This document shows, piece after piece, positions 1 through 64,000 of a stretch of 64,000 bases of DNA; the first letter of the stretch is position 1; each line of letters starts with the position of its first letter. Location of the stretch: the NCBI RefSeq assembly GCF_032444005.1, contig NC_091282.1:474672001-474736000 (forward strand). Reading direction: 5' to 3'. This stretch comes from Ranitomeya imitator (lineage: Eukaryota). The notes beneath the pieces were generated by a model that was given only the letters and a program-made list of their open reading frames with translations, made no database searches and had not been told where the DNA came from. The translations under genes were made by a program, and so were the position numbers.

Positions 1-177
1 CCCTATTAATGCCTCTGATACCCCAATACTGAGCCGCTGCTGCTGTGTGTCCCTATTACTACACCTGATACCCCAATACTGAGCCGCTGCTGCCTCATGT
101 GTCCCTATTACTGCTCCTGATATCCCAATACTGAGCCGCTGCTGCCATATGTGTCCCTATTACTGCCCCTGCTGTGT
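1..177. repeat. Minisatellite, about 3.5 copies of a 50-52 bp unit
   Basis: Unit ccctattac..tgataccccaatactgagccgctgctgc..tgtgt starts at 1, 51, 103 and 155 (last copy partial). Confidence 0.9.
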
Positions 178-479
178 GGTTCTCTGTGCCCTCTAAATTC
201 TAAAGCACCCCTCTATAATATAGTAATGCCGGGTGCAAGTGCCGTAGAAAACAGAGCCCACATTTTGCCCCCTAGAAAGTAATATTGCCCTGTGTGCCCC
301 TTTGATAGTCACAGTAACCTGAGTTCCCCTATAAGAATAAGTGCCCACTTTACATTTAATAAAGTCCCGAGTCTCCCCCTGTACAGCTCCTCTATACACA
401 GTATGATACCCCCTCACTATATATACTGACCCCTTAATATCCCCCAAACTGGCTCCAACACTATATGATGGTCCCATCA

Positions 480-718
480 CTGTAATCTCCACATTGAATG
501 ATGGCCCCTTAGATAGCCTCGATATAGCATAATACACCAGATAGTCCTCAATATGGTATAATACATTCCCCATAGGCCTCCATATAGTATCATGCACTCC
601 CCATAGGCAGACTCTATAGTATAATGCACTTCACATAGGTAGACTATAGTATAATGCACTTCCCATTGGAAGACTATATAGTATAATGCAGCTCCCCATA
701 GGCAGCCTCTATATGGAA
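480..718. repeat. Degenerate ~28-31 bp minisatellite, probably the interior of a non-autonomous DNA element
   Basis: Recurring cccataggcagactctatagtataatgca-like units. Confidence 0.6.
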
Positions 719-1826
719 AGACAATGAAAAAAATCCGGCACTCCAAATGAATTATTAAATTAAAAAATAACAACAAAAAGAAAATATCGGTACATAATGC
801 TGCACACAATTTGTCAGATATCATCAATCTTGTAACTGCAAAGACCACCATAAGTATAGTAAACGTGACTCCGTCAGGAGTGCTATAAGAAAAAAGGAAG
901 GCAATCCAATCAGTGATAGTGAAAGGGGGCTTACCGCAAATGTGTCCGGTGATCAGGAAATTTCCGGCAGCGACGTCCCCGTCCATGCGTTCCACCTAGC
1001 GGTTCAGCCGCTTTTCTCTGACGTCACTTCCGGTTTGTGGGTTACTTAATGCGGGGACGCACAGGGAAGGTTATGCAGATATTCCTTTCACCGCAGGTTG
1101 TGGTTCAAAATTTCCTGATCACCGGACACATTTGCGGTAAGCCCCCCTTCGCGATCTGATAGAGCGGTGTAGTTCTTTGATACTAGTCGGCACCTGGTTT
1201 ACTTTTTCTTTTTTTACTTTCGCTTTCACTATCACTGATTGGATTGCCTTCCTTTTTTCTTATAGCACTCCTGACGGAGTCACGTTTACTATACTTATGG
1301 TGGTCTTTGCAGTTACTGCATACAGCGGTAAGCGTATATATGTTTTTTCTAAAGGGGGTGGATTGATGCCCATGTAAAGAGTGTATTTAGTAGGATTCTG
1401 ATTAGGAGCGCATTATGTATTACAACATTTGGTTTCACGCATCATCGTTGTTTTTTATTTTTTATTTTTATTTTTTCCTTTTGTGAGGCATTTCATTATG
1501 CTCTTTCTATATCATGGAGTACAGGTCATTAAAATGGAAGGTGTCTCGGCCACATCGAATATGTTTATGTTTATTATTCCGTTAACTGTATTTGGATTAA
1601 ATTAATGTTAATTAATGATATTATCATCACCTAGATGATACAAGATCGATGATATCTGACAAATTGTGTGCAGCATTATGTACCGATATTTTCTTTTTGC
1701 TGTTATATTTTAATTTAATAATTCATTTGGAGTGCCGGATTTTTTTCATTGTCTGGATATAGGGGTGGCATCCCTTCTCTGAGCACCCTACCACTAATAG
1801 GAGTGACGTGATAGACTTTTCAAATT
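719..1826 (+). mobile_element. Non-coding PLE-type (pseudo-LTR-like) insertion with an inverted left arm and 15-bp TSD
   Basis: AGCCTCTATATGGAA at 704-718 and 1827-1841. 720-963 is the reverse complement of pieces of 1108-1753. PLE assignment is inferred from TSD length and the inversion. Confidence 0.7.
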
Positions 1827-1860
1827 AGCCTCTATATGGAAGGCTGTAAATCTGTCCACA

Positions 1861-2435
1861 ATCCCCTCTGCAAGGCATAAAAATTACCTCTAATTATACT
1901 CACAAATGGCGCTCACCAAGGCATAGCTGGTATTGACTTAAGATTGCCATCCTCCATTACTGCTTCATCTGGATGACACATCCTACGTCATCCACACAGT
2001 GTGACCCATCGCGCTCCTGTACAGGCGCACTTCTCTCTGGGCTGCTGAAAGGAGAGCCAAGTTCTGTTAAGCGTATGCGCTGGGAAAGGCCAAAGGGCGC
2101 TGATGAGCTAGAAGTAAAGCTGGCGCATGCGCACTACAATACTGTGCTCTGAATTCAGCAGGGCAAAGAGAAGTGCACCTGCACAGGAGTACGATAGAGG
2201 AAACTGACTGCATGATGTAGGACGCATCTTCCACACAAAGCGGGACAGCGATCACAAGAAGAGGGTAGGCGTCTGATCAAGACTAGAGACGCCCAGACCG
2301 CGCCATTCGTGAGTATAATAAAAGCTATTTTTTGTGCCTTGCAGAGAGGATTGGGGACATATAGAGCATTCTAGAACACTATGTGAGGGCGTACAGATGC
2401 TGGCCAGACCTTATACGGTGACAGGCTCACTTTAA
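1861..2435. mobile_element. Palindromic MITE (T2/Kolobok-like right end)
   Basis: Nested inverted repeats: atcccctctgcaaggcataaaaa vs tttttgtgccttgcagagaggat, and attatactcacaaatggcgc vs gcgccattcgtgagtataat. Right end is gacaggctcactttaa. Confidence 0.55.
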
Positions 2436-3002
2436 TCTGTAAGCCACATGTAAAAGCCATCCTGCACGATTCCAGCCGCTCGCAAACTTAAGAAAATAAT
2501 CATTCTCCTTCTCGTAAGCTAATCAGCAGCGTCCAATTGGATGAGTGTCTATGGTCCCTGCTTAGTGCCTCCTCTGACCCCACAAGTGCCATCCTCCTAC
2601 GTTTACCGACGTCTCCTTTGTCATCCAGTCTGTTGCGCTGTGCAGCTCCAGTTCCCTCCTGTGCAGGTGTGAGAGACGGACAGACAGTGGATGAAATAGG
2701 AGACGTCAGCCATGTCAATCAAGGCTGGAGAGACGGTGAATCAGATATATCTTTTTATGCTTTGGTCTGCCTACATATAATAAATGGCATTTGCCAAGAT
2801 ACCTGTCAATCCATATATCAGTCTTTCAGTGTTATCATGTCAGGCAAGAAACGTTCCAAAAACTAGTCTGTGTATAGTCCCACCTACAGATCTGATATAT
2901 CTTTGTGCTATAGTAAACACATGAAATAAATTATGTGCCAAGACACTTATCGATCACTGTCAGTTTTCAGTGTCTGTCCAGCTTGGTTAAACAAGACATA
3001 TA

Positions 3003-3414
3003 AGGCTACTTTCACACTAGTGTCGGAATCTTCCCGTCGCAATGCGTCGGGCCGAGATTCCGACGCTAGCGTTTGATGCGCCACACAACGGGTGCAGCGG
3101 ATGCATTTCTCTGGCGCATCCGCTGCCCCATTGTGAGGTGCGGGGAGGTGGGGGCGGAGTTCCGGCTGCGCATGCGCGGTCGGAAAAAGCGGTCCGTCGG
3201 CAGCAAAAAACGTTACATTTAACATTTTTTGCTCCCGGCGGTCCGCCAGAACACGGCGCAACTGTCGCACGACGGTTGCGACGTGTGGCAATGCGTCGCT
3301 AATGTTAATCTATGGGGCAAAAACGCAACCTGCAAACAACTTTGCAGGATGCGTTTTTTGCCATAAACGACGCATTGCGACGTATTGCAAAAAACGCCAG
3401 TGTGAAAGTAGCCT
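3003..3414. mobile_element. MITE with AGGCTACTTTCACAC TIRs (T2/Kolobok-like)
   Basis: TIR at 3003 and its reverse complement ending at 3414; internally palindromic; TAA-type flanks. Confidence 0.8.
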
Positions 3415-3928
3415 AAGTTTAAGCCCCTTCATTGCTTTATATACTGTGCCTGTATGTATTCAAGGCAACAGATCAGACATAGCACATAGTAAATGACATG
3501 TGCCAGAATACTCATCAGTCCACTTGCTGTGTGCAGTGTGTCCTCTGGTCCTGGGCGCTGCTCCTGGCTCTCAGGCTCCTCCTAGTCAGATGCAGAAAGG
3601 TGTAGATAGTGAGTCCCCTGTGTCCTGGCTGCTGCTGGAGCTGATGATCACTTCTCTGCACTGCAGCAGGGAGCTTTGAAGGAGAGTGCGCTCAGCCAGG
3701 ATTGGGTGAGTGACTTCCCCTTCTCCCTCTCCTCCACAGACAGTGCAGAAGAACGGTCACATGACTTACTCCCTCCACTCTGATTGGAGGCCTTCTCTTC
3801 CTTCTCTCTGACTCCCTGTGATCGTGTTTGTACCGTGCATGTTACTTTAGATACATGCGCAGTACAAATGCAAGGGAAATAAAAGATAATCATTGACCGG
3901 AGGCAGGGACCCCTAACACCGGCCCTGA

Positions 3929-4013
3929 CAGTAGCGTAGCTCCGGGTGGGCCCACTCAGAGCACAGGGCCTGGGGCGACCGCCCCCTCTGCCCCCCTGGT
4001 AGCTACGCTGCTG
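3929..4013. mobile_element. 85-bp hAT-like mini element
   Basis: CAGTAGCGTAGCT ... AGCTACGCTGCTG terminal inverted repeat; no 8-bp TSD found. Confidence 0.4.
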
Positions 4014-4207
4014 CTGTGTATAGAGAAGAGTGAGGCGCTGCAGGTGGAGGCTGTGTATAAGGCCACTTTCACACGTTCAGTATTAGGTCAGTATTTTACG
4101 TCATAGTAACATAGTAACATAGTAAGGCCGAAAAAAGACATTTGTCCATCCAGTTCAGCCTATATTCCATCATAATAAATCCCCAGATCTACGTCCTTCT
4201 ACAGAAC

Positions 4208-7123
4208 CTAATAATTGTATGATACAATATTGTTCTGCTCCAGGAAGACATCCAGGCCTCTCTTGAACCCCTTGACTGAGTTCGCCATCACCACCTCCTC
4301 AGGCAAGCAATTCCAGATTCTCACTGCCCTAACAGTAAAGAATCCTCTTCTATGTTGGTGGAAAAACCTTCTCTCCTCCAGACGCAAAGAATGCCCCCTT
4401 GTGCCCGTCACCTTCCTTGGTATAAACAGATCCTCAGCGAGATATTTGTATTGTCCCCTTATATACTTATTCATGGTTATTAGATTGCCCCTCAGTCGTC
4501 TTTTTTCTAGACTAAATAATCCTAATTTCGCTAATCTATCTGGGTATTGTAGTTCTCCCATCCCCTTTATTAATTTTGTTGCCCTCCTTTGTACTCTCTC
4601 TAGTTAAATTATATCCTTCCTGAGCACCGGTGCCAAAAACTGGACACAGTACTCCATGTGCGGTCTAACTAGGGATTTGTACAGAGGCAGTATAATGCTC
4701 TCATCATGTGTATCCAGACCTCTTTTAATGCACCCCATGATCATGTTTGCCTTGGCAGCTGCTGCCTGGCACTGGCTGCTCCAGGTAAGTTTATCATTAA
4801 CTAGGATCCCCAAGTCATTCTCCCTGTCAGATTTACCCAGTGGTTTCCCGTTCAGTGTGTAATGGTGATATTGATTCCTTCTTCCCATGTGTATAACCTT
4901 ACATTTATCATTGTCAAACCTCATCTGCCACCTTTCAGCCCAAGTTTCCAACTTATCCAGATCCATCTGTAGCAGAATACTATCTTCTCTTGTATTAATT
5001 GCTTTACATAGTTTTGTATCATCTGCAAATATCGATATTTTACTGTGTAAACCTTCTACCAGATCATTAATGAATATGTTGAAGAGAACAGGTCCCAATA
5101 CCGACCCCTGCGGTACCCCACTGGTGACAGCGACTCAGTTAGAGACTATACCATTTATAACCACCCTCTGCTTTCTATCACTAAGCCAGTTACTAACCCA
5201 TTTACACACATTTTCCCCCAGACCAAGCATTCTCATTTTGTGTACCAACCTCTTGTGCGGCACAGTATCAAACGCTTTGGAAAAATCGAGATATACCACG
5301 TCCAACGACTCACCGTTGTCCAGCCTATAGCTTACCTCTTCATAAAAACTGATTAGATTGGTTTGACAGGAGCGATTTCTCATAAACCCATGCTGATATG
5401 GAGTTAAACAGTTATTCTCATTGAGATAATCCAGAATAACATCCCTCAGAAACCCTTCAAATATTTTACCAACAATAGAGGTTAGACTTACTGGCCTATA
5501 ATTTCCAGGTTCACTTTTAGAGCCTTTTTGAATATTGGCACCACATTTGCTATGCGCCAGTCCTGCGGAACAGACCCCGTCGCTATAGAGTCCCTAAAAA
5601 TAAGAAATAATGGTTTATCTATTACATAACTTAGTTCTCTTAGTACTCGTGGGTGTATGCCATCCGGACCCGGAGATTTATCTATTTTAATCTTATTTAG
5701 CCGGTTTCGCACCTCTTCTTGGGTTAGATTGGTGACCCTTAATATAGGGTTTTCATTGTTTCTTGGGATTTCACCTAGCATTTCATATTCCACCGTGAAT
5801 ACCGTGGAGAAGAACGTGTTTAATATGTTAGCTTTTTCCTCGTCATCTACAACCATTCTTTCCTCACTATTTTTTAAGGGGCCTACATTTTCAGTTTTTA
5901 TTCTTTTACTATTGATATAGTTGAAGAACAGTTTGGGATTAGTTTTACTCTCCTTAGCAATGTGCTTCTCTGTTTCCTTTTTGGCAGCTTTAATTAGTTT
6001 TTTAGATAAAGTATTTTTCTCCCTATAGTTTTTTAGAGCTTCAATGGTGCCATCCTGCTTTAGTAGTGCAAATGCTTTCTTTTTACTGTTAATTGCCTGT
6101 CTTACTTCTTTGTTTAGCCACATTGGGTTTTTCCTATTTCTAGTCCTTTTTTCCCCACAAGGTATAAACCACTTACAGTGCCTATTTAGGATGTTCTTAA
6201 ACATTTTCATTTATTATCTGTATTCTTAATTCTGAGGATATTGTCCCAGTCTACCAGATTAAGGGCATCTCTAAGCTGGTCAAACTTTGCCTTCCTAAAG
6301 TTCAGTGTTTTTGTGACTCCCTGACAAGTTCCCCTAGTGAAAGACAAGTGAAACTCTACAATATTGTGGTCGCTATTTCCTAGCTGCCCGACCACCTGCA
6401 GATTTGTTATTCTGTCAGGTCTATTAGATAGTATTAGGTCTAAAAGTGCTGCTCCTCTGGTTGGATTCTGCACCAATTGTGAAAGATAATTTTTCTTGGT
6501 TATTAGCAGAAACCTGTTGCCTTTATGGGTTTCACAGGTTTCTGTTTCCCAGTTAATATCCGGGTAGTTAAAGTCCCCCATAATCAGGACCTCATTATGG
6601 GTTGCAGCTTCATCTATCTGCTTTAGAAGTAGACTTTCCATGGTTTTCGTTATATTTGGGGGTTTGTAACAGACCCCAATGAGAATTTTGTTACCATTTT
6701 TCCCTCCATGAATTTCGACCCATATGGACTCGACATCCTCATTCCCTTCGCTAATATCCTCCCTTAAAGTGGACTTTAGACAAGACTTTACATAGAGACA
6801 AACCCCTCCTCCTCTCCGATTTTTACGATCCTTTCTAAACAGACTGTAACCCTGTAAGTTAACTGCCCAGTCATAGCTTTCATCTAACCGTGTCTCGGTT
6901 ATTCCCACTTGGTCAAAGTTGCCTGTAGATATTTCTGCTTCTATTTCTTCCATCTTGTTTGTCAGGCTTCTGGCGTTTGCGAGCATGCAGTTTAGAGAAT
7001 TTTGTTTTGTTCCAATCTCCTCACTGTGGATTGTTTTAGAAATGTTCTTACCTCCCTTCTGAGTATGTTTTCCTGGGTCTTCTTTGTTCAAGTCTAATGT
7101 TTTTCTTCCCGTCCCCTCTTCTT
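4208..7123 (-). pseudogene. CR1 ORF2 (APE endonuclease + reverse transcriptase), broken by stops and frameshifts
   Basis: Motifs NARSL, GITET, GDFNYP, LDLILSN, SDHN, LDFSKAFDTV, GPVLFNIFINDL, FADD across ORFs 6207-7280, 5488-6210, 5135-5383, 4604-5098 and 4208-4561. Confidence 0.93.
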
Positions 7124-8097
7124 CTAGTTTAACGCCCTCCTGATGAGTGTAGCGAGTCTTCTGGCGAATGTGTGTTTCCCAGGTTTGTTGAGGTGTAGTC
7201 CGTCTCTGGCAAGGAGTCCATCGTACAAGTAATTCACACCGTGGTCCAGGAATCCGAATCCTTGTTGTCTGCACCATCATCTTAGCCAGTTGTTCGCATC
7301 AAGGATCCTGTTCCATCTCCTGGTGCCATGCCCGTCTACTGGAAGGATAGAAGAAAAAACTACCTGTGCATCCAGTTCCTTTACTTTCTTCCCCAACTCT
7401 TCAAAGTCCTTGCAGATTGTCGGTAGGTCCTTCCTTGCCGTGTCATTGGTGCCAACATGTATCAGAAGAAATGGGTGGACGTCCTTGGAGCTGAAGAGCT
7501 TTGGTATCCTATCGGTCACATCCTTGATCATCGCACCTGGAAGGCAGCATACTTCTCTTGCGGTTATGTCCAGTCTGCAGATGGCTGCTTCTGTGCCTCT
7601 CAGTAGTGAGTCTCCCACCACCACCACTCTTCGTTGCTTCTTGGCTGTACTTTTTGCTGTCTTGGCTGTACTTTTTGCTGTCACTTGTTGCTGTGTGCCC
7701 TTTTCTTTTTTGCTTGCTGGTATTGCTTCATCCTCAGGTGTGCATCTTCATCCTCTACAAAGATTTGATATTGGTTCTTCAGTTGTGTGGTTGGTGATTT
7801 CTCCATGGTCTTCTTGCTTCTTTTGGTCACATGCTTCCACTCATCTGCTTTTGGAGGTTCTCTGACACTTTTTTCACCTTCTGTGACCAGTAGAGATGCT
7901 TCTGTTCTGTCTAGGAAGTCTTCATTCTCTTTGATGAGTTTCAAAGTTGCTATTCTTTCTTCCAGACCCCGCACCTTTTCTTCTAAAAGGGCCACTAGTC
8001 TACACTTCTGACAGGTGAAATTCGATTCTTCTTCTGGTCGATCTGTGAACATGTAGCACATGCTGCAGCTCACCATGTAGGTTGTCACATCTGCCAT
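7124..8097 (-). pseudogene. CR1 ORF1: N-terminal CxxC-CxxC zinc finger, coiled coil and SGNH/GDSL esterase
   Basis: CSMC..CQKC; VVVVGDSLLRG; LIHVGTND; stop at 7124-7126; disrupted near 7277 and 7681; 21-bp duplication at 7640-7681. Confidence 0.85.
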
Positions 8098-8190
8098 GTT
8101 GCTCCTAGATCCTGCTGACTTGCTGTGTGTTTTCCTTCTTGTGTAATCTACTCATCCAAGCTTTCTTGCAATAATGTCCTACAGGCGCGC

Positions 8191-8834
8191 GGTTTGGTGA
8201 TGCTTTCCAAGCAGCTGGTCCCGGCTGTACCCAACGATCCTCTAGCTGAGGGAGACTCTTCGCTTTTCCCAGAAGGCACCTGGAATATGCAAATTATCCT
8301 CCTCAAGCTTGAATCCCTGGTTTGGTGATGCTTTCCAAGCAGCTGGTCCCGGCTGTACCCAACGATCTTCTAGCTGAGGGAGACTCTTCGCTTTTCCCAG
8401 AAGGCACCTGGAATATGCAAATTATCCTCCTCAAGCTTGAATCCCTGGTTTGGTGATGCTTTCCAAGCAGCTGGTCCCGGCTGTACCCAACAATCTTCTA
8501 GCTGAGGGAGACTCTTCGCTTTCCCAGAAGGCACCTGGAATATGCAAATTATCCTCCTCAAGCTTGAATCCCTGGTTTGGTGATGCTTTCCAAGCAGCTG
8601 GTCCCGGCTGTAACCAACGATCTTCTAGCTGAGGGCGACTCTTCGCTTTTCCCAGAAGGCACCTGGAATATGCAAATTATCCTCCTCAAGCTTGAATCCC
8701 TGGTTTGGTGATGCTTTCCAAGCAGCTGGTCCCGGCTGTACCCAACGATCTTCTAGCTGAGGGAGACTCTTCGCTTTTCCCAGAAGGCACCTGGAATATG
8801 CAAATTATCCTCCTCAAGCTTGAATCCCTGGTTT
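8191..8834 (-). repeat. Five tandem 127-128 bp monomers forming the CR1 5' end, each with an ATGCAAAT octamer
   Basis: Units start at 8191, 8319, 8447, 8574 and 8702; octamers at 8287, 8415, 8542, 8670 and 8798. Confidence 0.92.
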
Positions 8835-9770
8835 CATGACTATGAAAATTGTAAATTCACACTAAAGGCATCAAAACTATGCATTAACACATGTGGAATT
8901 ATATACTTAACAAAAAAGCGTGAAACAACTGAAAATATGCATTATATTCTAGGTTCTTCAAAGTAGCCACCTTTTGCTTTGATGACTGCTTTGCACACAC
9001 TTGGCATTCTCTTGATGAGCTTCAAGAGGAAGTCACCAGAAATGGTTTTCACTTCACAGGTGTACCCTGTCAGGCTTAATAAGTATGATTTATTGCCTTA
9101 TAAATGGGGTTGGGACCATCAGTTGTGCTGATCAGAAGTCTGGAGGATACACAGCTGAGAGTCCTATTGAATAGACTGGTAGAATTTGTATTATGGCAAG
9201 AAAAAAGCAGCTAAGTAAAGAAAAACGAGTGGCCATCATTACTTTAAGAAATGAAGGTCAGTCAGTCAGAAAAATTGAGAAAACTTTGAAAGTGTCCCCA
9301 AGTGCAGTTGCAAAAACCATCAAGCGCTACAAAGAATTGGCTCACATGAGGACCGCCCCAGGAAAGGAAGACCAAGAGTCACCTCTGCTTCTGAGGATAA
9401 GTTTATCCGAGTCACCAGCCTCAGAAATTGCAGGTTAACAGCAGCTCAGATTAGAGACCAGGTCAATGCCACACAGAGTTCTAGCAGCAGACACATCTCT
9501 ATAACAACTGTTAAGAGGAGACTTTGTGCAGCAGGCCTTCATGGTAAAATAGCTGCTAGAAAACCACGTCTAAGGACAGGCAACAAGCAGATGAGACTTG
9601 TTTGGGCTAAAAAACACAAGGAATGGACATTAGACCAGTGGAAATTTGTGCTTTGGTCTGATGAGTCCAAATTTGAGATGTTTGGTTCCATCCACCGTGT
9701 CTTTGTGCGACACAGAAAAGGTGAACGGATGGACTCTACATGCCTGGCTCCCACCATGAAGCATAGAGGA
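8835..9770 (+). mobile_element. Tc1-like transposon fragment truncated at both ends
   Basis: Frameshifted transposase from 9193 (MARKKQLSKEKRVAII HTH; WSDESKFE); partial left TIR region. Confidence 0.88.
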
Positions 9771-10168
9771 GTGTGTACTTATATGTGTGTATGTATGATT
9801 GCGTGTGTGTATCAGTGAATAAGTTCGATTGTATGCATGTGTATAGTGTGTGTGTTTGTGTGTATAAATGTGTCTATAATTGAAAAGAGTGGGAGAATTG
9901 CCTTGTACTAAAACTCAGCCAGAAACGTCAAAACATTACAGATATTACTGACCCTGTGTTTTTATCGTCATGGTCGATGGGTGCATGAGCTGCCCTTTAT
10001 TGATATGCACTACTCCTGTCCTAGTGCATGCTGCGATCCCTGAGAAAATTTGTGGTAATTATTGAATGCTTGTGCTGAGCACACCAACATTACACGAATC
10101 AAAAAAACATTAATTTGAATGAGCCCTGAGGCTCACTGGCCTCTGTTTAGTGCATACACCAGGATATA

Positions 10169-11790
<1,622 letters not shown>

Positions 11791-11808
11791 TACATGTATA
11801 GATATATA

Positions 11809-14800
11809 GAAACAGGAACACATGGGCTACTTGCACAAACGTATCAACCAAATACCCTGTTTTTTACATCTTTTACTAGCACTTGCGGATTACTGCAACA
11901 TTTTTTCAAACTGAGTGTTTTTGGTTTTACTATTCTCTTTTGTGTCTTCAGGTTTCTTGGTGGTGTGTGAACATGATCATACAGACTTGTTCACTGTGCA
12001 AGTAGCCCATGTGTTCCTGTTTCCATAATTGTTCTCTTGTGTCTACAAGACTGGGGAGTTCCACCACTCCTCTTGGGCTATCTGCACAAAAGCTGTTCTA
12101 CCCTGTATGCACACATGGATTTTTCCTCTCTGAACCCTGTTCACACAGGTTATATACAGATGATCAGGTTTTTAAATACATCAGATAGGGATTGCATACA
12201 TTAGTTAGGACTGCTCTGATAAGGGTATACCGTGAAGATTGGTAGAGCAGCTTAGTATACATTTTTTGCAAAAAACGTATCAACCAAATACCCTGTTTTT
12301 TACATCTTTTACTAGCACTTGCGGATTACTGCAACATTTTTTCAAACTGAGTGTTTTTGGTTTTACTATTCTCTTTTGTGTCTTCAGGTTTCTTGGTGGT
12401 GTGTGAACATGATCATACAGACTTGTTCACTGTGCAAGTAGCCCATGTGTTCCTGTTTCCATAATTGTTCTCTTGTGTCTACAAGACTGGGGAGTTCCAC
12501 CACTCCTCTTGGGCTATCTGCACAAAAGCTGTTCTACCCTGTATGCACACATGGATTTTTCCTCTCTGAACCCTGTTCACACAGGTTATATACAGATGAT
12601 CAGGTTTTTAAATACATCAGATAGGGATTGCATACATTAGTTAGGACTGCTCTGATAAGGGTATACCGTGAAGATTGGTAGAGCAGCTTAGTATACATTT
12701 TTTGCAAAAAACGTATCAACCAAATACCCTGTTTTTTACATCTTTTACTAGCACTTGCGGATTACTGCAACATTTTTTCAAACTGAGTGTTTTTGGTTTT
12801 ACTATTCTCTTTTGTGTCTTCAGGTTTCTTGGTGGTGTGTGAACATGATCATACAGACTTGTTCACTGTGCAAGTAGCCCATGTGTTCCTGTTTCCATAA
12901 TTGTTCTCTTGTGTCTACAAGACTGGGGAGTTCCACCACTCCTCTTGGGCTATCTGCACAAAAGCTGTTCTACCCTGTATGCACACATGGATTTTTCCTC
13001 TCTGAACCCTGTTCACACAGGTTATATACAGATGATCAGGTTTTTAAATACATCAGATAGGGATTGCATACATTAGTTAGGACTGCTCTGATAAGGGTAT
13101 ACCGTGAAGATTGGTAGAGCAGCTTAGTATACATTTTTTGCAAAAAACGTATCAACCAAATACCCTGTTTTTTACATCTTTTACTAGCACTTGCGGATTA
13201 CTGCAACATTTTTTCAAACTGAGTGTTTTTGGTTTTACTATTCTCTTTTGTGTCTTCAGGTTTCTTGGTGGTGTGTGAACATGATCATACAGACTTGTTC
13301 ACTGTGCAAGTAGCCCATGTGTTCCTGTTTCCATAATTGTTCTCTTGTGTCTACAAGACTGGGGAGTTCCACCACTCCTCTTGGGCTATCTGCACAAAAG
13401 CTGTTCTACCCTGTATGCACACATGGATTTTTCCTCTCTGAACCCTGTTCACACAGGTTATATACAGATGATCAGGTTTTTAAATACATCAGATAGGGAT
13501 TGCATACATTAGTTAGGACTGCTCTGATAAGGGTATACCGTGAAGATTGGTAGAGCAGCTTAGTATACATTTTTTGCAAAAAACGTATCAACCAAATACC
13601 CTGTTTTTTACATCTTTTACTAGCACTTGCGGATTACTGCAACATTTTTTCAAACTGAGTGTTTTTGGTTTTACTATTCTCTTTTGTGTCTTCAGGTTTC
13701 TTGGTGGTGTGTGAACATGATCATACAGACTTGTTCACTGTGCAAGTAGCCCATGTGTTCCTGTTTCCATAATTGTTCTCTTGTGTCTACAAGACTGGGG
13801 AGTTCCACCACTCCTCTTGGGCTATCTGCACAAAAGCTGTTCTACCCTGTATGCACACATGGATTTTTCCTCTCTGAACCCTGTTCACACAGGTTATATA
13901 CAGATGATCAGGTTTTTAAATACATCAGATAGGGATTGCATACATTAGTTAGGACTGCTCTGATAAGGGTATACCGTGAAGATTGGTAGAGCAGCTTAGT
14001 ATACATTTTTTGCAAAAAACGTATCAACCAAATACCCTGTTTTTTACATCTTTTACTAGCACTTGCGGATTACTGCAACATTTTTTCAAACTGAGTGTTT
14101 TTGGTTTTACTATTCTCTTTTGTGTCTTCAGGTTTCTTGGTGGTGTGTGAACATGATCATACAGACTTGTTCACTGTGCAAGTAGCCCATGTGTTCCTGT
14201 TTCCATAATTGTTCTCTTGTGTCTACAAGACTGGGGAGTTCCACCACTCCTCTTGGGCTATCTGCACAAAAGCTGTTCTACCCTGTATGCACACATGGAT
14301 TTTTCCTCTCTGAACCCTGTTCACACAGGTTATATACAGATGATCAGGTTTTTAAATACATCAGATAGGGATTGCATACATTAGTTAGGACTGCTCTGAT
14401 AAGGGTATACCGTGAAGATTGGTAGAGCAGCTTAGTATACATTTTTTGCAAAAAACGTATCAACCAAATACCCTGTTTTTTACATCTTTTACTAGCACTT
14501 GCGGATTACTGCAACATTTTTTCAAACTGAGTGTTTTTGGTTTTACTATTCTCTTTTGTGTCTTCAGGTTTCTTGGTGGTGTGTGAACATGATCATACAG
14601 ACTTGTTCACTGTGCAAGTAGCCCATGTGTTCCTGTTTCCATAATTGTTCTCTTGTGTCTACAAGACTGGGGAGTTCCACCACTCCTCTTGGGCTATCTG
14701 CACAAAAGCTGTTCTACCCTGTATGCACACATGGATTTTTCCTCTCTGAACCCTGTTCACACAGGTTATATACAGATGATCAGGTTTTTAAATACATCAG

Positions 14801-15872
14801 ATAGGGATTGCATACATTAGTTAGGACTGCTCTGATAAGGGTATACCGTGAAGATTGGTAGAGCAGCTTAGTATACATTTTTTGCAAAAAACGTATCAAC
14901 CAAATACCCTGTTTTTTACATCTTTTACTAGCACTTGCGGATTACTGCAACATTTTTTCAAACTGAGTGTTTTTGGTTTTACTATTCTCTTTTGTGTCTT
15001 CAGGTTTCTTGGTGGTGTGTGAACATGATCATACAGACTTGTTCACTGTGCAAGTAGCCCATGTGTTCCTGTTTCCATAATTGTTCTCTTGTGTCTACAA
15101 GACTGGGGAGTTCCACCACTCCTCTTGGGCTATCTGCACAAAAGCTGTTCTACCCTGTATGCACACATGGATTTTTCCTCTCTGAACCCTGTTCACACAG
15201 GTTATATACAGATGATCAGGTTTTTAAATACATCAGATAGGGATTGCATACATTAGTTAGGACTGCTCTGATAAGGGTATACCGTGAAGATTGGTAGAGC
15301 AGCTTAGTATACATTTTTTGCAAAAAACGTATCAACCAAATACCCCGTTTTTTACATCTTTTACTAGCACTTGCGGATTACTGCAACATTTTTTCAAACT
15401 GAGTGTTTTTGGTTTTACTATTCTCTTTTGTGTCTTCAGGTTTCTTGGTGGTGTGTGAACATGATCATACAGACTTGTTCACTGTGCAAGTAGCCCATGT
15501 GTTCCTGTTTCCATAATTGTTCTCTTGTGTCTACAAGACTGGGGAGTTCCACCACTCCTCTTGGGCTATCTGCACAAAAGCTGTTCTACCCTGTATGCAC
15601 ACATGGATTTTTCCTCTCTGAACCCTGTTCACACAGGTTATATACAGATGATCAGGTTTTTAAATACATCAGATAGGGATTGCATACATTAGTTAGGACT
15701 GCTCTGATAAGGGTATACCGTGAAGATTGGTAGAGCAGCTTAGTATACATTTTTTGCAAAAAACGTATCAACCAAATACCCTGTTTTTTACATCTTTTAC
15801 TAGCACTTGCGGATTACTGCAACATTTTTTCAAACTGAGTGTTTTTGGTTTTACTATTCTCTTTTGTGTCTT
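11809..15872 (+). repeat. Tandem array of 9.3 x 436-bp units with a 16-bp TSD and a 29-bp terminal inversion; candidate retrotransposed multimer
   Basis: Exact 436 period (C of AACGTATC at 11840, 12276 ... 15764). CATGTATAGATATATA at 11793-11808 and 15873-15888. 11809-11837 is the reverse complement of 11995-12023. Confidence 0.95.
12211..12250 (+). ncRNA. Degenerate hammerhead-like motif, one per 436-bp unit
   Basis: CTGCTC-TGATAAG-GG TATA CC-GTGAAG-ATTG-GTA-GAGCAG. Stem I and stem II are present but the core is non-canonical. Confidence 0.3.
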
Positions 15873-15904
15873 CATGTATAGATATATATTAACATTATCA
15901 CACT

Positions 15905-16140
15905 GAAGCCTGTTTTAACCTTCCTTATCAGGCCATTTTTTTCAACTCTGACCACTGTCAACTTATGAAGTAATAGCTCTGGAAGGCTTCAATGGATCCC
16001 ACTGATTCTGAGGCTGTTTTCTCGTAACATATTGTACTTTATGATAGTGGTAAAACTTATTTGGTTTGCAAAGTCACCAAAGTTTTGCAAGGTTTGCAAT
16101 TTTTAAACTTTTAATTTTTATGCCCTTATATCAGAGTTAT
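15905..16140. mobile_element. Fragment of a non-autonomous DNA element
   Basis: Looks like the interior of common anuran non-autonomous elements; no termini seen. Confidence 0.3.
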
Positions 16141-17031
16141 ATCACAGAAAATAATTAATAAAATACATTCCCCGCCCTTCATCATGCTGTGATTTCAATT
16201 ACATCCAAACACATTCGGTTCCGACCTTCCTATAAATGCAGGCTTTACCATGATATTAGCCAGAGGTAAGTGTTCACACTAGGCACTCAGGTCAGGGACC
16301 CATTCGATTACCTTGACGTTGGTGGATGGGCTCACATTTTTTGGCTAAATTTGGTGCTAAACATCTCATGTGTTTTTTCATAGATTTCACAAGCCATTAT
16401 GCTATTCACATTTCATGTATTACACATTCCCTTGCTTTAGTATAATTAAGTGCAGCCATTTATCTATTTGCTAAATAGATATTAAACTAGAAAGAGGAAA
16501 AGTGCACTGAACTGCCCAGTCATGCCAAGGGTGCACCGATTGCCTGTTTTACATTCTTAAATAAAAACTATTTATAGCAAATGCAACGAAGAATTTGAAC
16601 AGGAAAACCACATGCACACATTGAGAATTTGCTGAGTTTTTTACCTCAGTATTTGTATGCCAAAACCAGGAGTGGGGGGAAAAATACAGAAGTCGTGCAC
16701 GTGTTTCTGTTATATTTTCCTCTGAATGTTCCATTCATGTAAGCTTACTCTAAAAGTGAATATTTATATATTAATTAACAAGCATAATTTACAAAACTGT
16801 GAGCAATATAAAAGTCAACATGAAAAATTAAAAAGACTATTTCTTATTTTCTTAGCCACAGGCCATAACCTAAAAAAAAACCCTGGAAGCCCTTGTCAAA
16901 CAAGCACATCCCTGAATATTCCCGTGGTCCCATTTCCTTCATTTCCCTTGCTACCAAACCCCCTGTTGCTTCAACTTGGTGAAAATCAGGACTAGACCTG
17001 ATGGAAGTGAAGAAACACATTTATTGGTATA

Positions 17032-19278
17032 CTAGATGATGGCCCGATTCTAACGCATCGGGAATCCTAGAATATGTATGTAGTTTATTTATGAAGATTT
17101 TAGAATAATACAATGAATGCACAGAATTCGGCTGGCCGGGCGCGAGCAATTAGCGAAGCGTGGTTCAAATCCCGAGCCAATTCACGGCCAGAGAGCGCCT
17201 GTCGCTGATTGTTCACGGCCTGCCACGTAGTATATAGCACAGCCACGTAGTATATAGCAGCCCACATAGCATGTGACACAGCCACGTAGCATATAACACA
17301 GCTCGCGTAGTATATAACAGCCCACGCAGTGTATAACACAGCCCTCGTAGTGTATAACACAGTCACGTAGTATATAACACAGCCCACATAGTATATTGCA
17401 CAGCCACGTAGTATGTAGCACAGCCCAAGTAGTATATTGCACAGCCCACATAGTATATAGCACAGCCACGTAGTATATAGCACAACCACGTAGTATATTG
17501 CACAGCCCACGAAGTATATTACACAGCCACATAGTATATTACACAGCCCTTGTAGTATATAGCTCAGCGACGTAGTATATAACAGCCCACAAAGTATATA
17601 ACACAGCCCATGTAGTGTATAACACAGCCCACGTAGTGTACAACACAGCCACGTAGTATATAACACAGCCCACGTTGTATATTGCACAGCCACATAGTAT
17701 ATTGCACAGCGACGTAGTATATTGCACAGCCCACGTAGTATATTGCACAGCCACATAGAATATTGCAGTCCACGTAGTATATTGCACAGCCCAAGTAGTA
17801 TATTGCCCAGCCACGTAGTATATAGCACAGCCATGTAGTATATTGCAGAGTCACATAGTATATAGCACAGCCCCATAGCATATTGCACAGCCCAAGCAGT
17901 ATATTACACAGCCCGTGTAGTATATAGCACAGCGACATAGTATTTAACACAGCCCATGCAGTATATAACACAGCCACATAATCTCACATAGTATATAGCA
18001 CAGCCACGTAGTGTATAGCACAGCCTAATAGTATATTGCACAGCCACGTAGTATATTGCACAGTCCACATAGTATATTGCACAGTCCACGTAGTATATAT
18101 CATAGCCCACGTAGTATATAGCACAGCCACGTAGTATATTATACAGCCGAAGCAGTACTGTATATAACACAGCTCACGCAGTATATAGCACAGCCCACGC
18201 AGTATATTACAGCCACATAATATATTACACAGCCACGTAGTTTATTGCACATTCGATATAGTATATAGCATAGCGACGTAGTATGTAACAGAGCCCATGC
18301 AGTATATAACACAGCCCACGTAGTCCCACATAGTATATAGCACAGCCAAGTAGTATATTGCACAGCCACGAAGTATATTGCACAGTCACATAGTATATTG
18401 CACAGTCCGCATAGTATATGGCACAGCCCACGTAGTATATAGCACAGCCATGTAGTATATTGCACAGCCGACACGGTATATTGCAGAGCCAACGCAGTGT
18501 ATAACACAGCCCACGCAGTATATAGCACAGGCCACGCAGTATATTACACAGCCACGTAGTATATTACACAGCCCACGTAGTTTATTGCACATCCGACATA
18601 GTATATAGCATAGCGACGTAGTATGTAACACAGCTCATGCAGTATATAACACAGCCCACATAGTCCCACATAGTATATAGCACAGCCACGAAGTATATTG
18701 CACAGCCACATAGTATATTGCACAGTCCACGTAGTATATAGCACAGCCCACGTAGTATATAGCACAGCCATGTAGTATATTGCACAGCCGACGCAGCATA
18801 TTGCAGAGCCAACGCAGTATATAACACAGCCCACGCAGTATATAGCACAGGCCACGCAGTATATTACACAGCCACGTAGTATATTACACAGCCCACGTAG
18901 TATATAGCACAGCCATGTATTATATTGCACAGCCGACGTACTATATAACACAGCCAACACAGTATATAACACTGTCCACGTAGTATATAACACAGCCCAC
19001 GCAGTATATAACACTGCCCACGTAGTATATAGCACAGCCCACGCAGTATATAGCAATGTGGGCACCATATCCCTTTTAAAAAAATGAATTAAAATAAAAC
19101 ATAGTTATATACTCACCCTCCGACGGCCCCCGGATCCAGCCCAGGCCTTTCCCGCTCCTCGTGTGCTGGCCGCGACCAATCAGCGACATGGGATTTCCGT
19201 GACAGACAGACAGAAAGACAGACAGATAAACAGAAAGACAGAAAGACGGAAGTGACCCTTAGACAATTATATAGAAGA
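17032..19278 (-). mobile_element. Non-autonomous Helitron with a large internal minisatellite
   Basis: On the minus strand: A|TC 5' end, 3' hairpin CCCGAT-GCGTTAGA-ATCGGG, then CTAG|T; no TSD; termini shared with 46352-47716. Confidence 0.88.
17220..19060. repeat. ~22-26 bp minisatellite (cacagcc(c)acgtagtatattg) inside the Helitron
   Basis: Dozens of variant units; source of spurious Cys/Tyr-rich ORFs. Confidence 0.92.
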
Positions 19279-19379
19279 TGGTCATCAAGAAACTATCAGC
19301 CATACTATGTAACAAAGAAGATAACATTTGAGAAAATCTGGCCACACTGAGTACAGTGGCCATACTCCTTTTGCTATAC

Positions 19380-19641
19380 CACCTTTGTGCTTACAAGCAT
19401 CTATAGCTTACGATTCTTACTAACAAACCCCATCTATTAGATAGGATTTGTGTACCTCTTGGGCACTATTCCCCCCTTCCACTCCCATCTTTCCTCCCTT
19501 CCCTCCTTTTCCCTCAGCCATCCCCCTTAATTTTCTTCTTTTACATTTTTTGTAATCAAAGGTTTGCATTTTGTCATTTTGAGATGTTACTCCTATGTTT
19601 GTTTCAAAACTATTCAATAAAAATTAAGTCTATAAAAAAAA
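19380..19641 (+). mobile_element. Possible L1/Tx1-type 3' end remnant
   Basis: C-rich tract, then AATAAA near 19616 and an A-rich tail. Confidence 0.3.
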
Positions 19642-20581
19642 ATAAGAAGAACTAGTTTTTTTCTACGCAACTTATAAAATAGTGCTAGAATAGTTAAAGA
19701 TTAGTTTAATTTTTTAATAAAATTTGCCTGTTATTGTACTGTTTTAAGTATTAATATACTGTTAGAATTAAACCTATCGGTTGCTTTATAGAAAAATGTC
19801 AGGCTTGTCTCTTCAAAAAGGTGAGCAAATACTGAGTTTGGAAAATGTGCTGACATCAGATGAAAAAAAAAAATGATGGAGGCAGCCAATCTGTTTATTT
19901 TTATGTCGACAGACTGTCAAGTATTATGTGATTTGTACCTAATATCTTAAATCTAGATCACTTCATTTCATGAATACTTCTCATCCTTATTCAATTATAC
20001 TGACAGTCCCACTGAAAGCAAAACCAAATGTCCTTAATATTTTGGATGCGTCAATTCAATATCCGGTGACAAATCCAATATTTGTCACATGAGGCATATC
20101 AATGAAAGGTAGCTGCTGAGTAAATCATGAGTTCTCTGCGTCACTAGCTATTCCTCCAGGCTTCATCACTATTGATGTTAAACGTCTAGCCCCAGGCTCA
20201 TCTCACAGCTCTTTGCTTTAACCCATGGAAATCATCCCTATTTAATCTGACAAATCATAACATTAAACCGCCGCTTCTCCACCGCCTACATACTTCCCAA
20301 ATGCACTGCTCTTCTGATTTGTAAATCAATTTCTGTTACACAATATCTATGACACATAAAGAGTTCAGTAGCAGTCTAGAACTTGCTAATAGAAATTCTC
20401 AGAAAACAAGATATATCTTGACCAGGTTGTGTTTTAAGACTTAAATTATTAACTATTTAGCTACGGATGTTTTCTACAGTATGGACACTAGCGCATGTAG
20501 CATCCTGGACATGGAACTCCCGCAACACTCAAGCATGAATGAGGACTAAATTCAACACTCAAAGACCTTTCTCCACATAGA

Positions 20582-20624
20582 TTTTGCTTGAGAAAGGCAT
20601 ATCCATGCCGAAACGTTGCTGAAG
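20582..20624 (+). ncRNA. Minimal hammerhead-like motif (U3-A8 variant) in a PLE pseudo-LTR remnant
   Basis: TTGAGAAA-GGCAT ATCC ATGCC-GAAACGTT with palindromic AACGTT helix III; stem I partly decayed. Confidence 0.6.
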
Positions 20625-21344
20625 TATATTTGGTTTCACTAGGGTCTCTTTTTCTGATTTTTTATTTTGTGGTGGTTTTTTTTGCCTCTCTTTTCATATG
20701 AATATTGGACAATAAATTTATCCCTTGAGTGCCGAAGTTTTGTATTATTTTTTTGAATAACTTTTTCATCAGAGCACCATAACCTATGTAATTGTGAGCA
20801 CACCTTATATTCTACATTTATTTACATGGTATACATATTTTATTTCCTTTGAAATTTGATCATAAACTTTATTGGACTGTAAATTGTTAATATTTGCAGA
20901 CACAATTTATGATGGACTCAGTTCACGTAAGTATGCTTATATCACTTAACAACCAAAATTATTAATTTGATCAACTTTTGCGATGATGAAGGACCTTTTC
21001 CTTTTTGAAACCACCAGAGAAACATTATGTGATATGAATGATGTCCTTATTGTGACGGAGCGGTTATCTATTAGTCTCTTTCTGCTCATATGTGGACAAG
21101 CACTATAGTGTTGCTTAATCTTGAGAGGCATGGTAGCTTTCTTTGGGATGACCCTGTGCATGATACATATTAGGCTGGCTATAATGTGCTTGCACAAAAG
21201 CGCTACTGATCGTGCAGGAGCTACTCATCACGTGAGCGATGATGCTACTGACCATGTGAGCGCTCTCTACTCATCACGTGAGAGCTATGATGGATACCAT
21301 GCGCAGTAATGCATATGGGTATGAGTGTAGTGTGTGATGATTTT

Positions 21345-21563
21345 CACTTAGGGGTGTACTCCTTTTTGTTAACAGAGATTTAGACATTATTGGCTTTGTG
21401 TTGAATTATGTAGAAGCCACACCAAATTTACAGTGTTATACAAGCTGTACACTGAGCACTTTACATTTTATCAAAGTGTCATATCTTTGGTGTTGCCACA
21501 TGAAAAGATATCATAAAATATTTACAAAAATGTGAGGGGTGTACTCCGTTTTGTGATATACTG
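21345..21563. mobile_element. Isolated Tc1-like right terminal repeat
   Basis: Two ggggtgtactcc direct repeats; ends ...ttgtgatatactg. Confidence 0.55.
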
Positions 21564-21642
21564 CAAATTTGTCCTCATTTAGGGTAAAACCTCCTATTAA
21601 AGGTTCTACTCTTCTTGTTTTATAGGAGTGTGAACTTCCATA

Positions 21643-21743
21643 ATGAATAACAAAAATGGTGACACCACTTGGCTCACGCAAATTACAAGCATGACTGGAG
21701 AAATAGCAACTGGTACTTGGGATGACAATACTACTACTAAGGT
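21643..21743 (+). pseudogene. N-terminus of an older PLE ORF; continues in frame at 52547
   Basis: MNNKNGDTTWLTQITSM..TTTK, preceded by acceptor tcttgttttatag at 21625; aligns with the MDFRARDKAWL start of the younger PLE. Confidence 0.65.
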
Positions 21744-23031
21744 TAATTCAACAAACCTTATGAAAACAAACATCACAATAGTAAATAAATAGGATGAAAA
21801 TATCCTGTGATGTCAATAGACATAGACTGGAAAAATGTTGCACATAAAATGAGCAACAAAGAAAAAACCACGACAAAAAATTCCAATAAAGATAATAATT
21901 AGCAAAAAATTATTTTATTAAAGTGACCAGGTACAGATGACATGAGAGGAAAAGAGGAGGAGGAGGAAGAGAGAGAAATAGACCCTCTCACACATGTCAG
22001 AGTAAAAACACTCACAGAAAAATATAACATTCCAAAAGGGTACATGGGTATGAACTATTATAAGAAGAAGTGGCCATTATTGCACATTAACCCATATAGC
22101 CTAAAGAAGAAAACCGGCACTCCTATATACCAAATAAGAATTTAGCCAAAATAGGCTGTTATAATTACCGATGGTGCCGGGGGTATAGCTGTGAGCGTCC
22201 TTCCTGGATAGCAACAAAAGGGGAAGTGCGTGTATAAAACGCCCCCCGGACCAATCAAATTCAACATGCACTGTTAGTATCATTAGCCACAGGTGCACAC
22301 CGTGTAACACTGCACACTTCCGGTAACGTATGATACCATGACCGCTTCCTGTGACGCATGCGGTGCCATGGCAGCAGGACGCTTCGGCGGCGGCGTCCCG
22401 CACCGCGTGACAGGATGTCACGTGACCGTAGTCATGGTGCGAAGAGACACCGCAAGCCGACGAGGGAGCCGGGGCCATGGCACGCATGCGTACTGCGGTA
22501 CTAGCGAGTGATCGCAAGCAGAGAGCTCTTAATATACAAAGTATTACCTTAAAGCGGCCACTGCATAGAGCAATGTATAAAGGTAAACGAGGGCATATAT
22601 ACCCCCCATATCGTGCAAACACCCGGAAATATGCAGATATAAATACAAAGATAAAGCACAAATAATAATAAGGAACATCAATCAGACATATTAAACAAAC
22701 AGATATATGTATATAGGCATGTACAGTATATAACAAAAACAACTACCATAGTTGCATATAGAATACTAGGAGACACATATACATAAATAAGGACATAAAT
22801 GTGATTAATCTCCATAAGATGTCATCTCCTTCGTAAGTCCATAAGTTATTTGAATGCTGATGATACTTGTGGTGGCATTTAAAAGATCGGCATATAATGG
22901 CGTAGATGCGAGACAGATATTCTAAATTCTGCATGAATCGCCGTAAATAGGAAGAGGCTAGAGGGGCTGAATAAAAACAAAATATTAAAACCAAGAACAG
23001 AAACACATGCCCTCAATACATCAGCTGAGAT

Positions 23032-24237
23032 TTAAAGGAATGGTACAAAACTTATATTTTCATTTAATCCTTTCGGATGGACCGTATCTAATGTCCAGAT
23101 CCATCTGGTTTCTTTTTGTGCCAGTCTGGAGCTAACTTTCCCACCCCGGATCCCTGGATCAATGATATCAATCCCTCTCACTCTAAGTGTGGTACTGTCA
23201 CTAATGTGGAATAGTTTGAAATGACGTGGCAGAGTGCGAAGCGTGGATGTGTCGTCATGGCCGGCGGCCGCCTGAATGCCAAGTACATGCTCATGCACGC
23301 GCACTTTAAGTTGCCGTGTTGTGAGCCCTATATAAATGAGATTGCATGGACATGTAGCAAAGTAAATCACATTACAGGTGTTACATGTAATGTGTTTTCT
23401 AATCTCATATGTCCTTGCTCCTGAAGAGTTAGTAAAAGTATCAATGCAATCAACATTAGGACAGGCGACACACCGGCCACAAGGCGCACATCCACGCCTA
23501 GGAACTCTGCCATCAATAAAGTTAAATCTGGAATCCACTTGATAGTGACTTCTAACCAAACAGTCCTTGAGATTCTTGGACCGCCGAATAACCACACTCG
23601 GAGCGTCAGGGAGGATCTTTTTGAGGATTGGATCTGTTTGTAATATAGGCCATGCTTTCTCAAGACATTGTTTCATACGAGAGAATTGGGCATGATAGTT
23701 CGTAATGAACCGTATCTTATTAGATTTATTTTTTGCTCATCACGGGTATACAGTAAAGATTGTAGTGTCGAATATTTTGCCCTGTGATAGGCCCGTTTAA
23801 TAGCCCGCCTACCATACCCTCTATCAGAAAATCTGTTACACAGATCTTTGGCCTTAACCTCAAAATCCTCATTGTTCGAACAGATCCTTCGGAGGCGAAG
23901 GAACTGTCTGATAGGGACAGAATTCACCATATATTTAGGGTTTGAGGACGAGGCATCCAGTAAGCTGTTGGTCGAGGTCTCCTTCCTATATATGGTAGTT
24001 TGCAACATATTGTTCCCATCCTACCATACTGTAACATCCAAAAAGTTAATTACATCTCTACCACTTTGTTAAGTGACAAAGATGTTCTTGTCATTAGTAT
24101 TGATAGTATTGATGAAGACCTGTAGAGACTCCAAAGTACCCTGCCAGATCAAAAAAACATCGTCGATGTACCGCAACCAAATGGGGATGCGGTCCATTGA
24201 CGAATGATCTGACAGGGCGAGGTCCCTCTCCCACAGC
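23032..24237 (-). pseudogene. PLE ORF 3' part: RT C-terminus, Zn-finger-like linker and GIY-YIG endonuclease
   Basis: RYIDDVF at 24159-24170; CAPCGRCVAC; VIYFATCPCNLIYIGLTTRQLKVRVHEH; TLDTVHPKGLN. Confidence 0.9.
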
Positions 24238-27200
24238 TGTTATGAACAGGTAATTCAGAACCACAATGGACATTGAAGTTCAGAGCACACAAAGTGACCT
24301 GACAATTACCAAAAACAAGGACGAGCTCTGAGATGTGGAAACTCTGCTGACCGCAGTCCCTAATCCTATCACACCACACTAGAGGTAGCCGTGGATTGCG
24401 CCTAACGCTCCCTATGCAACTCGGCACAGCCTGAGAAACTAACTAGCCCTGAAGATAGAAAAATAAGCCTACCTTGCCTCAGAGAAATTCCCCAAAGGAA
24501 AAGGCAGCCCCCCACATATAATGACTGTGAGTAAGATGAAAATACAAACACAGAGATGAAATAGACTTAGCAAAGTGAGGCCCGACTTACTGAATAGACC
24601 GAGGATAGGAAAGATAGCTTTGCGGTCAACACAAAAACCTACAAACAACCACGCAGAGGGGCAAAAAGACCCTCCGCACCGACTAACGGTACGGAGGTGC
24701 TCCCTCTGCGTCTCAGAGCTTCCAGCAAGCAAGAAAAAACAAAATAGCAAGCTGGAAAGAAAAAATAGCAAACAAAAATAACACAAGCAAAACTTAGCTT
24801 ATGCAGGATAGAGAGGCCACAGGAACGATCCAGGAGGAAGCAAGACCAATACTAGAACATTGACTGGAGGCCAGGATCAAAGCACCAGGTGGAGTTAAAT
24901 AGAGCAGCACCTAACGACTTAACCTCATCACCTGAGGAAGGAAACTCAGAAGCCGCAGTACCACTTTCATCCACCAAAGGAAGCTCATAGACAGAACCAG
25001 CCGAAGTACCACTCTCGACCACAGGAGGGAGCTTGGCCACAGAATTCACAACAGTACCCCCCCCCCTTGAGGAGGGGTCACCGAACCCTCACCAGAGCCC
25101 CCAGGCCGACCAGGATGAGCCACATGAAAGGCACGAACCAGATCGGCAGCATGGACATCAGAGGCAAAGACCCAGGAATTATCTTCCTGACCATAACCCT
25201 TCCACTTAACCAGATACTGGAGTTTCCGTCTCGAAACACGAGAATCCAAAATCTTCTCCACTATATACTCCAATTCCCCTTCAACCAAAACCGGAGCAGG
25301 AGGATCAATAGATGTAACCACAGGTGCCACGTATATCTCCGCAACAATGACCTATGGAACACGTTATGGATGGAAAAAGAAGCTGGAAGAGTCAAACGAA
25401 AAGACACAGGATTAAGAACCTCAGAAATCCTATATGGACCAATGAAACGAGGCTTAAATTAGGAGAGGAAACCTTCATAGGAATATAACGAGATGACTAC
25501 CAAACCAAATCCCCAACACGAAGTCGGGGACCCACACAGCGCCTGCGGTTAGCGAAACGTTGAGCCTTCTCCTGGGACAAAGTCAGATTGTCCACTACAT
25601 GAGTCCAAATCTGCTGCAACCTATCCACCACAGTATCCACACCAGGACAGTCCGAAGACTCAACCTGCCCTGAAGAGAAACGAGGGTGGAACCCAGAATT
25701 GCAGAAAAACGGCGAAACCAAGGTAGCCGAGCTGGCCCGATTATTAAGGGTGAACTCAGCCAAAGGCAAAAAGGACACCCAATCATCCTGATCAGCAGAA
25801 ACAAAACATCTCAGATATGTTTCCAAGGTCTGATTGGTTCGTTCAGTCTGGCCATTTGTCTGAGGATGGAAAGCCAAGGAAAAAGACAAATCAATGCCCA
25901 TCCTAGCACAAAAGGCTCGCCAAAACCTCGAAACAAACTGGGAACCTCTGTCAGAAACGATGTTCTCTGGAATGCCATGTAAACGAACCACATGCTGGAA
26001 AAACAATGGCACCAAATCAGAGGAGGAAGACAATTTAGACAAGGGCACCAAATGGACAATCCTAGAGAAGCGATCACAAACCACCCAAATGACCGACATC
26101 TTTTGAGAGACGGGGAGATCCGAAATAAAATCCATAGAGATATGTGTCCAAGGCCTCTTCGGGACCGGCAAGGGCAAAAGCAACCCACTGGCACGAGAAC
26201 AGCAGGGCTTAGCCCGAGCACAAATCCCACAGGACTGCACAAAAGAACGCACATCCCGCGACAGAGACGGCCACCAAAAGGATCTAGCCACAAAATCTCT
26301 GGTACCAAAGATTCCAGGATGACCAGCCAACACGGAACAATGAACTTCAGAGATAACTTTATTCGTCCACCTATCAGGGACAAGCAGTTTCTCCGCTGGG
26401 CAACGGTCAGGTCTATTAGCCTGAAATTTATGCAGCACCGGCCGCAAATCAGGGGAGATGGCAGACAAAATTACCCCCTCTTTGAGAATACCCGCCGGCT
26501 CAGGCAAACCCGGAGAATCGGGCACAAAACTCCTAGACAGGGCATCCGCCTTCACATTTTTAGAGCCCGGAAGGAACGAAACCACAAAGTCAAAACGGGA
26601 GAAAAACGGCGACCAACGAGCCTGTCTAGGATTCAACCGTTTGGCAGACTCGAGATAAGTCAAGTTTTTGTGATCAGTCAAGACCACCACGCGATGCTTA
26701 GCTCCTTCAAGCCAATGACGCCACTCCTCGAATGCCCACTTCATGGCTAGCAACTCTCGATTGCCAACATCATAATTTCGCTCAGCAGGCCAAAATTTCC
26801 TGGAAAAGAAGGCGCATGGTTTCATCACCGAGCAATCAGAACTTCTCTGCGACAAAACAGCCCCTGCTCCAATCTCAGAAGCATCAACCTCGACCTGGAA
26901 CGGAAGCGAAACATCTGGTTGGCACAACACAGGGGCAGAAGAAAAACGACGCTTCAACTCCTGAAAAGCTTCCACAGCAGCAGAAGACCAATTGACCACA
27001 TCAGCACCCTTCTTGGTTAAATCAGTCAACGGTTTAGCAATGCTAGAAAAATTAGCGATGAAGCGACGATAAAAATTAGCAAAGCCCAGGAACTTCTGCA
27101 GACTCTTCAGAGATGTTGGCTGAGTCCAATCATAAATGGCCTGAACATTAACAGGGTCCATCTCGATAGTAGGAGAAAAAATGAACCCCAAAAATGAAAT

Positions 27201-28352
27201 CTTCTGAACACCAAAGAGACACTTTGACCCCTTCACAAACAAAGAATTAGCACGCAGGACCTGGAACACCATTCTGACATGCTTCACATGAGACTCCCAA
27301 TCATCCGAGAAGACCAAAATATCATCCAAGTATACAATCAGGAATTTATCCATGTACTCTCGGAAGATGTCATGCATAAAGGACTGAAACACTGATGGAG
27401 CATTAGAAAGTCCGAATGGCATAACCAGGTACTCAAAATGGCCTTTGGGCGTATTAAATGCTGTTTTCCATTCATCGCCCCGTTTAATACGCACAAGATT
27501 ATACGCATCACGAAGATCTATATTGGTGAACCAACTAGCCCCCTTAATCCGAGCAAACAAATCAGACAGCAGCGGCAAGGGGTACTGAAATTTGACCGTA
27601 ATTTTATTTAGAAGGCGGTAATCAATACAAGGTCTCAGCGAACCATCCTTCTTGGCCACAAAAAAGAACCCCGCTCCCAATGGCGACGATGACGGGCGAA
27701 TATGACCCTTCTCCAAAGACTCCTTCACGTAACTCCGCATAGCGGCGTGCTCAGGTACAGAAAAATTAAACAGTCGACCCTTAGGAAACTTACTACCAGG
27801 AATCAAATCGATAGCACAAACACAATCCCTATGCGGAGGTAGGGCATTGGACTTGGGCTCATCGAATACATCTCGATAATCAGACAAGAACTCTGGGACC
27901 TCAGAAGGGGTGGATGATGAGATAGACGGAAATGGAACATCACCATGTACCCCCTGACAACCCCAGCTGGACACAGACATTGATTTCCAATCTAATACTG
28001 GGTTATGGACTTGTAGCCATGGCAACCCCAACACGACCAAATCATGCAGATTATGCAACACCAGAAAGCGAATATCCTCCTGGTGCGCAGGAGCCATGCA
28101 CATGGTCAGCTGGGTCCAATACTGAGGCTTATTCTTGGCCAAAGGCGTAGCATCAATTCCTCTCAATGGAATAGGACACTGCACCAGGTGGAGTTAAATA
28201 GAGCAGCACCTAACGACTTAACCTCATCACCTGAGGAAGGAAACTCAGAAGCCGCAGTACCACTCTCATCCACCAAAGGAAGCTCATAGACAGAACCAGC
28301 CGAAGTACCACTCTCGACCACAGGAGGGAGCTTGGCCATAGAATTCACAACA
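24238..28352 (-). mobile_element. Gypsy chromovirus A (Tf1/sushi-like), internally deleted
   Basis: 3' LTR 24238-25052 (TGTTGTGA..TCATAACA); PPT at 25053; 5' LTR remnant 28181-28352; TSD CACAGC at 24232-37 and 28353-58. Confidence 0.93.
25046..28184 (-). pseudogene. pol: pol of element A: RT, RNase H, integrase, chromodomain
   Basis: [45 protein letters not shown]. Confidence 0.93.
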
Positions 28353-28954
28353 CACAGCCCTGTTGTGAATTCTGCTTTTGGGCTCCCTCCGGTGGTTGTA
28401 GAGGGTAATGCAGTTGTGCCTGGACTGCAGGATTGGACAGGTGTATCTGCTAATTGCAAAGCTGACTGGGGTATATAGCTTTGCAGGACTCTTTAGTCCC
28501 TGCCAGTTGTCCATTGTTCCTTTGGAAGTGTTGGTCCTGCTTGACCTCTCCTGCTTGCTGCCAATTCAGCAAAGTTAAGTGTTTGCTTCATTTTGTTTTG
28601 GACACACTGCTGTGTGTTTATTTTCTGTGCTATCTTGTTTCAATTTTGTTCCTGCTAGATTGTGCCTGAAGTTTTTCTCAGTCTAGTTGGATTTGCTGGA
28701 GTCGCAGATATACTCTCCACATCTTTAGTTAGGTGGTGGAGTTTTTGTATTTTTCTGCTGTGGATATTTTGTAGTGTTTTATGCTGACCGCATAGTATCC
28801 TGTACTTTCCTTTCCTTTCTAGGTAGAAGTGGCCTCCTTTGCTTATCCCTGTTTTCAGTCTGCGTGTGTCTTTTCCTCTCCTACTCACAGTCATTATTTG
28901 TGGGGGGCTGTCTATCCTTTGGGGGTCTACTCTGAGGCAAGAGAGTTTTCCTAT

Positions 28955-31900
28955 TCCTTTAAGGGGAATTGATGCTACACCCTTGGCTAAAGATAAGCCT
29001 CAGTTTTGGATACAGGTGACCATGCACATGGCGCCAGCCCACCAGGAAGATTGTCGATTTCTGGTATTGCATAATTTGAATGATGCTGTCGTGCTGGGTT
29101 TCCCATGGTTGCAGGTCCATAATCCTGTTTTGGATTGGAAGTCCATGTCTGTAACTAGTTGGGGTTGTCAGGGGGTTCATAATGATGATCCTCTGATGTC
29201 AATCGCCCCTTCTCCCTCTTCTGAAATTCCGGATTTTTTGTCTGATTTTCAGGATGTATTCGATGAGCCTAAGTCCAGTTTCCTTCCACCGCACAGGGAC
29301 TGCGATTGTGCTATTGATTTGATTCCAGGCTGTAAGTTTCCTAAGGGTCGACTTTTCAACCTTTCTGTACCTGAACATACCGCCATGCGGAGTTATATTA
29401 AGGAGTCTTTGGAGAAGGGGCATATTCGTACATCTTCCTCACCGTTGGGAGCAGGGTTCTTTTTTGTTGCTAAAAAAGATGGTTCTTTGAGACCCTTTAT
29501 TGATTATCGCCTCTTAAATAAGATCATGGTCAAGTTTCAATACCCCTTGCCTTTGCTTTCTGATTTGTTTGCTAGGATTAAGGGAGCTAGTTGGTTTACT
29601 AAGATTGACCTTCGGGGGGCTTATAATCTTGTTCGTATAAAGCAGGGTGATGAATGGAAAACTGCGTTTAACACGCCCGAAGGCCATTGTGAATACCTTG
29701 TGATGCCATTCGGACTCTCTAATGCTCCATCTGTTTTTCAGTCCTTCATGCATGATATCTTCCGGAGTTATCTTGATAAATTCTTGATCATTTATTTGGA
29801 CGATATTTTGATTTTTTCCGATGATTGGGAGTCTCATGTGCAGCAGGCCAGGATGGTATTTCAGATCCTTCGTGACAATGCTTTGTTTGTGAAAGGGTCT
29901 AAGTGTCTTTTAGGGGTGCAGAAGGTTTCCTTTTTGGGCTTTATTTTTTCTCCCTCATCTATTGAGATGGATCCGGTTAAGGTTCAGGCCATTCATGATT
30001 GGATTCAGCCCACATCCGTGAAGAGACTTCAGAAATTTTGGGGTTTCGCTAATTTTTATCGCCGTTTCATTGCTAATTTTTCCAGCGTGGTTAAACCCTT
30101 GACTGATTTGACTAAGAAGGGCGCTGATGTGGCGAATTGGCCCTCTGCGGCTGTCTCTGCCTTTCAAGAACTTAAACGTCGTTTTTCTTCTGCTCCAGTG
30201 TTGCACCAGCCGGATGTTTCTCTTCCGTTTCAGGTTGAGGTTGACGCTTCTGAGATTGGGGCAGGGGCCGTTTTGTCTCAGAGGGATCCTGTTGGTTCCT
30301 TGATGAAACCGTGTGCCTTCTATTCCCGTAAATTTTCGCCTGCGGAATGCAATTATGATGTCGGAAATCAGGAGTTGTTGGCTATGAAGTGGGCGTTTGA
30401 GGAGTGGCGACATTGGCTTGAGGGAGCTAAGCACCGTATTGTGGTCTTGACCGACCATAAGAATTTGATTTACCTCGAGTCTGCCAAACGGTTGAATCCT
30501 AGACAGGCTCGATGGTCCTTGTTTTTTTCTCGTTTTGATTTTGTGGTCTCGTACCTTCCTGGTTCTAAGAATGTTAAGGCTGATGCCCTCTCTAGGAGTT
30601 TTTTGCCTGATTCTCCTGAGGTTTTGGAACCAGTCAGTATTTTGAAGGAAGGGGTGGTCCTTTCTGCCATTTCTCCTGATTTACGACGGGTTCTTCAGAA
30701 ATTTCAGGCTGACAAACCTGACCGTTGTCCTGTGGGGAAACTGTTTGTTCCTGACAGATGGACTAGTAGAGTGATTTCTGAGGTTCATTGTTCTGTGTTG
30801 GCTGGTCATCCTGGTATTTTTGGTACCAGAGACTTGGTTGGTAGGTCCTTTTGGTGGCCTTCTTTGTCGCGTGATGTGCAGTCTTTTGTGCAGTCCTGTG
30901 GGACTTGTGCGCGGGCCAAGCCTTTTTGCTCCCATGCTAGTGGGTTGCTTTTGCCATTGCCGGTCCCCGAGAGGCCCTGGACACATATTTCTATGGATTT
31001 TATTTCCGATCTTCCTGTTTCCCAAAGGATGTTGGTTATCTGGGTTGTCTGTGACTGATTTTCTAAGATGGTTCATTTGGTGCCTTTGCCTAAATTGCCT
31101 TCTTCTGATTTGGTTCCGTTGTTTTTTCAGCATGTGGTACGTTTGCATGGTATTCCGGAGAATATTGTGTCCGACAGAAGTTCCCAGTTTGTTTCTAGGT
31201 TTTGGTGGGCCTTTTGTGCCAAGCTGGGCATTCTTTTTCTTCTGCATTTCATCCTCAGACAAATGGCCAGACTGAGCGAACTAATCAGACCTTGGAGACC
31301 TATTTGAGATGCTTTGTGTCTGCTGATCAGGTTGATTGGGTGGCTTTTTTGCCATTGGCTGAGTTTGCCCTTAATAATCGGGCTAGTTCGGCTACTTTGG
31401 TTTCGCCTTTTTTTTGTAATTTTGGTTTTCATCCTCGTTTTTCTTCTGGGCAGGTTGAGCCTTCTGACCTTCCTGGTGTGGATTCTGTGGTCGACAGGTT
31501 GCAGCAGATTTGGGCTCATGTGGTGGACAATTTGGTGCTGTCTCAGGAGGAGGCTCAACGTTTTGCTAACCGTCGTCGGTGTGTTGGTTCCCGGCTTCGG
31601 GTTGGGGATCTGGTTTGGTTATCTTCCCGTCATGTTCCTATGAAGGTTTCTTCCCCTAAGTTTAAGCCTCGATTTATTGGTCCATATAGGATTTCTGAGA
31701 TTATTAATCCGGTGTCCTTTCGCCTGGCGCTTCCGGCCTCTTTTGCTATTCATAATGTCTTCCATAGATCTTTGTTGCGGAAATATGTGGAGCCCGTTGT
31801 TCCCTCTGTTGATCCTCCGGCCCCTGTGTTGGTCGATGGGGAGTTGGAATATGTTGTTGAGAAGATTTTGGATTCTCGTTTTTCGAGGCGGAAGCTTCAG

Positions 31901-32068
31901 TACCTTATCAAATGGAAGGGTTATGGCCAGGAGGATAATTCTTGGGTTTCTGCCTCTGATGTCCATGCTGCTGATTTGGTTCATACCTTTCATCGGGCTC
32001 ATCCTGATCGGCCTGGGGGCTCTGGTGAGGGTTCGGTGACCCCTCCTCAAGGGGGGGTACTGTTGTGA
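28955..32068 (+). pseudogene. pol: pol of element B with a stop at 31056 and an integrase frameshift
   Basis: YLDD RT, RNase H, HHCC-DDE integrase, GPY motif, chromodomain. Confidence 0.92.
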
Positions 32069-32988
32069 ATTCTGCTTTTGGGCTCCCTCCGGTGGTTGTA
32101 GAGGGTAATGCAGTTGTGCCTGGACTGCAGGATTGGACAGGTGTATCTGCTAATTGCAAAGCTGACTGGGGTATATGTTATGACCTGGTGATTCAGAAAC
32201 ACAATGGACCTGGTGGTTAAGAGCACACAAAGTGACCTGATAGTTACTAATAACATAGGACGAGCTCTGAGACGTGGGAACTCTGCTGACCGCAATCCCT
32301 AATCCTATCACACCACACTAGAGGTAGCCGTGGAGCGCTCCTGACCAGACCTAGGCGCCTCGGGCACAGCCTGAGAAACTAGCTAGCCCTGAAGATAGAA
32401 AAATAAGCCTACCTTGCCTCAGAGAAATTCCCCAAAGGAAAAGGCAGCCCCCCACATATAATGACTGTGAGTAAAGATGAAAATACAAACACAGAGATGA
32501 AATAGATTTTAGCAAAGTGAGGCCCGACTTACTGAGTAGACCGAGGATAGGAAAGATAGCTTTGCGGTCAGCACAAAAACCTACAAACAACCACGCAGAG
32601 GGCGCAAAAAGACCCTCCGCACCGACTAACGGTACGGAGGTGCTCCCTCTGCGTCCCAGAGCTTCCAGCAAGCAAGACAAACCAATATAGCAAGCTGGAC
32701 AGAAAAAATAGCAAACAAAAGTAACACAAGCAGAATTTAGCTTATGCAGGGCAGACAGGCCACAAGAACGATCCAGGAGAGAGCAAGACCAATACTGGAA
32801 CATTGACTGGAGGCTAGGAACAAAGAACTAGGTGGAGTTAAATAGAGCAGCACCTAACGACTTAACCTCGTCACCTGAGGAAGGAAACTCAGAAGCCGCA
32901 GCCCCATTCACATCCACCAGAGGAAGCTCATGGACAGAACCAGCCGAAGTACTACTCATGTCCACAAGAGGGAGCTTGACCACAGAAT

Positions 32989-35900
32989 TCACAACAGTAC
33001 CCCCCCTTGAGGAGGGGTCACCGAACCCTCACCAGAGCCCCCAGGCTGACCAGGATGAGCCAAATGAAAGGCACGAACCAGATCGGCAGCATGAACATCA
33101 GAGGCAAAGACCCAGGAATTATCTTCCTGACCATAACCCTTCCACTTAACCAGGTACTGGAGTTTCCGTCTCGAAATACGAGAATCCAAAATCTTCTCCA
33201 CTATATACTCCAACTCCCCCTCAACCAAAACCGGGGCAGGAGGATCAACGGATGGAACCACAGGTTCCACGTATCTCCGCAACAATGACCTATGGAATAC
33301 ATTATGGATGGAAAAAGAAGCTGGAAGGGTCAAACGAAAAGACACAGGATTAAGAACCTCAGAAATTCTATACGGACCAATAAAACGAGGCTTAAACTTA
33401 GGAGAGGAAACTTTCATAGGAATATAACGAGACAACAACCAAACCAAATCCCCAACACGAAGTCGGGGACCCACACAGCGCCTGCGGTTAGCGAAACGTT
33501 GAGCCTTCTCCTGGGACAATGTCATGAGTCCAAATCTGCTGCAACCTATCCACCACAGTATCCACACCAGGACAGTCCGAAGACTCAACGTGCCCTGAAG
33601 AGAAACGAGGATGGAAACCAGAATTGCAGAAAAACGGAGAAACCAAAGTAGCCGAGCTGGCCCGATTATTAAGGGCGAACTCAGCCAAAGGCAAAAAGGA
33701 CACCCAATCATCCTGATCAGCAGAAACAAAACATCTCAGATATGTTTCCAAGGTCTGATTGGTTCGTTCAGTTTGGCCATTTGTCTGAGGATGGAAAGCC
33801 GAGGAAAAAGACAAATCAATGCCCATCCTTGCACAAAAGGCTCGCCAAAACCTCGAAACAAACTGGGAACCTCTGTCCGAAACGATGTTCTCCGGATTGC
33901 CATGTAAACGAACCACATGCTGGAAAAACAATGGCACCAAATCAGAGGAGGAAGGCAATTTAGACAAGGGTAACAAATGGACCATCTTAGAGAAGCGATC
34001 ACAAACCACCCAAATGACCGACATTTATTGCGAGACAAGGAGATCAGAAATAAAATCCATAAAGATATGTGTCCAGGGCCTCTTCGGGACCGGCAAGGGC
34101 AAAAGCAACCCACTGGCACGAGAACAGCAGGGCTTAGCCCGAGCACAAGTCCCACAGGACTGCACAAACGAACGCACATCCCGCGACAGAGATGGCCACC
34201 AAAAGGATCTAGCCACCAAATCTCTGGTACCAAAGATTCCAGGATGACCAGCCAACACCGAACAATGAACCTCAGAGACAACTCTACTCGTCCATTTATC
34301 AGGGACAAACAGTTTCTCCGCTGGGCAACGGTCAGGTCTATTAGCCTGAAATTTTTGCAGCACCCACCGCAAATCAGGGGAGATGGCAGACAAAATTACC
34401 CCCTCTTTGAGAATACCCGCCGGCTCAGGCAAACCCGGAGAATCGGGCACAAAACTCCTAGACAGTGCATCCGCCTTCACATTCTTAGAGCCCGGAAGGT
34501 ACGAAACCACAAAGTCAAAACGGGAGAAAAACAGCGACCAACGAGCCTGTCTAGGATTCAACCGTTTGGCAGACTCGAGATAAGTCAAGTTCTTGTGATC
34601 AGTCAAGACCACCACGCGATGCTTAGCTCCTTCAAGCCAATGACGCCACTCCTCGAATGCCCACTTCATGGCCAGCAACTCTCGATTGCCAACATCATAA
34701 TTACGCTCAGCAGGCAAAAACTTCCTGGAAAAGAAGGCACACGATTTAATCACTGAGCCATCAGAACTTCTTTGCGACAAAACAGCCCCTGCTCCAATCT
34801 CAGAAGCATCAACCTCGACCTGGAACGGGAGCGAAACATCTGGCTGGCACAATACAGGGGCAGAAGAAAAATGACGCTTCAACTCCTGAAAAGCTTCCAC
34901 AGCAGCAGAAGACCAATTGACCACATCAGCACCCTTCTTGATTAAATCAGTCAACGGTTTAGCAATACTAGAAAAGTTATTGATGAAGCGACGATAAAAA
35001 TTAGCAAAGCCCAGGAACTTTTGTAGACTCTTCAGAGATGTCAGCTGAGTCCAATCATAAATGGCCTGAACTTTAACAGGATCCATCTCGATAGTAGAAG
35101 GGGAAAAAATGAACCCCAAAAATGAAACCTTCTGAACACCAAAGAGACACTTTGACCCCTTCACAAACAAAGAATTTGCACGCAGGACCTGGAACACCAT
35201 TCTGACCTGCTTCACGTGGGACTCCCAATCATCCGAGAAGACCAAAATATCATCCAAGTATACAATCAGGAATTTATCCAGGTACTCTCGGAAAATGTCA
35301 TGCATAAAGGACTGAAAAACTGATAGAGCATTGGAAAGCCCGAATGGCATAACCAGGTACTCAAAATGGCCCTCGGGCGTATTAAATGCTGTTTTCCATT
35401 CATCACCCTGTTTAATACGCACAAGATTATACGCACCACGAAGATCTATCTTGGTGAACCAACTAGCCCCCTTAATCCGAGCAAACAAATCAGACAGCAG
35501 CGGCAAGGGGTACTGAAATTTGACCGTGATTTTATTTAGAAGGCGGTAATCAATACAAGGTCTCAACGAACCATCCTTCTTGGCCACAAAAAAGAACCCT
35601 GCTCCCAATGGCGATGACGACGGGCGAATATGACCCTTCTCCAAGGATTCCTTTACGTAACTCCGCATAGCGGCATGCTCAGGCTTAGACAAATTAAACA
35701 GTCGACCTTTAGGAAACTTACTACCAGGAATCAAATCGATAGCACAATCTCAATCCCTATGCGGAGGTAGGGCATTGGACTTGGGCTCATCAAATACATC
35801 CTGGTAATCCGACAAGAACTCTGGGACCTCAGAAGGGGTGGATGATGAAATAGACAGAAATGGAACATCACCATGTACCCCCTGACAACCCTAGCTGGAC

Positions 35901-37156
35901 ACAGACATAGATTTCCAATCCAATACTGGGTTATGGACTTGTAGCCATGGCAACCCCAACACAACCACATCATGCAGATTATGCAACACCAAAAAGCGAA
36001 TATCCTCCTGATGCGCAGGAGCCATGCACATGGTCAATTGGGTCCAGTACTGTGGCTTATTCTTGGCCAAAGGCGTAGCATCAATTCCTCTCAATGGAAT
36101 AGGATACTGCAAGGGCTCCAAGAAAAACCCACAGCGCCTAGCAAACTCCAAGTCCATCAAATTCAGAGCAGCGCCTGAATCCACAAATGCCATGACAGAA
36201 TAGGATGACAAAGAGCAGATCAAAGTAGCGGACAAAAGAAATTTCGACTGTACCGTACCAATGGTGGCAGACCTAGCGAACCGCTTAGTGCGCTTAGGAC
36301 AATCGGAGATAGCATAAGTGGAATCACCACAGTAGAAACACAGCCCATTCCGACGTCTGTGTTCTTGCCGTTCAGCTCTGGTCAAAGTCCTATCACATTG
36401 CATAGGTTCAGGTTTATGCTCAGATAATACCGCCAAATGGTGCACAGTTTTACGCTCACGTAAGCGTCGATCGATCTGAATGGCCAAAGACATAGACTCA
36501 TTCAGACCAGCAGGCATAGGCAATCCAACCATGACATCCTTAAGGGCTTCAGAGAGACCCTTTCTGAAAATTGCTGCCAGCGCACATTCATTCCATTGAG
36601 TGAGCACAGACCACTTCCTAAACTTCTGACAATATATCTCTACCTCATCCTGACCCTGACACAGAGCCAGCAAATTTTTCTCTGCCTGGTCCACTGAATT
36701 AGGTTCATCATAAAGCAATCCGAGCGCCAGAAAAAACGCATCAATATCACATAATGCAGGATCTCCTGGCGCAAGGGAAAATGCCCAGTCTTGAGGGTCG
36801 CCACGTAATAAAGAAATAATGATCTTAACTTGTTGAACTGGGTCACCAGAGGGGCGGGGTTTCAAAGCCAGAAACAGTTTGCAATTATTTTTGAAATTCA
36901 GAAACTTAGCTCTATCTCCAGAAAATAAATCAGGAATAGGAATTCTAGGTTCTAACATAGATTTCTGAACCACAATGTCTTGAATTTTTTGTACTCTTGC
37001 AGTGAGATGATCCACACAAGAAGACAGACCTTTAATGTCCATCACTACACCTGTGTCCTGAACCACCCAAATGTCTAGGGGAAAGGAAAGACAAAACACA
37101 GTGCAGAGAAAAAAAAATGGTCTCAGAACTTCTCCTTTCCCTCTATTGAGAAGCAT
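32989..37156 (-). pseudogene. gag-pol: gag-pol of element C (capsid, Zn knuckle, protease, RT, RNase H, integrase, chromodomain), a few lesions
   Basis: PDLFSGDR capsid motif, CFYCGDSTYAISDC, FVDSGA in one frame; stop at 35891; frameshifts near 35731 and 34024. Confidence 0.93.
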
Positions 37157-37166
37157 TAGTACTTTG

Positions 37167-37175
37167 GGCCTCCAG
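37167..37175 (-). promoter_or_regulatory. Putative self-priming PBS of element C
   Basis: CTGGAGGCC, 3 nt after the 5' LTR end, is complementary to (G)GCCTCCAG ~29 nt downstream of the LTR TATTTAA. Confidence 0.6.
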
Positions 37176-37899
37176 AACTGTTATGACCTGGTGATTCAGA
37201 AACACAATGGACCTGGTGGTTAAGAGCACACAAAGTGACCTGATAGTTACTAATAACATAGGACGAGCTCTGAGACGTGGGAACTCTGCTGACCGCAATC
37301 CCTAATCCTATCACACCACACTAGAGGTAGCCGTGGAGCGCTCCTGACCAGACCTAGGCGCCTCGGGCACAGCCTGAGAAACTAGCTAGCCCTGAAGATA
37401 GAAAAATAAGCCTACCTTGCCTCAGAGAAATTCCCCAAAGGAAAAGGCAGCCCCCCACATATAATGATTGTGAGTAAAGATGAAAATACAAACACAGAGA
37501 TGAAAAAGATTTTAGCAAAGTGAGGCCCGACTTACTGAATAGACCGAGGATAGGAAAGATAGCTTTGCGGTCAGCACAAAAACCTACAAACAACCACGCA
37601 GAGGGCGCAAAAAGACCCTCCGCACCGACTAACGGTACGGAGGTGCTCCCTCTGCGTCCCAGAGCTTCCAGCAAGCAAGACAAACCAATATAGCAAGCTG
37701 GACAGAAAAAATAGCAAAAAAAGTAACACAAGCAGAATTTAGCTTATGCAGGGCAGACAGGCCACAAGAACGATCCAGGAGAGAGAAAGACCAATACTGG
37801 AACGTTGACTGGAGGCTAGGAACAAAGAACTAGGTGGAGTTAAATAGAGCAGCACCAAACGACTTAACCTCGTCACCTGAGGAAGAAAACTCAGAAGCC

Positions 37900-40142
37900 T
37901 GTTGTGAATTCTGTGGTCAAGCTCCCTCCTGTGGTCATGAGTGGTACTTCGGCTGGTTCTGTCTATGAGCTTCCTCTGGTGGATGTGAGTGGGGCTGCGG
38001 CTTCTGGGTTTCCTTCCTCAGGTGACGAGGTTAAGTCGTTAGGTGCTGCTCTATTTAACTCCACCTAGTTCTTTGTTCCTGGCCTCCAGTCAATGTTCCA
38101 GTATTGGTCTTGCTCTCTCCTGGATCGTTCTTGTGGCCTGTCTGCCCTGCATAAGCTAAGTTTTGCTTGTGTTACTTTTGTTTGCTATATTTTCTGTCCA
38201 GCTTGCTATATTGGTTTTTCTTGCTTGCTGGAAGCTCTGAGACGCAGAGGGAGCACCTCCGTACCCTTAGTCGATGCGGAGGGTCTTTTTGCGCCCTCTG
38301 CGTGGTTGTTTGTAGGTTTTTGTGCTGACCGCAAAGCTATCTTTCCTATCCTCGGTCTATTCAGTAAGTCGGGCCTCACTTTACTAAAATCTATTTCATC
38401 TCTATGTTTGTATTTTCATCTTTACTCACAGTCATTATATGTGGGGGGCTGCCTTTTCCTTTGGGGAATTTCTCTGAGGCAAGGATGGGCATTGATTTGT
38501 CTTTTTCCTCGGCTTTCCATCCTCAGACAAATGGCCAGACTGAACGAACCAATCAGACCTTGGAAACATATCTGAGATGGTTTGTTTCTGCTGATCAGGA
38601 TGATTGGGTGTCCTTTTTGCCTTTGGCTGAGTTCGCCCTTAATAATCGGGCCAGCTCGGCTACTTTGGTTTCGCCGTTTTTCTGCAATTCTGGTTTCCAT
38701 CCTCGTTTCTCTTCAGGGCAGGTTGAGTCTTCTGACTGTCCTGGTGTGGATACTGTGGTGGATAGGTTGCAGCAGATTTGGACTCATGTAGTGGACAATT
38801 TGACATTGTCCCAGGAGAAGGCTCAACGTTTCGCTAACCGCAGGCGCTGTGTGGGTCCCCGACTTCGTGTTGGGGATTTGGTTTGGTTGTCATCTTGTTA
38901 TATTCCTATGAAAGTTTCCTCTCCTAAGTTTAAGCCTCGTTTCATTGGTCCGTTCTGAGGTTCTTAATCCTGTGTCTTTTTGTTTGACCCTTCCAGCTTC
39001 TTTTTTCATCCATAACGTATTCCATAGGTCATTGTTGCGGAGATACGTGGCACCTGTGGTTCCATCCGTTGATCCTCCTGCCCCGGTTTTGGTTGAGGGG
39101 GAGTTGGAGTATATAGTGGAGAAGATTTTGGATTCTCGTATTTCGAGACGGAAATTCCAGTATCTGGTTAAGTGGAAGGGTTATGGTCAGGAAGAGAATT
39201 CCTGGGTCTTTGCCTCTGATGTTCATGCTGCCGATCTGGTTCGTGCCTTTCATTTGGCTTATCCTGGTCGGCCTGGGGGCTCTGGTGAGGGTTCGGTGAC
39301 CCCTCCTCAAGGGGGGGTACTGTTGTGAATTCTGTGGTCAAGCTCCCTCCTGTGGTCATGAGTGGTACTTCGGCAGGTTCTGTCTATGAGCTTCCTCTGG
39401 TGGATGTGAGTGGGGCTGCGGCTTCTGGGTTTCCTTCCTCAGGTGACGAGGTTAAGTCGTTAGGTGCTGCTCTATTTAACTCCACCTAGTTCTTTGTTCC
39501 TGGCCTCCAGTCAATGTTCCAGTATTGGTCTTGCTCTCTCCTGGATCGTTCTTGTGGCCTGTCTGCCCTGCATAAGCTAAGTTTTGCTTGTGTTACTTTT
39601 GTTTGCTATATTTTCTGTCCAGCTTGCTATATTGGTTTTTCTTGCTTGCTGGAAGCTCTGAGACGCAGAGGGAGCACCTCCGTACCGTTAGTCGGTGCGG
39701 AGGGTCTTTTTGCGCCCTCTGCGTGGTTGTTTGTAGGTTTTTGTGCTGACCGCAAAGCTATCTTTCCTATCCTCGGTTTATTCAGTAAGTCGGGCCTCAC
39801 TTTGCTAAAATCTATTTCATCTCTATGTTTGTATTTTCATCTTTACTCACAGTCATTATATGTGGGGGGGCTGCCTTTTCCTTTGGGGAATTTCTCTGAG
39901 GCAAGGTAGGCTTATTTTTCTATCTTCAGGGCTAGCTAGTTTCTGAGGCTGTGCCCGAGGCGCCTAGGTCTGGTCAGGAGCGCTCCACGGCTACCTCTAG
40001 TGTGGTATGATAGGATTAGGGATTGCGGTCAGCAGAGTTCCCACGTCTCAGAGCTCGTCCTATGTTATTAGTAACTATCAGGTCACCTTGTGTGCTCTTA
40101 ATCACTAGGTCCATTGTGGTTCTGAATCACCAGTTCATAACA
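37900..40142 (+). mobile_element. Gypsy chromovirus D, 2.24-kb deletion derivative nested in the 5' LTR of C
   Basis: 5' LTR to ~38483 fused to the integrase C-terminus; PPT 39301-20; 3' LTR 39321-40142; TSD GAAGCC at 37894-99 and 40143-48. Confidence 0.93.
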
Positions 40143-40896
40143 GAAGCCGCAGCCCCACTCACATCCACCAGAGGAAGCTCATGGACAGAACCAGCCGAAG
40201 TACCACTCATGACCACAAGAGGGAGCTTGACCACAGAATTCACAACAGGTATATAGCTTTGCAGGACTCTTTAGTCCCTGCCAGTTGTCCATTTTTCCTT
40301 TGGAAGTGTTGTTCCTGGCTGGCCTCTCCTGCTTGCTGCCAATTCAGCAAAGTTAAGTGTTTGCTTCATTTTGTTTTGGACACACTGCTGTGTGTTTATT
40401 TTCTGTGTTATCTTGTTTCTATTTTGTTCCTGCTAGACTGTGCCTGATGTTTTTCTCAGTTTAGTTGGATTCGCTGGAGTCGCAGATATACTCTCTACAT
40501 CTTTAGTTAGGTGGTGGAGTTTTTGTATTTTTCTGCTGTGGATATTTTGTAGTGTTTTATGCTGACCGCATAGTATCCTGTACTTTCCTTTCCTTTCTAG
40601 GTAGAAGTGGCCTCCTTTGCTTATCCCTGCGTGTGTCTTTTCCTCTCCTACTCACAGTCATTATTTGTGGGGGGCTGTCTATCCTTTGGGGGTCTACTCT
40701 GAGGCAAGAGAGTTTTCCTATTTCCATCTTTAGGGATATTTAGTTCTCCGGCTGTGTCGAGGTGTCTAGGTCTGGTTAGGCACACCCCACGGCTACTTCT
40801 AGTTGCAGTGATAGGATCAGGGTTTGCGGTCAGTATTGTTACCACTGCTCCAGCAAAGGTCATTTCATGCTGCTCCAAGGCCACCTGATCATAACA

Positions 40897-42758
40897 CAGC
40901 CCCAGGAACAAGTTGGCATACGACGGTGCGAAAGAGGCACCCATTGCGGTGCCCTGGAGCTGTAGGAAGAAGGGCCCCTTAAAATCAAAAAAATTATGAG
41001 TTAAAGAAAATTCAAGGAGCTCAAGGAGAAGGCGGATGATACCTCCCGGTAAGCTTGACCTTTCAAGGAAATATCTGGTTGCTGCTAGGCCATCACCATG
41101 TTTGATACTGGTGTAGAGAGATTCTATGTCTCCTGTGACCATCAGCATGTCATCATCCAAATGGAGGCCATCCACTCTCTTCAAGAACTCACCAGTATCA
41201 AGTACGAAGGAGGGAAGATTCTCAACCAATGGTTTTAATTTAGAATCAATCCAACGATTGATATTCTCCAAGAAGTTCCCTGACCCAGATATGATCGGAC
41301 GCCCTGGGGGACACTCCAAATTCTTGTGAATTTTGGGTAACAAATACATGGTAGAAATCATGGGTTCCTGAACCTGGAGTGCCGTTGCAAGATCTTTAGT
41401 AATAACCCCATCAACCACTGCAGTATTCAGGATTTTCACTAATTGGCTAGTAAATGATGAAAGGGGGTTATATGTGAGGCGTGTATAGCAAGACTTGTTG
41501 TTAAGTTGTCTCATTGCTTGTTTCTCATAGAGAGCTGTAGGCCAAACCACAATATTACCCCCTTTATCAGCAGGTTTAAATACCACCTCAGGGAGAGCCC
41601 CCAGGACGTCCAATCTAGCACGCTCATCCCTGGTCAGGTTGTCACGGACGATCCCCCCCGTAATATGGAGAAAATCCTTCTAGACAACCCGAACAAAGAG
41701 ATCAATGCTAGGGCAGGTGGCAAGGGGGGGGAACTTCTTGGATTTAATTCTTATAGATGGTGGAATCTTACCTCCTTCGCCTAATTGATGCTCAGCATGT
41801 AGGTCCTCCAGATCCTGGAGGGCTAGTTGTTCTTCCTCTGTGGGGAACAAAGAATGTAGTTGTGGATCAAAAAAATATCTTTTAAAAAGAAGGGACCTAG
41901 CAAATAGATGAAGGTCTTTAGTTGCAGTGAAAGCATCAAAGCGAGATTTTGGGGAAAAGGTAAGCCCTTTACCAAGAAGTGAGAGATCGCTATCAGTGAG
42001 GGCATGAGAGCTCAAATTAATTACCTTTTTGTTATCGTTCTTGCGGTCAGATGACCTATACTGGTTTCATCTGTATGGATGGAAGTTAGCATCTCTAATA
42101 CGGTTAGGACGAGACCCAGATCGAGTGCCAGAACGAGTTGTCATTGATGAATTAGACCATTCAGATGAATCACTAATATTAGATAGAGAATTCAATGACG
42201 GGGTACGAGATGACCTCACATTCTGTGCATTAGATATTCTCCAAAGATACACATTTTTGTTGGTAAAATCTTTAACATCCCTTTGCATCTTAGTACTTTG
42301 TGTGTCATGGATCTTCTTAACACAGGAATCAAGGCTCTTTTCAATCTGCAACTCGAAAACAGCCATCTTGTCTGGCAAGGAATCACTTCTAAGATTTTTT
42401 AGAGCTTCATCTATGGACTGGTCAAAGTTGTTGATTTTCTTAGTATTTAAATCCACCAACAGCTGCATGAGTGTAAAAGAGCAATTACTGCACGCCTCCT
42501 CCCACCGCAATATAAAGTCCTCATCCTCAACAGGAAATACAGTACACGCAAACCACGGGGAATAAGTTTGCGAGAAATATACTTCTCCAGAAAGGCACGA
42601 TTCCACCATAACTTGGTGCGTTGTAATAGCATTTTTTCAATATCAAAAGCTTGTTTGTCCCAAGTATGGTCAGCTGATGATTGAGGTTCACCCCCTCCAA
42701 CTCCAAATACCTGGTCGATGGTACCAAGCCAGGCTTTATCCCTGGCACGAAAGTCCAT
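40897..42758 (-). pseudogene. PLE ORF 5' part (N-terminal domain and RT), frameshifted
   Basis: MDFRARDKAWL start at 42758; LLGKGLTFSP; KPADKGGNIVV; YLLPKIHK; GDIESLYT; QGTAMGASFAPSYANLF; rejoins LWER across the Gypsy nest. Confidence 0.9.
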
Positions 42759-42978
42759 GATCACAAGGGACACAAGACCTGTGCATAACACAGCAAACGT
42801 AAATTCAACAAACCTTATGAAAACAAACATCACACTAGTAAATAAATAGGATGAAAATATCCTGTGATGTCAATAGACATAGACTGCAAAAATGTCGCAC
42901 ATAAAATGAGCAACAAAGAAAAAACCACGACAAAAAATTCCAATAAAGATAATAATTAGCAAAAAATGATTTTATTAA

Positions 42979-44257
42979 CCCCTTTCTGACCTCGGACGGG
43001 ATAGTACGTCCGAGGTCAGATCCCCTGCTTTGATGCAGGGCTCCGCGGTGAGCCCGCATCAAAGCCAGGACATGTCAGCTGTTTTGGACAGCTGACATGT
43101 GCCCGTAATATGCGCGGGCAGAATCGCGATGAGCCCGCACCTATTAACTAGTTAAATGCCGCTGTCAATCGCAGACAGCGGCATTTAACTACCATTTCCG
43201 GCCGGGCGGCCGGAAATGACGTCATCGCCGACCCTCGTCACATGATCGGGGGTCGGCGATGCTTCAGAATAGTAACCATAGAGGTCCTTGAGACCTCTAT
43301 GGTTACTGATCCTCGGCAGCTGTGAGCGCCACCTTGTGGTCGGCGCTCACAGCACACCTGCAATTCTGCTACATAGCAGCGATCTGATGATCGCTGCTAT
43401 GTAGCAGAGCCGATCGTGCTATGCCTGCTTCTAGCCTCCCATGGAGGCTATTGAAGCATGGCAAAAGTTAAAAAAAAAGTTAAAAAAATGTGAAAAAAAT
43501 AAAAAAAATATAAAAGTTTAAATCACCCCCCTTTCGCCCCAATCAAAATAAATGAATTAAAAAAAAATCAAATGTGCGCATATTTGGTATCGCCGTGCTC
43601 AGAAACGCCCGGTCTATCAAATAAAAAAAAGCATTAACCTGATAACTAAACGGCGTAGCGAGAAAAAAATGCGAAACGCCAGAATTACATTTTTTTGGTC
43701 GCAGCGACATTGCATTAAAATGCAATAACGGGCGATCAAAAGAATGTAACTGCACCAAAATGCTATCATTAAAAACGTCATCTTGGCACGCAAAAAATAA
43801 GCCCTCAACCGACCCCAGATCATAAAAAATGGAGACGCTACGGGTATCGGAAAATGGCGCAATTTTTTTTTTTTTTTTAGCAAAGTTTGGATTTTTTTTT
43901 CACCACTTAGGTAAAAAATAACCTAGTCATGTTAGGTGTCTATGAACTCGTACTAACCTGGAGAATCATAATGGCAGGTCAGTTTTAGCATTTAGTCAAC
44001 CTAGCAAAAAAGCCAAACAAAAAACAAGTGTGGGATTGCACTTTTTTTGCAATTTCACCGCACTTGGAATTTTTTTCCCATTTTCTAGTACACGACATGC
44101 TAAAACCAATGATGTCGTTCAAAAGTACAACTCGTCCTGCAAAAAATAAGCCCTCACTTGGCCAAATTGACGAAAAAATAAAAAAGTTATGGCTCTGGGA
44201 AGGAGAGGAGTGAAAAACGAACACGGAAAAACGAAAAATCCCAAGGTCATGAAGGGG
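42979..44257. mobile_element. Non-autonomous piggyBac-like element
   Basis: TTAA|CCCCTT ... AAGGGG|TTAA; the paralogous repeat has a single TTAA at ~21918; no transposase ORF. Confidence 0.88.
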
Positions 44258-44538
44258 TTAAAGTGACCAGGTACAGATGACATGAGAGGAAAAGAGGAGG
44301 GGGAGGAAGAGAGAGAAATAGACCCTCTCACACATGTCAGAGTAAAAACACTCACAGAAAAATATAACATTCCAAAAGGGTACATGGGTATGAACTATTA
44401 TAAGAAGAAGTGGCCATTATTGCACATTAACCCATATAGCCTAAAGAAGAAAACCGGCACTCCTATATACCAAATAAGAATTTAGCCAAAATAGGCTGTT
44501 ATAATTACCGATGGTGCCGGGGGTATAGCTGTGAGCGT

Positions 44539-44584
44539 CCTTCCCGACGCGCGTTTCGGCGGTGTAGCCTTTCTCAAGGGATGG
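44539..44584 (-). ncRNA. Minimal type I hammerhead ribozyme in the upstream PLE repeat
   Basis: Minus strand CCATCCC-TTGAGAAA-GGC TACACC GCC-GAAA-CGCGCG-TC|GGGAAGG; GUC site between 44546 and 44545; U3-A8 pair; palindromic helix III. Confidence 0.75.
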
Positions 44585-46351
44585 TGACAAAAGGGGAAGT
44601 GCGTGTATAAAAAGCCCCCCGGACCAATCAAATTCAACATGCACTGTTAGGATCATTAGCCACAGGTGCACACCGTGTAACACTGCACACTTCCGGTATC
44701 GCTTGATACCACGACCGCTTCCTGTGACGCATGCGGTGCCATGGCAACAGGACGCCTCGGCGGCGTCACGCACCGCGTGACAGGATGTCACGTGACCGTA
44801 GTCATGGTGCGAAGAGACGCCGCAAGCCGACGAGGGAGTCGGGGCCATGGCACGCATGCGTACTGCAGTACTAGCGAGTGATGGCAAGCAGAGAGCTCTT
44901 AATATACAAAGTATTACCTTAAAGCGGCTGCTGCATAGAGCAATGTATAAAGGTAAACGAGGGCATATATACCCCCCATATCGTGCAAACACCCGGAAAT
45001 ATGCAGATATATTTACAAAGATAAAGCACAAATAATAATAAGGAACATCAATCAGACATATTAAACAAACATATATATGTATATAGGCATGTATATAACA
45101 AAAACAACTACCATAGTTGCATATAGAATACTAGGAGACACATATACATAAATAAGGACATAAATGTCATTAATCTCCATAAGATGTCATCTCCTTCGTA
45201 AGTCCATAAGTTATTTGAATGCTGATGATACTTGTGGTGGCATTTAAAAGATCGGCATATAATGGCGTAGATGCGAGACAGATATTCTACATTCTGCATG
45301 AATCGCCATAAATAGGAAGAGGCTAGAGGGGCTGAATAAAAACAAAATATTAAAACCAAGAACAGAAACACATGCCCTCAATACATCAGCTGAGATTTAA
45401 AGGAATGGTACAAAACTTATATTTTCATTTAATCCTTTCGGATGGACCGTATCTAATGTCCAGATCCATCTGGTTTCTTTTTGTGCCAGTCTGGAGCTAA
45501 CTTTCCCACCCCGGATCCCTGGATCAATGGTATCAATCCCTCTCACTCTAAGTGTGGTACTGTCACTATTGTGGAATAGTTTGAAATGACGTGGCAGAGT
45601 GCGAAGCGTGGATGTGTCGTCATGGCCGGCGGCCGCCTGAATGCCAAGTACATGCTCACGCACGCGCACTTTAAGTTGCCGTGTCGTGAGCCCTATATAA
45701 ATGAGATTGCATGGACATGTAGCAAAGGAAATCACATTACGGGTGTTACATGTAATGTGTTTTCTAATCTCATACTGTATGTTCTTGCTCCTGAAGAGTT
45801 AGTAAAAGTATCAATGCAATCAACATTAGGTCAGACGACACACCGGCCACAAGGCGCACATCCACGCCTAGGACCTCTGCCATCAATAAAGTTAAATCTG
45901 GAATCCACTTGATAGTGACTTCTAACCAAACAGTCCTTGAGATTCTTGAACCGCCTAATAACCACACTCGGAGTGTCAGGGAGGATCTTTTTGAGGATTG
46001 GATCTGTTTGTAATATAGGCCATGATTTCTCAAGACATTGTTTTATACGAGAGAATTGGGCATGATAGTTCGTAATGAACCGTATCTTATTAGATTTATT
46101 TTTATCTTACTACTAAGGTTAGTCCAGTTAAAATACGGTTTGACCCGGAACAAATTCCAAGAAAGCGTTTTATGATTTTTTTATTACTATTATATGTGGG
46201 GAACAACATATTAAAAGTTTTCCAAAAATTGATCACCACAAAGGTCCTAACTATGACGTCCAAGACGATGACAGCCATCGCACTAAAAATAACAAATATT
46301 TCCCTTTTTCAAAGCTGTAGCTTTAGGTTATAGAAGAGTTTGCATTTTGTA

Positions 46352-47716
46352 TCTACTATATAATTGTCTAAGGGTCACTTCCATCTTTCTGTCCTTCTGT
46401 TTGTCTGTCTTTCTGTCTGTCACGGATATTCATTGGTCGCGGCCTCTGTCTGTCATGGAATCCAAGTCGCTGATTGGTCTCGCCAGCTGCCTGTCATGGC
46501 TGCCGCGACTAATCAGCGATGGCCACAGACCAGCGGAAAAATGGCCGCTCCTTCCTCTCCGCAGTCAGTGACCGCTCCGTACTCCCCTCCAGTCAGGGCT
46601 CACACAGGGTTAATGGCAGCGTTGACCGCAGTGTAACGCACTCGGTTAACGCTGCAATTAACCCTGTGCGACCAACTTTTTACTATTCATGCTGCCTATG
46701 CAGCATGAATAGTAAAAAGATATAATGTTAAAAATATTATAAAAATAAAAAATAGCTACATACTCACCTTCCGGAGCTCCCGGATCGAAGCAGCCGGTTA
46801 CCGATGTTCCTCGCGACTCCCCGGTGACCGCTCCATGCATTGCGGTCTCGCGAGATAATGACGTGCGGTCTCGCGAGACCGCTACGTCATCATCTCGCGA
46901 GACTGCAATGCACTCTTCTGACCGGAGCGCGTGAGGAGCACCGATAACCAGCCACTTCGATCCGCTCCGGAAGGTGAGTATGTAACAATTTTTTATTTTA
47001 ATTCTTTTTTTAAACAGGGATATGGTGCATACTATGTGACTGGCCAATATGCTACATGACTGGCCAATATACTACGTGACTGGGCAGTATACTACGTGGC
47101 TTTGTGCTGTATACTACGTGAGTGGGCAATATACTATATGGCTGGGCAATATACTATGTGGCTGGGCAATATACTATGTGGCTGGGCAATATATTATGTG
47201 GCTGGGCAATATACTACGTGACTGGGCAATAAACTATGTGGCTGGGCAATATACTACGTCGCTGGGCAGTATACTACGTGGCTCTGTGCGGTGTACTACG
47301 TGACTGGGCAATATACTATGTGGCTCGGCAATATACTATGTGGCTGGGCAATATACTACGTGGCTGGGCAATATACTACATCACTGGGTAATATACTATG
47401 TAACTGGGCAATATACTACGTGACTGGGCAATATACTACGTGAGTGGGCAATATACTACGTCACTGGGCAATATACTACGTGGCTGGGCAATATACTACA
47501 TGGCTGGGCAATATACTAGGTGGCTGGGCAATATACTGTGTGGCTCCGTGCTGTATACTACGTCACTGGGCAATATACTACGTAACTGGGCAATATACTA
47601 CGTAACTGGGCAATATGCTACGTGGCAGGGCAATATACTACGTGGGCTGTGCAATATACTACGTGGACATGCATATTCTAGAATACCTGATGCGTTAGAA
47701 TCAGGCCACCATCTAG
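46352..47716 (+). mobile_element. Non-autonomous Helitron inserted into Academ
   Basis: A|TC start; hairpin CCTGAT-GCGTTAGA-ATCAGG at 47686-47705; CTAG|T end; ~20-bp minisatellite at 47030-47665. Confidence 0.9.
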
Positions 47717-47890
47717 TACTATATATTTTCATATAACAATTTTTATACAAAGTTTTATACTAACTAAATGGACAGGCGAGGTCATGACGTCATCAATGAC
47801 GTCATGACATATATGTACATTTCTAGAAATTATAGAATTAATACACAGTGCATTTGAAGATCTACTTCATCACTGAATAAGCGTGTCAGG

Positions 47891-50800
47891 TCAATAGTCA
47901 CTATTTTCATCATCAGACACTGCTTCCTCACTCATATTGTCACAATGCCCTTTTTGACATGGTCCGCATACCCGTGAACAGATAAGTCTGTGTCGTTTGC
48001 AAGTGCACCCAAGTGTACTACAACCACGAGAACAATTGCAGTGAATTATTTTCAGAAGTGTTTCTGGCTCGGGTGAAGTAACCATCATCACTGGAACTAG
48101 ACTGTTGTTCTGCAATTCCCATCCCCATTCAGTAGTGTCCATGGCCTCACCATTGTCCATCCAAAGCATCACTTGGAGGTAACTCCGAAGGGTATGATAC
48201 TTCGTTGCAGAAGAGGTCGGTGGCAGTTGTTCAGGTGTAACAAAGATTTTGGCTGAACCAACTTTTTTTGCAGAGAGTAGAATACCTCATTGCAGACAGA
48301 TTACCTCTAGGTTTGCCCCCGAACAATGCCACCGTCGCTTTACACCCAGCGACTTCAATCTCAGCTCTGTTTTTGCTAGGTGTGGAAAAGATTTTAGCAC
48401 AGCTATTTAAGACCGAGTCTCCCTTCAAAACCTTGTGTAGCCCGAGTTTTTTTCCAATTCCAAAAACCCGGGAAGTGGTATCACAACCTATGAATGCATA
48501 AAGGAACAGAAGACTGCTGCAGACACGGTTTCCCAGGAACTTCTTCATAACCTCAATGTCGTATACTGTTGCAGGACTCCCTTTATCCGAGTAGAAATAA
48601 AGCTTTTTGCCATCGCTGGTTGACGCGTGATGAAGTAACAACACCAAAAGATCTGTATCTTCGCCAATGAGACTAGTACTTTTGTTGGATGAAATTGACA
48701 CTGCTGCCTTAAGAATCTCCACATCTGCATCCCCCTCTGATTGTATTACGTGGCAACCTCTGTCATTCATGGGCTGTGAAACGAGATTGATAAGAGACTG
48801 TTTGTTCTCCACATTCAAAAGGAAGTCCTCCTTTTTCCCGACAAATTTCGTTCCTTCAGCAATGTTCACTTTGTTACTTGTTCATTTTTTGCGCCGACAT
48901 TGATGGGTAATGTCCTTAGTGTTTGGTCCTCCAACGTAACTATCAAATACTATCGTAGCCTTACCATAGTGCTTTAGTGTGAAAGATGCATAGTCTTCAG
49001 CGATTGAACAATATGTCTTTAATTCTGACCACTTCAGTCGATGGAGAAGAGAACCTCTGTCAAGAACATAATGTTCCACTTCTGGTACATCCTTGAGTAC
49101 TGCATCATCTGAACTCTGTTCTTTTATAGCAGCCATCAGTTGTCCTTTGTTTGGTTTGCGTAAGAGATGTTTTGCCTCAAAGAGGGATGGTTGGTATGGT
49201 GAAAGTTCATAGGCCATCACCTCAAGGGAAAGATCAGCAGTTTGAGACACCACAATAAACCTTTGAACAAAAGAGCGGGGTCTATTTTTTTGTCCTTAGC
49301 AACGTCAATAGCCTCAGTGGATGCCAGGGTCTTGGCTTTCATTGACCGCTTGTACTTAACTGAAAACAGTGATTGAACCTCCATTGTTGCCACTATTTCT
49401 CTGCCAATGGTGAACAGGTTATGGACATTCACATCCTTACTTGCATTGACACTGGTGATAATGTTGCGAAGAGACACTTCATCAGAGAAAGGTGAAAAGG
49501 TATTGAGTTTATCTGCAATTTTCCCCAGGTCTTCACGATCTCTTCTCGTCCTTGACGTTCTTGCCTCCTTGTGTTGTTCACTGGTGACAAAGCTCTGGCG
49601 AGTGAAACCCTGCATTGCATCACTGTAGGAAGAGGACACTGGCACAGACAGGGTCCACAAGGCCCTCTGATGTTCGGACATTCCACTTCTTCTGGTGAGT
49701 CCTCCTGCAGTTTTTAGGGAGCGTATCAGAGCTTGCTCGATGACTAGGTCGCAACCCAGGCCTGACCAGAACTGATCAGTCCGCCATACAACTTGCAAGC
49801 CATTCATAAATCTATGGAAGACTGATGGCATATCATCTTCCAGAGTGGTCATAGACTGGAGGTAAAGGTTGGCGGCCTTCACATAGTTCCCATGTCCAGC
49901 AGCTGCAAGAATGGGCAAACATTCGGCTACAGCATGAAGGTGCATCAGCCAGGATCTTGTACGATCGGCCTCGATAGGCTCCCTTGCAACTCCAACCATC
50001 TGTTGGTAATTCAGCCATAGTTTACTGGTGCGAGAGTGAGCGGATAATCCGTTTATTTTGTTGGACAAGAGGTGGACAATTTCACTAAGGCAGGTAGAAG
50101 TGATGACCGAATTCAAGTCACTCTCCCCTGTCAGTGTCCGAGCATACAACTGCTCAAGTTCTTGCAACAGGTCTGCAAAAGCGGGATGGTCGCAAAGTAC
50201 TTTGCCTGTAACTTGCTGAGTAAGACACTGATCAAGGAGGAGATGGCCACGAACTGCACGCTGAACTGCCTTTCCAGTCACGATGGGTTGCACAGCATTG
50301 TCACCGTAAATTGTTCCCAAGATCTCTTTGATTCCACTCCCATCCATCAACATTCCTATGGCACCCATAAGCTTCATCAATGTGTGGAAGCTCCCGAGCA
50401 TCAGGACAACATCTCGAACCGGGCTGTCTTCAGGCACCTCATGTTTGATTTCTGACGCTTTCCAGTAGAGTGGCTGATCGAATGTAACAACTGCAGTGGA
50501 TCGGTGTTTATCAGCAAGGTTGCACAGATACTCAAGAGTAGAGAAGATGCATGACTTGTCTCCGGAATACATGTCAATGATGGGCAGGAAGATTACCGAA
50601 GACGACCCCGGATGATCACAGTCTTTATGTAGCATGTGCATCATTCCATTCCAGCTCGGTGCAGGCTGTTTGAAGCATAAAGGCATCTCCCACAATACAT
50701 CAACACGATGGTCAATGGCGTTGAGAAATGGTAAGGGCTTGAATTTTATGTTTCGCGAGTGTGTTTTGCGAAACAGTATTCCCTTACATCAACTCTGCTT

Positions 50801-52257
50801 TGTTCAACTATCTCCAAGTCCGCAGTCTTCCGTCTGAGAACAGTGCGACCTTCCTTCCTGGAGTCACAGTAGCTACCATCCCCATGCCGTGGAAAATCCA
50901 CTTCCCATCTAACGTGATGATATTATGATCGACGTTGTCCGCAGCGAACAGCAGTGCCGTATCCAGTCTGTCTATGGTACCACCGAGTACATCCTGGCCA
51001 AGAGAAGCGGCAGCGTTTTCCTCGAATCGCTGAACTTCCGAATATGATGAGCAATATCCCATGGCTGAGAGACTGTCTACAAGAAATCGAGACCTGAAAT
51101 GATGATGGAGCTGGACTGCTAACCCAAGCTGCAATGGAGCTACTACAGCCCTGGGACATACAACCTGGACAACTGATTGTCCAATGCTTGCGACCTTCCT
51201 GTGAATGTCCTTTCCAACGAAGAGAGTTTCAAGCAAGCAAAGCAAACTCAGGGGGAGATAATCTAAGGCAGACTGACATTCAAGTGAGTGAAGAAGTCTT
51301 TCGATATTCATCGGCTGAAGATGGGATCTTAGACTTGATATCGTGTTTGATTAGTTTGGCCGCAGTCTCTATGATGGCTCTCTTCTGGGATTCTTCATCC
51401 GTTTCCTGACTATGGAAATAGTCCCTCAGGATTATTCTGGTCTTTTCACGGAACATTACAATGTTAGGCAACCCTTCACACTCTGCTATGAATAGCGAAT
51501 TGCCACACCTCTCCTCCAGCCTATACCTCAGCCATTTATTACTATAGGCAGCACTGTCTCCTTCTACAAGATACTCCATCATTTTCTTTGCAAGATCTGT
51601 GACAGTCAGTTGCACTTCATCCTTGTCCTCGAGAAATGCACACATTCTCAAGAACGCTTGCTCTTGGTCCATGTTCATCGGCCTCCCTACCTTCCACAGT
51701 TTCTTTGTAGTAGATCCACCACCATGACGCATAGGAATTCCGTAATTTGTACGAAAGTTAATATCACATGAACGATGATACAGACAGTCTGCAGCATGTA
51801 AGTCCTTCCCAAAGTACATGATTCTCCCTTGAATGGTGCTTGCCCAGTCATAATTACGCTGTTTGCAATGTGACATGATGGACCTTACAAATCCATCTGC
51901 TTTAACAAAGCTATAGTCATTGAAATCACTACTAGATCTTGTCTTCATCACTTCATGTCCACAGAACAAACACTGTGTCGTGCTATCATAGGATCCAGTA
52001 GACACCCGTGTACCTCTCTTGGCAGGTGAATGATGAACGGAAGTAGCTTTCTTATGCAAGTCTATTTACTTTTTGTTTATGTAGTTCATATGACATCTCT
52101 TGTGCACCACTGCTCCAGCAGCTACCATAGTGCTAACGCCCCTCTCAATACTGGCTTTATGGATCCCTTCTGCTCCTTTCGCACCAATCACCACTCTTTC
52201 TCCGTCATCTTCTACTTCATGGCTGCATAAGGGACAAGTTTCTTGACTTTCCATCAT
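47891..52257 (-). pseudogene. Academ transposase with XPG/PIN-like nuclease and C-terminal Cys-rich (CXC) domain, multiply disrupted
   Basis: ADNVDH, VVTFDQPLYWKA, LGSFHTLM, YVLDRGSLLH, IVFDSY, EGDADVEI..GEDTDLLVLL, CNCSRGCSTLGCTCKRHRLICSRVCGPC; acceptor ttcttttacag just upstream of the ATG. Confidence 0.85.
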
Positions 52258-52546
52258 TCTCAGCTCTGTAAAAGAAGATAAATAAATCGTTAAATAATAA
52301 ATAATAGTAATAATTGTAAAAGAAATATGATAGACACTGAAAGGCGAGTCGCATTTAACATTTTACAGCTTTGGCGGCCATATTCTTTGACGTCACATTT
52401 GGACCCTTTGTGGTAACCCTATCTTGGTAAACTTTTAGTATGTTTATCCCTACATGTAATACTACAAAAAAAAAAAACAATAAAACACTTTCTTGGAATT
52501 TGTTCAGGGTAAAGTATTTTTTTTGTGTATTTTGACTGGACTAGGT

Positions 52547-53340
52547 GAGCAAACAGCAACTCAAAGATCTTTTTAAGAGCAACAGAACTTGGTAACATAA
52601 GATGACCTTAGAGCAATATTTACAGCGTAAATTAATCCCTCGTGGCTTATGGGCCCAGGTGTTACCGTCTTTTCCTGTAGATGATATGGGTGTTATGCAG
52701 AAATGGAATGAAGCAAGTCATTTATGGCCACTAACATTTTTGGAACTTCTTATTGGTATTGGGCATGAAAATTTGGAAATGATTGAAGGTCATATACTAC
52801 CATTACAGGAAAGACAAAAGGAAAAGATTTTTCCCAATGAATAAATTATTTTGAACAATAATTATTTCAATTATTTTGTAAATGGGAGGAGTAGAATGGG
52901 CAAATTTCATCGGGATCTACAAGATTACCAACTTGACAGAGTATATAAATGGAAAATGCCACTCAACCGCTCACGATCTGGATCCATTAGTTCCTCCACA
53001 AGTATAACATCTCAAACCTCTACTAGCGAGACCCCGAAAAAGGGAGCCTTACAAAAATACAGGAGAGTATTAGAACTGTTAAGAGGCTCACAAACGTAAA
53101 AATACAAGGCATCATCATTTGGAACAGGCCGATGACCTCAAAGTAATCACCATGTCTGATATCACTCCTTCTCTGGTGAAAATCTCAGCTATGACCTTGG
53201 GTCTCACTCTCTGTCCCACATCTAATTTTGATACCTTTATAGTCATCAAAGATACCTTTTTTTTTGCTAGGAAGCATCATCTTCAAATATTACATGAGAA
53301 AGTCTTTAATTCCTTACTTGATTACGGGGAACATTGAGTC
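52547..53340 (+). pseudogene. Continuation of the older PLE ORF
   Basis: MTLEQYLQRKLIPRGL, SRSGSISSSTS and LGLTLCPTSNFD match the N-terminal region of the younger PLE. Confidence 0.75.
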
Positions 53341-54825
53341 CCTGTACACATGCATTGATCACCAATTAGGCATGAAAGCGGCACCTTTTTTCTGCTCAAT
53401 AAATGCTGCCACATGACAGATGATCTGTACAGCTGACATGTGCCCGCAAATAGGGGGAGTCCGGCTTCGGCATACTATTATTCCCTATGTCGGAAAGGGG
53501 TTAAGTATTAGTCTCTCACAGTTTAAGTGGATCTGTGTTGCACTGTTTTGCACATGACATATCCTATTGTGGTATTTGATATGCTTTAAGGCACATATAT
53601 TTGTTTAATTTAAACATATGTTATGGCACATAACTAGGGGTCTGTGCAATATAGTCTAGCAGTTAACATATGTCTGGACTTTGCACTTTTTTCTGTGGGC
53701 TACTATTAATATCAGTTTTTTTAGTTATACTATAAATTTATTTACGTACGTCTGTGTTTTTAGTGTGCTGTTGAATGGCTACATCCTGTCTCCATGTATA
53801 TAGTGTCCAGTAGTTTTTTCCTTATTTTTTGCAATATTGTACATTACATGTATTTAATAAAGAATTATTTTTTTAAGGATTATACTCCTTGGTGGTTCAT
53901 TCCCCTTCTCTTGTCTGTGTTATATTGCCATTTGAGTTTTCGTCCTTCCTAATGATTTGGGACCTTCTGTGATAATATTACCACTGTACAAGTTATGATA
54001 ATATGCAAGATGTCATAATTGCAGTGCATTGTGAGGAGGCCCGCTAGGCAACGCAAAATTATATTAGCCTGCTCTCTGATGCTTCGGCAGAGTGGGAACT
54101 AAGAGATTTTTTTTTATTTTTGGAACTCCAAATTGAATTTAAAAATTTTCAAATTTGCAAAACATTTTGAATTTCAGGAAATTCGGCTCAAACTCGTTAA
54201 TCCACAGATCAATCCACTCATCTATAATCAATACAATTTTTTTTTATAACTTCATGAAGAAAATTGTGTTTTGCATAATAGGGTAATATAATGGTTAAAA
54301 GGCAACTGTACTTTCAACAAACTGCATAAATCAATAATATCAGATATTGTTATTGTCATATTGTTATTTTTTCCTCCCCCTCCCTCCTGAACTTATTACC
54401 CACTTTTACAAACCGCTCAACTTTATCATATACAGATAAGACAGACTGCCTGCTCCCTGTCTTGTAAGGTTACACCTCCCATTATATTCTGTGGAGGTTT
54501 GAAGAGCTGAAGGAGACACAGAAATATTGTGCTGAGTTTTCTAATACGTCTTTTACCTTACATCAGAGCTTGATTCACATCCACACAGCTCAGTACTCCT
54601 GTATTATGTGCTCCATACAGCTGTTACTTCTCTTTGCATGCTCATAATGGAATTAAGAGCAGCAACCCCTCTAAGAGCAGGTACTAACCTTCCACCAGCT
54701 CATAGCCAATTACAAATGATAAAAAAGGAACAAAAAGCAGCACCACAAATAGTGGGGTTGCAAAGCCTCCCAGGTACGTACCAAACCTTGTAAATATAAC
54801 CAAAAATATGGAGGTGGCACAAGAC

Positions 54826-54859
54826 TTGAGAAAGGTCCACATCTCTGAACCGAAACGTC
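54826..54859 (+). ncRNA. Decayed hammerhead-like motif
   Basis: TTGAGAAA-GGT..ACC-GAAACGTC; stem I not intact. Confidence 0.4.
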
Positions 54860-55149
54860 ACCATATGGGCAATTAAATCGCACATGATTTTCAAATATTT
54901 GGTGGGCTGCCTCCATTTTTTTGGAAATAATTACAAATTAAGAGGTAGAAAATGGTCAAGGATACAAGGATATTGTTATTCATCTTGCATACATTCAGGA
55001 CAGTTTATTCTAAAAAAAATATTGAAAGTACAATTACCCTTTAAATACATGACAAAAGGAAATCTGCGCAAACATCAATCGAAAATTGAACTAGATATTA
55101 GGATTTGCATTTTTAGATACCGCTAAATATAGTACATGGAACAAATAGC

Positions 55150-55772
55150 CACTTTGAATTCTACGGTTTTATGTACCAAGAGATAATGAAAAAAAAACAT
55201 CTGGTTCTTAGAAGGTCTTAAAATTAGGTAATAACAACATCAGAAGAACAACAACACATGACACACATTATGCCATGTCACTATTTGTTTAAGAAAACTA
55301 AGCCACATTGCAGAAGCACTATGTAAAAAATTAGGCACAAACTTATTGCTGAAAAGGGAAGGTAGGAGCCAGGTGATGCCAATCAACTGACCTTGATTAA
55401 TTGTTCATCAGCAAGCGTGACCACTTCAGTTTGTTGACCTGGAGCATTCAGGCATTCACAATGCCTAGGAGGAAAGACATGAGCAATGATCTTAAAGAAG
55501 TAATTGTTGCTCCCCTTCAATCTCAGAAGAGTTATAAGGTCATTTCCAAACAATTTGTATTCCATCATTGTACAATGAGAACATTTATTCACAAATGTAA
55601 GACATTCAAGACAGTTGTCAATTTTCCCAGGAGTAGACAAGGCAGCAAATTCACCCAAAGGTCAGACCATGCAATGCTCAGGGAAATTGAAAAAAAAAAA
55701 AAAAAGAGCTACAGCACAGACTCTAATGACCTCCATTAGCATGGTAAATGTTCAAGTTCGTGACAGCACAAT
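55150..55772 (+). mobile_element. Tc1-like 5' fragment
   Basis: MPRRKDMSNDLKEVIV..SYKVISKQF..PRSRQGSKFTQRSD HTH region; 3' truncated. Confidence 0.8.
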
Positions 55773-56612
55773 CAGGGCCAGTTTTAGACAAGGTTGGGCC
55801 CTGGCCAAAATTAAATTCAGGCCTCCAAATGCTAAGACATTGCACCACCATACAGCAGCCTTGTGAAAGCTATATATCACTGGGTGACGGACAGGGGAGG
55901 CCCCACGTTTTCGTGGGCCCTGGGCAAAAGAGTCTCATTGGGCCCAGGATGCACAGATCATAAATATAGGTATTGTACAATGCCAAATATTTCACTTCTT
56001 ACATTACGTGAGTGATATCTATTGTAAATTCTACAATAGCTCAGAAATCAGTGAATCCTTTCAGCTCACAGTATGTGCGCTGGGGGGATTCAAAAGTTCA
56101 GTTTTTCATTTTAGACTGGACAGTATAGTCCTCAATACAGTATTATGGGCACCATATGGACCCCCATACAGTATTATGAACATCACATACGCCTCCATAC
56201 TGTATTATGGACACCACATAGTCCTCCATACAGTATTATGGACACCACATAGTCTTTAGTGTCCCATACAGTATTATGATCGCTACATAGTCCTCCATAC
56301 AGTATTTTGGGCACCACATAGTACTCCATAGAGTATTATGGACACCATATATTGCTCCATACACTATTTTGGGCTCCATATATTGCTCCATACACTGTTT
56401 TGGACCCTATATATTGCTCCATACAATAAAACGGGCTCCATATAATGTTCCAAACATTATATTGGCCCCATAAACTGCTCCATATAGAATAATGGGCCCC
56501 ATATATTGCTATATACAGTATAATGGGCCCCATATATTGATACATACAGTATAATGGGCCCCATATAATACTCTATACAGAATAATGACCCCCTTAAAAT
56601 GGCCCATACAAT
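55773..56612. mobile_element. hAT-like non-autonomous element with a cagtattatgg minisatellite, interrupted by Gypsy E
   Basis: Starts CAGGGCC; ~20-30 bp variant repeats at 56120-56610. Confidence 0.5.
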
Positions 56613-59505
56613 TGTTATAGGTTGAGTTCCCGCCTCTGCACAGGGGGAATCTTGGTCCATCTCCCCTGTGGTCTCCCATTCTTTTCCTGCTGCAGTGGAG
56701 GCTGCTCAGCGGAGACGTCGGTCCCTAGGTCTTGCTCAGTCTGACTCTGTGCAAAGGGTTGCTGCTGCCTTTCCAGCTTCTACCATTGTAGCCAGTACTG
56801 GGCAGCAGCGAGCAGATGTGTTTGGGACTAAGTCCTGCTTTTTCCCTTCTGAGCATGCCCAGGGCAAGATCTATCATTGGAGATCAAGGGTCACATGCTT
56901 AGATACTGCAGCAAATCCCATTGGTCCCCTAGGAAGGTCCTGAAAGTGCTCAACTTCTGTGTCACCCTACCATTGGTTCTTCTGGGAAGGTCCGGTACTT
57001 GCTGCAGCTATAAAAGGTTTGCATGGCCGCACGGCCATGCGCTAGTGTACATTTGAAAACGTGTGTGTGTTGATGAGTGCAAGTTGTTCTTTAAACATCC
57101 CTTCCCTTTTGTATGACTGTTCGCAAAAGGTAGATGTATGCTATCTAGTGCTGCTGAACTATCAGCACTAAGCATATGTTATAGCGATTCAGCACTAAGC
57201 ATACGTTACAGCATCTATTGTTATTAAAGCGCTTTCCAAACCAAGTCTGGGTGGTTAGTGCAATCCGCCAGTGCAGCACTGCTCGCACTCTTGTGCTTCA
57301 AATTACTTTTGTTTATTTTGACACCCAGTTGCGGTGTCGAGCGCAAGTGGTCTAGATGAACCCGAGTCTTGGATTTGAGTTCTGTAACTTCTTGCTTGCA
57401 CTCTTGGTGCGGTACTACGGCTCTGTGACGTAACAGAGTTAGTTTCCACCGCCATATAGTGCCACCATTTGCCAGGAGAGTGTTCTCTCCTGCACGGTGG
57501 ACCCCGGACTGCGAACGCACCTTTATCATCTCATTACTTACTCAGTTCGTTCCGCCAGTCCTAACAGAACACTAGCGCCAGGGTCTGGCTATTAAATGGT
57601 GGACGATCAGCGTCTACAGCGGTAGATCCAGCAGCTGGAGGGTAGGTTGGCGGCTCTTGAATGCACGACCTCAGCTGTGGATGGTACCGCAGTCACTGTT
57701 CAGGCTCCGACTTTATCCCGTCTCCCGCTTCCAGACAAGTTTGCTGGTGACAGTAAGCTATGTCGGGGATTCGTGAGTCAGTGCTCCATACATCTAGAGC
57801 TTCTGCCTGCACGTTTTCCTATGGAACGGGTGAAAGTGGGTTTGGTTTTATCCCTTTTGTCGGGCAGGGCTTTGGAGTGGGCAACGCCGCTGTGGGAGCG
57901 TGATGATCGTGTGGTGCAGAGTGCTCCTCTCTTCCTGGACGCTCTGAAACAGGTCTTTTTAGGACTTCGTGTCACCCACAATACTGCGCTTCAATTGTTG
58001 GCAATCACACAGGGTGGGTCCATGGTCAGCCAGTTCGTCGTCCAGTTCTGGACTCTGGTCTCTGAGCTGGAGTAGCCGGATAAAGTCCTTATTCCGGTGT
58101 TCTGGAAAGGACTGGCAGACCATGTGAAGGATGCCTTGGCCACCAGGGAGATTCCTGCCCCATTGGACGAGCTCATTTCAATATCTACCCGCATCGACCT
58201 CCATTTTAACGAGTGGAGGTTAGAGCAGACCCAGTGTAGGCAGAGGTTTCGGCTGGCTCCCACCTTCCCCAGACCTCTAGAATCTTCCGTTCAGGCATCC
58301 GACTCCCATGAGACCATGGAGGTTTCTCGAGTGGGACCAAAGTCTCGGATCGCTCGAGTACCCGTAGTTTGTAAAAATTGCATACAGCTGGGTCATTATA
58401 CCAACAAATGTCCACAGCGGTCGGGAAAACGATCGCGTCTAGTAACCATTGGAGGAGGTTCACTAGACACAGCGGCATTTTCCTCAAAGCTGTCCTTTAA
58501 AGGGACAATTACGTTAGGCTCATCCATTCTAACAGTCAAGGTTTGTGTGGACTCTGGAGCAGAGGGGAATTTCATGTCCTCTGCTTTTGCTCTGCACCAT
58601 GCAATACCTCTTGTGATGCTCGCCAAAGCGGTAACTGTTAGAGTAGTGAATGGGTCGACACTTCCCTCACAAATTACACACCAGCCTGTCCCATTCACAT
58701 TGTCCATGTCCCCTTTCCACCAGGAGGTTATTTTCCTTCTTGTTCTTCTCGAGGGAATGGATGAGATTCTGCTGGGAATACTCTGACTCCGTTTTCACTC
58801 CCCATATATTGAGTGGACCTCTGGGAGGATATTGGGTTGGAGTGAATCATGTAAGGGCAGATATGTGAGGGAGTGCGTTCAGGTTTCCTCTACTAAGATA
58901 CCCGCAGATCTTTCTTCTCTTCCCAAGTGCTATTGGTCCTATGCATACGTCTTCTCCAAAAAGGCTGCGGAGACACTTCCGCCTTACAGCCCCTATGACT
59001 GTCCTATTGACCTCATACCTGGAGCAGAACCTCCTTGGGGACGAGTCTATCCTCTCTCTCTCCCGGAGACAGAGGCCATGTCCTAATACATCCAGGAGAA
59101 TTTGGCAAGAGGGTTCATAAGGAAGTCAGTGTCACCTGCAGGGGCGGGGTTCTTCCTCGTGCAGAAGAAGAACTGAGAATTATGTCCATGCATAGATTAC
59201 AGGGGTCTTGGTCTGAACGCCATCACCGTTAAAAATAAGTACCAGTTGCCTCTGATTTCTGAGCTCTTTGATAGGCTACGGGGAGCAAGGGTATTTACCA
59301 AATTAGATCTGCGGGGTGCTTATAACCTGATTCGCATCTATGAGGGGGACGAAAGGAAGATGGCTTTTAATACCAGAGATGGGCACTATGAGTATCTGGT
59401 GATGCCCTTCGGGCTCTGTAATGCCCCAGCCATCTTCGAAGACTTTGTTAACGATATCTTTCGGGATATGCTCTATACCTCGTTCGTAGTCTATCTTGGG
59501 CTTGG
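56613..59505 (+). mobile_element. Gypsy element E (Tf1/sushi-like), 3' truncated, decayed
   Basis: 5' LTR 56613-57566 (TG..ACA) with TATAAAA at 57009; gag PDKFAGD and CKNCIQLGHYTNKC; protease VDSGAEGNF; RT ends at VVYL. Confidence 0.9.
57569..57578 (+). promoter_or_regulatory. Putative self-priming PBS of element E
   Basis: ACACTAGCGC is the exact complement of GCGCTAGTGT at 57039-57048, 30 nt after the TATA start. Confidence 0.72.
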
Positions 59506-59519
59506 TTGATAGAAGGCAT

Positions 59520-60255
59520 TCTCCCCTTGTAAATCCTGTAGGTTTAAGACCGGCATTTAATCATGAAAGTTGAAAAGATGATATTCATTTTCTTGATGAG
59601 AACCAGGATCAACATTGACAGCCAGAGAGATGTCTATCCAAGATGGTGCACCACCACATTATGGGTGTCTGGTCCGAGCATTACTACATGAACAGTTTCC
59701 TGGAAAGTGGATTGGTCATCGTGAGCCAATTGAATGGCCACCAAGGTCTCCCGATCTGACCCCCTTAGACTTTTATCTTTGGGGTCATCTGAAGGCAATT
59801 GTCTATGCTGTGAAGATACGAGATGTGCAGCATCTGAAACAACGGATACTGGAAGCCTGTGCTAGCATTTCTTCTGCGGTGTTGCTATCAGTGTGTCAAG
59901 AGTGGGAGAAGAGGGTTGCATTGACAATCCAACATTATGGGCAGCACTCTGAAAACATTTTATAAGTTGTCACAAACTTGTAAATAACTCATGAAAGAAT
60001 AAAATGACATTAAAACCAAGTACACCATAGTTTTTCTTGTGAAATTCTCAATAAGTTTGATGTGTCACATGACCGTTTTCCCATTGAAAAAAATAAAGTT
60101 GGATCTAAAACGGCCGACTTCAATATGGCCACCATGGTCACCACCCATCTTGAAAACTTTTCCCCCTCCCATATTCTAATGTGCCACAAACAGGAAGTTG
60201 ATATCACAACCATTCCCATTCTATTTAGGTCTCGCAATATAAATGCCCCACCCTG
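59520..60255 (+). mobile_element. 3' half of a DD41D (Visitor/rosa) Tc1/mariner element
   Basis: QDGAPPH..WPPRSPDLTPLDFYLWG with 41 residues between the second and third Asp; right TIR ends ..gccccaccctg. Confidence 0.78.
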
Positions 60256-60334
60256 TGTTATGCAGAGATCTCCTTCTGCTCCCAGAACTGTGGCCCATGG
60301 GATAAGTACACAAATTCCTAAAAGAACAGGAACA

Positions 60335-61250
60335 TGCTATATGGCCAGAATTAGAGGCCATGTGTTAATTAGGTGAGGAACATAGCTGGGACCCCCTGCT
60401 GTTTTTTGTGCAAGGCGGCCAACATCAATCAGCTATCAATGGAAGGAGTAGACAGTTGGGCACTGACACCTAGAGATGAATTATGAGAGTACCATGCACC
60501 TCAGGGTTACATCCAATATACCACCAGAATCCTGGGAGCCTATCACACACACACACCTGGGTCTCATCATTCTCTAGCTGTCCCAGATACCAAGCTATCG
60601 AGACTGGCTCTCCAGAAACACTTAGCCATCCCAAGTTTGGACTCTCCATATCGGTCCAGCTCCAACGAACCTGTTGAGATGTTAGTTGATCCGTTTGGAC
60701 CTCCCACTAGAAAGTTATGACCCATTCTAGATAATGGGAATTATTTCAGCTAGAAGGTCAAGGGAGGAGATTTCCGTCCATCCCCGAAGGGTGGTGGCAA
60801 ATATGGGAGGGGACGCGCTAAGGGTTAAAGGCTAGCTACACATCTTTAGCCAGTGTCATTGTTCTGCCAAGAAGGCCGCATCACGTCACACGTGGAGATA
60901 GACCAGAAACTAAGAAAGTACATGTGGACTCGACCGCTTCCTTGGGCCCACATGTTATAAGGAATGGTAACGTGACATATACAGTTAACTACAATCCCAT
61001 ACCCGCACCCTACCTCCATCTGTACTTCTGGCTGTAATATCTGTACATTATTCTGTATATATTTGTATTATATTGTGTGCCTTTCGACAATTAAAATATC
61101 AATTAATTTTGTGCTGCTCTTTTATCTCGAATCCCAATTTCTTATTCCATGAATCCGGCTAGTACTTATACACTACCTGGGGTTGGTTTCTGACCCGATA
61201 TAAGCTTGATAACAGACTGGACTTATATCTAATGAGGAACTGGTGGCAGC
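60335..61250 (+). mobile_element. Possible LTR of an unidentified LTR element, cut by the assembly gap
   Basis: Candidate TG start, AATTAAA near 61090, ..ATAACA at 61214, then TGGTGGCAGC (10 nt of a tRNA-Leu-type PBS) at 61241. Confidence 0.3.
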
Positions 61251-61280
61251 CTACCTTTCTAGCGTTATTGGGGGGTCCTG

Positions 61281-61410
61281 NNNNNNNNNNNNNNNNNNNN
61301 NNNNNNNNNNNNNNNNNNNNNNNNNNNNNNNNNNNNNNNNNNNNNNNNNNNNNNNNNNNNNNNNNNNNNNNNNNNNNNNNNNNNNNNNNNNNNNNNNNNN
61401 NNNNNNNNNN
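61281..61410. other. Assembly gap (130 N)
   Basis: Run of N. Confidence 1.
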
Positions 61411-61519
61411 TATAGTTGTATAAAGCCCACAATACCGAGTGCCTCGATAACCAGTACGTAACAGGGTAGTCTCTCCTTCATCTACTTATCCAAGGTACAG
61501 TTCCATTTCGTACCTGAGA

Positions 61520-62071
61520 GTAAGGGGGGCACCAAAGAACTGCGACTGTATAAGCTTCATCACAGATTGGTGATGGCGGGGAGATATCTGTATCCCCCGA
61601 CTCTCGTTTCCTTACAAAAACAATTGTATGAGTTGAATAAATTTATCATAATCAGAAGAATTAATTTGTACCTTCAGAGAATTTTTGATGAAGTCAATCT
61701 CATTGTGAAGTTTGGAGAGTTTTAATTCTTCCTCTTAAATCATCAGCTTCATTAACTCTATTGAACAGTTTGACAGTAGGTGGTTCAATTTCTTCACACA
61801 GGAGGCAGAATAAACAATAGTTGGTACTTTTTTGAGGCGCAAACCCATAGGAATCATGTTTTTGCTGATATAATTTTCAAGAGTCTTATAATTCCACCAC
61901 ACCTTGGTCTCCAATAACATTAATCTTTCAAGTTTGTCAAAATCAGCATGTATTGAGTCAGAGGAAGAAGCATGACCGAAATCAATTGCAAACACCTGTG
62001 CTGCCTAGCGTGCTCTGTCTCCAAAAACACGTCACTGAGCAAATTACATGTTTCATGGTCTTTTCAGACAT
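61520..62071 (-). pseudogene. N-terminal fragment of another PLE ORF
   Basis: ETKVWWNYKTLENYISKNMIPMGLRLK matches TKLWWNRAFLEKYISRKLIPRGLRV; acceptor gttttttgtcag 6 nt before the ATG at 62071. Confidence 0.72.
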
Positions 62072-62245
62072 GTAGCTCTGACAAAAAACGCAGTGCGTGT
62101 GTTTGAAATGCTTTGCTCTTTCTACTACACCATGATTTTGTCTTTTTAGATGCAAAGAGGTCTTGAATAATATTAGAATTTTATGAGCTGAGTTTTCCTT
62201 TACTGCGTTTATCCCACAAGTGGAACCATGGATTCTGTGCTTCTA

Positions 62246-62544
62246 AGGGTACGTTCACATTTGCATTGTTGTGTGTTGCGTTGGCGACGAAACGCACAAC
62301 GCATGCACAACGCATGCAAAAACGGATGGTTTTGTGATGCATGCGTCCATTTTTGGCTTGCTTTTGGATGCAAAAAAATGCAACTTGCTGCGTCCTCTGC
62401 GCCCTGACGCTTGCGCCAAAAATGACACATGCGTCACAAAACGCAAGACAACGCATGTCCATGCTCCCCATGTTAAATATAGGGGCGCATGACGCATGCG
62501 TCGCCGCGGCTGCGCCCGACGCAATGCTAATGTGAACGTAGCCT
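62246..62544. mobile_element. MITE with AGGSTACGTTCACAT TIRs (T2/Kolobok-like)
   Basis: Terminal inverted repeats with CTAA flanks; related to the 3003-3414 MITE. Confidence 0.78.
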
Positions 62545-63119
62545 AATATGCCTGTTTTTTCTTTCTCTTCTCCCTGTGATGGAAATATATATACATTTCA
62601 TATAGATCTCACTTGCATTTAAACTCATATATACTCCCAGCTAATATGTACACTATAATCGATTGCTTAAAATGGCTGACATAAACTGATATAAGCCAGA
62701 CAGACTGTTTGGGGCTTTCCAGGCAAAAGCGGAACAGCACCAGATGTACTAAGTAGTGATCAGATGTCTCAACTTTGTCCTATATGCAGAAAACGGAGAC
62801 AGCTACACTTTAGTTGCTTAATCAGCATTCATATGTGCATTAATCAAAATATTCCATATATATTTAGATAACCAACAACAGAGGAGCTTGACAATATGGT
62901 AATTAACTAACCACCCCTAACCACCCCCTTTCTATAAGCAATTATAAAACCATGTATGTACAATAAACCGGCAGTATTGGTGGAATGCTATTCTGTCACC
63001 ATGGTATACAGTCTCACTCTTGATGAGCGCTCAAAATACTCAGTCTTATTGGGAATGGCCGCAGCACACATAGGGATAGATTTATCCAAACCAAATTTCC
63101 ATAACATCCCATATAATGG

Positions 63120-63480
63120 CTCCATAAAATGCTCCATTTAGTATAGAACAGCCTCATATATTGTTCCATACAGTATGTAATGGCCCGATATATTGCTCAG
63201 TACAATATAATGGTCCCATATAATGCTCCATACAGTATAATGGCCCCATATGGTGCTCCATACAATATAGTGGGCCCCATATAGTGCTTCATACACAAAA
63301 ATATAAGTAATCAAATACTCACCTCTCCTCGTTTCCTGCAGCTTCCATCTCCTCAGTGTTTTTTGGTACTCTGCACTACTCGGCAGAGGACGCACTGCAG
63401 TGACATCATCGTGCCCTTTGCCCTAAGACGTCACAGAGATACCAAAGCTGCAGGGAACAGGGAGAGATGAGTATTTGAAG
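63120..63480. repeat. cagtataatggccc minisatellite followed by an inverted repeat; non-autonomous element interior
   Basis: Variant ~30-bp units to ~63300; aaatactcacctctcc..ctgcagctt is inverted at ~63446-63477. Confidence 0.6.
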
Positions 63481-64000
63481 AAAGCCGGTGCCAGCACTGG
63501 CACCGGATTCTTTCGACACACGGGCCCCATAGCGTGCCGGTGTCCCCTGCGGTGAATAGACCCCCGTTCGTTCAAGGCCCCTTCACTTGCCTGAGTGACA
63601 GAAGTTAAAGGATGACTCCACATAAAATGTGTGATAGCTGTACAGAGGGGAAATCCTCTTCAGATTCACAGAATCCATGAAAAGGAGCTAGCTGGAGTGG
63701 TGCTCCTCTTCTACAGATGTCAAATGAGCCACAGCTACAGCTTCTATGGAACACACAAAAGCTGTATAAGTTCAGTCTACACTATATTCACAAACAGCAT
63801 TTACATTATATATACACATAAGCTATACCATATACACATTATCAATTCCGTCCATGCCACATATCACTGTAAACCAGTAGTGACACAGAAAAGCACAACC
63901 ACCATTATTCAACCCAATAAAATCAATTTTATTAAATAATAGAAAACATACATAATAAAAAAACTAAGACAAAAACACAGTATCTCAAATGTGAGGGACC

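Follow-up and report, generated by a model that had tools for sequence, protein, structure and literature searches.

The tandem array of a 436-bp unit found in the window, the 64-kb stretch of DNA analyzed here, is best explained, on present balance, as the product of a single PLE-type insertion of a non-autonomous, non-coding multimeric RNA. That the insertion is of the retrotransposition type is supported by a staggered-cut duplication, an inversion at the 5′ side and a defined 3′ end, in agreement with the preliminary description, which had proposed a single event of this type. The array is very young, and judged from its layout a PLE-type enzyme is the best candidate for its insertion.

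Structure of the Array

The region 11837–15874 was identified by TRF as a tandem array with a period of 436, 9.3 copies, 99% matches and 0% indels. The unit is repeated head to tail 9.26 times over 4,038 bp, within an insert of 4.07 kb. In a unit-by-unit comparison in the register starting at 11837, eight full units are identical, and the sole difference among the units of the array is a T>C substitution at 15346 in the ninth unit; the last partial copy (15761–15874) has T again at the matching site. The exact period and single substitution reported earlier are thereby confirmed. Because the array terminates at ...GTCTTCA, the copy boundary was placed at 11950, where the 3′ end of the unit reads ...TTTTGTGTCTTCA. 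The features are listed in this register in Table 1.

Table 1. Coordinates of the array, its flanks and the PLE used for comparison
Feature	Position	Strand	Description
Left TSD copy	11793..11808	.	CATGTATAGATATATA; exact 16-mer, 81% A+T
Inverted 5′ piece, 29 nt	11809..11837	-	Exact reverse complement (29/29) of unit positions 11995–12023
5′-truncated first copy	11837..11950	+	Last 114 nt of the unit, counting units from the 3′ end site; periodicity begins at 11837
15-nt motif TCTTTTGTGTCTTCA	11936..11950	+	3′ end of the inserted sense strand; candidate RT initiation region
Nine full 436-nt units	11951..15874	+	Identical save T>C at 15346; terminate in ...TGTGTCTTCA; CA common with the right TSD
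Right TSD copy	15873..15888	.	First 2 nt (CA) could equally derive from the unit; microhomology at the priming site
Comparison PLE insertion, outside the array	21726..46116	-	5′-truncated copy 46103 to 42796, then a full 4,386-nt copy

The 16-mer of the TSD occurs exactly twice in the window, and both copies abut the insert. The left copy starts directly after a Tc1-like element that ends at 11792. The right copy overlaps the unit by CA, and since these two nucleotides are assignable to either, the true target duplication is 14–16 bp. The repeat that had been described as bounding the array is thus exact and adjoins both ends, with its length of 16 bp to be read as an upper value.

Between the inverted piece and the direct array the overlap is a single base, the A at 11837. 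The earlier account of an inverted 29-bp piece joined at TTGCA therefore holds for the piece and not for the joint: TTGCA occurs in both partners beside the junction and does not itself form the crossover. The inverted piece lies at the sense-strand 5′ end, as would fit either the “inverted 5′-truncated copy” of PLEs or twin priming (PMC8557442). It is much shorter than the inverted arms typical of PLE insertions.

The unit has a G+C content of 39% and contains no ORF longer than 60 aa; its small ORF gave no match in an exact-product look-up or in a homologue search. No Rfam family matched the unit, and no further copies or fragments of it are present elsewhere in the window. No poly(A) or other A-tail is present at either end of the array and no terminal inverted repeat was found for the insert, so the reported absence of poly(A), TIR and ORF stands. 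A tRNA- or SINE-like origin was rejected because no tRNA-like part was found in the unit. The anatomy likewise excludes a DNA transposon, given that there is no TIR and a 16-bp TSD fits none, and a Helitron, since a TSD is present. Nor does the array resemble a classical satellite grown in place: it has an exact 16-bp TSD, an inverted end piece and one substitution in 4,038 bp.

The Unit in Other Contigs

The unit belongs to a very high-copy family and is found identical, or with one difference, under four organism labels, all of related frogs. It is a very abundant repeat common to several related frogs and not a rare one. A 22-mer of the unit had no exact match in JGI metagenome contigs, and a full-text literature search with 20-mers returned no matching paper.

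The positions at which contigs leave the unit for unrelated DNA were taken from the best-supported loose ends listed, the evidence for the 3′ side coming from three contigs. One contig from another species label (X6) exits the unit on its 3′ side at exactly 11950, the base at which the present array ends, a coincidence with a probability of ∼1.4% by chance among the six ends listed. Two contigs (X15) exit on the 3′ side at 12027, a base 4 nt away from 12023, where the inverted piece has its outer end. The 5′-side exits into unrelated DNA are scattered (12184 and 12262). In these few contigs, the pattern suggests that the family has fixed 3′ ends and variable 5′ ends.

A second copy of the 15-nt motif, TCTCTTGTGTCTACA, lies at 12033–12047; a stem-loop between the two putative RT start sites was not significant (z = −0.48).

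Comparison with the PLE in the Window

The window contains a PLE insertion of its own, in which 1.4 tandem copies lie within a single TSD of 13–14 bp (TACTACTAAGGTT(A) on the + strand, at 21725–21738 and 46104–46117). The full copy runs from 42795 to 40903 and then from 24231 to 21739, the insertion having later been split by a chromovirus nest (24232–40902) and a TTAA-flanked MITE (42979–44257). A GIY-YIG domain is encoded in the ORF 23032–23676(-), with RT motifs (..YIDDVF..) upstream of it. No hammerhead detectable with Rfam is present in this PLE.

Against this one PLE family, no significant sequence similarity of the unit was found. Local alignment of the unit with the whole PLE gave a score of 38, compared with 33 ± 4.5 for shuffles. 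Within the unit, the best alignment to the PLE 3′ end, a weak one, falls in the motif region at the 3′ end of the array, and comparison of the terminal regions alone gave 28/37 identities (p about 0.04 versus dinucleotide shuffles).

Proposed Mechanism of Insertion

PLE insertions are often truncated on the 5′ side, form partial tandems and carry an inverted 5′-truncated copy at that end; “multicopy head-to-tail insertions” come from their non-autonomous relatives (PMC8557442). In work with purified PLE protein, both DNA strands were cleaved and extended, and reverse transcription started at two internal RNA sites; the protein accepted unprocessed multimeric RNA and did not depend on the PLE's own hammerhead (PMC11167929). 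In the present array, a truncated copy of 114 nt and nine full units lie inside one pair of 16-mers and are preceded by an inverted 5′ piece. The PLE-type reading is favored because the signature published for PLEs consists of head-to-tail multimers and an inverted 5′-truncated piece within one TSD (PMC8557442, PMC11167929) and because the PLE in the window is likewise tandem inside one TSD. The same reading is favored by the exact TSD, the single substitution in the array and the lack of an A-tail, TIR or ORF, by the abundance and near-identity of the family under the four labels, and by the contig exits, which fall at 11950 and 12027 on the 3′ side and are scattered on the 5′ side. It is weakened by the lack of significant similarity between the unit and the PLE compared, and by the different unit bases at which the direct and inverted arms begin (11950 and 12023), unlike the simplest picture of both-strand priming. 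The earlier assignment of the event to a PLE reverse transcriptase agrees with the layout, both published and local, and lacks a significant link in sequence to the one PLE compared.

In the mechanism that we propose, target-primed reverse transcription of the Penelope-like (PLE) type, an endonuclease would make staggered nicks in AT-rich DNA; their spacing, 14–16 bp, is evident from the duplication. The 3′ end of the bottom strand would then prime cDNA synthesis on a +-sense RNA at an internal site, ...GUCUUCA, through a 2-nt microhomology. This is the junction present in the array, and one further contig suggests that the priming site is fixed. Reverse transcription of a multimeric template would cover 9.26 unit lengths and end within a unit, leaving the truncation seen at the 5′ side. 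RNA from read-through transcription of a pre-existing array of this family would be the most likely template. The top strand may also have primed on the RNA with its 3′ end, at a site lying about 74 nt further downstream, and 29 nt would have been copied from there; a switch of this product to the first cDNA beside the shared TTGCA would generate the short inverted piece. That structure is observed, whereas the order of events is our inference. As proposed, the element would need neither a ribozyme nor an RNA circle.

Alternative Explanations

An initial copy of 1.3–2 units could have been retrotransposed, with its TSD and inversion, and expanded later to 9.26 units by unequal crossing-over or slippage. 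Internal expansion would leave both the TSD and the inversion intact, and the structure seen today agrees with such a history; the preliminary claim that local amplification could not produce the two together was too strong, as a short TSD-flanked insertion could grow and keep both. A 2026 preprint on vertebrate non-LTR retrozymes also favors amplification by unequal crossover after insertion (10.64898/2026.07.22.740005). With one substitution in 4 kb, however, the array would have had to reach its full size almost immediately, whereas multimeric insertion is documented for PLEs and their non-autonomous relatives (PMC8557442) and the PLE in the window is itself a tandem within one TSD. We regard later growth as unlikely, though it is the alternative to be taken most seriously.

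A LINE reverse transcriptase of the L1, L2, CR1 or RTE type may instead have copied a multimeric repeat transcript by classical twin priming. A TSD of 14–16 bp and a 5′ inversion at microhomology are typical of L1 twin priming as well, and a LINE with APE and RT domains is present in the window at 4604–7280(-). Such an origin is nevertheless improbable, as the 3′ end carries neither a poly(A) nor a microsatellite tail, head-to-tail multimers are an unusual product of a LINE or SINE, and the unit is unlike anything else in the window, that LINE included. For L1-type, poly(A)-dependent retroposition in particular, the end of the array is wrong: ...TGTGTCTTCA stands directly at the TSD.

Rolling-circle reverse transcription of a 436-nt circular RNA would account for the identical copies, as expected from one circular template. 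Two contig sets do contain the unit as a closed 436-nt cycle (joint 12272 to 11837), though a tandem array in the genome would look no different; the closed cycle is present in runs guessed to be RNA, as it would be with DNA arrays. Several results speak against a circle. A permissively filtered Rfam cmscan search (E ≤ 10) of both strands of 11700–13200, covering more than three units, gave no hammerhead, twister, HDV-like, hatchet, pistol or hairpin ribozyme, only miRNA-type chance matches, and in the whole window no match reached the gathering score. In a motif scan, CUGANGA was absent from the + strand of the unit. Its sole occurrence, CUGAAGA on the - strand, lacks helix II and a properly placed GAAA, and CUGAUAA...GAAG on the + strand is missing the invariant G8 and A15.1. 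Together, the Rfam search and the scan for CUGA cores reject a hammerhead or other ribozyme in the unit. The z-scores of the unit fold (−1.95 for the + strand and −1.5 for the - strand) indicate folding no more stable than that of shuffles, which argues against a highly self-paired molecule of the kind formed by retrozyme circles (PMC7229834). The depth of the unit relative to the flanking transposon was 1–19× in runs guessed to be RNA, the RNA labels of the runs being guesses, and was not higher than the 3–60× in DNA runs; there is no sign of a special RNA abundance of the unit. The array is not a retrozyme, and the term “retrozyme-like” that had been given to it does not apply in the strict sense. 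The circular template proposed with it finds support in none of these results, and we consider it very unlikely.

Capture of a piece of satellite or extrachromosomal circular DNA at a staggered break, by end joining or template switching, is the least credible origin and highly improbable: the repeat is extremely abundant, and microhomologies and short inverted filler occur in break repair too, but nicks must be spaced by 16 bp to leave an exact duplication of that length, as is typical of element-encoded nucleases, and the right end matches to the base the contig end from another species at 11950.

Implications for Satellite-like Arrays

A broader possibility, which we hold tentatively and think doubtful as it stands, is that a ribozyme-free family of non-coding RNA took over the PLE machinery and seeds whole satellite-like arrays of ∼4 kb in a single step at chromosomal sites new to the family. 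Were this so, the number of copies would depend on how far a single run of reverse transcription extends; the insertion (4.07 kb) and the PLE unit (4.39 kb) are similar in size. An abundant frog “satellite” would then spread by retrotransposition and not by unequal crossing-over, and the hammerhead of retrozymes would be dispensable for multimer insertion in vivo.

Two published views of how retrozyme-type arrays arise conflict. According to one, circular RNA gives rise to tandem cDNA at the moment of insertion (PMC7229834); according to the other, one insertion occurs first and unequal crossover then acts locally (10.64898/2026.07.22.740005). A very young, TSD-bounded and ribozyme-free 9-mer bears on this conflict. 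If multimers are born as such, self-cleavage and circles would both be unnecessary, matching the hammerhead-independent activity of a PLE in vitro (PMC11167929), and PLE-type reverse transcription would provide a direct route for the dispersal of satellite-like DNA in a giant amphibian genome.

Relation to Known Systems

Insertions made by L1 twin priming resemble the present one in their TSDs (7–20 bp) and in a 5′ inversion joined at microhomology, the RNA that separates the two priming points being lost. They differ from the array, which has no poly(A) tail and whose body is a tandem multimer.

With autonomous PLEs (Frangieh et al., 2024, PMC11167929) the array shares an AT-rich target and, in the proposed mechanism, internal initiation of reverse transcription and priming on both strands. 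A partial tandem and an inverted 5′-truncated copy within one TSD of variable length are also features of Penelope/Poseidon/Neptune-type PLEs, as reported from Evgen'ev and Arkhipova (2005) in PMC8557442. Unlike autonomous PLEs, the array contains no RT/EN ORF and has a tenfold shorter unit; its inverted arm measures only 29 nt and begins 73 nt from the start of the direct arm, whereas the published “tail” is 30–40 bp.

Retrozymes are recognized as non-coding tandem units of ∼170–400 nt (up to 972) with TSDs of >4 bp, and the animal non-LTR retrozymes of amphibians have a mean unit of 316 bp (range 51–972) (Li, Clavereau and Pollet, 2026, 10.64898/2026.07.22.740005; Cervera and de la Pena, 2020, PMC7229834). 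The array, with 9.26 copies of a non-coding 436-nt unit and its 14–16-bp TSD, falls within this description. Like the animal elements, it combines tandem units of a few hundred nucleotides with low GC and long TSDs, belongs to a family of thousands of copies and co-occurs with PLEs, their proposed mobilizers (PMC7229834; 10.64898/2026.07.22.740005). In contrast, a type I hammerhead is present in all retrozyme units, from which highly self-paired circular RNA arises, and here neither a ribozyme nor an unusual fold is detectable; the nine copies also exceed the maximum of seven in 75% of retrozyme families (10.64898/2026.07.22.740005). We propose that the element is a ribozyme-free analogue of animal non-LTR retrozymes.

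The non-autonomous PLE derivatives MRC1 and the non-autonomous Chlamys elements of Chlamydomonas (Craig et al., 2021, PMC8557442) share with the frog unit a non-coding, head-to-tail multicopy organization with pseudo-LTRs, the lack of a canonical hammerhead, and recent activity with minimal divergence. They differ in sharing 3′ ends with autonomous partners, whereas the frog unit has no significant match to the PLE compared, and in being green-algal members of a clade with an N-terminal EN, whereas known frog PLEs have a C-terminal GIY-YIG. In its behavior, as far as the layout of the insertion indicates, the element appears closest to these non-autonomous PLE derivatives that insert as head-to-tail multimers.

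A Very Young Array of a Noncoding 436-nt Unit

The array of the noncoding 436-nt unit is real and very young. TRF reported a single array (period 436, 9.3 copies, 99% matches, no indels), and comparison of the units in register found eight full units to be identical. The ninth unit has a single change, T>C at 15346; at the equivalent position, the partial copy that closes the array has T again. The exact period and single substitution of the preliminary description are thus borne out, as is the 16-bp direct repeat said to bound the array, each copy of which touches the insert on one side. Also in agreement with that description, no A-tail, terminal inverted repeat, or open reading frame (>60 aa) was found on the insert, nor was a tRNA-like part. 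The insertion, 4.07 kb in total, opens on the 5′ side of the sense strand with a short inverted piece, followed by a 5′-truncated copy and nine full copies. It lies in an 81% A+T target, immediately beside the right end of a Tc1-like element.

The inverted piece had been described as joined at TTGCA. The inversion is exact, but its overlap with the direct array is a single base, the A at 11837; TTGCA lies next to the junction in both partners and is not the crossover. The right-hand 16-mer has a CA that fits the unit just as well (in internal copies, ...GTCTTCA is followed by GG), which makes the target-site duplication (TSD) 14–16 bp and leaves 2 nt as microhomology for priming. The sequences at these junctions are directly observed, as are the 5′ truncation, the TSD, and the young age of the insertion.

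Features of the array and of neighboring elements in the window
Feature	Positions	Strand	Description
LINE	4604-7280	-	AP-endonuclease (6207-7280) and reverse transcriptase (4604-5098) domains
128-bp tandem repeat	8063-8967		Upstream of the LINE
Tc1-like element	10167-11792		1.6 kb, nonautonomous; ~226-bp terminal inverted repeats (87% alike); TA at both ends; very high-copy in reads
16-mer CATGTATAGATATATA	11793-11808 and 15873-15888		Exactly two occurrences in the 64-kb window
Inverted piece	11809-11837		Reverse complement of unit positions 11995-12023 (29/29 exact)
436-nt array	11837-15874		9.26 head-to-tail copies
15-nt motif TCTYTTGTGTCTWCA	11936-11950 and 12033-12047		Two copies in unit; first copy's end is the exact array end
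Minisatellite arrays	17030-19130 and 46730-47720		Long 20/41-bp arrays (GCCACGTAGTATATAGCACA), opposite orientation, ~75% alike
PLE insertion	21726-46116	-	5′-truncated copy and full 4,386-nt copy within a single 13-14-bp TSD
PLE ORF	23032-23676		Minus-strand ORF with GIY...YIG (weak Pfam match) and a Zn-finger-like CxxC cluster; Atlas neighbors are animal GIY-YIG families; reverse transcriptase motifs (..YIDDVF..) upstream
Chromovirus nest	24232-40902		Splits the PLE
Insert in 3′ UTR of upstream PLE copy	42979-44257		1,279 bp; TTAA duplication; CCCCTTTCTGACC.../...GGTCATGAAGGGG ends; many internal palindromes; looks like a piggyBac-type MITE
31-bp tandem repeat	56095-56610		CCCCATATATTGCTCCATACA...-type; lone related copy 6.7 kb away (63244-63295)

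The Unit Family in Other Contigs

Two index searches found nearly all words of the unit in many sequencing runs with several organism labels. When contigs of four runs (X1, X6, X15, and X20) were aligned to 11400-12310, the left flank plus one unit, thousands matched at 85%–100% identity, and the summed depth of the unit was several-fold over that of the adjoining Tc1-like element. Closed 436-nt cycles were present in X15 and X20, with 0 and 1 differences, and identical unit pieces in X6. At least two common unit variants exist (e.g., G/A at 11951 and A/T at 11976); at 11951, directly behind the first copy of the 15-nt motif, G and A are ~50:50 in reads. The abundance, depth, and identity of these contigs indicate that the unit family is a major repeat that varies little among closely related frogs.

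Among the loose contig ends that pass from the unit to DNA unrelated to it, one 3′ end (X6) falls exactly after 11950, the base of the array end, and two (X15) fall after 12027, only 4 nt away from 12023, where the inverted piece has its outer end; the 5′ ends fall at 12184 and 12262. A pattern of repeated 3′ and dispersed 5′ ends, suggested by these very few contigs, is what target-primed reverse transcription would produce if it began at fixed sites. Past 12088, three X1 contigs read into the reverse complement of 11980-11994. The fold-back junction is formed across a 15-nt inverted repeat inside the unit (11995-12009/12074-12088), and the contigs therefore represent inverted joins of the unit family at other loci.

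The Unit Lacks a Detectable Hammerhead

The array had been called retrozyme-like, and it is indeed noncoding, tandem, and low in GC, with a long TSD. The defining feature of a retrozyme, however, is a hammerhead in every unit. Rfam at gathering thresholds gave no match across the whole window, and a permissive scan (E ≤ 10, both strands, >3 units) gave only chance miRNA-like matches. A scan of the + strand for CUGANGA found none. Two candidates were rejected: one CUGAAGA on the - strand has neither helix II nor a GAAA at the proper position, and a + strand CUGAUAA...GAAG core has the invariant G8 and A15.1 replaced. Since this feature was not found in the unit, the array is not a retrozyme by definition. 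Retrozyme circles are described as highly self-paired (PMC7229834), whereas the fold stability of the unit barely exceeds that of dinucleotide shuffles (z = -1.95 for the + strand and -1.5 for the - strand). The depth ratio of unit to Tc1-like element is not higher in runs labeled "RNA?", a label that is a guess (~1–19×), than in DNA runs (~3–60×). Ribozyme searches, folding, and contig depth thus gave no evidence of an RNA circle of the unit.

A Tandem Penelope-like Element in the Window

Within-window BLAST places the truncated copy of the Penelope-like element (PLE; 46103 to 42796) directly before the full copy (42795 to 40903 and 24231 to 21739). TACTACTAAGGTT(A) flanks the two ends of the pair, not each copy, indicating that a PLE active in the R. 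imitator genome made a tandem inside one TSD. A chromovirus nest and a TTAA-flanked MITE subsequently interrupted it. No Rfam-detectable hammerhead occurs anywhere in the PLE insertion, so that a hitchhiker without a ribozyme would be no anomaly in this setting.

In local alignment with this PLE, the single family covered, the unit has no significant similarity (score 38 versus 33 ± 4.5 for shuffles). The part of the unit aligning best to the last 120 nt of the PLE is exactly the 3′ end of the array (TTTACTATTCTCTTTTGTGTCTTC--AGGTTTCTTG versus TTTACTATTGTGATGTTTGTTTTCATAAGGTTTGTTG; p ∼0.04 against dinucleotide shuffles), a possible likeness to be taken as a lead, not a result. Elsewhere in the window, the 52 nt flanking the two minisatellite arrays also match (17030-17081 versus 47667-47718), so that these may be internal repeats of one transposon family.

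Proposed Mechanism and Comparison with Known Systems

We favor, with modest confidence in all steps jointly, insertion by PLE-type target-primed reverse transcription of a multimeric + sense RNA. Staggered nicks would be made 14–16 bp apart, and the bottom strand would prime at ...GUCUUCA on the RNA, with reverse transcription traversing 9.26 units before stopping. The top strand would also prime on RNA, 73 nt downstream, copy 29 nt, and then jump onto the first cDNA next to the TTGCA common to both. We infer the enzyme, the order of events, a read-through transcript rather than a circle as template, and the joint arrival of the nine copies.

The preliminary description held that local tandem amplification alone would not produce both a TSD and an inversion. 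Both are present, but both would survive later growth of a short insertion into the array. Such growth, the model favored by a 2026 preprint on vertebrate non-LTR retrozymes (10.64898/2026.07.22.740005), is therefore compatible with the array, although we consider it unlikely. Twin priming by a LINE, which is less probable still, is opposed by the missing A-tail and LINE 3′ match. Rolling-circle reverse transcription of a circular RNA, one of the two templates proposed earlier, drew no support from the ribozyme, fold, or RNA data and appears slightly more doubtful again. A DNA-level origin, with satellite or extrachromosomal circular DNA taken up at a chromosome break, is highly improbable, as it leaves the exact long duplication and the recurrent end unexplained.

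In size, the insertion comes strikingly close to the PLE unit (4.39 kb); if this likeness holds genome-wide, copy number would be set at insertion. With so abundant and young a unit family, a genome-wide census could settle the mode of origin of such arrays.

Purified anole PLE protein cleaves and extends both target strands, prefers AT-rich DNA, and starts reverse transcription at two internal RNA sites without homology to the target (PMC11167929). Multimeric transcripts are thought to be its template, and its own hammerhead is not needed (PMC11167929). The array fits every structural point of a PLE insertion, namely 5′ truncation, tandem copies, an inverted 5′ piece, a single 14–16-bp TSD, and an AT-rich target, and is, on balance, probably a ribozyme-free variant of PLE-dependent tandem retroelements.
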